A DNA stretch of 64,000 nt from positions 806,001 through 870,000 of the forward strand of contig OX597828.1 in NCBI GenBank assembly GCA_951406725.2, written 5' to 3'. A model generated the notes under the pieces. The model was not told the origin of the DNA. It ran no database searches and saw nothing but the letters and a program-made list of their open reading frames with translations. This document shows, in pieces, positions 1 through 64,000 of this stretch. The stretch comes from Octopus vulgaris (lineage: Eukaryota). Made by a program: the position numbers and the translations under genes. Within the stretch, counting starts at the first letter, position 1; every line of letters begins with the position of its first letter.

Positions 1-1142
1 CTATCACCGACACCCAGGAGAAAAGAATGGTATGATAAGAGGACCATTGTTTACAGGGTGTGCGCAAACGAAAGGAAGAGGGTAGAAGTTGTATCCATGG
101 AATGGATAGAGGAAGCCCTGCGAAGAACTGAGGAGGAAATAAATTTTCTGACTCGAGGATCCAAGTACGGGACCGTAGTTGTGCACTTTAAAAGTGAATC
201 TGCAGCGAGGAAGATGGCAGCGAAGGCGGTGAAGTCGGAAAAGGTAACACTGTTACCTACGTATTTAAACAGGAGGATTACACGAATAAGGGTGGAGGGA
301 GTGCCACCAAACGTGGAGGCAGAATGGATTGTGGCGGCTGTGATCAGCGGCCACGAGGACGAAGTGGATATTCTCCATGCCTCGGTTAAGTCCGAGGGCT
401 GGAGAGGCGTAACAGTGGAGCTGAACGTACAGGCAGAGACCGAGGTACTGGTGGACCTGACGGAAAGCATCAGACTGGGAGAAGTGATCATGAGAGTGTG
501 GGTGGAGGGCAGGGCTCCACGTTGTTACAAGTGTGGCCTGAGGGGTCACATAAGAGCCTTCTGCCCTCCCCCAGGGAAAGAAATGGATCCCGAACCAGAG
601 AGAGAGAAGCAGAAACCAGAGGAGAAGGAAACAGAGGAAGAGAATACACAGAAATGGAAGGAAGCTGGAAGTAAGAGGAAGAGAAGAATATGTGGAAAAA
701 AAGAAAATAATATGGAACTCCAATCTACCCCAAAACCTCCCACACCCTCTGAGTCCCACCCTATCCATGCAGACATTGAACCCACCCGCTCCCCCCCAAC
801 AAGAAAACAAAAGAAAAAAAAGAATACACACACACAAGAGATTGAAATCGAACCCAGGCCGTACATTTGTACTATGACTGAACAGAGGAAGTTAAAAGTC
901 TAATGGAAGAGTATAAACGGTATGATGTTGGAGAGACTAGGTATGCTGTGATTGAAAAGAAGAACATAGGTGAGTTTATGGGGAGGTGTGAAAGGGAGAA
1001 TTGGGAGGTGAAAGATATAAGAATGAGCGATGAATTCGTGGAAAATATGAATGAGTATTTCGGAGTAAGAATGGATATGGAATTTATTCGTATTGGCAAA
1101 GAACATTCAAGTGACTATGAAAAACAAAGGACAGGTAAGTGA
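1..1142 (+). pseudogene. Gag-like ORF1 of copy 1, broken by a 1-bp frameshift near 888
   Basis: ORFs 58-903 and 903-1142 together match the C-terminal 380 aa of ORF 1457-2875. GAACAGAGGAAG here versus GAACAGAAAGAAG in copy 2. Confidence 0.85.
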
Positions 1143-1294
1143 TGCTGACGGACGGGGCCGTTGGTATCGCTTTCATTTTATCATTTTTTTCGTTTAACAC
1201 TTCATGTTCATATAGTTTAATTATAATGTTCTATGTCCCCATGTTTTGTGATGTCCGGCACTCTTCGTAGCCCCTTAGTGGGTAATAAAGAAAT
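1..1294 (+). mobile_element. ORF1-only (HAL1-like) Tx1-type non-autonomous retroelement, copy 1 (5' part outside window)
   Basis: Near-identical to 1733-3027 (offset 1732/1733). Encodes a gag-like ORF1 with CCHC knuckle CYKCGLRGHIRAFC. A short 3' UTR ends GCCCCTTAGTGGGTAATAAAGAAAT. No ORF2. Confidence 0.85.
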
Positions 1295-3027
1295 ACGTTT
1301 TTTTTCGGCTCCTGAAATTCGGTAAAAAAGAACAAAAAGCGTTGTTGTTGTTGTGGAAATTCTGAACGGCGTTGACGCGGTTTCGCGTTTCGCTCGTTCA
1401 GCGCGTTACACTTTTTCTGTTTTGGCGGCCGTTCTCGGTCTGTCAGACAGAAGGAAATGGACTATGAGTCTCTAACAGACTTGTCCACGACAGATGAGGA
1501 ACTGGAACAGGCAATTGCAATGAAGCTGATGGAAGAAAAGGCTGGAATTTTCGAGTCTTTATCAGACCTGCCTACGTCTGAGAAAGAGCTAGAAATGGCA
1601 GCAAGGAATTTGGAAGAGAAGCTGGGTTATACCTATGCCGGTGTAACCAAGAAGGCGGAAGAGAAAGGGGTAGACATGGCCAAGTTGCCAAGTTACCAGA
1701 AATACATGAAAAAGGAAAGCGGTGAGGTGGAACTATCACCGACACCCAGGAGAAAGGAATGGTATGATAAGAGGACCATTATTTACAGGGTGTTCGCAAA
1801 CGAAAGGAAGAGGGTAGAAGTTGTAACCATGGAATGGATAGAGGAGGCCCTGCGAAGAACTGAGGAGGAAATAAATTTTCTGACTCGAGGATCCAAGTAC
1901 GGTACCGTAGTTGTGCATTTCAAAACTGAGTCTGCAGCGAGGAAGATGGCGGCGAAGGCGGTGAAGTCAGAAAAGGTAACCCTATTACCTACGTATTTAA
2001 ACAGGAGGATTACACGAATAAGGGTGGAGGGAGTGCCACCAAACGTGGAGGCAGAATGGATTGTGGCGGCTGTGATCAGCGGCCACGAGGACGAAGTGGA
2101 TATTCTCCATGCCTCGGTTGGGTCCGAGGGCTGGAGGGGCGTGGCGGTGGAGCTGAACGTGCAGGCAGAGACCGAGGTACTGGTGGACCTGACGGAAAGC
2201 ATCAGACTGGGAGACGTGATCATGAGAGTGTGGGTGGAGGGCAGGGCTCCACGTTGTTACAAGTGTGGCCTGAGGGGTCACATAAGAGCCTTCTGCCCTC
2301 CCCCAGGGAAAGAAATGGATTCCGAACCAGAGAGAGAGAAGCAGAAACCAGAGGAGAAGGAAACAGAGGAAGAGAATACACAGAAATGGAAGGAAGCTGG
2401 AAGTAAGAGGAAGAGAAGAATACGTGGAAAAAAAGAAAATAATATGGAACTCCAATCTACCCCAAAACCACCCACACCCTCTGAGTCCCACCCTATCCAT
2501 GCAGACATTGAACCCACCCGCTCCCCCCCAACAAGAAAACAAAAGAAAAAAAAGAATACACACACACAAGAGATTGAAATCGAACCCAGGCCGTACATTT
2601 GTACTATGACTGAACAGAAAGAAGTTAAAAGTCTAATGGAAGAGTATAAATGGTATGATGTTGGAGAGACTAGGTATGCTGTGATTGAAAAGAAGAACAT
2701 AGGTGAGTTTATGGGGAGGTGTGAAAGGGAGAATTGGGAGGTGAAAGATATAAGAATGAGCGATGAATTCGTGGAAAATATGGATGAGTATTTCGGAGTA
2801 AGAATGGATATGGAATTTATTCGTATTGACAAAGAACATTCAAGTGACTATGAAAAACAAAGGACAGGTAAGTGATGCTGACGGACGGGGCCGTTGGTAT
2901 CGCTTTCATTTTATCATTTTTTTCGTTTAACAATTCATTTTCATAAAGTTTAATTATAATGTTCTATGTCCCCATGTTTTGTTATGTCCGCCATTCTTCG
3001 TAGCCCCTTAGTGGGTAATAAAGAAAT
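1295..3027 (+). mobile_element. ORF1-only (HAL1-like) Tx1-type non-autonomous retroelement, copy 2 (complete, about 1.73 kb)
   Basis: About 160-nt CpG-rich 5' UTR with a hairpin at 1362-1401, an intact ORF1, and a 150-nt 3' UTR with the same tail as copy 1. Confidence 0.85.
1457..2875 (+). CDS. Gag-like ORF1 nucleic-acid-binding protein (472 aa; RRM-like region plus CCHC zinc knuckle)
   Basis: Intact ATG-TGA ORF with Cx2Cx4Hx4C. Aligns by eye with the LINE ORF1 at 3262 (RGSKYGTVVVHF vs RGKKYGTVEVRF; VEGRAPRCYKCG vs VEGRKPRCFGCG). Confidence 0.9.
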   Translation: MDYESLTDLSTTDEELEQAIAMKLMEEKAGIFESLSDLPTSEKELEMAARNLEEKLGYTYAGVTKKAEEKGVDMAKLPSYQKYMKKESGEVELSPTPRRKEWYDKRTIIYRVFANERKRVEVVTMEWIEEALRRTEEEINFLTRGSKYGTVVVHFKTESAARKMAAKAVKSEKVTLLPTYLNRRITRIRVEGVPPNVEAEWIVAAVISGHEDEVDILHASVGSEGWRGVAVELNVQAETEVLVDLTESIRLGDVIMRVWVEGRAPRCYKCGLRGHIRAFCPPPGKEMDSEPEREKQKPEEKETEEENTQKWKEAGSKRKRRIRGKKENNMELQSTPKPPTPSESHPIHADIEPTRSPPTRKQKKKKNTHTQEIEIEPRPYICTMTEQKEVKSLMEEYKWYDVGETRYAVIEKKNIGEFMGRCERENWEVKDIRMSDEFVENMDEYFGVRMDMEFIRIDKEHSSDYEKQRTGK

Positions 3028-3261
3028 CACATGGAGGAAATCAATTTTTTGCGTTATTAGTAAGTTGATATATATTTTTGCTCTCATACTACTTATCTCT
3101 GTTATTATATACTGTTGGTCTACCTTTTTTTTTGTCCATTGTTGTCTAACCGACGAAGTCAACCTTCGCGCGAAGACTTCGCGTTGGTGTTCCCCCCTCA
3201 GTGGGGGAAAACTACAATTAATTTAGATCTACCAAAGGCTTGTTAAAGCCATTTGTTCAAG

Positions 3262-4637
3262 ATGGAGTCCCCCATCACTTATTCGCCCGTGACGAGCGAG
3301 GATGAATACCCGGCGTTGTCGCCAAGTAAAAAAGAGGCGTTGTCGCCAAGAAAAAAAGAGGCGCTGTCGCCGAAGAAAAAAGAGGCGGCGTCGCCCAAGA
3401 AAATGGTAAAACCAGTACCAGCATCAACTCCAGCAAAAAAATTCGCTGAAGTGGCTGGGAAGAAAATTAAAAAAATTAACGTGGACAACCTGGGAAAACA
3501 TGCGGACTGTGTGTCAAAAGAGGGCACGGAAGTAACCGTGGCTTCAAACGCCCAAATACAGGAGGATATTTCGAATAGGAGAATAATCTATAAGACATTC
3601 AGTATAACAAACAGAGCAATCCAAAAAATAGAGGAGAAAAAGATTGAAAACTGCTTAAAGCCAATAATGGATAAAATTACGTATATCAATCGAGGGAAGA
3701 AATACGGCACAGTGGAGGTGAGATTCACGTCAGAGGAGGTAGCGAAGAAGCTATCCATGGAACCCATAAAAGCGGAGGATATTGTTCTCCTACCCCTGTA
3801 TAAAGGCAAGAGAACTTCCAAGATCACAATGAACAACATCCCGCCAGAAGCGGATGCCGAAGTCCTAGTGGCAGCAGTTATGGTAGGCCTGGAGGAAAAA
3901 ATAAACATCCTCCAGGCCACCGTAGAAGAAGAAGAATTCTGGAAAGGGCAAAAGATAATAATAGCCATACAAGCAGAAGTACAAACCCTGGAAGAGATCC
4001 CAGAGACTCTAAGGATAAGCGAAGATGAAAGAGTCACAGTCTTCGTAGAGGGCAGAAAGCCGAGGTGCTTCGGCTGCGGTAAGAAGGGGCATGTAAGGGC
4101 GGAATGCCAGCCCCAACCCAAACCGCAGGAAGCACCTAAGCCAAAAGAAAAGAAGACAATGTGTCACCAGAAGCAGCGTCAGACGGCCCAGAAGGGAAGA
4201 CTGAAGGTGTGGAGGTGATGGTAACAGCAGAACCAGCGGCGGAGAAAAAAAGAGCGAGGAAAAGATAAATGAGGAGGGGTGGGCAAAAATTATCGGAAAA
4301 AAAAAAGAAAAACGGAAACCACCCCTCCCAGAGTAATTTTAAAAAAGAAAAAAGAGTCAATGAACTCATATATGGCCGTAAAAGCATCAAATAGCAGACT
4401 CGGAAACGTGTTGGCAGCCATGGCCAAAGTGAAGAAAGTAGAGAAAAAAATGACTTTGTAATTTACAAAATAGACCGGAAGGATTACGGGCGGATAAAGT
4501 CAGAATTCTTCCATGACGTAGGCCCACTTAGGTTGGATGTAACATCTCCACATATATTCGAGGGCCTACGTCAGACTCCCCCACGAGGCCCAGAAAAAGA
4601 GAAGGAAGAAGAAGAAAAAACCGAACCACTGATATAA
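3262..4637 (+). pseudogene. LINE ORF1 (gag-like, CCHC), frameshifted in A-runs after about 4150
   Basis: ATG at 3262 and knuckle CFGCGKKGHVRAEC. Coding-like sequence continues in shifted frames (EDNVSPEAASDG..., MNSYMAVK..., DFVIYKIDRKDYG...) to a stop just before ORF2. Confidence 0.75.
3313..3400 (+). repeat. 24-bp tandem repeat encoding ALSPxKKE (about 3.5 copies)
   Basis: GCGTTGTCGCCAAGWAAAAAAGAG units giving ALSPSKKE ALSPRKKE ALSPKKKE AASPKK. Confidence 0.85.
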
Positions 4638-4646
4638 AGGTAAGTA

Positions 4647-7600
4647 ATGGATTACATTTATGTTGGTTGTTTAAATGTGCGCGGCCTGGGAGCAGGCTGG
4701 AAGCAAGGTCGCTTCCTGCATGATATCAGGTCGCGTAATTTAGATGTTATTGTTGCTACAGAAACCCGGTTAGAGGGGCCAAGAGGTCTACTCCCGCTGT
4801 TTGACGGCTACGAGAGTTTTTTCTCTCCTGGCAGTCCTACAGGCGGGAGTGGGGTGTTGGTCCTATTAAAAAGAAACCGGGTTTCTGAGAAAAAGTTAAT
4901 TTTTGCAGATCCAGAAGGTAGGCTGGTCGTCATGGATTTGACGTTCAGTAATGGTAAAGTTATCAGACTGGTTGCAATTTACGCACCCAACCATACAGGG
5001 CAAAGTGATTATTTTCGTGAACTAGAAAACTTTCTTGGTACTTCGCATTCATTAGTGGTGCTAGGAGACTTTAACACAATTTGCAAAGCGGATGTAGATT
5101 ATGTTGGCTCGTGTCCAGATAGAAAAGGCAACAGTGGCTTCATGGAACTGCTAAGCCGCTTTGAGCTAGCAGATCCTTATAGGCTGGAATTTCCGAACGC
5201 TCCATTGTGGACATGGTCAAACAGCGACGGATCTTCCAGGTCGTATCTAGATAGAATACTAATTAGAAAAGTAGACAGTAAAATAGCTAAGTGTCCACAG
5301 TTTTACCCGATCAGCTACAGTGATCATAAAATGGTCACTTGTAAGCTTGACATAGATAAGGTTAAAAATAGAGGATCCGGTTACTGGAAACTTAATACGT
5401 CCCTTTTGGCGATTAAGGAGTACAAAGACCGGATTAGGAATATAATTCAGAGGGCACTATCTGGTACCATCATTAATAACAAATGGTGGTACGCCCTCAA
5501 ACGAGCCATCAAGTTTGAGTCTATTAGATATAGCATAGGAGTAGTGGCTAGAGAGGCTAGAAGGGAAACTACTCTAGTTAAGGAATTAGAGGAAGCCATG
5601 AAAACTGGCTCTGCGGCTCAGGTGGCGGCCAAGAGACTGGTGTTAAACCAGCACCTCGAGGCCAAACACATGGGCTGCATTGTCAGGGCTAGAATCCGTC
5701 ATATGGGATGTGAAGGAATCAACGCCGTGAGATGGGCCCGAGTGGTGGAAGCTCAGCATGGTAACGATGCCACGATTCGATCTTTGACGAACCAACAAGG
5801 TGAGTTGATAAACGAACCCGAGGAGATGTGTGAGGCCTTTCAGGAGCACTTCGCTCAGCTTTTCGATGAGTGCGGCGGACTGGATAGGAGGAGGGCCTTT
5901 ACGGACCTACTCGACGGTCTGCCGCGCTTATCGGGGCGAGATGCGGAGGGCTGTGAAGGGCCAATCACGCCTGAGGAGGTGGTTGAGGCAATGGCGGACT
6001 GCGGTGCGGGCAAGGCGCCGGGTTTGGATGGTCTACCCTATGAGTTATATAAGAGTATGCCAGACTTGTTCGGGCACCTACTGGCGGAGGTCTACGCGAA
6101 CTGGCAGCAGAACGGGCTTATACCCAGATCTGTGCGCCGGGGAGTAGTGACTCTCGTCAGAAAGGACCCGAGCAAGGGGGAGTGCATTGATAATTTCAGG
6201 CCCATCACTCTGCTAAACACAGAGTTGAAGATTTTGGCCAAAGTGTTATCGAAAAGATTGGCGCGTGTCGCGGATGGTCTGATCGGAGGGGCACAGACAT
6301 GTGCCGTTCCGGGCAGATCCATTCAGGATAATCTCCATCTAATGCGGTACACTATAGAGGGGTTTAATAGTGATTCTGGCAAGGGTGGGGCACTGGTCCA
6401 TTTAGACCAATCTAAAGCTTTTGATAGGGTCGACCATCGTTACCTGGTATCTGCCCTGGCACAGTTCGGGCTGAGCCTTGGATTCCTCAGGTGGATTATC
6501 GAAATTTATGATAACATCGACTCGGTAGTTCGGGTGAACGGCTTCTTGTCGAAGCCGTTCAAAATCAAACGCTCGGTTCGTCAAGGGTGTCCGCTCTCCC
6601 CGCTTTTGTACGTGATGGCTCTTGAGCCATTACTGCGAAAACTGAGCGGCATCCCGAGACAGCCAGGTAATGGAAAATCAGTGTCAGCGTACGCGGATGA
6701 CATCACCATCATCGTAACCGAAATGGACCACCTATGTAAAGTAGGCAAGGCCATAGAGGTGTACGAGACGGTGACAGGAGCAAAAGTTAATCGCGAAAAG
6801 TCAGTCGGCTTGCAACTCGGCACCTGGAGAGGCAAGTCGATGCCTCCTGACAGCGTCGTGGGACGTTGGACGGAGGGTCCGATTAAACTGCTAGGGGTCT
6901 GGTTCGGTCCAGACCTCCAAATAGAGAAGAATTGGGGCGAGGTAACGAGCAAGGTGGCTGCAGTAGCCAAGACCTGGTCTTGGCGGTGGCTATCCCTGAA
7001 AGGGAGGGCGGAGGTGGCCAATGTGTTTATCGCATCGGTTATCACCTACCGCCTTTCCGTCGTTCCTTGCCCTGATTCGTGGTTGATCAAATTGGAAAGA
7101 CAGCTCTTCTACTTCTTGTGGAAGGGCGGGAAACCACTTGTGAAACGCTCTACTTGCTGTCAACAACCGTTAAAGGGTGGGCTAGGGATGCCTTGGCTGA
7201 TGATGCGCAGACATGCGCTGAGGTTAAGACATCTGTGGCTCTACCTGGATGGTGAACGGGTGTGGTCTTCGCTAGCAAAACTGATGTTTCCCAAGTTCAC
7301 TAGTTTCGGTGGATGGGAAACCTGGCTGAATCGTAGATCGAAACTTGGTACTTGGTACACGGAGTGTCGCAAGGCTCTCCTGCTATTCCGTCGCTCGGGC
7401 AACGCCTGCGGTGGGGGTTCCACCACTTTCTTCTATAGAGGGTTGGTAGAGGCGGAATGTGAAGATACCTTGGGGGAAACCCTAGGTCTCGACGATAATC
7501 AGCTGGCCAGTCTGTTCCGACGTACGTTCGAGCCAAGGACACTGGACAACTTCCAGAAGTCTCTGGCATGGCAATGCTACAGAGGAGCTCTACCTGTTCG

Positions 7601-8042
7601 GGATAAACTCGCAAGGCACGGTGGCCAAGACAGTCCGATATGCCCAAGATGCGGGCGGGATAGGGAAACCGTCCCGCACGCGATTGTTCATTGTCCGGAC
7701 GTGTCTGAGGTGTGGGTTTATGCCGAACACCTGTTGTCAGGTACACGAAGAGTACAGCTGTCGACTGAGTCGATTACAAAAATTGACCCACCGGATTTCC
7801 TCGTGAATGAAGGTAAGTTTCGTTTTCTCGTTGTAGTAGCAATCGCGAAAGAGGTGATATGGAAGACGAGAATGAAAGGTTTACAGTCAGGCAAGTTCAT
7901 CTCCGGCCCTGGTTTGATGAATTATTTCATCTTTCACCTGAAAAGGAAGATAGGGCTGGAGAGAATATGCCTGACTAGGAGAGCGTATGAAGAACGATGG
8001 AAGGATGTAGCACGGAAGTTGCGAATGAAAGTTACAACATAA
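4647..8042 (+). CDS. LINE ORF2: APE endonuclease, reverse transcriptase and C-terminal CCHC (1131 aa, intact)
   Basis: APE motifs NVRGL, ETRL, IYAPN, GDFN, LDRIL, SDH. RT motifs KAPGLDGLP, FRPITLLN, LDQSKAFDRV, RQGCPLSP, YADD. C-terminal CPRC..ETVPHAIVHC. Confidence 0.96.
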   Translation: MDYIYVGCLNVRGLGAGWKQGRFLHDIRSRNLDVIVATETRLEGPRGLLPLFDGYESFFSPGSPTGGSGVLVLLKRNRVSEKKLIFADPEGRLVVMDLTFSNGKVIRLVAIYAPNHTGQSDYFRELENFLGTSHSLVVLGDFNTICKADVDYVGSCPDRKGNSGFMELLSRFELADPYRLEFPNAPLWTWSNSDGSSRSYLDRILIRKVDSKIAKCPQFYPISYSDHKMVTCKLDIDKVKNRGSGYWKLNTSLLAIKEYKDRIRNIIQRALSGTIINNKWWYALKRAIKFESIRYSIGVVAREARRETTLVKELEEAMKTGSAAQVAAKRLVLNQHLEAKHMGCIVRARIRHMGCEGINAVRWARVVEAQHGNDATIRSLTNQQGELINEPEEMCEAFQEHFAQLFDECGGLDRRRAFTDLLDGLPRLSGRDAEGCEGPITPEEVVEAMADCGAGKAPGLDGLPYELYKSMPDLFGHLLAEVYANWQQNGLIPRSVRRGVVTLVRKDPSKGECIDNFRPITLLNTELKILAKVLSKRLARVADGLIGGAQTCAVPGRSIQDNLHLMRYTIEGFNSDSGKGGALVHLDQSKAFDRVDHRYLVSALAQFGLSLGFLRWIIEIYDNIDSVVRVNGFLSKPFKIKRSVRQGCPLSPLLYVMALEPLLRKLSGIPRQPGNGKSVSAYADDITIIVTEMDHLCKVGKAIEVYETVTGAKVNREKSVGLQLGTWRGKSMPPDSVVGRWTEGPIKLLGVWFGPDLQIEKNWGEVTSKVAAVAKTWSWRWLSLKGRAEVANVFIASVITYRLSVVPCPDSWLIKLERQLFYFLWKGGKPLVKRSTCCQQPLKGGLGMPWLMMRRHALRLRHLWLYLDGERVWSSLAKLMFPKFTSFGGWETWLNRRSKLGTWYTECRKALLLFRRSGNACGGGSTTFFYRGLVEAECEDTLGETLGLDDNQLASLFRRTFEPRTLDNFQKSLAWQCYRGALPVRDKLARHGGQDSPICPRCGRDRETVPHAIVHCPDVSEVWVYAEHLLSGTRRVQLSTESITKIDPPDFLVNEGKFRFLVVVAIAKEVIWKTRMKGLQSGKFISGPGLMNYFIFHLKRKIGLERICLTRRAYEERWKDVARKLRMKVTT

Positions 8043-8290
8043 ATGTAATACCAAGTGCAACCAAAAGTATCAGTGGGGAGGCGGGGCTCGTGGGGTCCGA
8101 GCTAAACCCGCACCCACTCCACCCGTAATGTCTTCCGGTCTGTCCTATCACTCGATTTCTGTCCATTTATTGTTATTCATGAAAATTTTTAAACCCGATT
8201 TATTGTAAAAACCCATTCGTTTGTCTGACCCCATCATCAGATTGTATTGTCCCATCTGTGTTCGCCCCTTGTGGGTAATAATAAAACAAC

Positions 8291-8620
8291 ATGGAGGAAA
8301 GCACCTTCTAAAAGTGTCTTGGTGCGACTATGAAAGGTATCTAATCAGAGGCGGTAAATTCGTCACATTAGAAGCAAGGTTCGAGTCAACGGAGCGTGCA
8401 AGGGAGTACTCGACTCGAACTTGCAAAGTGGAAATATTTTATTTTTACCTTTATATCTGGGACGTAGGACGTCCCGGAAAAAAATTTTAAATCCACCCCA
8501 CCCCTCACCCCCAGAAGTAGAGGTATGCTGGATTGTAGCTACACTTCTATACAAGAGGGCGGACAAGATACAATTGATCGAAATTACAAGAGACGGGCTA
8601 ACAATTCCAGTCTGTTATAT
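8291..8620 (+). pseudogene. Decayed ORF1 fragment of a third related Tx1-type family (insertion target of the LINE)
   Basis: Across frames it reads MEESTF*KCLGATMKGI / RGGKFVTLEARFESTERAREYS / ILFLPLYLGRRTSR..PPEVEVCWIVATL, colinear with both ORF1 proteins. Confidence 0.75.
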
Positions 8621-8799
8621 ATTTTGAGTATTGTTATCACTAGCGATATCAAGGTATAACTTTGTATTTTGTATTTTATGTGTAGATGTATATATATAGA
8701 TGTACATGTAATATGTACACATATATATACACATATATACATGCACTAGCACTATGAACCGGCAATGACGGTTCTTTAATACTAGTATGATATAAAGAA

Positions 8800-9190
8800 T
8801 TAAATTCGTAAAATAAAAACTGAAATATTCAAATTTGAAATACTAAATTTGAAATATTAAATTAGAAATACTAAATATGAAACATTTAATTAGAAATATC
8901 AATTTCGAAAAACGAAATATTAATTTAAAGCCTTAAATATAGGATTTTGTATATGAAATATTAAATCTCAAATATCACATTTTTCAAATTAACTACTTAA
9001 TTTGAAAAATGTCATATGACGAATGAAATTTAAAATGCAAAATTTGAAATATTAATAAAATAATATACTTGAAATATTAATATAAATTATGAAATATTAG
9101 CTCAATAAAATATAAAATATTGTTTCAATGTATTAAAAAAATATGAAATAAATTCGTGATAACAAATATCAATTAAAACTAATTAAATAC
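8800..9190. repeat. Degenerate AT-rich minisatellite (about 15-bp AAATTTGAAATATTA-like units)
   Basis: Recurring GAAATATT/AAATTT motifs. Confidence 0.55.
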
Positions 9191-9212
9191 CAACAATACG
9201 TCATTTTGCTAG

Positions 9213-9396
9213 AAAAGAATTCATCTACGGTTCTTGTGACAGTATGGCCTATATCCGAAAATTCTCCACCAGAACTGATCAAATGTTACTACAGAATACA
9301 CTTCAGGGACACGGGGGTGATGTTGTGGCATGTAAATGGAATCCCTTCATTAACAAATGGATTACAGCTGCGGAAGATGGAATCATCAGAATTTGG
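9213..9396 (+). CDS. WD40-repeat protein, internal exon A
   Basis: Acceptor ttttgctAG and donor GTaaaa. Encodes KEFIYGSCDSMAYIRKF...LQGHGGDVVACKWNPFINKWITAAEDGIIRIW, a GH...W WD repeat. Ends in phase 0. Confidence 0.88.
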
Positions 9397-9512
9397 GTAA
9401 AACTTTTTTCTTCGTTTCACGGTTTTTTAAATTGACTTGTGTGTGTGTGTTGCGTGTGTTTGTGCGTGTGTGTGTGCGTGCGTGCGTGCGTGTGTGTTTG
9501 TGTGTGTGTGTA

Positions 9513-9548
<36 letters not shown>

Positions 9549-10849
9549 ATATTGTGTATTATTGAGTTTTGTTTTCTGAATAAGATTATTCTCGATCTAA
9601 ACGTCAACGGTTCTTTTTGCTCCCGGAGCTTCAGACAGTCACCTTGCGCAAGACATTGATTCTCGCTGCTCTAGTCCACCTTACTAAGTATTGATGGAAT
9701 GAAGTTTACTTTTGAAAAGACAGAAATACTCGACTTCTGTATCCATAGATAACATTATCCATATCATTATCTAGAGATATTTTACTTTATTTTCTACATT
9801 CCGATAACTCACAAACCGGACGTCTCATTTCTCTTTGAAACCCAAATTTGTAATATTTTTCTCTGACACATCTATGTTGTCTAGGCTTCATCCTACACGC
9901 AAAATTTATCTTGAAAGGCGATTTTTTTCACTTATAAAGAACCTAATTCCTTGCTTACAACTAAACAAAACAACGTTGAAGCTTTGAAACAAGAAAATGA
10001 ATCCTTTGAGGACTTTAATGTGAAAAACTTGTCTTAGCTTTTTCATGGCGCCCAAACCAACACTGGCATAGCAGAAAGCGAATAATTTGCCAACCATATT
10101 AAACTGTACGCACCAGTTAGTTATCTGTATTACTCACAATTAGGCTAACGCAAAGTCACTCAGTTATCTTCCTTGCTATATCCATCTGAATGCTTCACAC
10201 AACCAAAGTCCTCCGTCGCACAAACCGTCAAATGGTTCGTTTGCAACTATACAAACATTTTTGGACACAACTTCAGACTGTCTGGGCGCATCCCCCACCA
10301 CCACACATACACATTGTAAAATTCATGGAGATTGGGGTTTTAGGTATTTTACAATAAATATGTCTCTCCTAATCAACAAATCGTCATTTGAGTCTCCCAA
10401 TCAACAATGGTACCTTGTTATTCCTAAAATTGCTATACGCGAATAATAGTAAAAATTGAGGACAAGACATTAAGGCACTTAAAAATAAGTATATATGGCA
10501 GGCAATTAAGGGATTAAATATAGGCATTTAAGGCACTAAAATAAGCATTTATACCACCAACAAATGTGGATTTAAACAAGTAAACGTAGCATTTATAAGG
10601 AACGTAGGTGTTTGTGGCACTAAAAATTAGTATTGTGTAACGAAGAGGAAGTACTGCATAACAAGATATGCTGATGGGATCGTAAATATAGTCATGAAGT
10701 GAGGGTTAAGCCTGTTTATTATTCAGTAGAAAGTGTTTATAACTCAAGTAATAAAATGAAATTAGTCAAAATGAAAATATTTATTACAACGTAAAATATG
10801 GTAACATAATTTTGCATTATTTGATTAATGGAATTTATAATCCATATGA

Positions 10850-11765
10850 AACAGAAAAGTTTTAATAAGCAAATATATAGATAGAAAAGAGAACACGCTT
10901 TCTAAAAATAAAACTTTAAGAACTTTTGCAATATCATTAATCTGTTGTCGGCTAGTATTGGCATCAATCACTTTTTGGCACTTTTTAGCTATGTGTCTGC
11001 CCCTCTCTCCGAGAGTACTCCTTACCTTTTCAACTGTGCTGTTAAACAAAGATAGAGCTCAGATTTTCTAAAGCTAATATAGTTTGTGGTAGTGTTTTAA
11101 AATGTGCAACAATAAAGAAGCGATCGCCATGAACACCGGAGTTACGAATCAAATCTTGGACAATACGTGTAGAAGAAGCTTAACGGTATCAACATTTGAG
11201 GAATAATATGCAGCAGCGATTATCCGCGTTCCCCATCTTGTGAGAATGGGTTACGGAGGTAAACTCAGTGTTGGTGCATGCTCGCAGAAAAGTTCACACT
11301 TACATGGAGATTTAAGAAATATATTTTTACCATTTTGCAATCAACCTGTCAGCATCTGGAAATTGTAAGCGTACTTCTTCGGAAATTCTATGCAATCCAT
11401 ATATTAAACATGTTACATGGATCATGCGACGAAGCAGTGTCTTTTTCATAAAAGATACAGCATCTGTCACAAATAGTAAGACATTGTCATACTTGAAACC
11501 ATCAGTCCATGGTAATGCTAAAGAAGAAGTGAATAGATGAGTGATAGAACTATTAATAGCAGTAAGAAATTCTGGTGTTAATAAATGCATATTAGGGCTA
11601 TCGGACTTTTCTAAAGTACCTACAATAACATTCACAAGGTACCTTCCCAACAAGTCAGTGGTTTCATCTATCGAAATTCAAATTCCAAGCAGCGATTATC
11701 CACATCCCCATCTTGTGAGAAGGGATTGCGGAGGTAAACTCAGTGTTGGTGCATATTCGCGAGAG
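10850..11765 (-). mobile_element. Decayed hAT-like (DUF659-type) DNA transposase fragment
   Basis: GRYLVNVIVG, VLLFVTDA, MIHVTCLIYGLHRISEEVR and LPP*PILTRWGT motifs with stops. A segment of about 75 bp (11212-11285) is duplicated at 11688-11760. Confidence 0.7.
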
Positions 11766-12294
11766 TGTGGTGTGTATATACTTAACTAGCTGAAAAGCCG
11801 CCCAACAGGGCAGCTTTTAAACTAGCTCCTGTGGAGAGCTCCTCATTAGGTCTTGGGACCCAACATGACACTTCATGCATTGAGTATATATTAAATTTTA
11901 TTAAATTTGAACAATATTTTTCAAGTAATGAACAATTTTCATCAAAACAATAATATAATTTGTCGACTTAGAATTTATTGCAAAGCTGTATGATAAACAA
12001 CAGTACCACCACCATCACCACCGCATCTGCAATCCACACACCATTCAGACTTTTGACGCCACTACCACCAATACATTTGACTTTGCCGCCTTTCCTTCCA
12101 TCACCACCACTGCTGTCTTTCACATCGCTTACTCTCATCGTTATTCCTGACCACAACTACCATCATCACCGCCGCCTCCACATCTATCACATATACAGCT
12201 CATGCTATTACTATCACCCCATTACCATCACAAAAAGGCTAAATGTGTTTGCAAAAGAATTCAATGTTCAGTATGTTTCTCAGTATGTTATATA

Positions 12295-12457
12295 TATTAT
12301 ATTATATTAGAGACAAAACCACTATTAGGCAAATCAAACAATGAAAGACTTAAGCCAATACATATGATTAATTTATATTATTTAAATATGTAACAAAATT
12401 AAGTCGTTCATTGTTTGATTTGCCTAATAGTGGTTTTGTCTCTAATATAATATAATA
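12295..12457. repeat. Fold-back inverted repeat (about 59-bp arms), probably a Penelope-like terminus
   Basis: TTAGAGACAAAACCACTATTAGGCAAATCAAACAATGAA and its reverse complement. Related to 25895-26175 and 51130-51195. Confidence 0.8.
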
Positions 12458-12533
12458 TAATATTTTACTATAAAATTGGATTCAATCCTAAATCTGATTT
12501 TTCCCTGTAAGTTTGGATTTATTCCCTAATATT

Positions 12534-12609
<76 letters not shown>

Positions 12610-12696
12610 AAGGGTAAAATCATAAATGATTTTTACCAAGTGGTCAGCACGGAAATGAAACCTTGTAGGTAAATTAATATAAATATTTTATAATAA

Positions 12697-12898
12697 TATA
12701 CATAATTATAACAAGGCCTTGGCTTGCACCTCACCACGCACTGAAAAATAGACGTCAAAAGACACTATTTCCACCGTAAATTCTCCGAGAAAAACACACT
12801 ACATATAGGCTAGTAGAAGAAAGAAAATAGTGTCTTTTGACGTCTAACTTTCAGTTCGTGGTGATGCGCAAGTCAAGCCCTTGTTACAATTATGTATA

Positions 12899-12899
<1 letters not shown>
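12697..12899. repeat. Imperfect inverted repeat (about 75-bp arms) between (TA)n tracts
   Basis: TAGACGTCAAAAGACACTATT / AATAGTGTCTTTTGACGTCTA plus flanking complementarity. Confidence 0.75.
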
Positions 12900-12967
<68 letters not shown>

Positions 12968-13064
12968 CGTCTTTTGTTTATTTCCGTAAACCTGCCTTCG
13001 CCTTTTGTCTATTTTCATAAAGCTTCCCGTTATATATATATATATATATATATATAATTATTAT

Positions 13065-13113
<49 letters not shown>

Positions 13114-13119
<6 letters not shown>

Positions 13120-13663
13120 TAAAGAGAGTTAACGTTAAATAGGTCAACTCTAGTGCTAGAAATAGCTCCTCCGGTTTAATCGCCGACGATACCTCCACAT
13201 AGAAATAACACTACCCTCAACGTAAGGAAAGTGAAATACAACTAAAAAGTGGATTAATGTTGTACAATTGTTTCTTTATCAATATAATATGCAAATTATA
13301 CTCACATATATATCTATAAATCATCAGCAACATTTGTCATCGATGCAATTTATCAGACCTACACGGGCGACGATTACCCATGCGGTCTGATCGATTACAT
13401 TCAGGGTTGTAGTTACAAATTCCCCGCCAAAAGCAAATGCTAAGACTTAGTGGAAGCGAATACCGCATGTAATATTTACTGCAGCATATCAAATTCATAA
13501 ATTCAAAAATGAGGGTGAAAAATTAGATATTAATTTAATAATACCCTTATTTTAACACCAAGCGACCTAGCACAATAAACCAGGGAGACAATACATATTT
13601 ATCCGTAAATATAAGAGAGTTAACGTTAAATAGGTTAACTCTAGTGCTAGAAATAGCTCCTCC

Positions 13664-13667
<4 letters not shown>
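13114..13667 (-). mobile_element. About 500-bp unit with a 55-bp terminal direct repeat and a hammerhead ribozyme (Penelope pLTR or retrozyme-like)
   Basis: AAGAGAGTTAACGTTAAATAGGTYAACTCTAGTGCTAGAAATAGCTCCTCCGGT at 13122-13176 and 13613-13667. (TA)n on both sides. Confidence 0.65.
13256..13334 (-). ncRNA. Type I hammerhead ribozyme
   Basis: Minus strand reads AAUGUUG-CUGAUGA-UUUAU...AUAAA-GAAA-C-AAUU-GUA-CAACAUU, with a 7-bp stem I and palindromic stem III. Confidence 0.8.
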
Positions 13668-13699
<32 letters not shown>

Positions 13700-13700
<1 letters not shown>

Positions 13701-15047
13701 CTTAGAATAACTTAGAAAGGTTTTAGCCAGTATTGGCCCAGGCTATGTCTAACTTAATAGCACCACCTGGTGAAGTTTTTCAATTCAGGATTTGGGCACC
13801 AAGGCCCATTCGAGCAGAGAGTTATTGTTTGCGGAGACATATCCGGGTGTGGGTGGTTTGTCCGGGACTGTTTGAAGGAATTTGTCCAAAATCTTCTTGA
13901 ATTTTGTGTAGTCAGTTTCTGTTTTGACGTGTCTTGGTGTAATGTTGAAGAGGGCGGGTCCAATTGAGGTGAAATAATTGTGCAGTAATGTTGTTATGAG
14001 ATGCGATTGAGATTTTTGTTGTGGACGGATGGCACGGGGTCCGAGTCTTGGATGTATTTTGAAGGTGATACCAACATCATTTGGACAGTGCTGATGGAAT
14101 ATTTTCCACATCATACAGATGATGTAGCGTTCACGGCGTGAATACAGTTTCAGCTTTTCCAGTCGATCCCAGTAGTCAAGGTCTGACATGCCATCTATCT
14201 TTTTCGTGATTGACCTTTGGGGAGCTTCAACTTTCATAATATTTTGTTTTGTGTAGGGAGACCACAGTGGACAGCAGTATTCAAGGTGGGGTCGGGCAAA
14301 AGTAGAGAAGAGAAGGATAATAGTGTGGGAATCTCTCGACTGGAAAGTTCTGAGAATCCAGGAACACATTCTGCGGGCCATGTCAACTTTGCTGCTTATA
14401 TGTGTAGCCCAGCTTATGTTGTTGTCCACAGTTACTCCCAGGTCTCTGATGTTGTTAGACGCCATGAGAGTTTCACCAGAAGGAAGGGAGTATGGGAGTT
14501 TCAGAGCGTCCTCCCTTCCAAAGTGGATCAATTCGAATTTGTCTTCGTTTAGCAACATGTTGTTCTTTTCCGCCCATTGGACAACAGCCAGTAGGTCTGA
14601 CTGAAGGTTTATTCGGTCATCCACGCCATTGATGACCTTCTGGAGCTTGGAATCATCAGCTAAGATTCTGATGTTACTATATTTGATGATGTCAGTGATG
14701 TCATTAATGTAGATGATGAAGAGAAGTGGGCCCAACACAGTGCCTTGTGGGACACCACTACTGACTTTGGCTGGGCTGGATTTGACTCCTTCGACTACAA
14801 CATGTTGGGTTCTGTTAGACAGGAAGCACTTGATCCACTGCAGTAGCTTTCCAGTGACACCAATATTGGACAGCTTTCTCAAAAGGATCTTATGATCAAC
14901 CCTGTCAAAGGCCTTGCTGAAATCAAGGTAGATAACATCAGTGTTGGAACCCTCTCCCAAGGCTCTCAAAATGTCATAGAAGTGATACAGTAGCTGCGTC
15001 AGACAATCCCTTCCATTACGGAATCCATGCTGGTTGGAGTTCAGCAT
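13700..15047 (-). mobile_element. 5'-truncated CR1-group LINE (RT C-terminal part and 3' tail)
   Basis: QHGFR, YLDFSKAFDRV, SGVPQGTVLGPLLF, ADD, RPHLEYC..WSP. The tail ends in TTCTAAGTTA repeats. Confidence 0.85.
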
Positions 15048-15593
15048 ATATATAATCCTTTATCTTTCTGTCTGTTCCCAATATATTCTAAAATGGATCA
15101 ACCACATCAAATCAAATTTTACATGGTAATACTATGAGACCCCGTGAGTGTCAACATGTAATTCTGGGGGAATTAAAATAATCCAACATTGGCATTGGTT
15201 CCGTATTACGCCTCAAAACTCGGAGAATAAAAATGAAAGAAAAACATCTGTATTGTAATGTGATATATTGTTTCCCTTCCATACTTTTAATTTTAATAAC
15301 CACGACGACGATGTGAGTGTATAAGTGTGTAGATGTCTCACAGCCTGTGTGTCTTTCCACGTTAGGTACGTTATTAAATATATTGTTTCATTTTTATACT
15401 TTAAATTCTAACCACCACTACCACCACCACGACAACCTTACATTTTGTATATGACTATGTATCTGTCTGTCTGTGACGGTATGAGTGTGTATGTTTCACA
15501 GTGTGTATCTTTCCGCGTTAGGTACGTTATTAAACATACTATATGTATTTGAGGGTAGTATATAAGATATAATATATAACATATAATTGACAG

Positions 15594-15709
15594 TCTTCAA
15601 CAGGATTGTGCAATTGTGAACAAGTTCTATCGGCCCATGGATCTATCTATAGCCTCATAATCGACAAGCTGAATGGAAATCTTATTGCTGCGGTTCAAAA
15701 CACAATCAA
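15594..15709 (+). CDS. WD40-repeat protein, exon B
   Basis: Acceptor ttgacAG and donor GTatgt. Encodes SSTGLCNCEQVLSAHGSIYSLIIDKLNGNLIAAVQNTI(K). Phase 0 in and phase 2 out, compatible with both neighbours. Confidence 0.85.
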
Positions 15710-15767
15710 GTATGTATGTTGTATTTTAATTATCTCAAGTGTGTCTGTAAGAAATGAGCTGGTTTCT

Positions 15768-16090
15768 AACAAAGATTATTAAAATGTATATAACATAAAC
15801 AAAGTAACATATTGAACTTGAGGAAAGTCTTGTATATTTTTACTGTTCCGCTTAAAGATTGTATTTGCAACGTGCATGTTAGCTGGCTGATTTCTTTTTC
15901 TGAAAACTCCAGTTTACCCAGATTCTCTCTTAGGCATTTACTCAGAAAACCAAGTGTACCAATTATTAATGGTATAAATGTGAACTTATAATCTGGGAAT
16001 AGAAGTTTGAGGTTTGGAATCAGTTGTTCGTAGTTATCCCCTTTCTCTTTAATTTTCGAAGAGATATTCACATAAGCAGGACAGTTCATA
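15768..16090 (-). mobile_element. 3' fragment of an RLE-type non-LTR element (R4/Dong-like)
   Basis: CPAYVNISSKIKEKGDNYEQL...FIPLIIGTLG resembles the C-terminus of a restriction-like endonuclease. Adjacent to (CATA)n. Confidence 0.6.
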
Positions 16091-17289
16091 TTTATGTTTG
16101 CACTCAGCATGTATGTATGTATGTATGTATGTATGCATGCATGCATGCATGTATGTATGTATGTATGTATGTATGCATGCATGCGTGTATGTATGTCAGG
16201 TCACACTTAGTGCTGCTGCTAACACGTAACTCAGTACAAGATATCGCATGATCAAACCGTCAGCGTTTAAACCGGAAAACCTACCAGGCCTGCTTAGTAG
16301 GAAGGGATATTTTCCTTGGACACTCGGGAGGACGAAAAAACCTGTCTTAGGACGGATTAACTCTAATAGAGTTCACGGCCATCCAACAGATGAGAGTGTG
16401 AGACCATTAGTTTTTATTTAGATATCTCTCAAGGAAAAGGAAATTCCGAAACCCGCCTCATTGCTAAGTCGGGGATCTTGCCTTTGCTTGTTTCTGGACT
16501 GCTTGGTTTTCTAGGTGAGGGTCTTAGAGGTGTTCAGTTAGTTGTTATTGACTTTAAATTTCATCATGAGCACTGCTGACAGCCATTGTCTTTAACACTT
16601 AGGATAAGATTATTTATTAGTAATGATTATACTTATGCTCCTCTACGAGTATGTATGTTCTCAAGTATGTATTTTTGTACACATGTATATATGTTTATAT
16701 GTATGTAAGGCGAAGAACTAGAAGAATATTAGAGGCGCGATATACGTTCCAATACCGACCAGATCGAATTTGCCTTTCACCCAAACAGGAAATTTTCGTC
16801 CGGACTTTCGCTATATATGAGAATATTGATAGAAGCTTGTAACAATATCTTTAATATGACTTCACCTATTTTAATATTCCGCCAAAAATAGGTAACTTTT
16901 CTACGAATATAGGTTCAGTTAACTAAAAGTGTTTTGATATTATTACGGGACAGGAACATATTGAATTCAAGAATGATAATTCTTTACAATCGTTTGCACA
17001 AGCCGAGATATTAGCTAAGTAGTTATCAGCAAAAGAAATCCGTCGTAAATAATTTTCACCGTTTATTTTCTGAATACTATCATATTATTGGTTTCATTTT
17101 CATTTATGTTTTCTTGTTCTTTACTTATCCTTCTTTTCTTTGTTGCAATCTTGAGTATTTCACGGATGGAGAGCAATTTCCGACAGTGTTTTGACTGTTG
17201 GCATTATTTTTCTATTACTATTCACTCTATTAAGTTTAAGGCCAATAGTTTGAGCATTCTCTGCCAGTATGTGTGTCTTGGTCAAGCTA

Positions 17290-17620
17290 CATTCGTAGGT
17301 GGATGGTAGCATGACCATGTCTATCGAAATGACACGATTAAGACGATAACGGGCATCAACAGCATCACTTACGAAACAGGACGCAGATGCTGGAATTGGA
17401 TCGGACACGTTCTCAGAAAAGATCGAGAAAGCAATTCTATGGTGACACTAATGTAACAGCAGCTGAGGGTGGGAGTGGGGAGTGAAGAGCAGCAGAACAC
17501 TATAAAGCACATGGCAAAGGATCATTGACAAGGAAAGGAGACAAAAAGTGGGAGAGAAGTTGGAATGAGACGAGAACAGTAGCTGAAAATACAGCCAGTT
17601 GGAGATCTCGTGTTACAGCT
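17290..17620 (+). mobile_element. Decayed RTE-clade LINE 3' fragment
   Basis: RRRCWNWIGHVLRKD motif with stops and frameshifts. Confidence 0.55.
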
Positions 17621-17759
17621 TTATGTGTTTCATGACACGGAAAGAACCAGCTAACATTTGAAACAAAAATTTGAATGCAAATGGCTTATATAAACACACG
17701 CACACGCGCGTGCACACACACACACATATATATATGCACACACGCACACACACCACACA

Positions 17760-18800
17760 CATGCATATGAGGCATATAACACTATTGTACAAAATCTTTC
17801 TATGCTCACTAGAAATCCAAAAATGAACAACATTCTGAAAACACAAACTCATCAAAAGCAAAATTCAACACCAATCGCTAAAGAGACTTCTAACAAATGC
17901 GAAGCTTTGCACAAAAACCACGAAGCCAACGGTTAAAAAATATGGACGCCCAAACTGTGGAACGTGCCCCAAACTGTGGAAGCCTCAGAATTCATTTTCA
18001 AACAAGGAGAAAGATTCACGATTAAAACCAACTTCACTTGCGCCACTGGGAATCTAATTTATGTTATAACTTCCTCAGGTTGTGGACATAACTATATAGG
18101 ACAGACAAGTATGACACTGAAACAGAGAACCACACTACATAAAGAACAGATCCGATTCCCGCAATACAGACAAATTCCTTTGAGGGAACACATAGAGCGA
18201 TTTGCCGGTAATATTCAACCAAACATCACAATTTTCCCCATCTACCAGTGCAAAGAAACAATTTATATACAAGAACGTCTAAATAAAGAAAATTTATTGA
18301 TTGAAAAATACAGAACGCGTGTAAATATGTACCCATAGCCAACTTTCATGTAATCAATTCATGATTACATGCATATTTCTCCTCAGTACTTTAGCTTTTG
18401 AATTATTCTGTATATTTTTCCTTCTCTAAAAGATTAACAATTACCTCCCCTGTCCCCAATGGTAAAGATCACCAATTACCTCTCCTTAGATTTTCCTACT
18501 TGTTGAATCATTCAGTTATAAACTTCTCCCCACACAACATGAACTAAAATCTTAAGAAAATACAAAAGTACAATAATATCAATGTCATGATTAGCGAAAG
18601 CGAAACCGGTCGACTAACACAATATCAAATACATTAAAACTATGTAAAGTGTGTGCATTGTTCTTCGGCTTAACAGCCCTTCTTGTTTGTGTTACTGTTA
18701 TTCTCCTTGTCCTGTCTTTTACTGTTTATATTTTGTACAGTCGTTACTGTCCTGTTTTTGTTACCATTTTTACCCCTCCGCAAAAAATCTCAAATTTTAT
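17760..18800 (+). mobile_element. Penelope-like element 3' part (GIY-YIG endonuclease plus pLTR)
   Basis: FTCATGNLIYVITSSGCGHNYIGQT...HKEQI...ERLNKE in ORF 17964-18338, with a hammerhead-like motif downstream. Confidence 0.85.
18584..18614 (+). ncRNA. Minimal hammerhead ribozyme variant (A3-U8)
   Basis: GUC-AUGAUUA-GC GAAA GC-GAAA-CCG-GUC-GAC. Confidence 0.55.
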
Positions 18801-19160
18801 TTAATTTGATTTTCGCGGGAAGGATTGTTTCATTAAAGTCATGTATCGCCTTGACCTTCGAAACGTGGAGTAGATGAAACAAAGGCGACTGAAGAAGGGG
18901 AATTTTCCTTGTTTTGTATGTCCTGTACTCTATTTTTTCGTTGTTTAAGAAAAATGTCCATTTCCTTGGTTTTGTGTTTATGTTTTCGTTTCTCATTGTG
19001 TTCGACGTTTTTTTTGGTGTCCTGTACCCATATATGCATGTATATATATACATGTAGAGGTAGGTACGTACATATATGTATGTATATATGCATATGTTTT
19101 TTTTATTTATTAATTTATATATATATATTGAGAGTGTAATATATTATTTATTGCTTGCAG

Positions 19161-19254
19161 AGTGTTTGATATTGAAAGTTACTGCGTTGTCCAGGTGAAT
19201 GTAGGCCACAATGATATAATAAAAGACATCATCCATGTACCCAGCAGAAACCAG
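19161..19254 (+). CDS. WD40-repeat protein, exon C
   Basis: Acceptor ttgcttgcAG and donor GTaaaa. Encodes VFDIESYCVVQVNVGHNDIIKDIIHVPSRNQ. Phases are compatible. Confidence 0.85.
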
Positions 19255-19292
19255 GTAAAATTATGAGTGTGTGTGTATATGTGTATATATAT

Positions 19293-19569
19293 ATATTACA
19301 TTATATAATTAGGGCTTAGTAAAATAAATACTTTGCCACATACTGAACTTAGTAGAAATAGCAGCCAAAAAAATTGTTTTAGCCATTTCTACTACTTAAA
19401 AGAAAATTTCTCTCAGATAATGTTTACATTAATGTAAACATTATCTGAGAGAAATTTTCTTTTAAGTAGTAGAAATGGCTAAAAAAATTTTTTTGGCTGC
19501 TATTTCTACTAAGATCAGTATGTGGCAAAGTAATTTATTTTACTAAGCCCTAATTATATAATGTAATAT
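19293..19569. repeat. Near-perfect spacerless palindrome, about 138-bp arms
   Basis: Centre TGTTTACATT|AATGTAAACA at 19430/19431, with few mismatches in the arms. Confidence 0.92.
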
Positions 19570-19651
19570 TTTGAATTCGCCTTAAATGGTCCTTTACATA
19601 CTGAACACTTGGTGAAATTGATTAATTAATTAATTTTACCCTCAATTGTTG

Positions 19652-19711
<60 letters not shown>

Positions 19712-20769
19712 TGTATGTCGAAAAAAGGAGGAACTCAGAAATAGCGCTTTCGTTCGTTTACAAAACGAAAATTAAAACCAAAATGATAAAAACAGACCGT
19801 TTCTTCGTCTTTTTACGTGAATCGGGTAATTTTTTGCTTTGTTTAGTAGAGGAAAAAATTTCTTTGTTGTTTGAAGAGGGGAAAAAGGTGGAAATCAAGA
19901 AAGCATAACAAAGAGGGGGTAAGATAGACAGAGAGAGAAAGAGGGTTACTTTTCAATTATATTGTTTGTTTAGAAGGGGAAAAAATTTTCTTTTTTTTCT
20001 GAAGAAAAGAGAGGAAGAAAAGTAAGGAGCAGCGATATCGAGAAAGAGGAAGAAAAGCAAAGAGTGGGGAAAGGATAGACAGAGGCAAGTTTCTTATTAA
20101 TTTGTGATCAACCCATTCAAATTTCATTACAAGGCATCTTTTTTTCCTCCTCTTTCCTTTCTCATTGTACACCTATCAACATATTTGTAAAAATACACAT
20201 TTTCTCATAGTAGATGGTAGTGGCTAAATGACCTTTGAAGGTGTCAGTTTTAGGAAGTAAGATGGAAAAGATAAGAAAATAGAGGAAGAAGAAAAATAAT
20301 TTTTTTACTCCTAAGTGGGGGCAGTCACACTATAAAGTGAGACAATAAAAGGTGTTCAAAGACCAATGAAAATGTACATTCGTTCACACTTGTAGAGTCA
20401 AATCTCATATTTTGTGTATTTCCATGTTTTGCACAAACAGACACTAAATGTTAGTACAACATTGATAAATTAGGAAAATAAAGGCAGAATATAAAAAATA
20501 ATTTGAGTACGGTACTGTTTATAATTCAATTTATTCTCTATAAAACATCATGAATGAGTTGTGTTATAAAATGTACATTGTATAATTAGGTAGAAACTAC
20601 TCTAAGATATAAATTATATAACAAAGCAGGACCTGCTTAAATATATTTTTGTGTATCTTTCAACATTTTGTAGAATTTATTTTCCTTGCTTGTTTAAATA
20701 AGATGATTCAAAAGAGACATTTTTACATGAATTACTTTGCCAAGTAGCTACCTTAGACTTCCGTACTAA

Positions 20770-21599
20770 TCTTCTTTCAAACACTTAATTTTGGGGAGTA
20801 TTTTTTGATGAAAAGTAGTTCCATTGCCTTTCCAAACTTTGGGTTATCTCTTGAACATTTGTAGAAGGGGAAAGTTTTAAATTTTTTTCACCGCATTTTT
20901 CTAGATACTTGCTCAGTGAAATCTTACGTAGTCCCTCTTGTCGGATTCGCTGTCTGTTCTTGCACGTTGGCAAAGGGAGTTATTTGTTTCGCCAATATAA
21001 TTTTCCTTGCAGCTGGGGCAAGTGATACAGTATATAAGATTCTGTGTCTTGCAGTACATATCTGCATTTACTTTCAACTAGAATCTACTCTTGGATTCTA
21101 TGTGAGAATCACTTTCTAAATATTTGAAGCTGTTGTTGTTGTTGTTTTGTAGTTGTTGTTGCATACGGAGAATTCTAATTCATTCTCTGATGTGAATTTT
21201 GCCCTTGTGAGGTGTCTTTTAAGATTTTTTAGGTGGCGTTTATTGTTTCGTAAGAGGTTTTCATCAATCAGATTTTTCATTTTAGGGCTTTGTAGAAGTA
21301 TTGGTAGGTTTGATTTTGTGGTGTGAAAAATGTTGGTTACTCCAGGATTGTGCATATTGATAAATGGAATCGTGTGTTCTTCAATTTTTTGCTTTGGTGT
21401 CCTTAGTCGTGTGATGTTCAACTTCATCACCTTTTTGATTCCATCATTTATTAATTCTAAGGAGTAATTCTGTTTTCTTAGGAAGCCTTTGAGTTCATTA
21501 AGTCGGATTTGACGTATTTTGAGGTCAGTTACTAAAGAACAGTAACTTCTTGCCATACTGCATGGGATGTTCCTTTTGATGTGTGAGGGATTGCAAGAG

Positions 21600-21600
<1 letters not shown>
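20770..21600 (-). mobile_element. Penelope-like element fragment (RT C-terminus, linker, GIY-YIG), decayed
   Basis: SSCNPSHIKRNIP...LRKQNY...NLKRHLTRAKF, followed by GIY-YIG remnants (LIYCITCP, HRQQIR). Confidence 0.8.
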
Positions 21601-21637
<37 letters not shown>

Positions 21638-21727
21638 ATTCATTGTTGTTTGTTTTGCTTTCAATAAGTGATATTGTTGACCGCAATATAGAAGACTTAC
21701 ATTTCTTTTATCTTTCTTTGTGCACAG

Positions 21728-21829
21728 TACGTTTCATGTTCCTGGGACCAGACTGTTCGAGTATGGAAAGCATGGATGAAAAAAGCTCCTAGAACTTTAA
21801 ACAGAACATTTCAAAATTCAACGATTTAA
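21728..21829 (+). CDS. WD40-repeat protein, last coding exon
   Basis: Polypyrimidine tract plus cacAG. Encodes YVSCSWDQTVRVWKAWMKKAPRTLNRTFQNSTI*, completing the WD repeat begun in exon C. Confidence 0.85.
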   Translation, partial: YVSCSWDQTVRVWKAWMKKAPRTLNRTFQNSTI

Positions 21830-22014
21830 CAGAAAAGCGCAGAAGATAATGGAACCTCAAGAAAATCCTAGCGAGAGCAGTGTGCTAGTATGTGTGTGCG
21901 TGTATGAGTGTGTCTGCATATGACAGTGTGTGTGAGTGTGTATGTGTGTATGTGTATCTGTATGTGTGTGTGCATGCGTCAGTGTGTGTGCATGTGTCAG
22001 CGTGTGTGCGTGTT

Positions 22015-22046
<32 letters not shown>

Positions 22047-22109
22047 TATGTACGTATGCGTGTGCTTCATGATTCTGAATATTCTATTGTTAATTCAGCT
22101 GTTAAGGTG

Positions 22110-23035
22110 CAATGCTAGCAGAACCATTTCAGCTTTGGACAAAATGCCTTGCGTTATTTGTTCTGGCTCTTTTCGTTCTCAGTTCAAATCCCACCGAGGC
22201 CAGATTTTCCTTTTATTCCCTCGAGGAGGTTGAAATAAATAAAGTATCAGTTATGTACTGGGTCTGAACAACCAATTAACCAGTTAACCCCTTCCCAATT
22301 ATTACAGAAAGATGATGACTTGGCAGAATTGTTAGAACGTCGACAAAATTACTTGAGCGTATTTTATTTCTAGCTTATTACGTTCTAAGTTCAAATTCGA
22401 TTGAAGTCAACTTTACTTTTCATCTCTTTGGAGGTTCGATAAAATAAAGAACCTGTCAAGCACTGTGATCGATTTCCGGTTCTTTATATTCTGAGTTCAA
22501 ATCACACGAGCTCAACTTTGCCATTAATCCTTTCTGGTTCATGAGTTATATGTATTTGATGTTCCCTTCCCCTTGAAAACAGCTGGTCTTGAGCCTAAAT
22601 TAGAGGAGTTAATTATTTCAGCTACCAACACAACGAAATAGAATCGTTAGACTGTAGAACAAAATGCTTAGTGACATTTCCTCTGTGTATATGCTCTGAA
22701 TTGAAATTCCGCAGAGGTCGACATTTTCTTTTATCCTTTCAGAGTAGACAGTATATGTAGCTGTTGAGTACTGAGGTTGATGTAATCGACTTACCCCTCC
22801 TCCAGCTAAAATTACAGGCCTTGTACCAAAAGTTGAAACCGTTATTTTAGCTTCCAACGGTAGAATCATAAGGGCATCGGACAAAATACTTAGCGGTATT
22901 TCTTCCGGCTCTTTAAATTCATCTTCTATCTTTTCAAAACCAATAAAAATAAATTTCTAAACAAGCTTTGGGTCCGATATAATCGTCTTATCTCCTCTTA
23001 AATTAACGAACCTTGTGTCTAAACGAGAAATTATT
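22110..23035 (+). mobile_element. Head-to-tail array of about 5 decayed tRNA-derived SINE copies
   Basis: Repeated GGCAGAAT..GTTAG...GAGTTCAAAT..CGAGGTC.ACTTT units homologous to 61547-61776. Confidence 0.7.
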
Positions 23036-23601
23036 TTTAATTCAGATGCTTTTTTTTTATATTCCTTGCAAACGATTTTTAAAACTTTACACATTCTTTA
23101 TCATATGTTCTCTATAAACTAACTAATTCGGCAACAACCACCTTTTATTACTTAAAAATTATCATTGAAGATTTATTCGTGTAAAGTCATTTTTTAGCAT
23201 GTTCAAGTACACGCGGGTATGTGAAGCGTTTTCGCTGGGGAACTAAGTCTCAAGAGAAAAGTTTCCTCTTTGGCGACATGTATGAAAATACATTGGTCTG
23301 TGAATGACATCATTGGATCGTAGAACGCATGCGTTGCTGTGTTCTTTCATGTCCAAATGTACTAGAACGTGTAAAATATCTACACGAATATATTGGATTC
23401 AATGCTGCTTCGTGCGACTTTATTTAAAGACTATTACTTAAGATATTTCCATTGTATTTCATGTAACAAAATGTTAATACCACTGTTGTTTAGCTCTAGA
23501 TAAGTCCTGAACCAGCAGACCTATAATTAAATACATGATCACCATGTCAATTTGGGGTTTATTTTTGAATAAAGAATATCATAGATAAAATTATGCAATC
23601 T

Positions 23602-23760
23602 CGGCGTAAGCATGGTTGTGTAGTTAAGAGTTCGCTTCGGAACCACGAAGTTTCGCGTTCAGTCCCACTACGCCGTACGTTTGACCAGTGTCTTCTATGT
23701 CACCTCAGATCGCCCAATGCTTTGAGTAAATTTGGTAGTCAGAAACTGTGTGGAAGCCGG
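23602..23760 (+). mobile_element. tRNA-derived SINE, second family, decayed
   Basis: A-box-like TGGTTGTGTAGTTAAG and B-box-like GTTCAGTCCC. Confidence 0.6.
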
Positions 23761-23809
<49 letters not shown>

Positions 23810-24894
23810 TACGTACATCTCAGATAAAGGAGATTGAAACCTGAACATTATCCTCAGTAAGCACTTCCGCTAAAAGCAGCTATCAAAGTATATCTCTGCA
23901 GATGGTTTATCTCAAGTGTAATAAATTGTCCCGTAATTTTCCAGATTCATATTCTTAAGAATATTATTTCTCTTGCACGCATTTTTCCATGTAATACATG
24001 TATTTTTCTAGGCTATGCTATTATGCTAATTAATAATGTGTTGAATGTGTCAATTAGTGGTGTCACTGGTAATTTTTTCCTTACCTCAATGACGCCGGTG
24101 ACATATATTAAAAGTCCCCTTTAAAATAAAAAAGTTAATTATACTTAAATCCAATTTTTTGCCTTATATTGTTTCATGATTTTTTGCATCACAACTTTTT
24201 TGATACAATTTTTTATTGCATGGGACCAAAACTATGAAATTCTTCATGCTTTCTTCTATCATTGAAGCTAAGATAAATATATCTTGCTTTAAAAATAAGT
24301 TATTTAGATCTAAACTTGATTGGTGACGTTACTTACTCTCCTAAAATGTTGCTACAAATTTTGATATAAACTTTTTTCTACTGGATCCAATCACAATTTT
24401 TTATGCCAAGATGTGGCTAGGGACCAGTTCTCTTCAAAAATGTTAACAGATTTCAATTTGATTAAGAACTGAATTAGCGACAAGATCTCAAAGATGCTGC
24501 ATGTGAGTAAATTGCGGCGTTAAGAATATTATTCAACTACTACCGTAGTTGAATGATAAGATATAGAATACAGAGTAGAGCAAAAGTATCTTTGCATTTC
24601 AATAACATAAATAACATTTTAAGGCGGTTAGTTGGCAGAATCATTATAACGCCGGACAGAATTCATATTAAATCATCGACTAAATACATTAGAACCGACC
24701 TACAGTCAGTATATAAATGAACTGCATGAAATATATGTGGTCGGAAATCGTTTGATAAGGCTGGAAAGAGGTGAAAAGCGATGAAATCGAAGAGTTAAGG
24801 AGTTCGTTTATTTTTCACAGTGAATATGCACCGAAATATGGATGCTGAAATCACAACGAGAACAAAGACATGATGGAATGGAAGGCGTTTATCT

Positions 24895-24939
<45 letters not shown>

Positions 24940-25034
24940 TACATATACACACACACAAACACACACATATATATGTATATATATATATATATATTTACAA
25001 ACATATATATGTATATATATATATATGTATTTAC

Positions 25035-25082
<48 letters not shown>

Positions 25083-25089
<7 letters not shown>

Positions 25090-25410
25090 CAAGACCAACT
25101 TCTGTTTCTCCGAGAACCTTATCTACGTTCTCACATGCGCCGGTTGCCAACATAAATATGCTGGACAAACGAGCCTCCCTTTACGTAAAAGAGTAGCGGT
25201 CCATAAAGAACAAATAAATCACCCAGAATACCGTCAGATTCCACTAAGTAGCCACATAGATTCATGCGCTAAAGACAAAAATCCCAAATTTTACATATTC
25301 CCCTTCTACCAATGTAAAGACGGAATCACCACACAAGAAAGAATTAACAAGGAGAATCTTTTTATTGAAAAATTCAAAACGCATCTTAATATGCAATCTC
25401 CACGTTAATC
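25083..25410 (+). mobile_element. Penelope-like GIY-YIG fragment inserted in (TA)n
   Basis: [19 protein letters not shown]...[19 protein letters not shown]; paralogous to 17964-18338. Confidence 0.85.
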
Positions 25411-25527
25411 ATACTTCTTTTTTGTACCTCATTCTTCATGGATGGACTAATACAAACATATAAGTCATCACTTCAAGCTAAAACATATATTCTTTACTTA
25501 TTATTATTTTTATTATCATTATTTTTA

Positions 25528-25616
<89 letters not shown>

Positions 25617-25774
25617 GACATAACAATCTGAAATGAAATTATAAATTGGTTTATGTAAATTTATATAATTAGAAAACAATATAAATAAAGTGTTAAAATC
25701 TGAATGTTAAGTTAGGAAACAATTATATAAAAAAAAGATAATGCAAATGAAGCTAAAATTATAATTTTATAATT

Positions 25775-25813
<39 letters not shown>

Positions 25814-25826
25814 TGTATATATATTT

Positions 25827-25888
<62 letters not shown>

Positions 25889-25894
25889 GATGAT

Positions 25895-26175
25895 ATATAA
25901 ATTAGAGATAAAACCACTATTATGCAATTCAAACAATGATAGACATAAACCAAACATAAATAAAAAATAAAATATATTTTAAAACATATAACTAGATCAC
26001 AAAAAGTACAGAAATAAATAAACTTATTATATAAGTATATTATATATTGTTTATTCATTTTTGTACTTTTTATGATCTAGTTATATGTTTTAAAATATAT
26101 TTTATTTTTTATTTATGTTTGGTTTATGTCTATCATTGTTTGAATTGCATAATAGTGGTTTTATCTCTAATTTAT
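25895..26175. repeat. Long fold-back inverted repeat (about 125-bp arms)
   Basis: AAATTAGAGATAAAACCACTATTATGCAATTCAAACAATG... and its reverse complement. Partial copy at 28720-28867. Confidence 0.88.
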
Positions 26176-26264
26176 ATTTTATATATTTATATTGTGAAAT
26201 TTGACTTAATACTAAATTGAATTTTTCCCTGTAAGTTTGGAGTTATGCTCCCTAATATTATTAT

Positions 26265-26316
<52 letters not shown>

Positions 26317-26599
26317 TCATAGCAGCGTTGGCATTAACAATAGTAATATTAATAATAATATTAGTCAGATTATTAACAGTGGTAGTGTTAGTGGTAATAA
26401 CGACAGCATTTCTAATAACAGTGGTAGTATTAATGATAACAACCCCAACATTCCTATAGTCAGGGAAATTACCGACGATAGTACAATTAATAGTAATGAT
26501 AATAATAGGAATAGTATTGTGGTCAATGCTAGCAATAATATTAACAGCAATCATAACAATAAAAACTCCGTCTTAGTCTCGGAGGTAAACCCTAACAGA

Positions 26600-27686
26600 T
26601 TAAAGTTCTTATCCAGCAATTCCAAAATTAGAAATTCCATTTACCAGTGTAAAATTTCTTCCGGTACGGATGTCTTCTTCTACATTGGGGCAACTGCTTC
26701 TAAATTAGCCCAGAGGATCTCCAATCATTATTCAACTTTCCGAGATAAGAGAAAACAACAAAGCACAGGACTAAGTAAATTAGTTTGACGTCTTAAGGAC
26801 AGCAATACAACTTTCAAGCTGGAATGGTCCATATTGTCTGTATCCTTTCCGTTTGATAAGGGCAGAAAATTTTGTGGCGTCTGTAATTCCGAACTTTTCC
26901 ATATATTGTTCGCCAAATTCCCTTTGATAAATACAATGGTCGAAAAATCCTATAGGTGCATACACTGGCAGAAACACACCTTTCACTTATATGAATGATG
27001 ATTAATATAGATAACCTCCTTGAATTTTAATAATTTGGTTCCATTTATACATCACCCCCATAGTCAAATTTTTATACTCATAAAGGACTACTACCCAATT
27101 CATTGAGGTATGTTTTACCTTTGTCTCTCTACCTCGCCCTCCTCTCTCTCTCTCTTTCCCTCTCTCTATCGTAAGCACAATCAAACACACAGACACAAAC
27201 CTGTCACTTCACCACTGTTTGTTTTTCGCATCTACCCAACCACACACACAATCACGCACACACATACACACACATAGACATGAATGCAGTTATATATATA
27301 CACACACATAGGCACTCAATCACAAAAGAAAACAACAACAAATCACCATTCATATGACTTGCACCCTGTCACCTTCCTATTCTTATACCTCTCTCCTCCA
27401 ACCTTGAACCTTCTAGAATCTTCTACATTCAACCATTTTTGACGTCACTGCTTATAACGGAATATTTTAAAGAAACACTCATTATCGCTATGGGCTCCGT
27501 GTGGGCAGTCATCTAAAAGTCTTTGTTCATCTTGATGCTGACATAAGTTCCTTGTTTTTCCTGATGAGAAGGCGGTATAATGCACCCCTTATTCCTTCGA
27601 AATTAGGAATATGAAGCCTTCGAAACATATGTCGAGAATAAAGGAATTTTGTTAATTCGTCGTTCAACTCCATTCTTTCATTTATT

Positions 27687-27690
<4 letters not shown>
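26600..27690 (+). mobile_element. Penelope-like element 3' end (decayed GIY-YIG plus pLTR with hammerhead)
   Basis: IYQCKI...FYIGAT...RISNHYSTF...TGLSKLV*RLKD...LEWSIL...CGVCNSE. Confidence 0.8.
27545..27649 (+). ncRNA. Type I hammerhead ribozyme, canonical core
   Basis: CUGAUGA at 27561-27567, stem II GAAGGC/GCCUUC, GAAA, stem III AC-AUAU-GU, GUC cleavage triplet at 27631-27633, and a long stem I. Confidence 0.85.
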
Positions 27691-28220
<530 letters not shown>

Positions 28221-28440
28221 ATATACATGCATATAAATAATTTGCGATGAGTCATTCTCTTGCTACTGTATATATATATATATATCTGTGTGTAGGTGTT
28301 TGTGTGAATAGGGCGTTAGGAAACATCTACATTGCAAGATCTAAAAGATAAAGCGCTCTACTGTTGTATTTAACGCACATGAATGAAAACATATACGCTA
28401 CCAGGGACCATAATTGTCCAAAAAATGCCGATCAAGAATT

Positions 28441-28488
28441 CTTAATACGACGTCAGTTTCGGCAATTTCCGTTACCTCATCAGTTAAG
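28441..28488 (-). ncRNA. Hammerhead ribozyme candidate
   Basis: Minus strand reads CUUAA-CUGAUGA-GGUAA CGGAAA UUGCC-GAAA-C UGAC GUC-GUA-UUAAG. Confidence 0.6.
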
Positions 28489-28544
28489 CCCGCTCAGTTG
28501 CTCGTAAACATTGCAAACTGCTGATTATATTAATTATATATATT

Positions 28545-28700
28545 CTTTTAGTCGTTTTAGTCATTTGACTGCGGCCATGCTGGAACAGCCCAGGACTTGT
28601 TCTTTGTAAACCTAGTACTTATCGGTCCTTTTTGTTGAATCGCTAGATTACGGGGACATAAACACACCAACATCGGTTGTCAAGCGATGGCTTGGGGGTG
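28545..28700 (-). mobile_element. SINE fragment with CR1-like 3' tail
   Basis: The tail CCAGCATGGCCGCAGTCAAATGACTAAAAC resembles the LINE tail at 48817-48855. Confidence 0.6.
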
Positions 28701-28862
28701 CACAGACACACAAATACACAAACTAGATCACAAAAAGTACAGAAATAAATAAACTTATTATATAATAAGTATATTATATATTGTTTATTCATTTTTGTAC
28801 TTTTTATGATCTAGTTATATGTTTTAAAATATATTTTATTTTTTTATTTATGTTTTGGTTTA

Positions 28863-28913
<51 letters not shown>

Positions 28914-29826
28914 ATACCCGTTGAAAACAAACGGAAAGAAAATAACACTCAACATATTTAATCGGAGTTCTAGGGATTTAATAACGGGTTGACTAAGCTT
29001 TACAGTCATAAAAAATATGAAGAGTAAATAGATATATACGTGTGAGCCACACAGCGATGCTTGCTCCAATAGTGAATTTGTTTGTTAACTACTCTCTTTC
29101 CATTAAATCTAAAATTTCTGCTTTTTATTGACAGCTGAATCTGCAATTTATTGCCGTTTTTTATTTTAAAATAATTTTCAGGCGAAAAGGTGTGATTTAA
29201 GGGAGATTTAACTGTTTTTTCTACACATCCTACGACCACCTGATACCATATACACGTGTATTGAAGTTTTGTCACGTGTATTGAAGTTTTTAAATATTTT
29301 CCCCCGTAAACGCATTTTGTGGAATGATGTAGCGATGGTCCATTGGTGGAATTTAAGCAACAACAAAAAATATCGTAATTTAAATTGTTGATCCCCCACC
29401 CGTCACCAAATCAGCCCGTGCCCGCGCGTGTGTGTGTAAGAAAAAGCAAATCTTTTAAATTATCTTTTAATACCTCATTTAAATCACACCGTCGTCCTAA
29501 GGAAATTATTTACATGCATGCATACGTACACTGACAAGCACGCATATAATCAGCGTGAGCTATATACTTTTATAGATAGTAAGAGAGAGTGTTGTACTAT
29601 ATATATATAGGGAGAGTTTAAATATATATAGGGATAGTTTATATATATAGGGAGAGTTTACGAAAAAAAACAAAAGACGAAGACAGGTGGTGTACAAAAC
29701 AAACAGAAGTATTAGTATAACGCTCAGGAATAGAAAAAGTATTTTACGTTTCGAGCCTACGCTCTTCTACAGAAAGGGACACAGAAAAAACAAGGAGAGA
29801 AAAAATTATTCCTATATATATAATTT

Positions 29827-29959
<133 letters not shown>

Positions 29960-31621
29960 GGGGAGTTTACCATGATGAAAACGAAAAATAAAAGAGATAA
30001 ACAGAGAGATCTTTTCTGTCACAGACTGAAATTTTAAAATGAAGCAAAAAGCTTCAAATTTGGTATATTGATGTACTTTTTCACGTTGAATCCGAGTTTG
30101 TGATTCATTTATTCCAGAATTTTTTTTTAATGTCACGGAGGTTTAAAGTTTGATTATTTTTACCCAATCAGAAAACAGGATTTGGAAGTTAATCATAGTG
30201 TGCATGAAAAGCTGTGTATCATAAAATGAAAGTAAAGATTAGAAGACGAAATTTTAAACAAAATGAAAGCAATGCGTGTGAGATAATAAATATTTACAGA
30301 GAGAAGGGAAAAGAGTGAAAGAGAGAGATAGTGTGTGTGTGTGCGTACATGTGTGTGTGCGTGCATATGTGTGTGCGTGTATGTGTGTGTGTGTGATAAA
30401 GAGTGTGGTAAATAATAGAGAGTGAGTGACGGTGACAGATAGGAGATTTTTAAATCTAAAACAAATTATATTTTCTACTATTATTTATGGACGATATTCT
30501 CATTGGGATGCACATTTCGAAAATGAAATCCGTTGTAATAATATTTTACAACACTTGTATTGCTGTTTTCATGATATAATTATGTTTTTCTTCAATAATG
30601 TAATTATGTATTCATCCAATAATGAGGTTGAGCTGCTGGTTGCAATAATATTCTAAAAACTTTCAGTAATATTTGATATTGTTATGATATACATCTCAGT
30701 TTAAGATCAATGGCACTCACGACATTGAATACTGTCATTTTTTCCAATCCAATAATGTTATGTGTAAATGTTATATGTATCTGACGATTTGACAGCCTTG
30801 ACTATGTAATTTGCATTATGTTGCAAATAATCACCTTATGTCAGTGAAACGTACGTAAGGTAGTGTTACTAAATATCTCATACAATCTCATGATTTCCTT
30901 CGCTTTATAAATAATGTTTTATAATAATAAAATACAGAAATTATTACACTGACAATGATGAAGTAATAATTTTAACATTTTTAAAATATCTTGATTATGA
31001 TTCGTTGCGTTTCGATAATTTTTGACAATGTTTAATAACTCTTTTGGTATTCCTTCAATAATATATTTGGGATTGTTTTGAAAGCGTTTAAAAGAGGCGC
31101 AATAATGTTTCAACTTACTTTATTACAATTTTGATAAATGTCAGAAAGCTGTAATAAAGATGATGATGATTATGATGATGATGATGATGATGATATATTC
31201 ATATCTACACAACATTTCGTTCTGTTTCATTGTCACCTGGTGTCTTATCAATTACTCCTGAAAAATTATAATCTAAATAACAGTAACAACATCACTGACA
31301 ATAACAACTCATCTCAGACATGTTGAAGTGTATGATAATGGATTGCATATTATGATAATATTATGATCATCATATGTTATCATAATAATGGATTGAAGAT
31401 ATTCAATATACAATTTTATAATTACATTTTTTAAAACTATATTTCTCCTTGTGACATGATGAAAAATGAAAATTAATCATATTTATATTATTCATTTAGG
31501 TTTATATATTTTCAAAATATTTTCATAATGTAACAGTAATAATATCGATATCCCACCTGTCTCCCAAAGCATAAACAAAAATAAACAGGATTTTACCAAG
31601 TGTGAAGGTCATTGATACATT

Positions 31622-34600
31622 TCAACAGCCTATCTTTGAAGCTGTAAGGTTATCGTTCTCAGGAAGTACCGGGTCTTTCATCCAGTCAATTAATCCTTTC
31701 ACACTGACAATGTATACATCGGACAATTCCTCAACCAGTCCCAGGAAAGCGTTTAAACCTTTGAGGTTTTCTTCGTTGTTCGGTAAAAACCAGTCCGATC
31801 GTAAGCGAACACCAAAAGGCGTTCGATCTCTTTTGTAAAATGCCATGAAATTACTTAGAAGGAGATCATAGGTTTGCACCGCAGTCTGGGGTTTGTTATA
31901 GCAACTGTCAACAAATTTACACAAATACCTTTTCTTAATTCCAACATAAGGAACAGCAGGGACTTCCCAGAGACCCTTAAATTTTTTAGTAGGACACTGT
32001 TGTAGCAAGCAGTTTTTCTTCCATCCAAAGTCTAAGGTAGACGGCCAAATTCCTGTCCTATTCTCTAAATTTGTCATTACAAACAGTGACGAATCATACA
32101 GCATCTTACTATTTTGCAAATTTTCAAATTGAACGTCTCCTTTCGATTGAAGATCAATATTTCTCCAGCCAAATATTTTGTCATGAGATACATTAGCATA
32201 TCGGTTAAGCAAATATTTTTGCAAAGCAATTTCCATATTTAAAAGATTACCGGCCAGATTCTTCTTTTTTAACCCATGTAATGCAATTTCCATTCCTTCG
32301 TCGTAAAGCTCTTTAATAGCGGTATAATTAGATCCTTCGGATGTGACAAATAAGGTGCTTTTAATCCGGCAACCATTTGCATTTAACCTTTCGGCATGAA
32401 AAAGCCCTTTAAGTTTTTCAGTAATAGAAGAATTGATAGATCCTTCGTAAGTGAAATAAACGAATTGAGGAATTTTCTTCGATGTTGTTGGGATATGGAA
32501 TTGGTGACATTGACAACCTGGTTTATAGCAGTTCTTCCCTTGTTGACAGGATTCCGAAACTGATACATTGCTGTCGTCATTTGATTTCGAAGGACTGCTG
32601 TTGCTGCTACTACTATTACTAAGTTCCAAATGTTCATCCAGTGGGTCTGACGAAAATTCTCGAGATTTCACAAAGCCTGGTAATAAAGCGGATTTTGTAT
32701 ATCTACTTGTAAGAATATTTCGCTGACCTACACTTTTATTTTTATATCTGTTATTAATATTTATTCCAGTAGTAAAATCCAAGAAAGTTTTTCTTAAATC
32801 AGAGTATTTTGTTTTTAAATATTGTCCCCTTTCTAATGGAAGAATTTCGGCCTTTTTAGATAAAATAGCTTCTTTTTTCGGTGAAAGTATTTTAACTGTT
32901 TCTGATGATGGAATTTCTAATTTTTCAAATGGACGAATTTTGGTTATTTTAGATTTCAATAAATTTCTCATTGTTGTCATCGGTTTCACGTTTAACTCCT
33001 TCAAACCGTTTTCATAGTCCAACTTCTGCTGTCTGTTGTGGATTAATATTACCGGCTCACGGTAATCCTTGTTTGTAAGAAGTTGCCTGTCTATCGAATT
33101 ATTCTTTGCAACTAATATCACAGCGCTATCGTGGTTAGACGAATCTTTCGTAATTATCTTCTCTAGCTCCTTATCATTTTTCATTACCAGGCTGGCCGCT
33201 ACTCGGAATAAGTTTGATTTTCTATGAAAAACACTTTGAAGTGAATGTCTACTAGTGTCAATATTACTTTGGTCATTTTCATTTCTATTGTGTATGTTCA
33301 TGTTAGAATTGCTTTGAATAGGTAAGCTTCTTGTCTTCTTGATATCTGAATTTTCCTCGGCTGCGCTTCTCTCAGAAAAAACTTCAGGGAATTCGAATTT
33401 GTCTCTTTTATCACTTTTCAGTGACCGTTTATGGAGAATATTAGTTGGTACAGAATCAGAGGTCTGATAGGAAGTTCTCAACGTCACAGAAGACTCATTC
33501 AGTGGAGTCAGTGTCGTCTGAGAAATATTTTGTAATTTATTTCGACTGGCTGTATTCGAAGGTGACAGTGTCGAGTGAATTAATTCTCTTGTTGAATTGA
33601 AACTATTACCGATAGGCTGGGTTTGAGATGGTGTTGACTGAAAATTATATCCTTCCGTTACAAAATTATTAGAAACTTGTTGGGTTTGCAGCGATTGTAA
33701 CCTTGCGCTCGGGCCATTGTTATTGTTCCCTTCCATGTTTTGTGACATCATCACGTTTGTAGTGATTTCTCCCATCAAGACTGTTGTTGCTAGTTTCGTT
33801 GACGAAATCGTTTCTACAGAAACTATGGTTTGGTTTGGGAAACTGGAATATTGGTTTATGGAACTGGTGGTTTGATTTGGGAAACTGGAAGATTGGTTTA
33901 TGGAACTGGTGGTTTGATTTGGGAAACTGGAATATTGGTTTATGGAACTGGTGGTTTGATTTGGGAAACTGGAAGATTGGTTTGTGGAACTGGTGGTTTG
34001 ATTTGGGAAACTGGAAGATTGGTTTGTGGAACTGGTGGTTTGATTTGGGAAACTGGAATATTGGTTTATGGAACTGGTGGTTTGATTTGGGAAACTGGAA
34101 GATTGGTTTGTGGAACTGGTGGTTTGATTTGGGAAACTGGAATATTGGTTTATGGAACTGGTGGTTTGATTTGGGAAACTAGAAGATTGGTTTGTGGAAC
34201 TGGTGGTTTGATTTGGGAAACTGGAAGATTGGTTTGTGGAACTGGTGGTTTGATTTGGGAAACTGGAATATTGGTTTATGGAACTGGTGGTTTGATTTGG
34301 GAAACTGGAAGATTGGTTTATGGAACTGGTGGTTTGATTTGGGAAACTGGAAGATTGGTTTGTGGAACTGGTGGTTTGATTTGGGAAACTGGAATATTGG
34401 TTTATGGAACTGGTGGTTTGATTTGGGAAACTGGAAGATTGGTTTATGGAACTGGTGGTTTGATTTGGGAAACTGGAATATTGGCTTATGGAACTGGTGG
34501 TTTGATTTGGGGAGTTGTTTGTTTGTTTTGGCGAAATGGTGGTTCCGTTTAGGTAACCGTTGGTTTGGTTCTGACATTGAAACGGAGCAAATTTGGACAA

Positions 34601-35602
34601 CTCATTTAACGATGGTTGGTGCTTCATCCATTCCACAATCTGTTTAATATTAACAACATAAACGTCATTGAGGCCGAGGATATAGTCTAAAAATCGATGC
34701 ATGGCTTTCATTCGGTATGGGTTCGTCTCATATTCTTGCAACAACCATGTTGAATGCATGTTCAAGCCAAGTGGTGCCTTGTTCATAGTGTAGTAACTCA
34801 TGAAATTTTCCAGCAAGAAATTGAATGATTCTTCTTCGTTTGTTGGTGAATTCGCACATCCGTCCACATAGACGCAAGGATAACGAGCCAGTTTGTCAAG
34901 CACTGTCACGATAGGTACTTCCCAGAATCCTTGAATATTTTCGGTCGGACATTCGGGAATGCTGCAAGGATATGGCCAACCATAATCCATCGTAAATGGA
35001 ACTGGGGATTCTTCAATCAGTGACCTTTTGGTGATAGTCAAAGTTGAATCGTAGGCAAAACCTGCCTTACTCAGTATTTCAAACTGTTCGTTTCCGTAAG
35101 CTATTAAATACGGACTTCTGAATCCGACAATTTCTTCTTTGGGTATCTGCGATCGATTGGCAAGGTTTAACCGTTGACCGAGTGCTTCGTATGAAAACTG
35201 AAGAGCATTCAGTGATCTTATATGATTGATGCCATGCACTGCTATATCCATTCCTTGGTCATAGAACTGCTTCACCAAGTCGTAATCGGTATCGTTATGC
35301 GACACGAACAAAGTCATCGAAATTGGGCACTTATTTGGATTTGTGCGGCTTTTATTGAATAATTCTTCATAAAGAGGAGAATTTCGAACTGTCACTGCAT
35401 CGTCGAACGAGAAGTAAACCAACTGAGGCCTTTGTGACTTTTTACCGGGGATTGTATGGCCACAGCAGGAGCAGTTTGGCAGAGTGCAGTGACCCGTTGT
35501 TCTACATTTATTGCATTCGTTTGGTGTAGTGCGTATGTTGGCGAGGACGATAGAAGCAGAAAAGATTGCCAATGACAAAACGAAAAAGAATGGGAAGTTC
35601 AT
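31622..35602 (-). CDS. Secreted tandem chitin/polysaccharide deacetylase-like protein (CE4): intact domain, Ser/Thr/Asn repeat, degenerate second domain; 1326 aa in one uninterrupted ORF
   Basis: Hydrophobic N-terminus. Domain 1 has SFDD, HGINH, GFRSPY, YDST, WEVP and PLGLNMH. Domain 2 has TYEG, HGLKK, GWRNID, YDSS, WEVP and PFGVRLR. Confidence 0.92.
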   Translation of the reverse strand: MNFPFFFVLSLAIFSASIVLANIRTTPNECNKCRTTGHCTLPNCSCCGHTIPGKKSQRPQLVYFSFDDAVTVRNSPLYEELFNKSRTNPNKCPISMTLFVSHNDTDYDLVKQFYDQGMDIAVHGINHIRSLNALQFSYEALGQRLNLANRSQIPKEEIVGFRSPYLIAYGNEQFEILSKAGFAYDSTLTITKRSLIEESPVPFTMDYGWPYPCSIPECPTENIQGFWEVPIVTVLDKLARYPCVYVDGCANSPTNEEESFNFLLENFMSYYTMNKAPLGLNMHSTWLLQEYETNPYRMKAMHRFLDYILGLNDVYVVNIKQIVEWMKHQPSLNELSKFAPFQCQNQTNGYLNGTTISPKQTNNSPNQTTSSISQYSSFPNQTTSSINQSSSFPNQTTSSINQYSSFPNQTTSSTNQSSSFPNQTTSSINQSSSFPNQTTSSINQYSSFPNQTTSSTNQSSSFPNQTTSSTNQSSSFPNQTTSSINQYSSFPNQTTSSTNQSSSFPNQTTSSINQYSSFPNQTTSSTNQSSSFPNQTTSSTNQSSSFPNQTTSSINQYSSFPNQTTSSINQSSSFPNQTTSSINQYSSFPNQTIVSVETISSTKLATTVLMGEITTNVMMSQNMEGNNNNGPSARLQSLQTQQVSNNFVTEGYNFQSTPSQTQPIGNSFNSTRELIHSTLSPSNTASRNKLQNISQTTLTPLNESSVTLRTSYQTSDSVPTNILHKRSLKSDKRDKFEFPEVFSERSAAEENSDIKKTRSLPIQSNSNMNIHNRNENDQSNIDTSRHSLQSVFHRKSNLFRVAASLVMKNDKELEKIITKDSSNHDSAVILVAKNNSIDRQLLTNKDYREPVILIHNRQQKLDYENGLKELNVKPMTTMRNLLKSKITKIRPFEKLEIPSSETVKILSPKKEAILSKKAEILPLERGQYLKTKYSDLRKTFLDFTTGININNRYKNKSVGQRNILTSRYTKSALLPGFVKSREFSSDPLDEHLELSNSSSSNSSPSKSNDDSNVSVSESCQQGKNCYKPGCQCHQFHIPTTSKKIPQFVYFTYEGSINSSITEKLKGLFHAERLNANGCRIKSTLFVTSEGSNYTAIKELYDEGMEIALHGLKKKNLAGNLLNMEIALQKYLLNRYANVSHDKIFGWRNIDLQSKGDVQFENLQNSKMLYDSSLFVMTNLENRTGIWPSTLDFGWKKNCLLQQCPTKKFKGLWEVPAVPYVGIKKRYLCKFVDSCYNKPQTAVQTYDLLLSNFMAFYKRDRTPFGVRLRSDWFLPNNEENLKGLNAFLGLVEELSDVYIVSVKGLIDWMKDPVLPENDNLTASKIGC
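33835..34510 (-). repeat. Coding minisatellite, 16 x 42 bp, encoding PNQTTSS(I/T)NQ(S/Y)SSF
   Basis: Direct reading; 21-bp sub-period. Confidence 0.95.
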
Positions 35603-36114
35603 AATGATTGCTTAGACAGTTATCAAAGAAAACAGAGCGAGCGAGGACGGTAAGATATTATTATTGTTGTTGTCGCTGTTGTTGATGATGACAAGGATGA
35701 TGACGTGCCTTGTTTACGGTTTTCTTAGTTGTTGTTATTGTTGTTGTTGTTGTTGTTGCTGTTGTTGCCGATAACAATGATGCTGACTGATACTGTTATC
35801 AATGTTGTTGTTCAGCCCTGATCGAGAAGACCTTTGATCAAAGTTATTTCAGTCCGAACCCATTCCAGCGATGGTCATCTGCCTTGCTAACGGTAACTTG
35901 GACTACATTATGCAATGAACCATTCCCCTTTCTTTTAATATGGTCGGGTGTGATTCGAAGGAGGTTTTATTGATATTACTAACAGGTCAAGCGGCCGCCC
36001 AAAAACTTGATACAAAGAATTTGCATGTGTGTATGTAAATGTATTTATGTATATATTTTTTATATGTATGTATGTAGTGTCCGTGATCACTATCTTCAGC
36101 TACGGCGCCACCAG

Positions 36115-36268
<154 letters not shown>

Positions 36269-37912
36269 TAAAACAAATCAAAACCATAAAGGGGTTATAG
36301 ATCAAATAAATCGATATTCTTTTATCAAGAAAACATTCAATGATAATTTTTCAAAATAAATTTTTCAAACAGAGCTCTATAAACAACATTGAATACACAG
36401 GAAAATGTACACACACCTATACATATTTATTTATTTACATATATATATGTGTGTGTGTTTATGTGTGTGTGTGTGTGTACATACATACATACATATACAC
36501 ACCTTATTTTACACGCGCATTCTTTACGTTAAGTCTCCAAGAATTCTTTTGTAAATTATCCCAAATAAATTCCGTTGTTTAATTTTCCTTGAATTATTTT
36601 CCTTGTAAGCGCTTTACTTTTCTTTCTGCTTGTTTTCTTTCATCCAAAACTATTCGTATTTCATTGCACTCCACCACACAAGTATGTTTCAGATGACATT
36701 ATATAGTTTGTACTATTCTAAAGCTTATTCTCCTTTTTGATGTTATGTATCTTCTTCTTTCCGTCTTCTTTCACTTCTTATATTGATGTCAAAATGACAT
36801 TTATTTCATTGGAAAGAAACCTTCTTGAAGTGCTTTTTGTCCACTTATATGTAAATATCTTGCAACTTTTTTCTGAAAGTGAGAAACATTAACTCTGAGT
36901 TAAATAGTTTGAAAGTCTTAACCGATGCATGTAATTAAAAGGTAAGAAAGGACATATATATGTATGTATATATATATATATATAGCTTTTTATAAATGTT
37001 TTCTTTTTCACTTTCTTATGCTTGCTGTCCGTCGCTTCTATAAAATAAATGTTCTTCAGAGTTTTATTCACTATTTATACTGTGGTTTTATGAAATTGAA
37101 ACAAAGCCTCAGGTTAATGAAAAAAAGCATGGTAGCGTATAATTATATTAAGGGACAATATAACATGAAAAGCCAAATGGAAAGAAGAAAGCGAAGATTA
37201 ACAAGAGAGATAGAAACGAATAGAAAACAAGAGAGAGGGTGACAAAGATTTAAAGAGAAAGATAGATAAAAAGAGAAAGTGAGATGAAGAGAGGGAGCAA
37301 GAAAAAGAGTGGCAAAAAAGTAAAATGAACGAAAGGAGCAAAGCAAAACAAGATACAAAATGTACAAAATACGACAAAAACCAGACGAAAAGAAAAGAAG
37401 ATAAAAACAACAAAACCTAAAAGTTTGAAAAGTAAGAAATATAGATTACAAAAATGATAGAAAAAATTTGGGAAATCAGTGTAAAGGAGGAAAGAAAGGA
37501 GAGAGGGAATAAAAGACTGAGAGAGAGGGGGAGATGGGGAGGGGGAGAGAGAGAGAGAGAGAGAGAGAGTGAGAACGTAATTTTGGGGTCAGAGAAAGTA
37601 ACTGAAATGAATGAATGTTTTGAAAGTTTGTAATCCTCTTTATAACCCTGTCATATCCACATTTGGGTTGCGTGTTTGTAAATCCTCACAGTTCAAAATC
37701 TGTGTCTGAAGAATGATTAGGGTATGTGATGGTGTGGTTGTGTGGTGAAGGGGAAATAGGAGGTTTTCATGAAGGGACGTGGGAAAAGAGACGCGAGGAT
37801 GGAGGGATAATGTATAAGGATAGATAAATGGGTAAGTAGACAAGTCGACAAATAAATAGATAAATCAAAAGTTAGGCAGAGGTAGAAAAGTGTGAATGCG
37901 CATATATATATA

Positions 37913-37964
<52 letters not shown>

Positions 37965-37965
<1 letters not shown>

Positions 37966-39390
37966 CGGGAAGCTTTATGAAAATAAACAAAAGACGAAGG
38001 CAGGTGGAATACAAACAAACAATTGTATTAGTATGGCGCTCAGGAATAGAAATAAAACAAGTCTTTTACGTTTCGAGCCTACGCTCTTCAACAGAAAGAT
38101 ACACAGAAAAGAAACACGGAGAGAAACAAGGAGAGAAAAAAATGCGTGCAGAAGCTAGCGAATCAACATGGCGATCTGATTCCGGCCATAAGTCAAAGAT
38201 CAAACGTGAGACGCAAGAGCGAAAATAGGGGAGATAACAGGGTCAAATGACCACGCCCCAACATAAGGGTGTGTGTGTGTATGAGAGAGTATGTAGTGCG
38301 TATGAGAGGTCTGGACGTGTGTATGTATGTATGATGTGATGTGTAATGTCGTATGGTGTAGTGTCGAGAGAGGAGATGAGGGGGAGAGGGGAGGAGAGGG
38401 GAGGAGATATGGGGAGGTAAGGGGGAGAGAGGAGAGGAGAGATGAGGGGTGGGAGAGGGGGTGGGAGAGAGGAAGAAAGGAAGGAGGAAGATAGGAAGAG
38501 GGGGAAGGAGGAGGGGAAGAGGAGGGGAAAAGGAAAAAGGAGAAGAGGAGGGAGAAGGGGTAAAGGTGAGAGTGATGAGGGGGAGAGGGGGAGATGAGGG
38601 GAGGGGAGATGAGGGGAGGGGGAGATGAGGGGAGGGGGAGATGAGGGGATGGGGGAGATGAGGGGAGGGGGAGATGATATGAGGGGGAGGGGAGGGAGAA
38701 TGAAAGAGGAGAAGAGGAGGGGAGGGGGAGGAGGGAGAATGAAAGAGGAGAAGAGGAGGGGGAGGGGGAGGAGGGAGAATGAAAGAGGAGAAGAGGAGGG
38801 GAGGGGAGGGAGGAGAGGGAGGGGGAGAGAGAAGTGGAGTGAGGGAGCAGAGAGAAAGAGGGAAGGGGAAGAGGGAAAAGAAAGAGGGAAGAGGAGGGAA
38901 AGAGAGTAGGGGATGAAGGACTGAAGAGAAGTAGGGGTCGGCGGGGAGGTTAGATGAGGAGGGGGGAGAGGGGGGTTAGATGAGGAGGAGGGAGAGTTGA
39001 GACCAAATGGCGTAAAAGAGCGAAGAGAGAAGATTAATTCCTGTTCACGGCGCAAACGGGAATCCGGATGGCCTCTCTGCAAGGACAAACCGAACACAGA
39101 CAGGTGTTGCAAGGAGTGACCGGTGGAGCGGAAATGGCGTGAGACCGGTGTGTCGTTGGCAAGGCGGATGTCACGGAGGTGTTCCGCGAACCGGTCAGCC
39201 AAGCGGCGTCCCGTTTGTCCGATGTACAGGGAATGGCAGAGAGAGCAAGAGATGCAATAGATGATATTGCTGGAGGTGCAGGTGAAGGAGTTGATGATGC
39301 GATAGGGTCGATGATGGGTGCCAGTGAGGAGGGTGGTGTTGGAGAGGTAAGGGCAAGTGCGGCAACGTGTAGTCCGGCATGGTGGAATAG
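37965..39390 (-). mobile_element. Penelope-like element 3' end: GIY-YIG domain, polypyrimidine tract, pLTR with hammerhead-like motif
   Basis: CRTTRCRTC...FTCTSSNIIYCISCSLCHSLYIGQTGRRLADRFAEH...EQELIFSL...PFGLN at 39000-39385; purine tract on + at 38370-38910; motif at 38062-38099. Confidence 0.88.
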
Positions 39391-39540
39391 TGAAAAAAAA
39401 GGAGAGGAAAAAAGGAGAAAAAAAAAGGGGAGAAAAAAAGGGGAAAGAAACAAACGTTCGAAAAAAACAACAAAAAAAAAACAATCGTATATATAAGGAT
39501 AAGGGAAATTTTAGAAGGAACACATTCAGGCAGTTCAATA

Positions 39541-39690
39541 GGAATTGCTAGTGCTCCGCCATTTGGAAATGGATCGGATAGATGTAAATTGTGTATTGGA
39601 GAATGGTATCTAATTCTGAAATTATTTAATGCTAATATGCTGAACAAATTTTCAGATGTGATTCCTTCATCTACTCATAAGTTCTATTCA
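39541..39690 (+). mobile_element. Penelope-like GIY-YIG C-terminal remnant
   Basis: RCKLCIGEWYLIL...MLNKFSDVIPSSTH resembles the CxLCxxE..LNK..H motif. Confidence 0.55.
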
Positions 39691-40179
39691 ACATTTCTAA
39701 GGACACATAGCACTAGACCTATTCTATGTTTCTATGTAAATCTATTAAAACTTATCTTATTAACACTTGACTGTCTTTACCGTGAATTTTAGATCCTTCC
39801 ATTCTAGCCAGCACATTATCACTTACATATGAATAATAATAATATGCCTATAAGTTCTATTCACCATTTCCAAGAACACATAGAATTAGATTCGTTTACT
39901 AAATCTATTAAAACTTCTCTCATTACTATTTGAAATATGAAATTTAGATCTTTCTAGTCTTGCTTTGTAGGCTGTAGTCGAGCTAAAGAAAGATGACGAA
40001 TTAAAATTTTGGTTAAACGTGCACAAGATCTGGCTTCAAGGTTTTGGTAAGAAATTATACCTACTGCTATCTTCAGCACCGTTATTCCGTAGCATAAATT
40101 TACAAGTATTTACACAGCTGTAGGTATAACTTTTTAGATTTTTATTTTCTCGCTGGACTCCTCATAAAATCGTTGATGA

Positions 40180-40238
<59 letters not shown>

Positions 40239-40439
40239 TATTATTTATTTATTTATTTGTTTATTTACAATGTTATTGAAAGAATGTGGCTTATACACGT
40301 CATCGGTACTCGACCATGGAAATTGCTATGATTGATGTCTATAGAAGAAACATGGGAAAGAAAGGAAGGCTTTCAGTTGCGTGAAACGCTGCCAAATGCT
40401 CTCTTAAACGTTATGTGACAGTATTAATTCGGGTGCTGT

Positions 40440-40630
40440 GAGGCGACGAGCTGGCAGAATCGTTAAGCACGACCGACAAAATGCTTAGCGACATCTCGTC
40501 TGTCTATACACTTTGAATTCACATTCCACCGAGGGTGATTTAGCTTACACATTCGATGAAATAATCGACATGCTCCACCCCGACCCCACATAAAATATCA
40601 CGCTTTATTCTTGTAGTAGAAAAGACCAAT
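40440..40630 (+). mobile_element. Decayed tRNA-derived SINE
   Basis: AGGCGACGAGCTGGCAGAATCGTTAAGCAC head, matching 61550. Confidence 0.75.
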
Positions 40631-41044
40631 AAAGTCTTGTTCGCAGTTTTCATTTTTATACAGAGAAAATATTCAATCCTTTTGCTGCTAATTGTTTTCC
40701 ATGTTTAGAACGACAACAACATTTTGCTATTGCACTTCTATCAGAAATCTAAAAATGTTTGAAGCGCCAACTGTAAGTCACTGAAAATGCTAACCTATTA
40801 CCAGATATCAACCCGTTCCCAAACTCAATACATCCCACTCCTTCTCCACTGAGTGTCGTTAAGGTAAAAAGAAGGATCAAGTTTTTAATGCTGTAATTTG
40901 CAATTATTTATATTTGACATGAATACCCGAGGCAGCCGTTTTGTTTTCGTTTTTGTACTCTTTTTGATAGGTTGTTGGCAGTGGGAAATGCCGCTGAAGG
41001 GTCTCATAAATATTATGTAACGCTATTAATTAGGGTGCTGATTC

Positions 41045-41098
<54 letters not shown>

Positions 41099-41207
41099 TA
41101 GGTAGGTAGATAGATATATAGGTAGATAGATAAGTATATAGATAGACAGACAAACATACGACATACATACATACATACATACATACATACATACATACAT
41201 ACATACA

Positions 41208-41238
<31 letters not shown>

Positions 41239-42639
41239 GGTATGTCTGTCCTTTTCAATTGTATTTGGGTTGGAATTTAGGACACAAACAAGAAAACAAA
41301 TAATGAAGCCGTCACATGTCAAACGATACTGTTTTGTAAATGAGGAGAACGCTAAAGCTGTTGTTAAGTTTTGAATTGTACCTAAGTCACGTGTGTGAGT
41401 CACATGGCAAATTTAGAGTTCACATACGTACATGCTCCTCGCCCCACACACATTTCTGGTTTTTGTTTTTCAAATTAAACGTCCTTTAAACCATCACATA
41501 CACCACCACCATCATTTCCTACTTATGGTGATGGTTGTATGATAGTGTGAAGGGCGTTTTTAATCTTCATAACATTGTTTATTCAGCTAAAGGATGCAAT
41601 TATGTCTTCGATTTCGTTCGAGTAACACTCGAACGTCGTAGCAAGAAAAATATTACATATTATACTGTAGATGATTTTTAACAGAACATCGTTAATGTGG
41701 TAGACGGAACAGTAGAGTATATTGAAGGGTGGGAAATAATATCAGCCTCTACGCGATTTGAACTGAGAGCGAAGAGGAAGTGATGTCGTTAAGGCAGTAT
41801 TGACACCTATTCTCTATCAATTTTGACTTTCAGCCAATAAGATGTGATTTGAAAGAAATCGACTGTGGTTTCTAACAGGTTGAGTGAACGCGTTGAGGCC
41901 TCTAAGGTAATTCAGGTGATCATATTGTTAGTAACAATGGAGAATGAAGTTGCTAAATAGTGTTGTTCTGGAATTTTAGGATAGGAGTAGGGTCATCTTT
42001 TGGCATGGACACACTGGGCAGTTGGCTGGATGCTCCCCGAGTCAAGGGGCCCAGTGTTACTCTATGTATGCCGTGGTATACAGGAGCCCCAATCCATTGC
42101 TTTATATGAGTACTTCTATGGAATCAATACAATGATACAATTGACTATATCACCTCATTTTGACAAATCTTTGCCAAGTCCAAGCATATTCACAGACATG
42201 AATAAATCAGCAAGTGTATCCAATTGATAATATGCCGACATATTGGCACATCTTAAACATATATTAAAACGCTACCTACTATAAAATATTAAGCTGACCT
42301 TCGAGCCATATCTCTACCAGAAGGTAATGAAATATAATGAGTCAATAATGCTATCATTTGAAAACTATCTCCTTGATTAATGAAACATTCACAAAAGAAA
42401 TTACATAACTAGAGACCTATCCATGGAAACTAGGTGTTATATAAACCAGGGGTTATTATTATAAACGTTGTTGGGAAGGCAGTACTTTAGGGCGGAAATG
42501 ATGATCTTGCAGAAATTAGCATCTTGCCTTCAAATTTAATCTTTGGAACCATTTGTAGCGAGTTCTAACTTTCTATCCTCACGCTAAAAGTCAACGTGAT
42601 CTATGAAAACAAAATGGATGTCAAATCGTTCAACTTCTG

Positions 42640-44520
42640 CCTGCGAGGTAAGTTGATCCAACCTCTGGGATAAGCTGTACCATACAAGGGTAAGTTGATC
42701 AGTGCCCCAAATAAAGATAACTGGGGTACATAACCATTGTTCTGTCTGAAAATATATTTAATGTTGCAACTACAACACTGAGCGAAAGGATTACTTTGTG
42801 TTCATAGTTATAGTAGCCAATTAGAAACAAATTGAATCATTGGAATGTCCTTTGTGATAAGGGAACTCAATTCATTTCAGCTGCCATAGTTTTAAGTCAT
42901 AATTAAATTTTAAAAAGTGTCTCAAAGGCACCTGGAAATGCCATCAGTAAGATTGTAGCAATTAAGTCAGCATATCTTGCTCATCAATGCCAGCTGCATC
43001 ATTTGGATATGGAAACAGAAAATGTCAGAAATCAAGTCAACTAAGCCACTTTCATGTCATCGTTGAACACAAGCTGGCCAGAACAACAGGCAGGACTGCC
43101 AATGCTCCTAGGCCGTGGCAACTTATTATGCACGACGTATGTTCATTTTTTGGATTTGGAACTGAAATTCCTCTTCATTGTTTACATCAACCGAATAATG
43201 TAATGCACAAATCGATTTTCCAACACATTTGACAACCACAAAGTCACTTTCAATGATATCCATGTCACTGTCCCCATCTGATTCGTCATCGTACTCAACT
43301 TTTGAATCATCATCTACCTCGCTGAAACTAAGGGTTTTGGAGCTTGGGGGACTTGCATTTTCCCCTTTAGCTTTGAAGAAATATCACTTTGGCTTCTTGG
43401 CAGATGCCTTCCGTTTGCGATTTTCAGATAGGGCTGCAAGCTCCGGGATTTCTAGTGTGTCGGTCAGAATTTTCATGCTGCCTTTTTACGACTGGCTTTC
43501 GTTTTCTTTCTTGCTGTAATTTTCAAAACTAAGCGAACGAGGCACGACATCCTGTTGATTGGGTCGAATAGGAGGTAGGTGATAGAACACCATCTTAAAG
43601 AGCCCGTACACTGATCGATCGAGAACTGAAGACGATGTGAAATGTCGAGTGGTATTGACAGCCGGACAACGTTATCATATCTTACAGTGTCCACAACATT
43701 GAGAGAAATGTGGGTGTCATGGTTGTGGAGTATCAGGAGAATCTTCTCTGGTGAACATCTGGTGTAATTTGGGTATTCCACGGATGTTTCCTCCTTATTC
43801 ATCCAGCTACTGCTCGCTGCCCTACCTATGGTCTACCCCCACTGAAGTGTTCTTTATAGCGGACTCTCGGAAAAATGAATAAAGGAGGCACGACTGGCCT
43901 AATTGCACTCACAGTGTACACGACAGTTATCAGTTCTCCAAGTTCAGCAGAAGTGATTGCACGAACTTGTTTCATTCTCTTCTCGATCACAATAGTTGCA
44001 GGGTTTTGAACTGTTGTGCATCCAGTTTCGTCAGCGTTGTAAATGTAATTGAATGAAAACTTGTATTTGTCCGCTAGTTGGGCAAGATTGTCGAAGAACT
44101 TATCAACCATTGGTCGGTTGAAAGCAGTAGCACATCCAAAGGATGTAGCTTCTGGACCTCTTATTGCCAGATTCTATCGCTTCTTGAAGCCTTACCACCA
44201 ATCTTGGACTGCCTTCTTCCCACGATTCCAGCTAGCTGGCATATCAAGACTGTTTCGTTCTGCAAGCTTGTATGTTAGTGAACAACGCCAATTCACCAAC
44301 AAACCATGAAACATATCTACCAACTGTTTCACGCAATCGCCTAAATCATTCTCCATCTCAGTAGGAAACACCAGTTGTCGCAAGGCCACAGGCGTATAAG
44401 TAGTCACTTGTTGTCTATCTCCCTTTTCAATGTATTGCTTAAGCGTCATTCGATCGATGGTATAGTGCTTAGCTGCACTCCTTGATCCAGTTAGCCAATG
44501 ATCAAACACGTTCATTTTGT
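42640..44520 (-). mobile_element. Decayed pogo/Tigger-like DDE transposon
   Basis: CENP-B-like HTH region, IYNADETG, VVPPLFIFP, GWMNKE and LLILHNHDTH...SHRLQ, with frameshifts. Confidence 0.82.
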
Positions 44521-45544
44521 ATAGCTAACATAACTAGATTTGAAATTTACCAATATGCCAGTCCTTCCTTTAAAGCAAGTGATTTGATCTGAAACTTATG
44601 TGACTGTTACTTCTTGCAAGCTAGTTGATCTAATTGAAATTTAATTTCTTCCTCGCACCACTACCGCCGCCGCCGCCACCACCACTAAATAAAGATTTTT
44701 CTGAAATAGAGATTTTTTTCAGCTACTTAGTTCTATGCGAAAATGTCACACTATATCCATATAAACGTATAAACATTCGTATACGTGTATTTATGCATAT
44801 ATGTGCATAACCTATTAGCTTCTTATCCCTTATAAATTGTTATTTTCCCTGTTCGTAAATAGATACTTTTCAGTTACTAAAGTCTATGCGAGATGGTTAT
44901 ACTATAGCCATATAAACGTTTAAATATTTGTGTATGTGAATGTGTGCATGCGTGTGTATCTGTACACATCTTTATTCTTTCTTATTCCTGGCTTATAATT
45001 AATATATAAATAGCATATTTATCTCTCCAGTATTCCAGAAGTAAATGTCCTGAGCAGTCCTTATAGAAACCACATAATAAGCAATTAATTAAGTACATGA
45101 GTGAATATTAACCTGATTCTATGCCATCGTTCCTTTTCAATTTTGACAATTAATATATGCATTCTGCCTATTTTGGTAATATCATTTTTAATAATCTTAA
45201 ATTTTATGTTTATACAAGATAGCAATATTGTTTATAAGCAATCATCCATAGTACCCCAAGATAAAATTTCTTCTGCATTAACATCCTAGGTTCTATTAGC
45301 GTCTTAGCCCTTTAACTGGTATTTAACATCATGATTTGGAGTCTTCTCCTACCCAGCCTCCTTTTATAGATAGTTACGCTACATACAATTTACTACCGAT
45401 ATATTCTTCCCTCCCTGAGAAAAAGGGAAAGATATCACAATATTCATGACCATACCTAACCATGAGCTCTCAACTCACTCTTGCCCTTCATTCTAAACAA
45501 ACAGACATGTGTATGTATATATATATTGTGTATTGTATGTATGT

Positions 45545-45545
45545 G

Positions 45546-45607
<62 letters not shown>

Positions 45608-45757
45608 ATATATATATATGCATACATATATATATATATGTGTGTGTATATATATATACATATATATACATATACATATATGTACATATATACATATATA
45701 TACATATACATATATATACATATATACATATATATACATATACATAAATATATATAC

Positions 45758-45801
<44 letters not shown>

Positions 45802-45923
45802 GTATATACATATACATATATACATATACATTTACATATATATATACATATACATATATATATATATGCATATACATATATATATATATACATATACATA
45901 TATATACATATATATATATATAC

Positions 45924-45992
<69 letters not shown>

Positions 45993-46020
45993 TATATATA
46001 TACATATATAAATACATATA
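45545..46020. repeat. (TA)n/(TATACA)n microsatellite
   Basis: Direct reading. Confidence 0.95.
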
Positions 46021-46618
46021 CTTTATTTACTTAAAGTTAGATTATATTTAGTTTTATTACTAAATATTTAATGGTTTTATTGAATATAATTTTAGGAAGG
46101 TTTTATTTTTGAATGTATAGGACAATTTTCTTTTCTTTATGTAATATTTTTTATAATGATAATTTATTCAATTATAGAACAATGTATTTGATCTATCGCC
46201 AAATTAATTTACCTGTTTAATTAGGTTAATTTAATATTGATTAGTATTTATTTTGAGTATTAATAATATGATATATAATATAAATATATATTTATCTTAT
46301 GCTAGAGTTAAGTTTATATTTTGTTATATTTTTGTTATGAATTTGTTAAATTAATCTATATGCATGTATTTCTTTATATTTGAAGTAGATTTATTTAGAT
46401 GTTTATTTAATCAATTTTATTTAATATAGACGTATAGATTAGTAAGATAGAATAAATGGATAAAATGAAATGTTTACCTGTATGTTTGTAAGGAAGTATG
46501 AATATAGGTATTTATATACGTATGTATTCATATATGTGTATATGTGTGTATGTATGTGTATATATATGTATATGTATATGTACGTATATATATATATATA
46601 TATATATGTATATGTACG

Positions 46619-46655
<37 letters not shown>

Positions 46656-48789
46656 GTATATATATGTGTGTGTATGTATTGTGTATTGTATATATATTGT
46701 GTATTGTATGTATGTGTATATATATATATATATATTTATATGTATACACATGAACAGTAATACCTCACCTTATGAGAAGCGCTTTACGAGACACTGGGTT
46801 CTGTTCACGAGTTTTAGCTTAAAAATAAAAGCATACTCTGGAAACAATTTACTCGTACGTCGAGGCGTTACTATAAATTTTTATATATATTTATCAATCT
46901 TATAAGATTTTTAGAGTTTACATAGTAATTAGTAGTTATTGATTATTTAATTTATTTAGTATTAAGCATATTTATCATAGTTATTTTAATAATAAATCTT
47001 ATAGTATAGAGTGGTTCTATTCTTTAATTGTGACTTCATTCTATTTACATTTATTGATAAACCTTAACTTTTTCCATTGACAATTTTAATTCATAATTTT
47101 CATTGATAAAGCGTATATGTAGTTCTTCACTGTTAAAGAATTCTTTAACAATTTATTCTATTTTTGTTAATAACGTAATTCCACGAGTATTCTTATAAAT
47201 GCTGAAAAGACGTATTCCGATTCAAAATTTTAGTTCATCACAAAACCTTGCAAAGCTAAGTATATATTTATATTTAAGATTTTGAATTTTAAAATTGAAA
47301 TATTTTAATAAGTCTTATTGTATAGTTTTGTATTTTATATAAATACTGATTGTTATGTAATGATTTAGTTATCGTAGTTATTTATATAATTATTAGATTT
47401 TAACTCTACGTTTATTTGTAAGTTTTTACTTAGCCAAAGAGATATATCGATCGTTAATAGTAATACGAGTTTTTTTTAAAGTTAGGTTTCATGTATTTAC
47501 ATTTATTGATAACTTAAATTTTAGTCTTTATTAACTATATTTGTTGATAGTTATTTAGTTATTATTTTTAATATTTTATAATTGTTAGATGTGTACTTAA
47601 ATGTAATATATGAATAATATTTTTTAGTTAATTAATTTGGTAATTAAATTTTTGGGCTATAACTGAGTTTAAAATATTTGTGAGTTTATGTTTTTTAAGC
47701 TATTTTGTATATTCATAAATATCTCTAATAGTTGATTTCGTCTATTATAACTTATATATTGCTATTTTCAACTGATAATTTGTTGTAGTATTTTCATTGA
47801 TAAATATATTCGTAGTATTTATTGGATACTATATAACTACGGATAGATCATTTCATTAAGTATTAAGTTGAAGATATGTATTTCATTATTTCATTTTAGT
47901 TCTTAACTATACGGTTTTTGTAAGTCATTAATTAGCCAACGAGATATATGGATCATTAATTAGTTATAGCGTTCTTTTAAGATAGTTTGTTTGTTTGTTT
48001 ACAATTTGCTTTTTCTTCTTTAATCTTTTAATTTTTAATATATTTCATAAGTAATAATGAATAATTAATTTATTAGGTTTTTATTATACGTGATAGAGAT
48101 AATTTTAGATCTTAATTCTTATATTTATATACATTTATATATATCCATTGATAATTTAGTTATTATTCAAATATTATATAATTATTTGATTTGAATATTA
48201 TTCAAATATTATATAATTATTTGATTTGAATAGTGATTATTTTTTTTTTTTTGTTAAAGATTTAGGTAAATTATATATTGACTATAACTGTGGTTAGATT
48301 ATTTGTGGGTTTATCATGTTTTTCTAAAAGCCATATTATATCTGAATAGATAAATACATTTTCTATCTATTCTTACCTTAAAAATTAATATTTAACATTA
48401 TAATAGATTGAATGACATAATCATAATCGTTAAAGTTTCTAGTTTGATAATAGAGTTTTTTATAAGAAAAATTATTTTATTTATTTCTTTAAAAATATTG
48501 TTTAAATATATTTGATTATTTATTTAACTATTATCATTAATCTGAAGATTGACTATAACCATAATTCGAATTATTAATTGAATTTAAATTATTGTTATTC
48601 GAATTAGGTTATGGGCATGAAACGATCGTAGTGGTTTTACTTTTTATCTTATATTAAACTTATTAATACTTTTTGATAGTTTATATATTTAATTAATAAA
48701 TATATAACAAATAAAATTAAATTAAAATTAAAATTAAAATAAATAAATAAATGAACAATTAAAATTAAAATTAAAATTAAAAAAATATA

Positions 48790-51005
48790 TGATTGATTTT
48801 GATTTTGATTTTTCCAGTTTCAGCTAATGAGCTGTGGCCATGCTGGGGCACCGCCATTTGGTTTGCTACATGATTTTACCTCACGAATGCTTTTTAGCAA
48901 CTGCCATTTGGTGCATGAGAGAGTTCGATGCAGCTGCCCTCATCTGCACCTCCTGCCGTGAAGTTGGTTCATCCGGGACACCTGACAGGAAGAGATCCAG
49001 TCCTACTTTAAAGACATCCGCATCTACACCATGCAGGTCCCTCAGGTTCTTCGGGAGGATATTGAAGAGCTGTGGGCCTCTGAAGCCCAGGCTATCACAG
49101 TATCTTGTCCTACATCTTGATGGCAAATTTGGAGTCCTTGGTACTACGCAGTGGCGCCCGGTTCTGGCATTTGTGTGACTCTCGATGCCAAAGTTTGGGA
49201 CAAGTCCTTCCAGGATCTTCCAGATATATATTATGGCATATCTTTCTCGCCTACGCTCCAGGGAATAGAGCTTTAATCTCTTGAGTCTTTCCCAGTAGCT
49301 TATATGCTACACAGAGGCTATCTTCTTCGTGTAGCTTCGTTGGATCGCCTCAAGTTCTGTGATCAACTTGACACTGGATGGTGACCATAGCTGAGAGCAA
49401 TAGTCAAAGTGGCTTAGGACAAGTGTCTTCCAGAGGACCATCATGGTTTCTTGTTCTCTTGTTCTAAAGGTTCTAAGAATCCATCCGGCCAGCCGTCTAC
49501 ATTTCATTGCCAGTTTAGCAACATGTACATGAAAGGTCGCGTCATCACTCATGTGAATATCCAAGTCACGCACTGATTGTGCCTCTGGGATTGCAATTCC
49601 TCCGGGTCCAGTGTATTCATTGGGTATTGCATTCAGTTTTGCATGCTGATAGCATAAAGCTTGAAACTTTTCAGCATTGAACTGCATGCTATTCTTTTCG
49701 GCCCACTTGTATATTTTGTCCAGCTCACATTGCAGGTGCTTAGTGTCTTCAGGGTTCTGTATTGCCTGTGAAACTTTTGTATCATCTGCATAACTTGTGA
49801 TCGTGGCTCTCTGCGTGGCTGAGGGCATGTCTGAGAGGGCCATTATGAACAGTAGTGGTCCCAAAACAGTGCCCTGCGGAACACCGCTCACTATTTGCGT
49901 GTTAATGGAAGTGGCTGCTACCACCTGACTTCTATTCTTCAGAAAGTCATGAAGCCATTCTCCAAATTTTCCAACTATGCCAAGATCACGCAGTTTGTGA
50001 CATATCATTCCATGATCGACTTTATCAAAGGCCTTTGCAAAGTCGAGATATATGACTTCCACATTTGAGTGGTTGAGCAGTCGTTTCAGCACCCAGTCAT
50101 AGTGTTGTAGGAGCTGAGTTAAGCAGCTTCTTCCTGGTCGGAAACCATGTTGGGTGTCAGGCAGCAAGTCATTTTCTTCAAGGAAGGTGATTAGTTTCCT
50201 TCTGACTATTCGTTCCATGACCTTGCTGATGTGTGAGGTGAGAGAGATAGGTCTGTACTTCTTGGCCTCCGCTCTGCTACCTCCTTTATGAATAGGGCAT
50301 ATTTTACCTTCCTTCAGTTTTCTTGGAAGTTTGCCAGTTGCAAGGAAGCTCTGAAAGAGAGACCGCAGTGGTCTTGCTAGGACTCTCTTACATACTTTTA
50401 GAAGGATTGCTGGGAATCCATCGGGGCCAGTAGCTGAGTTTGTTTTCATCTCATCTATAGCCTTTATTACATCGTCTTCCTTTATATTGATGTAATCAAT
50501 CATCGCCGCCTCTGACCCCATATCTGCAGTGGTGAAGAAGTCAGTTGGATTGCTGATTTGGAAATGCCCAAGGGGTGGGGTGAAAACACTCTTGAATTGC
50601 TCATTTAGTATTACACTTACCCCCATTGGATTTCTTGTGAGTGTGCCATCATTTTCAAGGAGTGGCCCTATCCTACAGTGCACCGTAGCTGTTTCTGTGG
50701 CATACCTGTAGAAAGCTCTGGGGTTAGATTTTATGTTGTCTATAGCCCAGGCTTCTTTGTCTGCTCTTTCCTTTTCATGGGAGAGTTGCAGACAGTTTTC
50801 AATTTCCAACAGTTTCATTTTCAGGCGGGACTTTTCAGTGCTTTCAATTTGTTTGTTTAGGCGATTTGAGATTTTTGTGCGCCGTCTCATTAGAATTTTC
50901 CTCTCTCTGGGGATTTTGTTCTTGTGTATAGTGGCCTTTCTCTCTGGGACACATTTGTAGCATATGGCTTACATTACAGACATGAATTGTTGAAGTTTCA
51001 TGTCG
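48790..51005 (-). mobile_element. 5'-truncated CR1-group LINE (RT domain) with 3' tail
   Basis: GPDG, YRPISLTS, QHGFRPGRSC, YLDFAKAFDKV, SGVPQGTVLGPLLF and YADD. The tail ends in AAAATC repeats. Confidence 0.9.
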
Positions 51006-51194
51006 ATATATGTATAAAAATTTATAAATATAAATACAAATTAATAATTTTAAATTTTAAACTTTAAATTTAAATAATTTAAATTTTATATTTTATATAT
51101 TTTGTATATTATATTAATTAATTTTATTTCTATGTTTTGGTCTATGTTTTTTACTGTTTGATTTGCCTTATAGTGGTTTTATCTCTAATTTAAT

Positions 51195-51334
51195 TTATAT
51201 TTATACATATACATATATACATATACATATACATATATATATACATATATATATATACATATATATATACATATATAAATACATATACATATATATACAT
51301 ATACATATATATACATATGCATATATACATATAC

Positions 51335-51400
<66 letters not shown>

Positions 51401-51827
51401 TATACATATATATATATATACTTATATATATATACATATACATATAGATACACATATACGTATATACATACATATATATATACATATATATATATACATA
51501 TACATATATATATGCATATACATATATATATACACATATACATATATATATATATATATACATATATATACATATATATATACATATACATATATATATA
51601 TACATATATATATATATACACATATATATACATATATACACATATACATATATATATATACATATACATATATATACATATACATATATACATATACATA
51701 AATATACACATACATATATACACATATACATATATATACATATACATATATACATATATATACATATATATACATATATATACATATACATATATATATA
51801 TACATATATACATATATAGACATATAC

Positions 51828-51858
<31 letters not shown>

Positions 51859-51945
51859 CATATACATATATATATATACATATACATATACATATATATA
51901 TACACATATACATATATATATACATATACACATATACATATATAC
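51195..51945. repeat. Long (TA)n/(TATACA)n microsatellite
   Basis: Direct reading. Confidence 0.95.
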
Positions 51946-52453
51946 AAGTTGGTTGTTGACGTATAAAGACCTGTTTTTACTCCTCTCCGCCGGTCAGCAG
52001 CAAGCTTCACATCTACAGACGAAATTGACCATCACATATATTCCTATATATTTGGAACCACGCGTTTCCCGACTCGTGAGTAGAATTTTCTTTAACTACA
52101 AATTATTTTTATAAATTTCAAACAACCAAATAAACAAAGCCACACACTCCTATGAGCGAGTATTTATTTATATATACACTTCGTCGACACCTTCTGATAA
52201 CTAAAGGATCATCCACACATTAAAAATTAGAAAAAGTGAAAAAAAAAAAAAAGAAAAGAAAGATAAAATAACTGCAAGTTCATAATTCAAATACAATCAC
52301 AAATCTCTCAGTATTACAGCAAACATTCTGTACAATCTATTCTACATACGTCTCCCTGAATTATCAAGGAATCAGGGAGCCCACAAATAAATTAAAAAAA
52401 TAAAAATAATCAACAAAACAAACAAATAAAATGAATAAAATATATCCACCAGA

Positions 52454-53054
52454 ATGGCTAGCCATCAAAAATCCAAACAAAACTGGTCTGATAATGAAAT
52501 CGACGTTCTAATAAACACATGGCATTGCCTTACCCAAACGGAAAACATAGGTGCTTCATGTCTGAACGAAATTGATAAACGGACAGTTCACCTTTTGCAA
52601 ACTCGATCTAAACAGCAGATTCAAAATAAATTAAAGCAAATCGAAGTTGCTTTTAAATTAATCCATAAACACTTCGATAAACTGAGATGTGTTTTCTCTT
52701 CGAACGCATCACCGGCGCAACAACAGCAACAACAACTTCATCGGCATCAATAACAACAACCTCGGCGGCAACAACAACAACAGCAACAACAACAGTATGA
52801 ACCACTCCTTGATTCACCTACAATGGCCGATTTGTTAAACGAAACGATTGACTCCCCCAGTCACCAGAGTCTCACAGCAGGAAGCACCACCCCTTCCTTT
52901 TACTGCCCCAGCAACTCAATCATCATCACTGTCAACATCATCTCCTCTGCCTACTACTACTACTAGTACTACAACCACTATCAATCCCAAAACATCTTTG
53001 TCTACCGCTATCTCATGGAATCCACCTCCCCAATCACGACCGCGTGTTTATTAA
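52454..53054 (+). pseudogene. Myb/SANT-like (trihelix-type) DNA-binding ORF with poly-Q and S/T/P tail, interrupted by a stop
   Basis: NWSDNEIDVLINTW...RSKQQIQNKLKQI...HFDKL. TAA at 52751-52753 falls inside the poly-Q tract. Confidence 0.55.
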
Positions 53055-53582
53055 AGATAAGATGAGCTCTCGTCAGGGTGACTCAAACTAATAGGCATGC
53101 GCTCTGCGTGCTCAAAATTCTGGGCTATTAAAATTCCGGTTTGAACTGCATTTGAAGTTCAACTTTTCTGACTGCTCTTCTGAAAGAGCTAGGAGTGATT
53201 TTCTCTTGAGTTGGTAAGCATAGATTAAAGCAGAAAAGAAAAGGCAAACAGTTTAGCAAGACATTACAAGGACATTTAATTTAGCTATCTAATAAAAAAA
53301 AAAAGCTGTGTATAAAATATCCTAGCTATTGGAAAATCATGTCGAGCGGAAATTCCATAGGCTAAGTATGCCATCATCGGAGAGAGATAAGTTAAACATA
53401 TGTGGCAGCGGAAGAAAATTCCTCATCACTGATAGTTGCTGTGGTTCATTATTGGAGGAAAAATCCCATTAAATCCAATTAGAACGGGTATTCCTTAGGT
53501 AAATCCATGATCAGAGAGAATGGTTTGATCGTAATCGATGGCGAGGGAAAATGGATGCTAGCAGTTCCAAAGTTGGACAAAT

Positions 53583-53641
<59 letters not shown>

Positions 53642-55837
53642 TGTATGCGTGTGTGCGCGTGTGTGTGTGTGTACTGGGATCGATATCATTGCTGTATCAC
53701 TCAAAATACACATTACTACAATTTTAAAACGGAGACATTGATCAGTGCATTCATAAATATATACACTTTTTTAAGAACCCATAACACAGTGGCATAACAC
53801 AACTTTTGAGTATAAGTGTATTGAAACAAAGTTGACCGGGAGCTGAACAGCAGCATGTAGACAAGTTCTATGTTAGTGATCCTTACTTAAGATTCACTTG
53901 AACTCTTGAAATTAGTCAGAATTTACAGTTTCGACTAATTACCAGAGCTTAGTTACTAATTCACTTCTCTCAACATAACACATTTCAATCAGTTTGGATT
54001 TCGATGTTTGGATTCCTTTGTTTTTCTTGACGAAAATTATCACCAGCCTTAAGGATTTATCGTTTTAATACAGAATTTTTCTTGATTAAAAATTCTTTGA
54101 CTCACTATGTTAATTAATTAATTATAATTAATTAGTGACAAAATATTTAACGAATGGTGCATAAAAGATTTGTTTGTAAATTATGTTATAAAGAAAAACA
54201 GTATTAAGCAGTATTGTTCTTCTATTCCTTCCGAAAGTAGGGAAGGCAACTTAAGATATGTTTCCGTTCTATCACATCAGCTCAGCATCTATTTTTATCG
54301 GCTCCGAATGGCTATAGGAGCGAAGTTTGTTAAAGGAGGATTTGAACGATGGAACAATGGAACGTTGGAATGAAGCTAAACTACTAATTTATTAGAGAAG
54401 TGAGATATCTTACATCTCCCCACCTATGTTAACATGAAAAGGGGAAAAAGGAATATTAAAATGAGCGCGATGACAGCAGTGACAATGATAAACGATAGGC
54501 GATAAAAGAGTGAAGCATCTGCTTAGAAAGGTAACGCGTCTAACTAAATTCCTTACAGAATTTCCTTAACATTGTTCTTCGATAACGTGAGCTTAAATCC
54601 TGCTGGCATTGACATCTATTTCTTTCGTTCACTCGGGGATTAATGAAATATTATTATAACACATTTAATCTGTCAATCTACAGTGTGTTTTAGCTTGCAC
54701 ATAATTTGTAGGTTTTATTTTAAATTTAAACCACAAATTATAGCGGAAGGATACAATCAACTGAAATAAATTCATTATATCACCGAAATTCATTTTATTA
54801 ACTGCGGAAGGATATAAAATAAAGAGGTATCAGGCAGAACTTGAACGCAGAACAGGAAACTACATAAATGATAAGATAATAATTGAAATGAAGGTAAACT
54901 CGTTAACGAAGAAAAATAACTGAAATAAAGGTAAATTCTTTAACGAACAAACCGGTTTTATACTTTTTGACATTTTAAATTTATTTAACATTTATTATTA
55001 CATTTCAATCTATATTTTTATAGAGTGGTCGTCTTTACATGTATAAAATAGACTATATTGAAACTATTATAATTATTATGTAATAAGTTAAAAATATCTA
55101 AATGTTATCTGAGTTGAACTTGTTTGATGTAAGATTATGTATTAAAGCTGAAGAAATTTACTTGGTGGTAGAGTCATTGTGAAACTCACATGCATACTAG
55201 TAATATTCAATGTTGCTTCGTAATAGTTTGATTTGTGTACGTATATAGCACTGGTTATATTCCACCGCCAAAATGGAACCAAACACAAAACCGGTATCTG
55301 AGAGCACCGTGTGTGAGTGGCTATATATATAGATATATACTTGTATGGGTTGAACAGACAGAACACAACAAGGAGAAAAATTTAGACGAAAGCAGAATAA
55401 AGGGGAAACTAGGCAAAAACTTAACGGACGGGAAATATAGACAAAGACTCGATGCACGGAATATTCGCAGCCGAGTTTTCCTCGTCAGTTAATTACCCAA
55501 CATATCATAGTGGTTTCGCGCCACTACCATTGAGGTCACTCAATCTTGGAGGCACCATATCCTATATCCTATATAAAGAAAGACGTGTGTATATATGACT
55601 GTGTGTATGTATGTGAGTGAGTGTGAGCTGTCAGTTTCGTTTAATATTTAATATCCATTGAATATCATTAACAGGATAGGATGTTACAACCAGCTGCATT
55701 ATTGCCCACAGAATTCGTAACTTGTTCATATTATAAATCAATGGTGTATGATATTTGTGTGTGTGTGTGTGTGTATCTATGTATGTATTTATGTATTTAT
55801 TTATGCATGCATGTGTGTGTGCGTTGTTAATCAATAC

Positions 55838-58360
55838 TTAACATCCAATACCAAGAAAATTTTTGATATTTCTCTCAGTAAAAATCGGTTGTGGATGTCG
55901 CATCCATCCAACAAGATCAGATATACTGATTAAGTACACATTATCGAGGTCTAATAGAAATTTTATAAACGCATCAAGGCCCCCAAAATTCGCTTTATTT
56001 TCTTTATTAAACCAGTATTTTCTCAAGCGTACACCAAAGGGCATTTTAGATTTGTGGGCAATGAAGAAATTACTAACGAGGTTGTCAAAGGTTTCTAACG
56101 ATGTATGGGAATCATTAAAACAGTCGTCAATATAATAACATGATTTAGAAGTTTTAAAATTCGAATAAAGAATTGAAGGAATTTCCCACAGTACTTCTGA
56201 TTCCTTTGTTTTGAACCGACAACTACTATTTTGGCAATTTTCATCCCAACCAAATTCTAATGTAAATGGCCATATTTCTTGTTCTCTGACGCTTGACGGT
56301 CTAATTACAATAGAAGAATCATACGCCATATTGTATTTTTTTAAACTGTCCAGTTGTTTATGCCATTTTGATGTGTCGTGAACGTTTCTCCAGCCAGTTA
56401 CATATAAATCAGAGATTCCTGCATAGCGTTCGAGTAATTTCTTCTGAACAGGTATTTCAAGGTGCTTCATGAAGGGATCGACAATATCATTGCTAAGACC
56501 ATACAGTGCTATTTCATGTCCAGCTTTATAGAGCCAATTAATCTCTTTGTAATCTGACGCCAGACCAGTTATAAAGATCGTGGCACGAATATGACACCCA
56601 TTCTCGTTGGTTCTGTCCTGTGAAAAAAGATGGGCTATTTTCTTGCGGGTGATCTTGTCAACAATTCCGTCGAACGTGAAATATACGAACTGGGGTATGT
56701 TCCTGCTATCAAAACTAGGCTTTCTTCCAAAACACCAGCATGTAGGAAGTTTACAGTTAACATTCTGCTTGCACATATTTAAATCTTGATTGCCCATACC
56801 GATGATTAGCTCTGAATGCCCTATAAATTTGCTAAACTTTCGTCTCCATGATACATAATTTAACGGAGAAAGATTTTGCCTCTTTGCATTCGGTGATATA
56901 CCGTGAGCAAGAAGGCCTCTATATCGCAGTAGATCTCGCTTCCTTCTAAACAGCGAACTGTAATAACCACAATTTGTCAGGGATTTCTTATTCATAGTCT
57001 GCTGTTGAGTTCTTTTGACGCTAACATTTTCGCTTATGAATGAAGAATTACAATGAGGTTTTACCAAGTTTTTGGAAATAAAATTAAAACTAAACGCTTG
57101 TGTAGTTTTAGAATAATTTCCGATGAATGTTGGATTTTCTACAGAAGTATTGTATGTCAGTATAGCAACGCACTTTTCTTGCTCTATTGAATTAAATAAT
57201 AATGACAATGACCTGTATCTAAATTTTAAAAATGATGGCTTGGGTGTAGATTTACGAACTGGAAGCTGGTATGTAGATGTGTGGGATATTAACAAGTTTT
57301 TTAATTTATCAAATCGTTTTTTATATTTAGATCCACGAAGCCATAGTTTATATTGAGATGTTAGAAACAATAGCTGTTTAGCAGAATTGTTCTTTATAAC
57401 ACCAAAGGAATCGATGCTATATGGCGTCTGACTCTTTTCCTGCGTCACCTCAAATCGATCTGCTAACAGCTCTGATTTTCGAATAGATGCGTTGTGTAGA
57501 AGACAAAATTTGGTTAAAGAAAAATTCGTAGTTTTAGCACGAAAGTATATTTCTGTTTTCAAGGAATTCAGACTATTGAGAAATACGTAACTAATATTAA
57601 AATACTGACTGTTTCTCCACTGCAACTGGAATAGCATTGCCGGTTGATTCCATATTTTTTGAGAGATGTTACCAATACTGATACAACTTATGATATTTTC
57701 AACCATAAGATTTGAAAAAATTAACGCAGTTCTATGAAATGTTTTCATTACATAGTAATTAGAAATTCTGTTTGTGCAAGAATATCTGTAATCCAATGTA
57801 AAATGAACATGAGAATTGCTTTTTGAAAAAGTTTTGAGACAGATAAACAAAGAAATCTGTTCAATTCCATTGGTGACCATGAATCTTTGTATGGAATCTT
57901 TATGTGGAACAATACACCTGGATATAAAATGATTTTCATTTGAAATATTTGAGAAGACTAGTTCAGTATTGTCCCATTTAAATCTTTCGTAATACCTGGA
58001 ATTGTTTTGTAGGAACAAGTTTATCAAAATTCTTTTTCCGTAACTGTTTATAAAAAAATACAAGGAATTTGAAAAATCGGTCGATTTTTTTCTTTTACGT
58101 TTGACCAGTCTTAAACACTTTGGGATTTTGTTTGTAAAGTTAACTTCATCAATAATTGAAAAAACACATTTTAAGCCAAATATTCGTTCTCTTGTGAGAC
58201 AACGCGGACAGTATGAATCAGTTTTAATCCTATGTTTCTCAAAGTTCTTAGGAGTTTGGCAAATACTGGTTACATTAATCTCCAATGATAACGGCGCGGT
58301 ACCCAATATTAGTAAAAGTGTAAATGAATAAGCATATTCGGTTCTTAGCAGAAAAACCAT
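55838..58360 (-). CDS. Secreted protein with a C-terminal degenerate chitin-deacetylase-like (CE4) domain; about 840 aa in one uninterrupted ORF
   Basis: First ATG at 58360 is followed by a hydrophobic stretch. RRKR site, then CKLPTCWC, PQFVYFTFDG, EIALYG, GWRN, YDSS, WPFTLEFG, LWEIP and PFGVRLR. Confidence 0.88.
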   Translation of the reverse strand: MVFLLRTEYAYSFTLLLILGTAPLSLEINVTSICQTPKNFEKHRIKTDSYCPRCLTRERIFGLKCVFSIIDEVNFTNKIPKCLRLVKRKRKKSTDFSNSLYFFINSYGKRILINLFLQNNSRYYERFKWDNTELVFSNISNENHFISRCIVPHKDSIQRFMVTNGIEQISLFICLKTFSKSNSHVHFTLDYRYSCTNRISNYYVMKTFHRTALIFSNLMVENIISCISIGNISQKIWNQPAMLFQLQWRNSQYFNISYVFLNSLNSLKTEIYFRAKTTNFSLTKFCLLHNASIRKSELLADRFEVTQEKSQTPYSIDSFGVIKNNSAKQLLFLTSQYKLWLRGSKYKKRFDKLKNLLISHTSTYQLPVRKSTPKPSFLKFRYRSLSLLFNSIEQEKCVAILTYNTSVENPTFIGNYSKTTQAFSFNFISKNLVKPHCNSSFISENVSVKRTQQQTMNKKSLTNCGYYSSLFRRKRDLLRYRGLLAHGISPNAKRQNLSPLNYVSWRRKFSKFIGHSELIIGMGNQDLNMCKQNVNCKLPTCWCFGRKPSFDSRNIPQFVYFTFDGIVDKITRKKIAHLFSQDRTNENGCHIRATIFITGLASDYKEINWLYKAGHEIALYGLSNDIVDPFMKHLEIPVQKKLLERYAGISDLYVTGWRNVHDTSKWHKQLDSLKKYNMAYDSSIVIRPSSVREQEIWPFTLEFGWDENCQNSSCRFKTKESEVLWEIPSILYSNFKTSKSCYYIDDCFNDSHTSLETFDNLVSNFFIAHKSKMPFGVRLRKYWFNKENKANFGGLDAFIKFLLDLDNVYLISISDLVGWMRHPQPIFTERNIKNFLGIGC

Positions 58361-59299
58361 TTTTAATTTTGCAAACAAACATTTCAAGACTGCATATTTC
58401 GACTTGACAGATAAATGTCCGGATTGTCACTATTACAATTATCAGAGATTTGCAGTTTTAGGACAATATTTTACAAAGTCTCATATTTTAAATCTGACAT
58501 ACAGGTTATAGCTCCATAGTTAGATCTTCATGGTAACATTATTCCAAAACTCAAGTTATGTTTAAAAACAAGCAAATGTCCATAGTGAATCAAATAAAAC
58601 ATATAATACTTGCTTTTTTTATTCCACTCAGCAATCTTGTGAGAATTTTTTCCCAAAAAATTCACAAAATCCATAACAATTACAACAAATACAAAAATAA
58701 AACTAAAACAACAAAAATACAAAAAAGGGTTTTCAATAAAATAAGTCAGAGTCTGGAAATCTGGTAGCTAAAACCGAAATCAGGTAAGCAGTCTTACCAT
58801 AATATTTACTTGATCCATTTTGAATAAAGTCGTTAGCTTCGTTATATGAAAGCATCAGATCGTCTGCTAAATCTTCTGCCTTTATGCAAGATCGTCTGCT
58901 TCTGCTTCCCTTAAGCTCAGTAATTCACTGTGATACACATACACACACGTATACACATGCAAATACACAGATGCATTTTTATGTGCAGTAAACACGCATT
59001 CACATATGCATATACACAAGTACTACAACACACACACACATTAACACACTGTCTCACACACATTCACACAAACACTGTCTCACACATGCTTACATACACA
59101 CACACACATTGTACACACTATGTAATAAGAATGTGACATCATGATGGCATTATCAGAGGCTTGCATAGTTCAATGGTTTAAGAGGGAGAGGGGTGAAGAA
59201 AGAGAGGGAAAGAGAGAGACAGAGTGAGGAGGCGGAGAGTGAAAAGGGGGCGTGAAAAGAGATAGAAATCGAAAAATACATAGATTAACGCACAAACAC

Positions 59300-59336
<37 letters not shown>

Positions 59337-59938
59337 AATATATCAATGAAAAGATCTATCGATCGGTAAGACAGTGAGGAGAATAGTCAATAGGCGTGAT
59401 ACATAAAAATAGATGCAACTTAGAGCTTTACTTTTCCTGTAGGGACAATGGTATTGTTATTACTAGAGTGATAAACTGCTATTGTAATTGTTGTTGTTAT
59501 TGCTGTGTTGATGTTATGGTTGTTATTGATGATGATGATGCTCTTCACACTACAATTTTGGCAACTATATGATGTGAAGATTAAACGATCATCGTCACAG
59601 AGGTGGTGGTGGTGGTGGTGATGATACTGATGTGAAGAGGGAAAATACGAAAGAAAATAAATATACTTTTTTCCCTATTCTCCTCCTTTCTCTCCAAATC
59701 ATTGTGGTCCGGTGTATTATTATTTTTGCTGATATTGTTGTTCTTGTTATATGTTAATATGATTTTGTGTTGGTCCATTGACAAGTTAACTGTTAATCTC
59801 ATAAATATTCCTGACATGTCTGAAAATACTCAGCCAGCTCTCCCGTCACCGATCGTCCCAGCAAAACCCGTTACATAAACATGAAGACACGTTCATATAT
59901 AGATGTCTACACACTTATACTTACGCACAAACAGACAG

Positions 59939-60055
<117 letters not shown>

Positions 60056-61039
60056 CATGTTAAAAAAAATATGAAATGATTACGACTGTGGATACAAAAA
60101 TAACAAGGTACTCCTTTCTAACATTGATAAATTCTCACTTTCCTGCTTCCTATACAGATAAGAAAATTTTCTTGTCTACTATACATATAGGAAAATCCTA
60201 ATTTCTCTACTTCCTGAACATATAAATAAATTTTTAACACAATACTATTAAGGTCAGCTGTAGTTGTTAAAGTAACATAGGGTCTCAAATTTCCTACTAT
60301 GATTAAAATATCTAACAACACTACAATGTCACCCCTACGTGAATGTAACTATAGAAATACAGCTAATTGTCCTAATTAGCAATAAATTTATGTAAGAGGA
60401 GCTGATGTACAGATTTAATGTAGCAGCTGTTGATAACACAGATAAAGCATGTATCAGGCTTACCAAAAAATTCATTCAAATCTTGATACACACATCACGT
60501 TTATTCCCTCAAACACAGAATCAAACGTAGCTGCATTTCATTATCAAAGCACTTCTAGCATTTGAAGGACAAATAGAGAAGCCTACAATTACATAGAGTG
60601 CAAAAGTAAAGGTACATAACGGACGAGGTTGTAAATGCTGTTTGCATGTAACCGAGGAGCTTAGGATATTGCCCCCACCCCCACCCCTGCTCGCCAGTTA
60701 ATATTCTGAGCGGAAGCAAGTAACATTTTCTATTTGTTTACTTATGAGAAAATTCAAATTACTACTCTGCTTCCGATAAATTCCAACTAAAAGCCAATTG
60801 AGTCCTTGAAACTCTGGGTCTTCAATCAAAAAACTCGACACCGAAGCCAAGCATACACCGTATTTATTTCCCCTTTGCCAAGCTGATCTGCTACACAGCA
60901 TATCAGTTATATTTGAAGACGATGATGATACCCATTCTGTTCAATTTCAGATTTGATAATCCAGTTGCGGCCAAAAATTTATACGAGAGTCAATAAATGT
61001 GACACATCATTAACTAGGTCAGCTACAAACAAATATATC

Positions 61040-61370
61040 GATTTTTATGCGATTGACGAAGAGACACACTACCAATGGCAAGCAAAATTAAAGGCTGTTA
61101 AGGGCTATCATATTCAAGATTTAAGCAAAACTATTGCTTAAAATCACGTGTTCTATTTTTGAAATTATAAACTGACCATTCACCGACAACAAATACAAGA
61201 CCCCAGTACTAGACAGATTCTCCTGAGTGGACACATTGACATATATGCAAAAATAAGTCCCCCAAATTAAAATCTTCCTACTCTATCTATGTTCAGTGAA
61301 TACCACAGATGAAGCACGGATAAACAAAGATATCTTTATACAAAAGTACAAACTAAGACTTAACAAATAA
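61040..61370 (+). mobile_element. Decayed Penelope-like GIY-YIG fragment
   Basis: IHRQQIQDPSTRQILLSGHID remnant. Confidence 0.55.
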
Positions 61371-61546
61371 CTGCCACTTAATAAGAGGAACTTACACAGT
61401 TAAGAACTTAAACTTTAACCACTGGACTACATACAAACGACTCTTGTCCACTCTCCCACCAGGTAGATTAAATTTAGAGTGCCTTGATTGTAACTAAACA
61501 TACTCGCTCATCTGTATCGGCTTTCATTTTAGGCACAAAATATATT

Positions 61547-61776
61547 GAAGGCGGCGAACAGGCAGAATCGTTAGCACGCCGGGCGAAAGCGTAGCGGTAT
61601 TTTGTCTGTCGTTACGTTGAGTTCAAATTCCGCCGAGGTCCACTTTGCCTTTCATCCTTTCGGGGTCGATAAATTAAGTACCAGTTACGCACTGGGGTCG
61701 ATGTAATCGACTTAATACCTATGTCTGTCCTTGTTTGTCCCCTCTATGTTTAGCCCCTTGTAGGTAGTAAAGAAAT
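61547..61776 (+). mobile_element. Intact tRNA-derived SINE with Tx1-like 3' tail
   Basis: A-box-like GGCAGAATCGTTAG and B-box GAGTTCAAATTCC. Flanked by AAATATATT at 61538-61546 and 61777-61785 (probable TSD). Confidence 0.88.
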
Positions 61777-62139
61777 AAATATATTATCATATGATACTAT
61801 CGCACCGACATAGTGGGAAACGTACAAATCGTAATCACGTGTTCATTCTCTACAATTACTTGACAGAAAACATTCAGAGCATTGACTGTTTGGTACTATC
61901 ACTGGACTTGTTTAGTCAACCGTGTCAGCCTTAACTTACGATCCTAAACAATGCTACTTGATATTAACACACGGACGTAGCGGGGAACCTACAAACATTT
62001 ACAAGTCCTGTCATGTGACTATCCTCTACCAATCAAATTCTATACAAAACATGGTGTTAGAAGGCGTTTTGTTGGTCACTCAATTGCGACCCACACATAA
62101 TAATCAAGGGGTTTGCTGTCTGGGGAGTTGGGTGGCCAG

Positions 62140-62679
62140 ATGTTAAGGGTGATGTGGTCGCAGAAATTGTCTGACAGCCATGACTGGGTTCTCCTGCTTG
62201 TGCAGCATGGTGCAGAGTCTGTTGCCAGATACAAAGTCTTCTAGTAGCACCCTCTTGACCCAAGGCTGCTCTACCTCCTCCAAGCCCTTGATGTAGATCT
62301 CCATGTTGAGTCTGATGCCGTGTGGGAAGATGAATGGAGGCATAACATCACTAGTCATCTCTAGTGATCACTCCAAACACCATGATGTTTACTGGATGTT
62401 TGATTTTTATCACTCTCGTTTTGGGGACACGTCAAGCCAACGGCTGTTCCGTATGTTCACCATATGCTCGTATTGGAGCCTCCGGCATGAATGCCAAGCA
62501 GTACAGTATATCGTTTCGAAATTTCTGGCAGAGTGAATTGCATCGTGGTGGTGTTTTTCTCACAGACAGTGCCCAACTGACCCTACTATACTGTGTAGTC
62601 AAGAAAATCAAACACAAACAATGTGCTTGCGCGAAATTAAAAATATGAAATGGTGATAATTTACCAATCGCACCCTGTA
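62140..62679 (-). mobile_element. Tc1/mariner transposon remnant
   Basis: TA-CAGGGTG terminus on the minus strand, and the transposase fragment MPPFIFPHGIRLNMEIYIKGLEEV. Confidence 0.7.
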
Positions 62680-62687
62680 TGTGTGTT

Positions 62688-62748
<61 letters not shown>

Positions 62749-63559
62749 GAAATTTACAGAAAAGAAAGAGAGGAAGACAGGTGTATGAACAAGAAGTAGG
62801 TATATTAGTTTGACGCTTGAGAAAGTGAGAAAGTCTTTTACATTTCGAGCCTACGCTCTTCAACAAAAAGGAATAAGAGAAAATGAACAGAGAGAGTTTT
62901 AAAAAAACTTGTGGATTTAACGATTGAGCATGGTGACTAATACACTAGAATATGAAATAGAAAGTCTTTACTACAGTATTATATATTTGAAAAAAATGAA
63001 CAGAAATGGCTTTTCTGATAATTTTTCCACTTTAATAATCAGACGTTTTTATGTGTATTTATGTGTGTGTGTGTGCGTGTGTGTATGTATGTGCGTGTGT
63101 GCGCGCGCGCGTGTGTGAATGTATGTGTAGTATGTGGTGGGGTCGTGTATGTGTGTGTCGACCAACGGCCGAGTTCGGTTCGAAAATTCAAGAATCTATC
63201 TAATTATAGATAAGGCATTTAACATACCGACTTTTAATTATGAATTTCAAAATCCGATTACAATACTAGATGTAAACAAAACACTGCACATACAAGGTGG
63301 AGGAGAATCTCTCATGGCTTCACTTGAGCTTTTCAATAAATTTCCCTTTGGCTTTCGTATCTGCACTATGCGTAGGTCAGGAACAACTTGGACTGTATCA
63401 GTGAAATAAATGCCATTTGTTTATAAATACCTAATTTTAATTCTACATCATATATCATGTAACTCCTTCAAGCTTTGACTCCTTAAATACACTTTGAGTA
63501 TTCCCACGGTATGTTGTATTGGTATGTGCCTATTCCTAAAAACGTCTAAACCACATTCC

Positions 63560-64000
63560 TAGCCTAACCTAGCTTTGACCGTTTGATCGTTGATGACGTC
63601 GCAACCATGATGTTTCCACTTCTCTGGGGCTTCTGTTGCTCTGTGAGTTGACGGAATTGAGGTCTGTCCACTTTTTGATGTTACAAACCCAGCTTTTCCT
63701 TAGCTTCACATGCCCAGCTTTCGTCCACCTTCCACAGTACCTTGCAGGATTGTCATTGCAAGGCCGGAGTTTCTTGTGACATGGTCTTACTATTTCAGTT
63801 TCTTTGATTTTACAATTGTCAGCAGATCTTTGTGTGGTCCAATATCCGAGGTTATTCTCATCCTCACTTCGTTATTCGTCCCGTGTTATTTGTTTGAGAT
63901 CTCCAGTGCGCTAACTTTTCTTCTCTAGTTTCGCTCTTAATGTCCGAGCCTCGCAGGCGCATATGAGATGGAAATTAGAAGTGACCACACCAGTCTGACT
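63560..64000 (-). mobile_element. RTE-clade LINE 3' fragment
   Basis: HVTRNSGLAMTILQGTVEGGR motif. Confidence 0.7.

Follow-up and report, generated by a model that had tools for sequence, protein, structure and literature searches.

The question raised by this locus is whether a pair of LINE-like ORF1 units that lack a reverse transcriptase are the remains of a damaged element or members of a family in their own right. The window, a 64,000-nt stretch of Octopus vulgaris DNA (contig OX597828.1), opens with two such units, which we call A and B; all features described below lie on its forward strand. As the explanation that best covers the full set of results, we consider it likely that both are copies of a young and abundant Octopus retrotransposon that belongs to the L1/Tx1 group and is not autonomous: a half-LINE (here, the half-element) that keeps only ORF1 and appears to nest inside sibling LINEs.

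The two units stand head-to-tail with a spacing of 1732-1733 nt, and they are 97.2% identical over 1295 aligned nt. A sequence-only reading of this DNA had described them as two 1.73-kb ORF1 units without reverse transcriptase. The two copies are indeed there, and neither a reverse transcriptase nor an endonuclease was found in 1-3029 by ORF and domain search, but only one full unit is visible. Unit A (1..1294) is cut by the start of the window: it comprises the 3' 1294 nt of the element, whose 5' part lies beyond, and its ORF1 is broken by a 1-nt deletion near 885, the frame ending at 903. Unit B (1295..3029) is a complete ORF1-only element, with a 5' UTR of about 160 nt, an intact ORF1 of 472 aa (1457..2875), and a 3' UTR of 154 nt (2876..3029). 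A splice-donor-like GGTAAGT spans the ORF1 stop (2867..2878), where a stop and a start overlap in TGATG; the ORF1/ORF2 junction of the adjacent LINE (4639-4649) likewise carries GGTAAGT, with TAATG.

Within the window, the adjacency of the units and the absence of a target-site duplication (TSD) are compatible with a purely local history, in which a single LINE lost its ORF2 and was then duplicated in tandem, without there being any family. However, 17 gene models of Octopus vulgaris, spread over 13 distinct contigs of 41-226 Mb, contain the C-terminal exon of unit B at 89% identity or more. Among 19 gene models carrying this exon, 7 stop at the ORF1 stop, and none of the 12 remaining model tails matches any of 121 ORF2 proteins. 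In the sequencing runs, wherever a listed contig or joint reads through the ORF1 stop, it continues into a B-type 3' UTR, and in the DNA-like run X9 the depth stays level from ORF1 into the 3' UTR; its sum over unit B is roughly 15-fold the sum for the LINE ORF1, a ratio that is not a copy number. At least half of the sampled words are present in 19 of 24 listed runs, under two species labels. Together with an ORF1 that is far from its neighbor's (see below), these observations largely refute the local reading, which we regard as hardly credible. The half-element is a dispersed ORF1-only family, as had been proposed from the sequence, and no ORF2 follows its ORF1 in the 19 models or in the listed sequencing contigs. 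The further expectation that dispersed copies would carry their own TSDs fared less well: the copies are dispersed, but no TSD of the half-element was seen at the A/B junction or at the visible junctions, which are blunt, truncated or tandem.

An intact ORF, together with RNA-like runs that cover the half-element end to end, might instead indicate a domesticated host gene resembling L1TD1 or ZCCHC3, and clusters with the ZCCHC3 domain are similar at the level of features (score 0.90). Such a gene would hardly be expected to occur as many near-identical dispersed copies and tandem arrays, with a retroelement tail, no introns, and a broken copy in unit A. We judge domestication to be very improbable.

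What kind of protein does this family encode? In the predicted structure, the ORF1 of unit B contains two RRM-like domains (residues 96-262), followed by a weak zf-CCHC match (266-281, E 0.082), in agreement with the earlier description of a CCHC/RRM-like ORF1. Among 46 aligned ORF1 relatives, zf-CCHC is matched in 15 and Transposase_22 in none. Downstream of the CCHC knuckle lie a low-complexity linker and a C-terminal alpha/beta domain (384-472). We considered whether this last domain is homologous to the C-termini of other ORF1s and found the idea unsupported: the hhalign probability is 0.1 and the profile E-value 0.21, compared with 1.7e-06 for the adjacent LINE's piece. The domain's own structure model is poor (pLDDT 58.9), and it has no usable match in the Atlas. 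Over 236 aa, the ORF1s of unit B and of the adjacent LINE are 35% identical, and in the tree they fall on separate supported branches (100/99 for that of the half-element), which bears out the suggestion of a distant relationship and a lineage of its own. The sister of the half-element ORF1 is P0014, at 52% identity; of 813 matches, the 150 best included no closer ORF1 for the RRM-CCHC core. Of 246 pattern matches in metagenome collections and 9 in viral ones, none was confirmed as a relative of ORF1, nor was any of 389 as a relative of ORF2. A word-indexed search for shorter ORF1-core proteins yielded none among 131 candidates; since HMMER found many ORF1-core proteins, that search is insensitive here. 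Moreover, protein collections under-sample masked transposable-element ORFs, and therefore an autonomous family carrying the half-element ORF1 could be missed.

A lineage that retains its own ORF1 might be expected to show selection on that protein, as had been claimed from about 14 synonymous and 8 nonsynonymous differences between 1-483 and 1733-2215. That count is exact, and it corresponds to a dN/dS of 0.17-0.22 (p≤0.0008). Across the whole shared ORF, there are 15 synonymous and 13 nonsynonymous differences (dN/dS 0.24-0.31, p≤0.003), and 1-483 is the favorable part: the region 484-1140 shows 1 synonymous and 5 nonsynonymous differences (dN/dS 1.2-1.7) and looks neutral. The signal is carried by the first 252 nt of unit A (1..252), a divergent segment with 14 differences from unit B, 10 synonymous and 4 nonsynonymous (dN/dS 0.11-0.15, p≤0.0011). 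Unit A is a mosaic, with 14 differences in 252 nt versus 16 in 1042 nt (Fisher p 0.0006), and the segment probably comes from another subfamily. Six of the 22 differences in the 1-483 comparison are A-to-G changes in unit B that lie within 42 nt of one another (2120, 2121, 2137, 2143, 2144 and 2161), each departing from the letter that prevails in the four runs discussed here (X1, X4, X9 and X14). When these six sites are removed, the ORF retains a dN/dS of 0.23-0.30 (p≤0.006), and 253-1140 is neutral, with 2 synonymous and 6 nonsynonymous differences. The signal therefore survives over the ORF, but unevenly. All of these dN/dS values derive from one pair of copies, the 252-nt segment was picked after the data had been seen, and its donor need not be ORF1-only.

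It is possible to read the synonymous excess as inherited: segment 1-252 would have been acquired, by template switching or conversion, from a family that bears an ORF2, and the ORF1 of the half-element would be a recent passenger. The mosaic structure of unit A and the neutrality of its remainder fit this account, and so would an ORF2 downstream of the sister P0014. However, the same ORF1-only layout in a contig that is roughly 12% diverged is harder to reconcile with a recent origin, as are C-terminal domains at 60-93% identity that are still open in gene models, and a nearest ORF1 core that is as distant as described above. We regard an inherited excess as unlikely, though it is the strongest of the competing accounts.

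The half-element would need the ORF2p of another element, and a candidate helper family lies next to it. The adjacent autonomous-type LINE of the L1/Tx1 group (3041..8289) has an ORF1 that starts at 3262 and is frameshifted in A-runs after ~4150, and an intact ORF2 (4647-8042) encoding an APE endonuclease, a reverse transcriptase and zf-RVT; the closest solved relative of this ORF2 is L1 ORF2p. Tx1-type ORF2 features and a type I ORF1p (RRM plus CCHC) are both present, and we infer membership in Tx1 from them; none of the 120 ORF2 matches listed is a named Tx1 reference. The 3' UTR of unit B is homologous to the last ~160 nt of the LINE, with a local alignment score of 63 against a mean of 25.6 and a maximum of 39 in 300 shuffles, which confirms the proposed shared tail. 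Both tails end in a C-rich/G-rich hairpin plus TAATAA; their covariation, assessed on three rows only, is uninformative. The 5' UTRs of unit B and the LINE show no likeness (score 24, shuffle mean 23.5), and the tails have clearly diverged; the adjacent LINE, therefore, need not be the exact helper. We also rejected the possibility that unit B and the LINE form a single element with two ORF1s, since each has an end feature of its own, the LINE a TSD and unit B a tail, and since a joint in run X1 skips the LINE.

That joint bears on the question of where the half-element inserts. Unit B ends at ~3029, and immediately after it begins the left copy of the LINE's 11-nt target-site duplication, CATGGAGGAAA (3030..3040). 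The right copy (8290-8300) opens family C (8290..8660), as we call a third family of LINEs, represented here by a degenerate piece of its ORF1; this piece appears to serve as the landing pad, and its summed depth is high in all four runs. In three runs, 3' ends of the unit B type are likewise followed by the left copy: the X1 joint runs from 3040 to 8333 at depth 148, an X4 contig with 0 differences in 779 nt extends to 3040, and so does an X14 contig that is roughly 88% identical to unit B (54 other letters and 9 gap letters over 2512-3040). Unit B, this relative and the LINE thus abut one site in the family C ORF1, a point that the sequence-only reading had overlooked, and, on the evidence of these junctions, the half-element appears to land at the same site as the LINE. 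Before 8292, the site is unoccupied in 33 contigs of X9, and a 5' loose end in X1 has 11 nt in common with the left flank of the unoccupied site, which suggests a short target truncation. A tail-to-head joint in X9 (3025 to 1323) and five gene models that carry the exon two or three times attest to further tandem copies. Nothing in 1-12000 reaches the gathering level in Rfam, which excludes snRNA and tRNA genes as the target; the window contains no telomere-type repeat. A WD40-like exon lies ~1 kb downstream of the array, at 9301-9396.

A shared site need not reflect a preference. A single insertion of an ORF1-only mobile family into one master copy of family C, followed by amplification of the composite, would give the same picture, a possibility that Kojima raised for SINEU-3 (PMC4494074). 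The flanks come from a listing that leaves 188 further joints and 1627 further loose ends out of view. Of the seven 3' junctions visible in it, four abut the target, two are tandem, and one, in X14 contig 11, leads into other sequence; the four are listed joints and loose ends rather than a genome-wide census of flanks, and those of X1 and X4 may represent one expressed locus. Hitchhiking of this kind leaves unexplained why the same base marks the end of both the roughly 88% relative and an unrelated LINE that has a TSD of its own, why tandem joints exist, and why family C is found unoccupied in the 33 contigs. We consider it rather improbable.

The mechanism that we propose starts with the RNA of the half-element, from which a type I ORF1p of its own (two RRMs plus CCHC) would be made; this protein would package the same RNA, while an ORF2p from the adjacent LINE's group would recognize the common 3' tail; the common tail and common site point to such trans-mobilization by a borrowed ORF2p. 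This ORF2p would nick family C just 5' of CATGG, where reverse transcription would be primed. At the second strand the cut would vary: the LINE would acquire its 11-nt duplication, and the half-element would be left with junctions that are blunt or truncated. Since the downstream target would survive each insertion, repeated insertion would build head-to-tail arrays, and unit A would have arrived before unit B. An ORF1p still required in cis, as is probable, would account for the excess of synonymous differences between subfamilies. A bolder reading, which we hold to be less likely than not, goes further: the ORF1 coding sequence of sibling LINEs would be the specific target of both the LINE and a long-independent half-element, a LINE-on-LINE niche in which insertion would provide a safe landing site and disable competitors at once. 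The half-element would then have a selected ORF1p with a diverged or replaced C-terminus, and at least one copy would retain ADAR edits that had passed back into the genome.

The class to which the half-element belongs is already known: among the L1, Jockey and CR1 clades there are LINE derivatives that keep only ORF1, with HAL1, HeT-A and Ag-Sponge as examples (PMC5786205). The half-element shares the features of this class, namely an ORF1p without ORF2, dispersed repeats, and a 3' end homologous to that of an autonomous LINE. HAL1 of mammals (PMC5753468, PMC5786205), like the half-element, is a derivative of the L1 group that is not autonomous and codes for ORF1p alone; unlike HAL1, the half-element occurs in a mollusc, shows no poly(A) tail or TSD, has an apparent site preference and head-to-tail arrays, and differs strongly in ORF1 from its candidate helper. 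In the strict sense, HAL1 is defined by a type II ORF1p, with Transposase_22, a coiled coil, a single RRM and a CTD (PMC5203782), whereas the ORF1p of the half-element is of type I, with RRMs plus CCHC and no Transposase_22 match. HeT-A and the other ORF2-less telomeric elements of Drosophila are likewise ORF1-only and, according to the accounts in PMC5786205 and PMC13534243, form head-to-tail arrays with an autonomous relative and use ORF2 in trans, as predicted here; however, they are telomeric and of the Jockey clade, whereas the octopus array is interstitial and lies in another LINE's ORF1. Ag-Sponge, a bipartite non-autonomous LINE of an invertebrate, also keeps ORF1, but it derives from CR1, and its description in PMC5786205 does not mention a target preference. 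The closest parallels in targeting are Tx1-Mar and SINEU-3, Tx1L in Tx1D, and Tx1-8_Crp, where a Tx1 element and its client prefer the same transposon site, with tandem insertions and with both TSDs and target truncations (PMC4494074). The targets named there, under a criterion of more than 20% of flanks in one target type, are DNA transposons, LTR elements, snRNA genes and microsatellites, whereas here the apparent target is coding sequence, the ORF1 of a related non-LTR element, and the octopus client, unlike those, encodes a protein. We found no published description of the half-element family or of its target in the literature, a search distinct from Repbase and Dfam.

If a mollusc harbors an abundant L1/Tx1-group half-element whose ORF1 is this distant from that of its likely helper, it would become possible to test whether such a client must supply ORF1p in cis, and by what means it recruits an ORF2p that is not its own. 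If the preferred site in another LINE's ORF1 is real, the Tx1 list would gain a type of target, and a new APE endonuclease with sequence specificity would become available. The A-to-G cluster in unit B (2120..2161) is a possible trace of an ADAR-edited RNA template. The RNA fold around it is moderate (z -2.56), with no long duplex. Fixed in DNA, such a cluster would tie the RNA editing of repeats in cephalopods (PMC9068888) to heritable change in transposable elements. On the practical side, the C-terminal exon of the element contaminates at least 17 gene models of O. vulgaris, a CFAP65-like one among them.

The first 8.7 kb of the window hold two head-to-tail units of an element with ORF1 alone, which we call the half-element. 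Unit A (1-1294) is cut by the window edge, and the ORF1-only unit B (1295-3029) is followed by an 11-nt sequence (3030-3040), by a LINE of the L1/Tx1 group and candidate helper (3041-8289), by the second copy of the 11-nt duplication (8290-8300), and by a degenerate ORF1 piece of a third LINE family, family C, which extends to about 8660. The two units are 97.2% identical across 1295 aligned nucleotides. Unit B contains a single intact ORF of 472 amino acids (1457-2875) and no RT; in unit A, the loss of 1 nt near 885 ends the reading frame at 903. The LINE has an intact ORF2 of 1131 amino acids, with domain matches to an APE endonuclease, RT and zf-RVT; among solved structures, human L1 ORF2p is its closest relative (E 9e-65). 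The LINE's ORF1 is frameshifted in A-rich runs (4243-4443), where contigs of the DNA-like sequencing run X9 have one extra letter; these frameshifts may reflect either decay particular to this copy or errors in long-read assembly.

As a sequence-only reading had stated, the half-element's ORF1 is only distantly related to that of the LINE (35% identity for unit B, over a span of 236 amino acids), and the 3' tail they have in common is indeed homologous, with a score of 63 versus a maximum of 39 among 300 shuffles. Comparison of their 5' UTRs gave no match. A donor-like motif, GGTAAGT, lies at the ORF1 stop in unit A (1134), unit B (2867) and the LINE (4639), overlapping the stop-start pentamer in all three.

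An AlphaFold model of the unit B ORF1 protein (46-sequence alignment) has a mean pLDDT of 72.8, with block means of 87-98 across residues 71-280. The model resembles tandem-RRM proteins (best Foldseek E 4e-05; best VIA match Z 9.3, rmsd 2.5, 82 aligned). Because RRM-like folds occur together with a CCHC knuckle, the predicted protein, a tandem RRM plus knuckle, is typed as a type I ORF1p, following the definition in the available part of PMC5203782. Its C-terminal domain fails to match the profile that the LINE and other ORF1s have in common in this part of the protein. A tree built from 62 ORF1 cores, for which 59 of 149 matches were retained at a cut-off of at least 115 core residues covered, places units A and B on one branch (support 100/99), whose sister is the O. 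sinensis protein P0014 (52%; support 99/100). The LINE is placed on a separate branch with proteins P0011 and P0012 (100/99), which upholds the proposal of a distinct ORF1 lineage; the deeper forks lack resolution.

A unit without RT might be the product of a local deletion rather than a member of a dispersed family. Protein searches recovered 19 O. vulgaris gene models that carry the C-terminal ~90 amino acids of unit B. Seventeen of them are 89-100% identical and are distributed over 13 different contigs, each 41-226 Mb in length; the remaining two are P0106 (60%) and P0109 (84%). Seven of the 19 stop at the ORF1 stop, and the tails of the other 12 gave no match to 121 ORF2 proteins. In five models the exon occurs two or three times, the pattern expected of tandem copies. 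The exon is left at the GGTAAGT point in 12 of the 19, and one CFAP65-like model, P0003, terminates in the half-element's C-terminal exon, as a result of exon capture or else of mis-annotation.

Of 24 listed sequencing runs, 19, under two species labels, contain at least half of the sampled words, and four of these runs (X1, X4, X9 and X14) were compared in detail with 1295-8660; our statements about them cover the joints and loose ends listed, a further 188 joints and 1627 loose ends falling outside the listing. Among these, every piece crossing the ORF1 stop goes on into B-type 3' UTR, and no joint leads from unit B ORF1 to ORF2. Depth in X9 does not drop on entry into the 3' UTR (274,029 at 2829 versus 531,064 at 2917), and unit B has about 15 times the summed depth of the LINE ORF1, a measure distinct from copy number. 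Model tails and listed joints alike thus speak against a local deletion, and it is very likely that units A and B belong to a real and abundant ORF1-only family with dispersed copies.

The earlier hand count of about 14 synonymous and 8 nonsynonymous differences over 1-483 was exact on recount (dN/dS 0.17-0.22). Positions 484-1140 contain 1 and 5, respectively, and the entire shared ORF, skipping two codons at the indel, 15 and 13 (dN/dS 0.24-0.31, p<=0.003). With six clustered A-to-G sites removed, 1-252, a segment picked after the data were seen, has 10 synonymous and 4 nonsynonymous differences (dN/dS 0.11-0.15, p<=0.0011), and 253-1140 has 2 and 6 (dN/dS 0.8-1.1). From this contrast we conclude that unit A is a mosaic, its 5' part derived from a diverged subfamily. 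Purifying selection, previously proposed for ORF1 at large, therefore survives in a narrower form, for 1-252, whereas 253-1140 looks neutral: in the post hoc segment 1-252, the sequence differences indicate selection on the RRM region between subfamilies, and the donor subfamily may or may not itself be ORF1-only.

The six A-to-G sites emerge from an X1 contig spanning 1299-2291 with just 7 differences from unit B. Six of them fall at 2120-2161, where unit B has G, whereas A is the letter in unit A and the majority letter in each of the four runs. One simulation in 200,000 placed six of seven differences within 42 nt; for six falling into a single class, p is ~1e-4. Since the G form is found in X9, where four of the six sites have it at a depth of ~300, versus 38-168 for long single X9 contigs, the cluster is not an assembly error. 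We infer that it is consistent with an ADAR-edited RNA template, and the six changes are possibly ADAR edits fixed through retrotransposition; gene conversion could also have produced the cluster. The 5' neighbours of the sites are T, A, G, T, A and T (T enriched, p 0.012). Editing is described as widespread in coleoid repeats in the part of PMC9068888 available.

The most interesting lead is a common insertion site within a sibling ORF1, which the sequence-only reading, right about the ORF1-only family, overlooked. The family C piece downstream of the LINE matches unit B ORF1 (tblastn E 3e-05), and is 45-53% identical to its best three representatives; its summed depth is high in each of the four runs. 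In one X1 contig, of depth 148, the unit B 3' end (3040) is joined directly to C (8333), with no LINE in between; the C part of this contig has a short deletion relative to the window's C. An X4 contig (0 differences in 779 nt) and an X14 contig (roughly 88% identical) also reach 3040 through the tail, and the X1 and X4 junctions may be one locus. The unoccupied site appears ahead of 8292 in 33 X9 contigs, and, judged by eye, its consensus shares the reading frame of C ORF1. Because an X1 loose end upstream of the unit B 5' end has 11 nt in common with the left flank of the unoccupied site, a short target truncation is suggested, not a duplication. X9 also contains a tail-to-head joint (3025->1323); counting the window, the seven visible 3' junctions are four with the target, two tandem and one elsewhere. 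In X1, X9 and X14, the 3' end of a LINE relative (8284-8286) meets C at 8600-8602, with 20-30 letters on the shorter side of the joint; this second C junction, near 8602, lies ~312 nt further downstream than the main site. There are hints that other ORF1s are occupied too, since in gene model P0109 a B-type exon leads into the RRM-CCHC half of an ORF1 belonging to a fourth family; P0004, another model, has a downstream low-complexity part in common with P0109.

The half-element's structure, dispersal and tail homology and the common junction are matters of observation; the full mechanism we propose, which leans on established L1/Tx1 biology, is fairly probable. The half-element's own ORF1p would serve in RNP assembly, and ORF2p of the LINE's group would be recruited via the common tail, choose the site with its endonuclease, and carry out target-primed reverse transcription; repeated insertion 5' of the surviving target would build the arrays. 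Because the 5' UTRs do not match, the true parent is a family other than this LINE, and possibly the true helper is as well.

Runs X1, X4 and X14, though not recorded as RNA, behave like it, and so the half-element is probably transcribed. The LINE-like haplotype that dominates in them has the depth of a single locus in X9, and a GT..AG skip is present in X1 and X14. A high-depth LINE relative in X1 and X14, in which a GT..AG skip of 611 nt is accompanied by further internal skips (4894-5506, 6988-7382, 8143-8235) and whose letters have single-locus depth in X9, is probably an expressed, spliced LINE-derived transcript.

In the available portions of the papers cited here, non-autonomous LINEs with ORF1 include HeT-A (Jockey), HAL1 (L1) and Ag-Sponge (CR1) (Kojima 2018, PMC5786205); HAL1 arose repeatedly (PMC5753468), and telomeric elements lost ORF2 repeatedly (PMC13534243). 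Tx1 families and their client SINEs favour DNA transposons, LTR elements, snRNA genes or microsatellites; tandem insertions are described, and TSDs occur as well as truncations (Kojima 2015, PMC4494074). For O. vulgaris, a repeat annotation from 2026 gives 13 L1-Tx1 families with recent activity, along with 80 consensus sequences (PMC13282606); the terms HAL1, ORF1 and non-autonomous had no match in a search of its supplement, and the accompanying Zenodo library may contain the half-element family, unlabelled. The accessible parts of PMC8967140 and PMC9115989 do not describe it. Within the literature covered, which excludes subscription journals, Repbase and Dfam, we found no ORF1-only derivative of Tx1, no cephalopod element of the ORF1-only kind, and no Tx1 family aiming at LINE ORF1.

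Elsewhere in the window, two more RT-bearing retroelement fragments (13785-15059 and 49307-50968, both minus strand) have no match to 1-9000 in a window self-comparison. An open frame of 862 amino acids (55838-58426, minus strand) has no Pfam match at E<=0.1, and another of 1329 amino acids (31622-35611, minus strand) has a polysaccharide deacetylase match and a 42-bp tandem repeat in 16 copies. A WD40-like exon lies at 9301-9396 (plus strand, E 6e-05), and the array may be situated within an intron of a WD40-like gene, in sense orientation.

Follow-up and report, generated by a model that had tools for sequence, protein, structure and literature searches.

Why does a perfect 5′ splice site stand at the end of the first open reading frame (ORF1) of LINE-type elements in Octopus vulgaris? 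The question is raised by a 64,000-nt stretch of contig OX597828.1 (positions 806,001 to 870,000), hereafter the window. LINEs are viewed as intronless, and the outgroup LINEs compared here avoid sense-strand donors. We favor, tentatively and with somewhat less than even confidence, the explanation that the donor where ORF1 ends in an L1/Tx1-like clade, one of several sense-strand donors, is bound by U1 snRNP, for the most part without being spliced, and protects the full-length RNA from early cleavage and termination. The sites exist and are kept across families that are 39–40% identical in ORF2, and copies retain the sequence behind the donors.

Elements and donor sites at the locus

The features of the window are as follows.
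1..1294, +: A1, an ORF1-only element with its 5′ end outside the window, 97% identical to 1733–3027
1132..1140, +: A1 donor CAG/GTAAGT (1134/1135), from the motif scan
1296..3027, +: A2, a complete HAL1-like element with ORF1 only, following A1 head to tail, from frames and self-alignment
1319..1327, +: weak 5′ UTR donor-like site TCG/GTAAAA of A, resembling TCG/GTAAGA of the 5′ UTRs of family D
1457..2875, +: A2 ORF1, 472 aa, with a zinc knuckle (zf-CCHC, E 0.08, below cut-off), ending QRTGK-TGA
2865..2873, +: A2 donor CAG/GTAAGT (2867/2868), 9/9, overlapping the final ORF1 codons
2981..3003, +: candidate acceptor of A ending in TTCTTCGTAG, which would close a 136-nt intron (shuffle P 0.52, not above chance)
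3003..3022, +: 3′ terminal stem-loop of A, GCCC-CTTAGT-GGGT, with AATAAA; common to B and related to a hairpin of D and E
3029..3040, +: ACATGGAGGAAA, left copy of the 12-bp target-site duplication of B
3041..8288, +: B, an L1/Tx1-like LINE of full length, with two ORFs and no poly(A) tail
3057..3065, +: 5′ UTR donor-like site TTA/GTAAGT of B
3262..4637, +: B ORF1, frameshifted in the window copy, C-terminal frame with stop TAA at 4635–4637
4637..4645, +: B junction donor AAG/GTAAGT (4639/4640), within the 9 nt that separate the ORF1 stop from the ORF2 ATG; a contig of run X8 exits behind 4639
4647..8042, +: B ORF2, 1131 aa, with AP endonuclease, reverse transcriptase (RT) and zf-RVT
5797..5805, +: site AAG/GTGAGT within B ORF2, which may be incidental
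7810..7818, +: site AAG/GTAAGT of B, ~230 nt ahead of the ORF2 stop
8264..8285, +: 3′ stem-loop of B, GCCC-CTTGT-GGGT, with AATAAA
8289..8588, +: C, a decayed, ORF1-like high-copy repeat that holds the common insertion site, with the right duplication copy at its start (tblastn E 3e-5 to A ORF1)

The motif AGGTAAGTRATG occurs at 1133, 2866 and 4638, in the window on the + strand only, and the three copies listed in the initial annotation compare with 0.04 expected; 0 of 100 shuffles get to three. They represent two independent cases and not three, since the 97% identity of 1–1294 to 1733–3027 makes A1 and A2 duplicates. The match to the donor consensus is 9/9 in A, B and D. Three donors, all in B, had been missed (3057–3065, 5797–5805 and 7810–7818), the last of which is not kept in the sister protein P0012, which has EGQ there. 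The DNA around the A and B motifs, earlier called unalignable, is so except for the last ~38 bases; the two ORF1 proteins are 35% identical. The TGA within the motif is indeed the ORF1 stop of A2, but not of A1: the A1 ORF1 as assembled is frameshifted near 890–903 and stops at 903, and the TGA at 1140 thus lies outside its open frame. The ATG after the A donor opens 23 codons only.

B contains ORF1 followed by an ORF2 with an N-terminal AP endonuclease, RT and a C-terminal zinc-binding region, as is characteristic of L1-group APE-type LINEs, and the best PDB match of ORF2 is human L1 ORF2p (E 9e-65, residues 3–867), with R2 far weaker. Contigs of X1 and X8 show four gaps each against the ORF1 region. 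At the ORF1 C terminus, the sole open frame is that of ORF2, ending EKTEPLI-TAA two bases ahead of the donor; two sister ORF1 proteins stop at the same place (P0006 with ...QAKLLI and P0010 with ...AKLPI). A, with ORF1 only, a partner-like 3′ end and independent insertions, corresponds to a non-autonomous HAL1-like element and likely descends from a B-like ancestor, having lost ORF2 and kept one donor.

A and B have one 3′ insertion point in common and use a sequence-specific target, duplicated over 12 bp in the case of B, a Tx1-type trait. A alone at the same target is seen in the joint 3040>8333 in X8 and X12, whose contigs follow A into its target, and an empty site is seen as loose ends before 8289 in X1, X12 and X2 (three of four runs, among the 24 of 857 loose ends listed). 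Head-to-tail A joints (3025>1323 and 3027>1308) occur in the DNA run X2. The element ends carry no poly(A), as had been noted; none follows A1, A2 or B, and arrays are formed; in arrays of D, no fixed flank was found at the two 3′ ends viewed. The AATAAA behind the A donor was confirmed at a distance of 149 nt (3017). In A and B, it ends only ~3–5 nt from the element end, too close for normal cleavage; it may be no signal and instead part of a (TAA)n-like tail. No snRNA target is indicated, since Rfam on 1–12000 gave nothing at the gathering score.

Donors across the clade and in outgroup LINEs

In an RT tree of 107 sequences, B, P0012–14, D and E form a clade with a local support of 0.996. 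Herein, no curated Tx1 or L1 reference is found, only P0035, named TX1-like by similarity. The DNA-level comparison of donors rests on A, B, D and E instead of the clade members P0012, P0013, P0014 and P0015. D represents host DNA contained in a public bacterial bin, which is the sole source of the D and E data; hence, only four families related by descent are compared, and the tests are post hoc. No match was obtained for B ORF2 alone in metagenome contigs or for P0014 in genome contigs, viral contigs gave none either, and an alignment scan (43 of 64 parts) gave no clade member among the best 80 of 378 matches. ORF1 alignments were too diverged for use as scan queries. A search with the 3′-end pattern gave two matches, both bacterial and judged to be chance.

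Directly past the ORF1 stop, AAG/GTAAGT is present in 58/58 D junctions, and a donor of the same type in only 1/56 outgroup junctions (9 of 65 with an ORF1 below 180 codons left out). This retention in a distant family supports the splice-site reading of the initial annotation, although conservation does not extend to E, which has no junction donor. Near the ORF2 stop, GTRAGT occurs in 57/57 D and E 3′ UTRs reached, with exchange between GTAAGT and GTGAGT, versus 0/36 in the outgroup (29 without a full ORF2 end left out). The D and E counts omit 2 of 62 loci without an ORF2 start, three more without a 3′ UTR and one artefact group. The 5′ UTR carries GTAAG(T/A) in 15/15 D ORF1 groups, across two dissimilar UTR types. 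Over four representative units, sense-strand G/GTRAGT is seen 10 times versus 2.8 expected, with none antisense; in the outgroup, the sense-strand count is 29 versus 50.8 expected. Where a boundary site is missing, G/GTAAGT lies at most 230 nt away within ORF2 (at 7813 in B; 210 nt past the ATG in E), a position that is harmless to U1 binding and damaging if spliced. The donors lie 1–2 nt past the ORF1 stop in B and D, and 14–38 nt past the ORF2 stop in D and E.

U1 binding, splicing and other readings

If U1 binds mostly without splicing, the 5′ UTR site would aid early elongation and the site at the ORF1 end would bring transcription into ORF2; occasional splicing there would yield an RNA with ORF1 alone, its stop codon included. 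Close to the end of ORF2, the donor would dampen the terminal poly(A) signal, resulting in read-through, untailed templates and head-to-tail arrays, and the insertion template would be the unspliced RNA. Suppression of poly(A) signals alone is insufficient, since the D junction donor is followed by no AATAAA or ATTAAA for ~3.9 kb. No GTAAGT lies upstream of two AATAAA in E ORF1. Despite having neither a junction nor a 5′ UTR donor, E is intact and forms arrays, which counts against U1 protection.

The donors could instead delimit working introns, with splicing as their main job: one intron in each UTR and ORF2 as an alternative intron whose removal gives an ORF1-only mRNA, so that only unspliced RNA is insertion-competent. 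We regard this as unlikely, albeit a serious rival. Transcripts escape nonsense-mediated decay if the stop lies within ~50 nt of the junction; the donors past the ORF1 and ORF2 stops respect this limit and leave the ORFs whole, and their position less than 40 nt past the stops in B, D and E fits real introns better than an unspliced U1 role. A pyrimidine tract with TAG is present in 55/55 D 3′ UTRs, and E has TACTAAC with TTTCGTTTTTAG. The best acceptors, however, compare with shuffled UTRs at P 0.52 in A, 0.60 in B and 0.36 in D, only E reaching 0.03, and B has no AG where the acceptor of A sits. One contig of the probable RNA run X8 exits B exactly at 4639/4640, one of the places proposed for split reads, with a depth of ~210 versus ~8 unspliced. 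This suggests use of B's donor by the spliceosome; the contig resembles capture into a host transcript, because it continues into sequence without a match in the window. No joint of a donor to its own acceptor is found among the 15 of 71 joints listed, and unspliced contigs cross the A donor (X8 2574–3040; X12 2755–2999) and the B donor (X1 3554–4884); the contigs are strandless and drop rare forms, and the RNA status of runs is a guess (three are guessed to be RNA). Intronless copies are not found, although spliced A RNA would restore its 3′ stem-loop: D and E loci give no intronless junction versus 130 unspliced 3′ UTR donor matches in overlapping loci, and in G001 the spliced ORF1-to-3′ UTR junction has no exact match, with near matches at control level. 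The mostly chance-level acceptors, the contigs bridging donors unspliced and the missing intronless copies make us lean against routine splicing. Of the two outcomes suggested initially, an ORF1-only message and a U1 block of the terminal AATAAA, neither is demonstrated, and the lean is toward the unspliced U1 role. An RT-recognition signal inside a 3′ intron was considered and dropped; the terminal stem-loop lies past the acceptor candidates. An acceptor-like site ~190 nt into ORF2 in B, D and E, within Phe/Ser codons and in E without a matching donor, is a lead only.

Stop-start translational coupling of the SART1 type, part of the initial annotation, is very improbable as the conserved function. 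In A and B, the donor is indeed followed by TRATG; a genuine TAATG overlap exists in E, which has no junction donor. In B, however, the TAA of TAATG (4645–4647) is not the ORF1 stop, which lies upstream at 4635–4637; D has a 14-nt spacer with the ATG 7 nt past GTAAGT, and A has no ORF2. Chance or an inert relic of a common ancestor is hardly more plausible. Stop codons supply part of GTRAG, the outgroup family L033/L034 has the same junction site while the similar L031 lacks it, as does E; against this stand the depletion of sense donors in outgroups and the 10 identical bases at the junctions of B and D, whose DNA aligns in short RT patches only and not there. An incidental U1 match within a site kept for a DNA- or RNA-binding protein is improbable too. 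A precedent is the human L1 5′ UTR donor, kept because it lies inside a RUNX3 site (PMC5860796), but the variation here tracks the U1 consensus (GTAAGT/GTGAGT; C/A at −3) and the motif recurs strand-specifically in three non-coding segments. A bolder combination with U1 protection is a retrovirus-like RNA programme, which we consider possible but doubtful: with UTR introns at both ends and ORF2 as alternative intron, spliced RNA would give ORF1 protein and U1-bound, unspliced read-through RNA would be the sole template, leading to untailed head-to-tail arrays and ORF1-only families.

Likeness to known elements

The closest parallel to U1 protection is EVD, a Ty1/Copia element of Arabidopsis, as described in PMC5580714. 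Its structural ORF ends with a strong, conserved 5′ splice site that gives rise to a Gag-only RNA and also prevents premature termination, and the unspliced full-length RNA dominates. EVD belongs to the LTR elements, its splicing is proven and a terminator lies close by, whereas the octopus-type elements are LINEs with donors in both UTRs too and no conserved nearby terminator, a comparison at the level of sequence. Human L1 has functional donors within a LINE, and its splicing leads to dead-end intronless copies (SpIREs, PMC5860796); the octopus clade has perfect donors at ORF boundaries, and intronless copies were not found. A resembles HAL1, the ORF1-only L1 derivatives with a 3′ end common to the autonomous partner, by description (PMC5753468), and differs in its octopus host, zinc-knuckle ORF1, common specific target and retained donor. 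Tx1L and Tx1-Mar are likewise APE-RT LINEs that insert in tandem into a single site of another repeat and duplicate or truncate this target; in octopus, a relative's decayed ORF1 serves as the target, and the accessible part of PMC4494074 mentions no splice donors for Tx1. UAAUG coupling in SART1 (PMC3894237) has counterparts in TAATG and TGATG here, a true overlap in E only; the TAATG of B does not contain the ORF1 stop, and D has none. Penelope-like elements (PMC3846280) and TART (PMC1636488) also carry spliceosomal signals, the former with a GIY-YIG nuclease and an RT of a different lineage, the latter with introns in antisense RNA, as opposed to the APE-type clade and sense-strand donors described here.

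Donors of this kind were not found reported for LINEs in the literature searched. If true, the U1 reading would mean a LINE that uses U1 or splicing in its own cycle, convergent with the Copia strategy, and would offer a testable account of how untailed tandem insertions and ORF1-only elements arise. Octopus gene models (predictions only, left out of the evidence for donor use) connect A's donor to host sequence in 17 of 23 occurrences, and exon capture in host genes is what the reading predicts.

Nested retrotransposons at the start of the window

The first 8.6 kb of the window are made up of nested non-LTR retrotransposons in AT- and microsatellite-rich surroundings. Their matches among predicted proteins are from Octopus vulgaris (90–97%), with one O. 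sinensis protein at 96%, which marks the window as probably octopus DNA. The nest contains the following elements.

1–1294: A1, ORF1-only element; 97% identity to A2
about 1296–3027: A2, ORF1-only element; 97% identity to A1
3041–8288: B, L1/Tx1-like LINE with ORF1 and an intact ORF2 of 1131 aa (endonuclease, RT, and zf-RVT)

Among solved structures, human L1 ORF2p is closest to the ORF2 of B. The ORF1 products of A and B share 35% identity, and their DNA is alignable at the 3' end only. B is bordered on both sides by a 12-bp duplication. Its empty site is present in loose ends of three sequencing runs, inside repeat C (8289–8600), a decayed ORF1 relative that is the common target of A and B and shows the top summed depth in three of four runs. 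A by itself occupies the insertion site of B (joint 3040>8333; runs X8 and X12), and A copies in head-to-tail order are seen in the DNA run X2. ORF1-only L1 derivatives such as HAL1 (PMC5753468) and Tx1 elements targeting repeats (PMC4494074) are known. A 2026 O. vulgaris repeat annotation reports 13 recently active L1-Tx1 families (PMC13282606); the terms intron, splic, and ORF1 have no match in its main text.

At 9307–9396 (+) lies a host WD40-like exon (Pfam WD40, E 4e-4, below cut-off); given its strand, the LINE nest may sit sense in a host intron. The window further holds an unbroken ORF of 1326 aa with a polysaccharide deacetylase domain (31622–35602, −), an ORF of 840 aa with no Pfam match (55838–58360, −), and two more RT-containing ORFs distant from B (13785–15047, −; 49307–50890, −).

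The end of ORF1 in A and B

The initial annotation described a 5' splice site (donor) fused to T(A/G)ATG at 1132, 2865, and 4637, and read it as overlapping a stop-start. The motif itself is present, with three occurrences versus 0.04 expected, of which A1 and A2 count as one case. In A2, its TGA is the ORF1 stop and its ATG opens 23 codons. The reading frame of ORF1 is shifted in B; only the ORF2 frame stays open across its last 63 codons, up to TAA at 4635–4637. Two sister proteins, P0006 and P0010, can be aligned with this ORF2-frame C terminus, and both end at that point. Hence, the order in B is stop, AG, GTAAGT, A, ATG. B has two in-frame stops ahead of ORF2, as does human L1 (PMC5860796), whereas its separate stop and ORF2 ATG differ from the overlap of SART1 (PMC3894237). 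The ORF1 stop being upstream of the donor, the stop-start reading fails in B. The donor is a real feature that had been misread as a stop-start; it is clade-wide, occurring at the ORF1 ends of A, B, and the related family D and as sense donors elsewhere in the clade.

Donors in related families and their strand bias

In host DNA assigned to the bacterial MAG CAXXMW, a scan with an ORF2 alignment revealed relatives that are arrayed in tandem and have AT- and microsatellite-rich flanks. Contigs C3–C19 of this public MAG (G001) carry tandemly arrayed LINEs of eukaryotic origin, about 60 copies in all, in which ORF1 and the 5' UTR diverge much faster than ORF2. The ORF2s of families D and E are 38–40% identical to that of B, and D, E, B, and P0012–P0014 form a single clade (local support 0.996); DNA alignment of B with D is limited to short RT patches.

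In D, the TAA of ORF1 is followed by G|GTAAGT in 58/58 junctions (one with an additional A), and the ORF2 ATG lies 7 nt beyond this donor. In E, stop and start truly overlap as TAATG, and the junction lacks a donor (2/2). Of the L1/Tx1-like loci outside the clade (outgroup), 1 of 56 has G|GTRAGT close to the stop of ORF1, and 0 of 36 have it close to that of ORF2 (clade versus outgroup, Fisher P = 5e-4 and 4e-3, in a post hoc test on related families). GTRAGT also lies 14–17 nt past the ORF2 stop of D, and in some D subfamilies the upstream stop is lost and GTRAGT itself forms the stop; E carries CAG|GTAAGT 38 nt past its ORF2 stop. All 57 D/E 3' UTRs reached contain a donor, 50 with G at −1. 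The 5' UTRs of D contain GTAAG(T/A) 50–130 nt in (15/15 ORF1 groups); the 5' UTR site is GTAAGT at 3060 in B and weaker in A (1322), and E has none.

Four representative units hold 10 G|GTRAGT sites in sense orientation, against 2.8 expected, and 0 in antisense; among the 10 are the very sites that gave rise to the test. The corresponding numbers for 65 outgroup loci are 29 sense versus 50.8 expected and 59 antisense versus 30.5 expected.

In the 5' UTRs of L082–L086, L106, and L111, TCG|GTAAGA is embedded in a long inverted repeat, and the donor could be masked by it. The 3' flank of L050, after an outgroup LINE, contains a stretch that we take to be loosely like the U1 snRNA 5' end. L205:12465–20000 comprises three tandem D copies cut at the same ORF2 position (period 3.1 kb), an array that probably expanded after a single truncation. 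Terminal hairpins with the loop CT(N)GT occur at 3003–3016 and 8264–8276 of the window and at the 3' ends of L092 and L120; their stems differ between octopus and D/E, and they are likely an RT-recognition signal. TG(T/A)CCC recurs in the 3' UTRs of all four families.

Possible splicing, proposed U1 binding, and alternatives

Contigs of three putative RNA runs and of one DNA run were placed on 1295–8600. That the donors belong to working introns is rather doubtful, although one X8 contig departs from B exactly after 4639 with at least 255 other letters. Its depth is 219 at 4636 versus 8–9 in adjacent B contigs, with a bin depth consistent with a piece of ~120–126 nt. The continuation has no match in the window, and the B fragment thus looks captured as an exon of another transcript (a single run, with contigs that carry no strand). 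Against routine splicing, the A donor is bridged unspliced in X8 (depth 135, continuing into C) and X12 (depth 59), and the B donor in X1 (depth 29). Among the 15 joints listed of 71, none begins at 2867, 4639, or 7812, in RNA or DNA runs; rare forms are dropped from contigs, so the absence of spliced forms is weak evidence. Acceptor candidates occur in all four families but exceed shuffled UTRs in E only, and a search of D/E loci found no intronless junction. Binding of another factor to the sequence is improbable, chance even more so, and stop-start coupling, with which the upstream TAA of B disagrees, is the least credible.

Tentatively favored over all these is that U1 would bind the LINE donors and act mostly without splicing, since the pattern matches Copia EVD; some U1-related function is likely. 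A donor at the Gag end of EVD yields a Gag-only RNA, and U1 also prevents premature termination, with full-length RNA dominant (PMC5580714); a 5' splice site also protects RNA from termination by Restrictor (PMC12211998). This LINE clade resembles EVD in that its donors are strong and conserved, its acceptors weak, and its RNA mostly unspliced. Read-through of the 3' end could then give rise to untailed ends and arrays. Untailed ends extend past AATAAA by a few bases in A and B and by about 10–17 bases in D; together with the arrays, they are consistent with read-through and no proof of it. U1 binding leaves unexplained that the D junction donor is followed by ~3.9 kb with no canonical poly(A) signal and that E lacks donors at the junction and in the 5' UTR.

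L1 splice sites (PMC5860796), Penelope elements retaining introns (PMC3846280), and spliced TART antisense RNA (PMC1636488) are known. Among the matches listed in the literature searched, no LINE shows conserved donors of sense orientation at the ends of its ORFs; Repbase may already describe the families. Gene models (P0001 and P0002) join the A donor to an acceptor of the next tandem copy (window 2571–2867), which makes a stop-free 99-codon repeat; a circle of 297 nt, also in frame, would be closed by this joint.

Follow-up and report, generated by a model that had tools for sequence, protein, structure and literature searches.

ORGANIZATION OF THE LOCUS

The window analyzed here is a stretch of 64,000 nucleotides from the genome of Octopus vulgaris (contig OX597828.1, positions 806,001 to 870,000). 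Positions 1 to 8288 are occupied by a head-to-tail array on the plus strand, consisting of two copies of an ORF1-only element (copy A and copy B) and a full-length LINE of the L1/Tx1 group. A short SINE lies at 61547 to 61776 on the same strand, and a short 3' tail is common to the LINE, the ORF1-only element, and the SINE.

The remainder of the window contains truncated reverse transcriptase-encoding LINEs at 13785-15047 and 49307-50890, both on the minus strand and ending near simple repeats. Single-exon open reading frames are found at 31622-35602 (minus strand, 1326 amino acids) and 55838-58360 (plus strand, 840 amino acids), which by eye we take to be of the polysaccharide/chitin deacetylase type; the former has two deacetylase-like domains around a 21/42-nt tandem repeat at ∼33700-34670. 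By eye, short open reading frames at 21116-21643 (minus strand) and 24842-25408 (plus strand) resemble portions of Penelope-like elements, namely, the C terminus and the GIY-YIG part.

THE L1/Tx1-GROUP LINE

The LINE extends from 3044 to 8288 on the plus strand, with target-site duplications on both sides, and the contig joint of another copy also enters the element at 3044. ORF2 (4647-8042, plus strand) encodes 1131 amino acids with endonuclease, reverse transcriptase, and C-terminal zinc finger domains. ORF1 (3262-4637, plus strand) is open for 318 amino acids up to 4218, and its extent to 4637 is deduced from three reading frames. The first-pass annotation had described the element as autonomous. 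This designation suits ORF2, which is open with all three domains, but not ORF1, which is frameshifted after approximately codon 300. The ORF1 frameshifts lie in A-rich runs while ORF2 is intact, and the contigs of other samples differ there by single-base insertions. Either decay of this copy or an assembly error may account for the frameshifts.

The best structurally solved relative of ORF2 is the human L1 ORF2p (E value of 9e-65, compared to 5e-26 for R2). An APE endonuclease, a reverse transcriptase, a C-terminal zinc finger, and the L1 ORF2p as the nearest relative place the element in the L1 group, which comprises L1 and Tx1. The matches included no labeled Tx1 reference, although a single distant fungal one bears the automatic name TX1, and no relative of ORF2 was found in viral contigs. 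A CxxC..GH..C pattern is invariant in the ORF1 alignment, for which the nearest Atlas clusters are CCHC proteins (0.92). A CCHC knuckle in ORF1 is a feature of the Tx1 clade, unlike vertebrate L1. Diverged subfamilies of the LINE are numerous, with 4416 of 18124 contigs of run X2 being less than 90% alike, and 80 L1-Tx1 families have been counted in O. vulgaris.

THE ORF1-ONLY ELEMENT

Copy A (1-1294, plus strand) has its 5' end outside the window and an ORF1 frameshifted near 890-900. Copy B (1296-3027, plus strand), whose 5' end is uncertain by a few bases, follows head to tail, and the two copies are 97.2% identical over 1295 columns. The ORF1 of copy B (1457-2875, plus strand) encodes 472 amino acids with a CCHC knuckle; the zf-CCHC match has an E value of 0.08, short of the Pfam cut-off. 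After this reading frame, only 152 nt remain to the end of the element, with no ORF2. The protein shows 35% identity with the LINE ORF1 over 236 columns (E value of 2e-48). With an ORF1 homologous to that of a LINE, a LINE-type 3' end, and no ORF2, the element is HAL1-like. One public contig covers 2574-3040 with 0 differences.

The family is repeated and dispersed. Besides the 2 copies in the window, its C terminus is found in 5 O. vulgaris gene models, located on contigs of 5 different lengths; 3 of these models match it at 90 to 97%, with the other two consisting of tandem repeats thereof. The element is deeply covered in all 4 sequencing runs; contig depth differs from copy number and is used here, as for the element D described below, just for the statement of deep coverage. 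Relatives of ORF1 bear the names of O. bimaculoides, O. sinensis, and Argonauta, and 4 of 10 checked have octopod names, including O. vulgaris.

The O. vulgaris gene models P0045 and P0046 each contain three tandem ORF1-only C termini, which are spliced and annotated as host genes, and P0047 is a host gene model with an ORF1-only piece at its end. A perfect splice-donor consensus, AGGTAAGT, is located at 1133-1140, 2866-2873, and 4638-4645, and an ATG follows within two bases. In either family this is where ORF1 ends, directly before ORF2 in the case of the LINE, and these ORF1-end sites make up 3 of its 5 occurrences in the window. The O. vulgaris gene models seem to be spliced at this sequence, which could be left over from the junction of ORF1 and ORF2 or represent a U1 site.

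THE SINE

The SINE (61547-61776, plus strand) is 230 nt long and carries an A-box-like motif at 61560-61570 and a B-box-like motif at 61621-61631, both on the plus strand. It is flanked by a 9-bp target-site duplication (left copy at 61538-61546 on the plus strand, right copy at 61777-61785) and ends with the shared tail. The box-like motifs, the short length, the duplication, and the multiple copies, with 4 further ones at E values of <1e-9 in the window, identify it as a tRNA-derived SINE. ARAGORN made no tRNA call, no Rfam match was obtained, and the source tRNA was not found in these searches. The center of the element may resemble a Deu/Nin domain.

Older pieces of the SINE occur as five in tandem at 22116-22995 and scattered at 40441-40546, 24621-24659, and 16744-16788. 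These pieces have the head and core of the young SINE but a different tail. All 4 of the older copies compared from 22116-22995 lack the shared tail, against which they score 12 to 15, compared to 43 for the LINE/SINE pair, and the older copies have no significant common tail among themselves (scores of 14 to 17). SINEs are reported to make up 11.6% of the O. vulgaris genome.

THE SHARED 3' TAIL

The tail common to the LINE, the ORF1-only element, and the SINE is real. In the LINE, it spans 8247-8288 (plus strand), with the core motif of all three element types starting at 8264; the motif occupies 1270-1294 in copy A and 3003-3027 in copy B, and the tail of the SINE lies at 61735-61776, all on the plus strand. 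Recounting the alignments of the first-pass annotation gave exactly the same numbers, with 30 of 36 columns matching between the LINE (8247-8281) and the SINE (61735-61770) and 24 of 27 between copy B (3001-3027) and the SINE (61751-61776). The full-length comparison comprises these four copies: the LINE, copy A, copy B, and the SINE. Local alignment of the last 60 nt of each element yields scores of 43 for LINE/SINE, 39 for copy B/SINE, 37 for copy A/SINE, and 31 for LINE/copy A, each matched by 0 of 5000 dinucleotide shuffles, and a score of 31 for LINE/copy B, matched by 2 of 5000. When the SINE tail is used as a query against 4264 tiles on both strands, the six best nonself tiles (scores of 29 to 41) are without exception LINE or ORF1-only tails, and no unrelated tile exceeds a score of 26. 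The other two LINEs in the window lack the shared tail (scores of 17 and 14).

Homology across all three element types covers just ∼19 to 25 nt, from GCCCC onwards. The likeness between LINE and SINE reaches ∼20 nt farther upstream, weakly (48 of 2000 shuffles are as good), and beyond this point the shuffle test found no homology. For pairs with the ORF1-only element, no likeness was found upstream of the motif, with 242 to 1846 of 2000 shuffles being as good. As DNA, the LINE and the ORF1-only element share 6 weak blastn pieces, among them a terminal match of 18/19 (E value of 0.09) and one A-rich low-complexity stretch; the rest could not be aligned by blastn. ORF1 proteins that are 35% identical, together with a DNA match confined to the tail, call for either selection or a recent swap. 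In a comparison of public contigs with positions 1200-8420 at 80% likeness, run X1 contributed at least 4 contigs that agree with the LINE at ≥80% from 8247 onwards and have a SINE body upstream, so that the match extends beyond a single SINE copy.

Scans of databases with the tail pattern gave 0 matches in viral contigs, 1 in metagenome contigs, and 2 in prokaryote genomes. All three are in unrelated sequence and are regarded as chance matches; two come from named bacterial records, and the third is identical to one of those around the match. One of the three, L003:1744-1768 in a Paraglaciecola contig, matches the ORF1-only tail at 25/25 positions in an apparently coding sequence and is likewise read as chance.

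ELEMENT ENDS AND FOLDING OF THE TAIL

Poly(A) is absent from all four tail copies, as the first-pass annotation had stated. The elements end 11, 11, 11, and 12 nt past the GGT of the motif. In the LINE and the two ORF1-only copies, the motif includes an AATAAA, and these elements end just 3 to 5 nt after it; 3'-end processing could therefore account for some of the conservation of the motif. The SINE copy has AGTAAA at this place. The LINE is bordered by target-site duplications at 3029-3043 and 8289-8303 (plus strand), with 12 nt exact and 14/15 if extended. In the one LINE copy and the one SINE copy with duplications, the tail sits within them, which makes it part of the element and not of the insertion site. 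In these single copies, the duplications differ, with 15 bp (12 exact) for the LINE compared to 9 A/T-rich bp for the SINE, and their sequences are unrelated. The last 13 nt of the tail flank copy B on both sides, a consequence of two identical tails in tandem.

The tails of the LINE and copy B had been proposed to fold into a recognized hairpin. A hairpin with 4 pairs can indeed be drawn for these two, but it folds no better than shuffled sequences and shows no covariation. The 29-nt ends fold at −4.5 kcal/mol (LINE) and −5.0 kcal/mol (copy B), with 48 and 19 of 200 shuffles, respectively, folding as well; the SINE end reaches −1.3 kcal/mol, with 113 of 200 shuffles as good. In a 64-nt context, the hairpin is part of the lowest-energy fold of only one of the four tails, that of copy A. 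The LINE and ORF1-only tails have z scores between −0.1 and −1.4, compared to +0.2 to +0.3 for the SINE. The covariation check proposed together with the hairpin, made on the four-tail alignment, gave 0 compensatory changes among 3 pairs and 1 pair broken in the SINE, with the low power of n = 4. The hairpin as the recognized feature is therefore rejected on shuffle-level folding and the lack of compensatory changes, within the low power of four tails.

THE INSERTION SITE

Downstream of the LINE, positions 8289-8620 (plus strand) contain the decayed ORF1 of a third relative, designated D, which is also a deeply covered repeat. Its frameshift-aware scores are 123 and 112, whereas none of 40 random tiles exceeded 38 and none of 40 shuffles exceeded 35. 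D is matched by 89 of 150 ORF1 relatives, which were collected with the ORF1 profile; a search with the D fragment by itself found nothing. The LINE and copy B thus sit in the ORF1 of a third relative, which the first-pass annotation had missed. A distance of 1 nt separates the tail end of copy B from the duplication of the LINE, and ∼1 nt separates the tail of copy A from the start of copy B. The former distance places the two insertions into D 1 nt apart.

In run X9, one contig continues from the ORF1-only tail past 3040 straight into D and shows the site with the LINE absent. Translated by eye, the sequence immediately upstream of the ORF1-only 5' end, both in X9 and at a joint in X6, gives the residues found ahead of this point in the D-like proteins P0155 and P0119. 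At least 33 contigs of run X2 run upstream from 8292 into other sequence, as an uninterrupted D would. Among the joints listed for X6, one consists of the tail, 15 nt, and the start of the LINE at 3044; by eye, these 15 nt have 10/15 bases in common with the site in the window, comprising ACATGG and, four bases later, AAGC. Another X6 joint connects an ORF1-only tail to a truncated ORF1-only head, and together with the tandem ORF1 ends in P0045 and P0046, this indicates that arrays occur at other loci. The LINE's own ORF1 is without the site motif at the homologous position.

From these observations, it is a nearly balanced question, tilted slightly against, whether the LINE prefers the ACATGG..AAGC site in the ORF1 of related elements and built the array at 1-8288 in this way. 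At least 2 X9 contigs with a different flank after 8288 and the location of the SINE copy outside D run counter to such homing, and the empty site in X9 and the 5' flanks of the ORF1-only element might reflect allelic variation at this locus or a single old insertion that was duplicated along with its flanks. If homing is true, read-through into target DNA would be a second reason for the absence of poly(A) from the LINE, not from the SINE.

PROPOSED ORIGIN AND FUNCTION OF THE TAIL

The terminal 20 to 40 nt probably constitute a homologous cis-signal of an octopod L1/Tx1-group lineage, with a motif that is recognized by its ORF2p, kept by the ORF1-only element, and gained by the SINE. Only the last bases are conserved, and these in register, which is what a required cis-signal predicts. 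The ORF2p of the lineage would bind the motif, with primary sequence being a more likely basis of recognition than a stable hairpin, and target-primed reverse transcription would start ∼11 to 12 nt downstream of it. The ORF1-only element would have arisen from a member of the lineage by loss of ORF2, with the handle kept, and the SINE, with its older head and core, would have received the handle by tail swapping, a process described for SINEs (PMC4824008), and would borrow the enzyme. The proposal of a stringent-type reverse transcriptase made in the first-pass annotation thus stands in part: the genome shows the signature of this type, in the form of a common terminal motif, ends that are in register, and the lack of poly(A), but its hairpin is unsupported.

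Such a signature might also come about if the motif were the polyadenylation signal of polymerase II elements, forming their 3' ends, with the SINE having obtained it once by template switching and being mobilized in a relaxed manner via its A-rich end. The AATAAA in the motif of the LINE and both ORF1-only copies, the unsupported hairpin, and the rarity of shared tails (3 SINEs for >800 L1-clade LINEs in the available text of PMC3472496) speak for this explanation. We nonetheless regard it as unlikely, given that all four copies lack poly(A), that the SINE keeps the same end register with AGTAAA, and that the G/C part upstream of the AATAAA is also conserved. Cleavage usually takes place 10 to 30 nt after AATAAA, and the ends found here are nearer than that. 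Slightly more improbable still is the reverse direction of transfer, in which a LINE ancestor landed just upstream of a SINE tail, acquired this tail by read-through, and has carried it as a passenger since. The great abundance of SINEs in O. vulgaris and the ∼20 nt that the LINE has in common with the SINE beyond those in common with the ORF1-only element agree with a capture of this kind. Between families with 35% ORF1 identity, it requires two captures or a long neutral survival, and the different tail of the older SINE copies suggests that the SINE was the receiver.

Two further explanations are very improbable. The tail could be an insertion target, i.e., a pre-existing SINE end, instead of a part of the LINE, which the first-pass annotation had named as a finding against its own interpretation. 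The 1-nt distances between array members and the tail-to-head contig joints elsewhere, among the joints listed, are what targeting of tails would produce, but the LINE tail lies within the element's own duplication, the duplicated bases belong to D, and the sequence upstream of the LINE and ORF1-only tails contains no SINE body, so that this explanation is largely refuted for this copy. A chance or convergent likeness of 3' ends that are pyrimidine rich and then A rich gains some ground from the short three-way core of ∼19 to 25 nt and from the 25/25 match in an unrelated bacterial contig; the 0 to 2 of 5000 shuffles, the top ranks among 4264 tiles, and the agreement of strand, terminal position, and register all stand against it.

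With a recognized cis-signal as the preferred explanation, the question of the SINE's partner follows. That the LINE of this array supplies the ORF2p to the SINE is conceivable but rather doubtful; otherwise, a sister family with the same tail would do so. Given the large number of diverged LINE subfamilies and the different insertion signature of the SINE, the partner may be a sister family of this kind. A more comprehensive picture is speculative and, taken as a whole, unlikely: an octopod Tx1-type lineage with a short, unstructured 3' handle in place of poly(A) or a hairpin that supports an ORF1-only element and a young SINE subfamily, homes to a fixed site in the ORF1 of its kin, disables them, and builds arrays. 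If this is true, the retrotransposon would harbor parasites and, at the same time, parasitize its own relatives.

COMPARISON WITH KNOWN SYSTEMS

Stringent and relaxed types of LINEs are distinguished (PMC4176376), and one proposal holds that L1-group enzymes were ancestrally sequence specific and later relaxed to poly(A), with plant and algal cases in support (PMC3472496). This proposal could be put to the test with an animal element of the L1/Tx1 group whose ORF2 is intact and whose handle is short and defined, both by a reporter assay and by comparison with the solved structures of the human L1 ORF2p. The lineage would also be a candidate for the machinery behind some of the octopus SINE load.

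L1-clade tails are rare among SINEs, being present in 3 of 58 SINEs with LINE tails, from maize and Chlamydomonas, and the table of LINE/SINE pairs lists neither a Tx1 nor a mollusc pair in the sections available (PMC3472496, PMC3747384). The LINE-derived regions in SINEBase are likewise given as Bov-B, CR1, and L2 only in the parts consulted (PMC4824008, PMC5804259, PMC4758252, PMC3531059). The maize elements LINE1-1_ZM, ZmSINE2, and ZmSINE3 and the Chlamydomonas elements L1-1_CR and SINEX-3_CR resemble the octopus elements in combining an L1-group LINE and a tRNA-derived SINE with a short common 3' end. These common ends of ∼50 and 80 nt are read as stringent recognition (PMC3472496, PMC3747384). 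The maize tails form a firm hairpin of −10.8 to −17.7 kcal/mol with compensatory changes (PMC3747384), in contrast to the octopus tail, for which none is supported. The Chlamydomonas pair ends in poly(A), whereas the octopus tail of ∼40 nt does not; unlike these pairs from a plant and a green alga, the octopus tail belongs to an animal and is also found in an ORF1-only family (PMC3472496, PMC3747384).

The crocodilian Tx1-Mar/SINEU system is another case in which a Tx1-clade LINE, with a preference for transposon targets, is concluded to move SINEs, and its tandem insertions sandwiching a duplication are like the octopus array (PMC4494074). This link is based on targets. In the available text, no LINE with the 3' end of SINEU-1 was found, and the SINEU elements end in poly(A) (PMC4494074). 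The target preference amounts to 13 to 23% for SINEU-2 and SINEU-1, compared to 90% for SINEU-3, and many Tx1 members show such a preference, with >20% of flanks (PMC4494074). The Tx1 targets listed there are DNA transposons, LTR elements, snRNA genes, and microsatellites (PMC4494074). The ORF1 of a related non-LTR element, the octopus site, differs from the crocodilian targets (DNA transposons, LTR elements, and microsatellites) (PMC4494074), and the range of Tx1 targets would be extended by a new kind if a preference for the ORF1 of relatives were confirmed.

HAL1, HeT-A, and Ag-Sponge also consist of only an ORF1 and LINE ends and rely on an autonomous partner (PMC5786205, PMC5753468). Their origins differ, with HAL1 derived from mammalian L1, HeT-A from Jockey, and Ag-Sponge from CR1, compared to the CCHC-type L1/Tx1-group origin of the octopus element, which in contrast to these three has its tail in common with a SINE (PMC5786205, PMC5753468). 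The octopus repeat papers, in the portions available, name no partner LINE for SINEs (PMC13282606, PMC8967140, and PMC9115989), and the literature search found no Tx1/SINE shared tail for the octopus or another animal, although Repbase or Dfam may already contain the families.

The L2/CR1 pairs of UnaL2 and of ZfL2-1 and ZfL2-2 come close in that they have a shared tail and a defined end without poly(A) (PMC4176376). They belong to another clade, and a stem-loop was shown by assay to be required (PMC4176376), whereas no stem-loop is supported for the octopus tail. Each ingredient of the octopus system is thus known, and the literature searched did not contain their combination in an animal L1/Tx1-group lineage. 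By the evidence of its ends, the octopus system would work like a stringent LINE/SINE pair with an additional ORF1-only passenger, presumably distinct from pairs of the stem-loop type.
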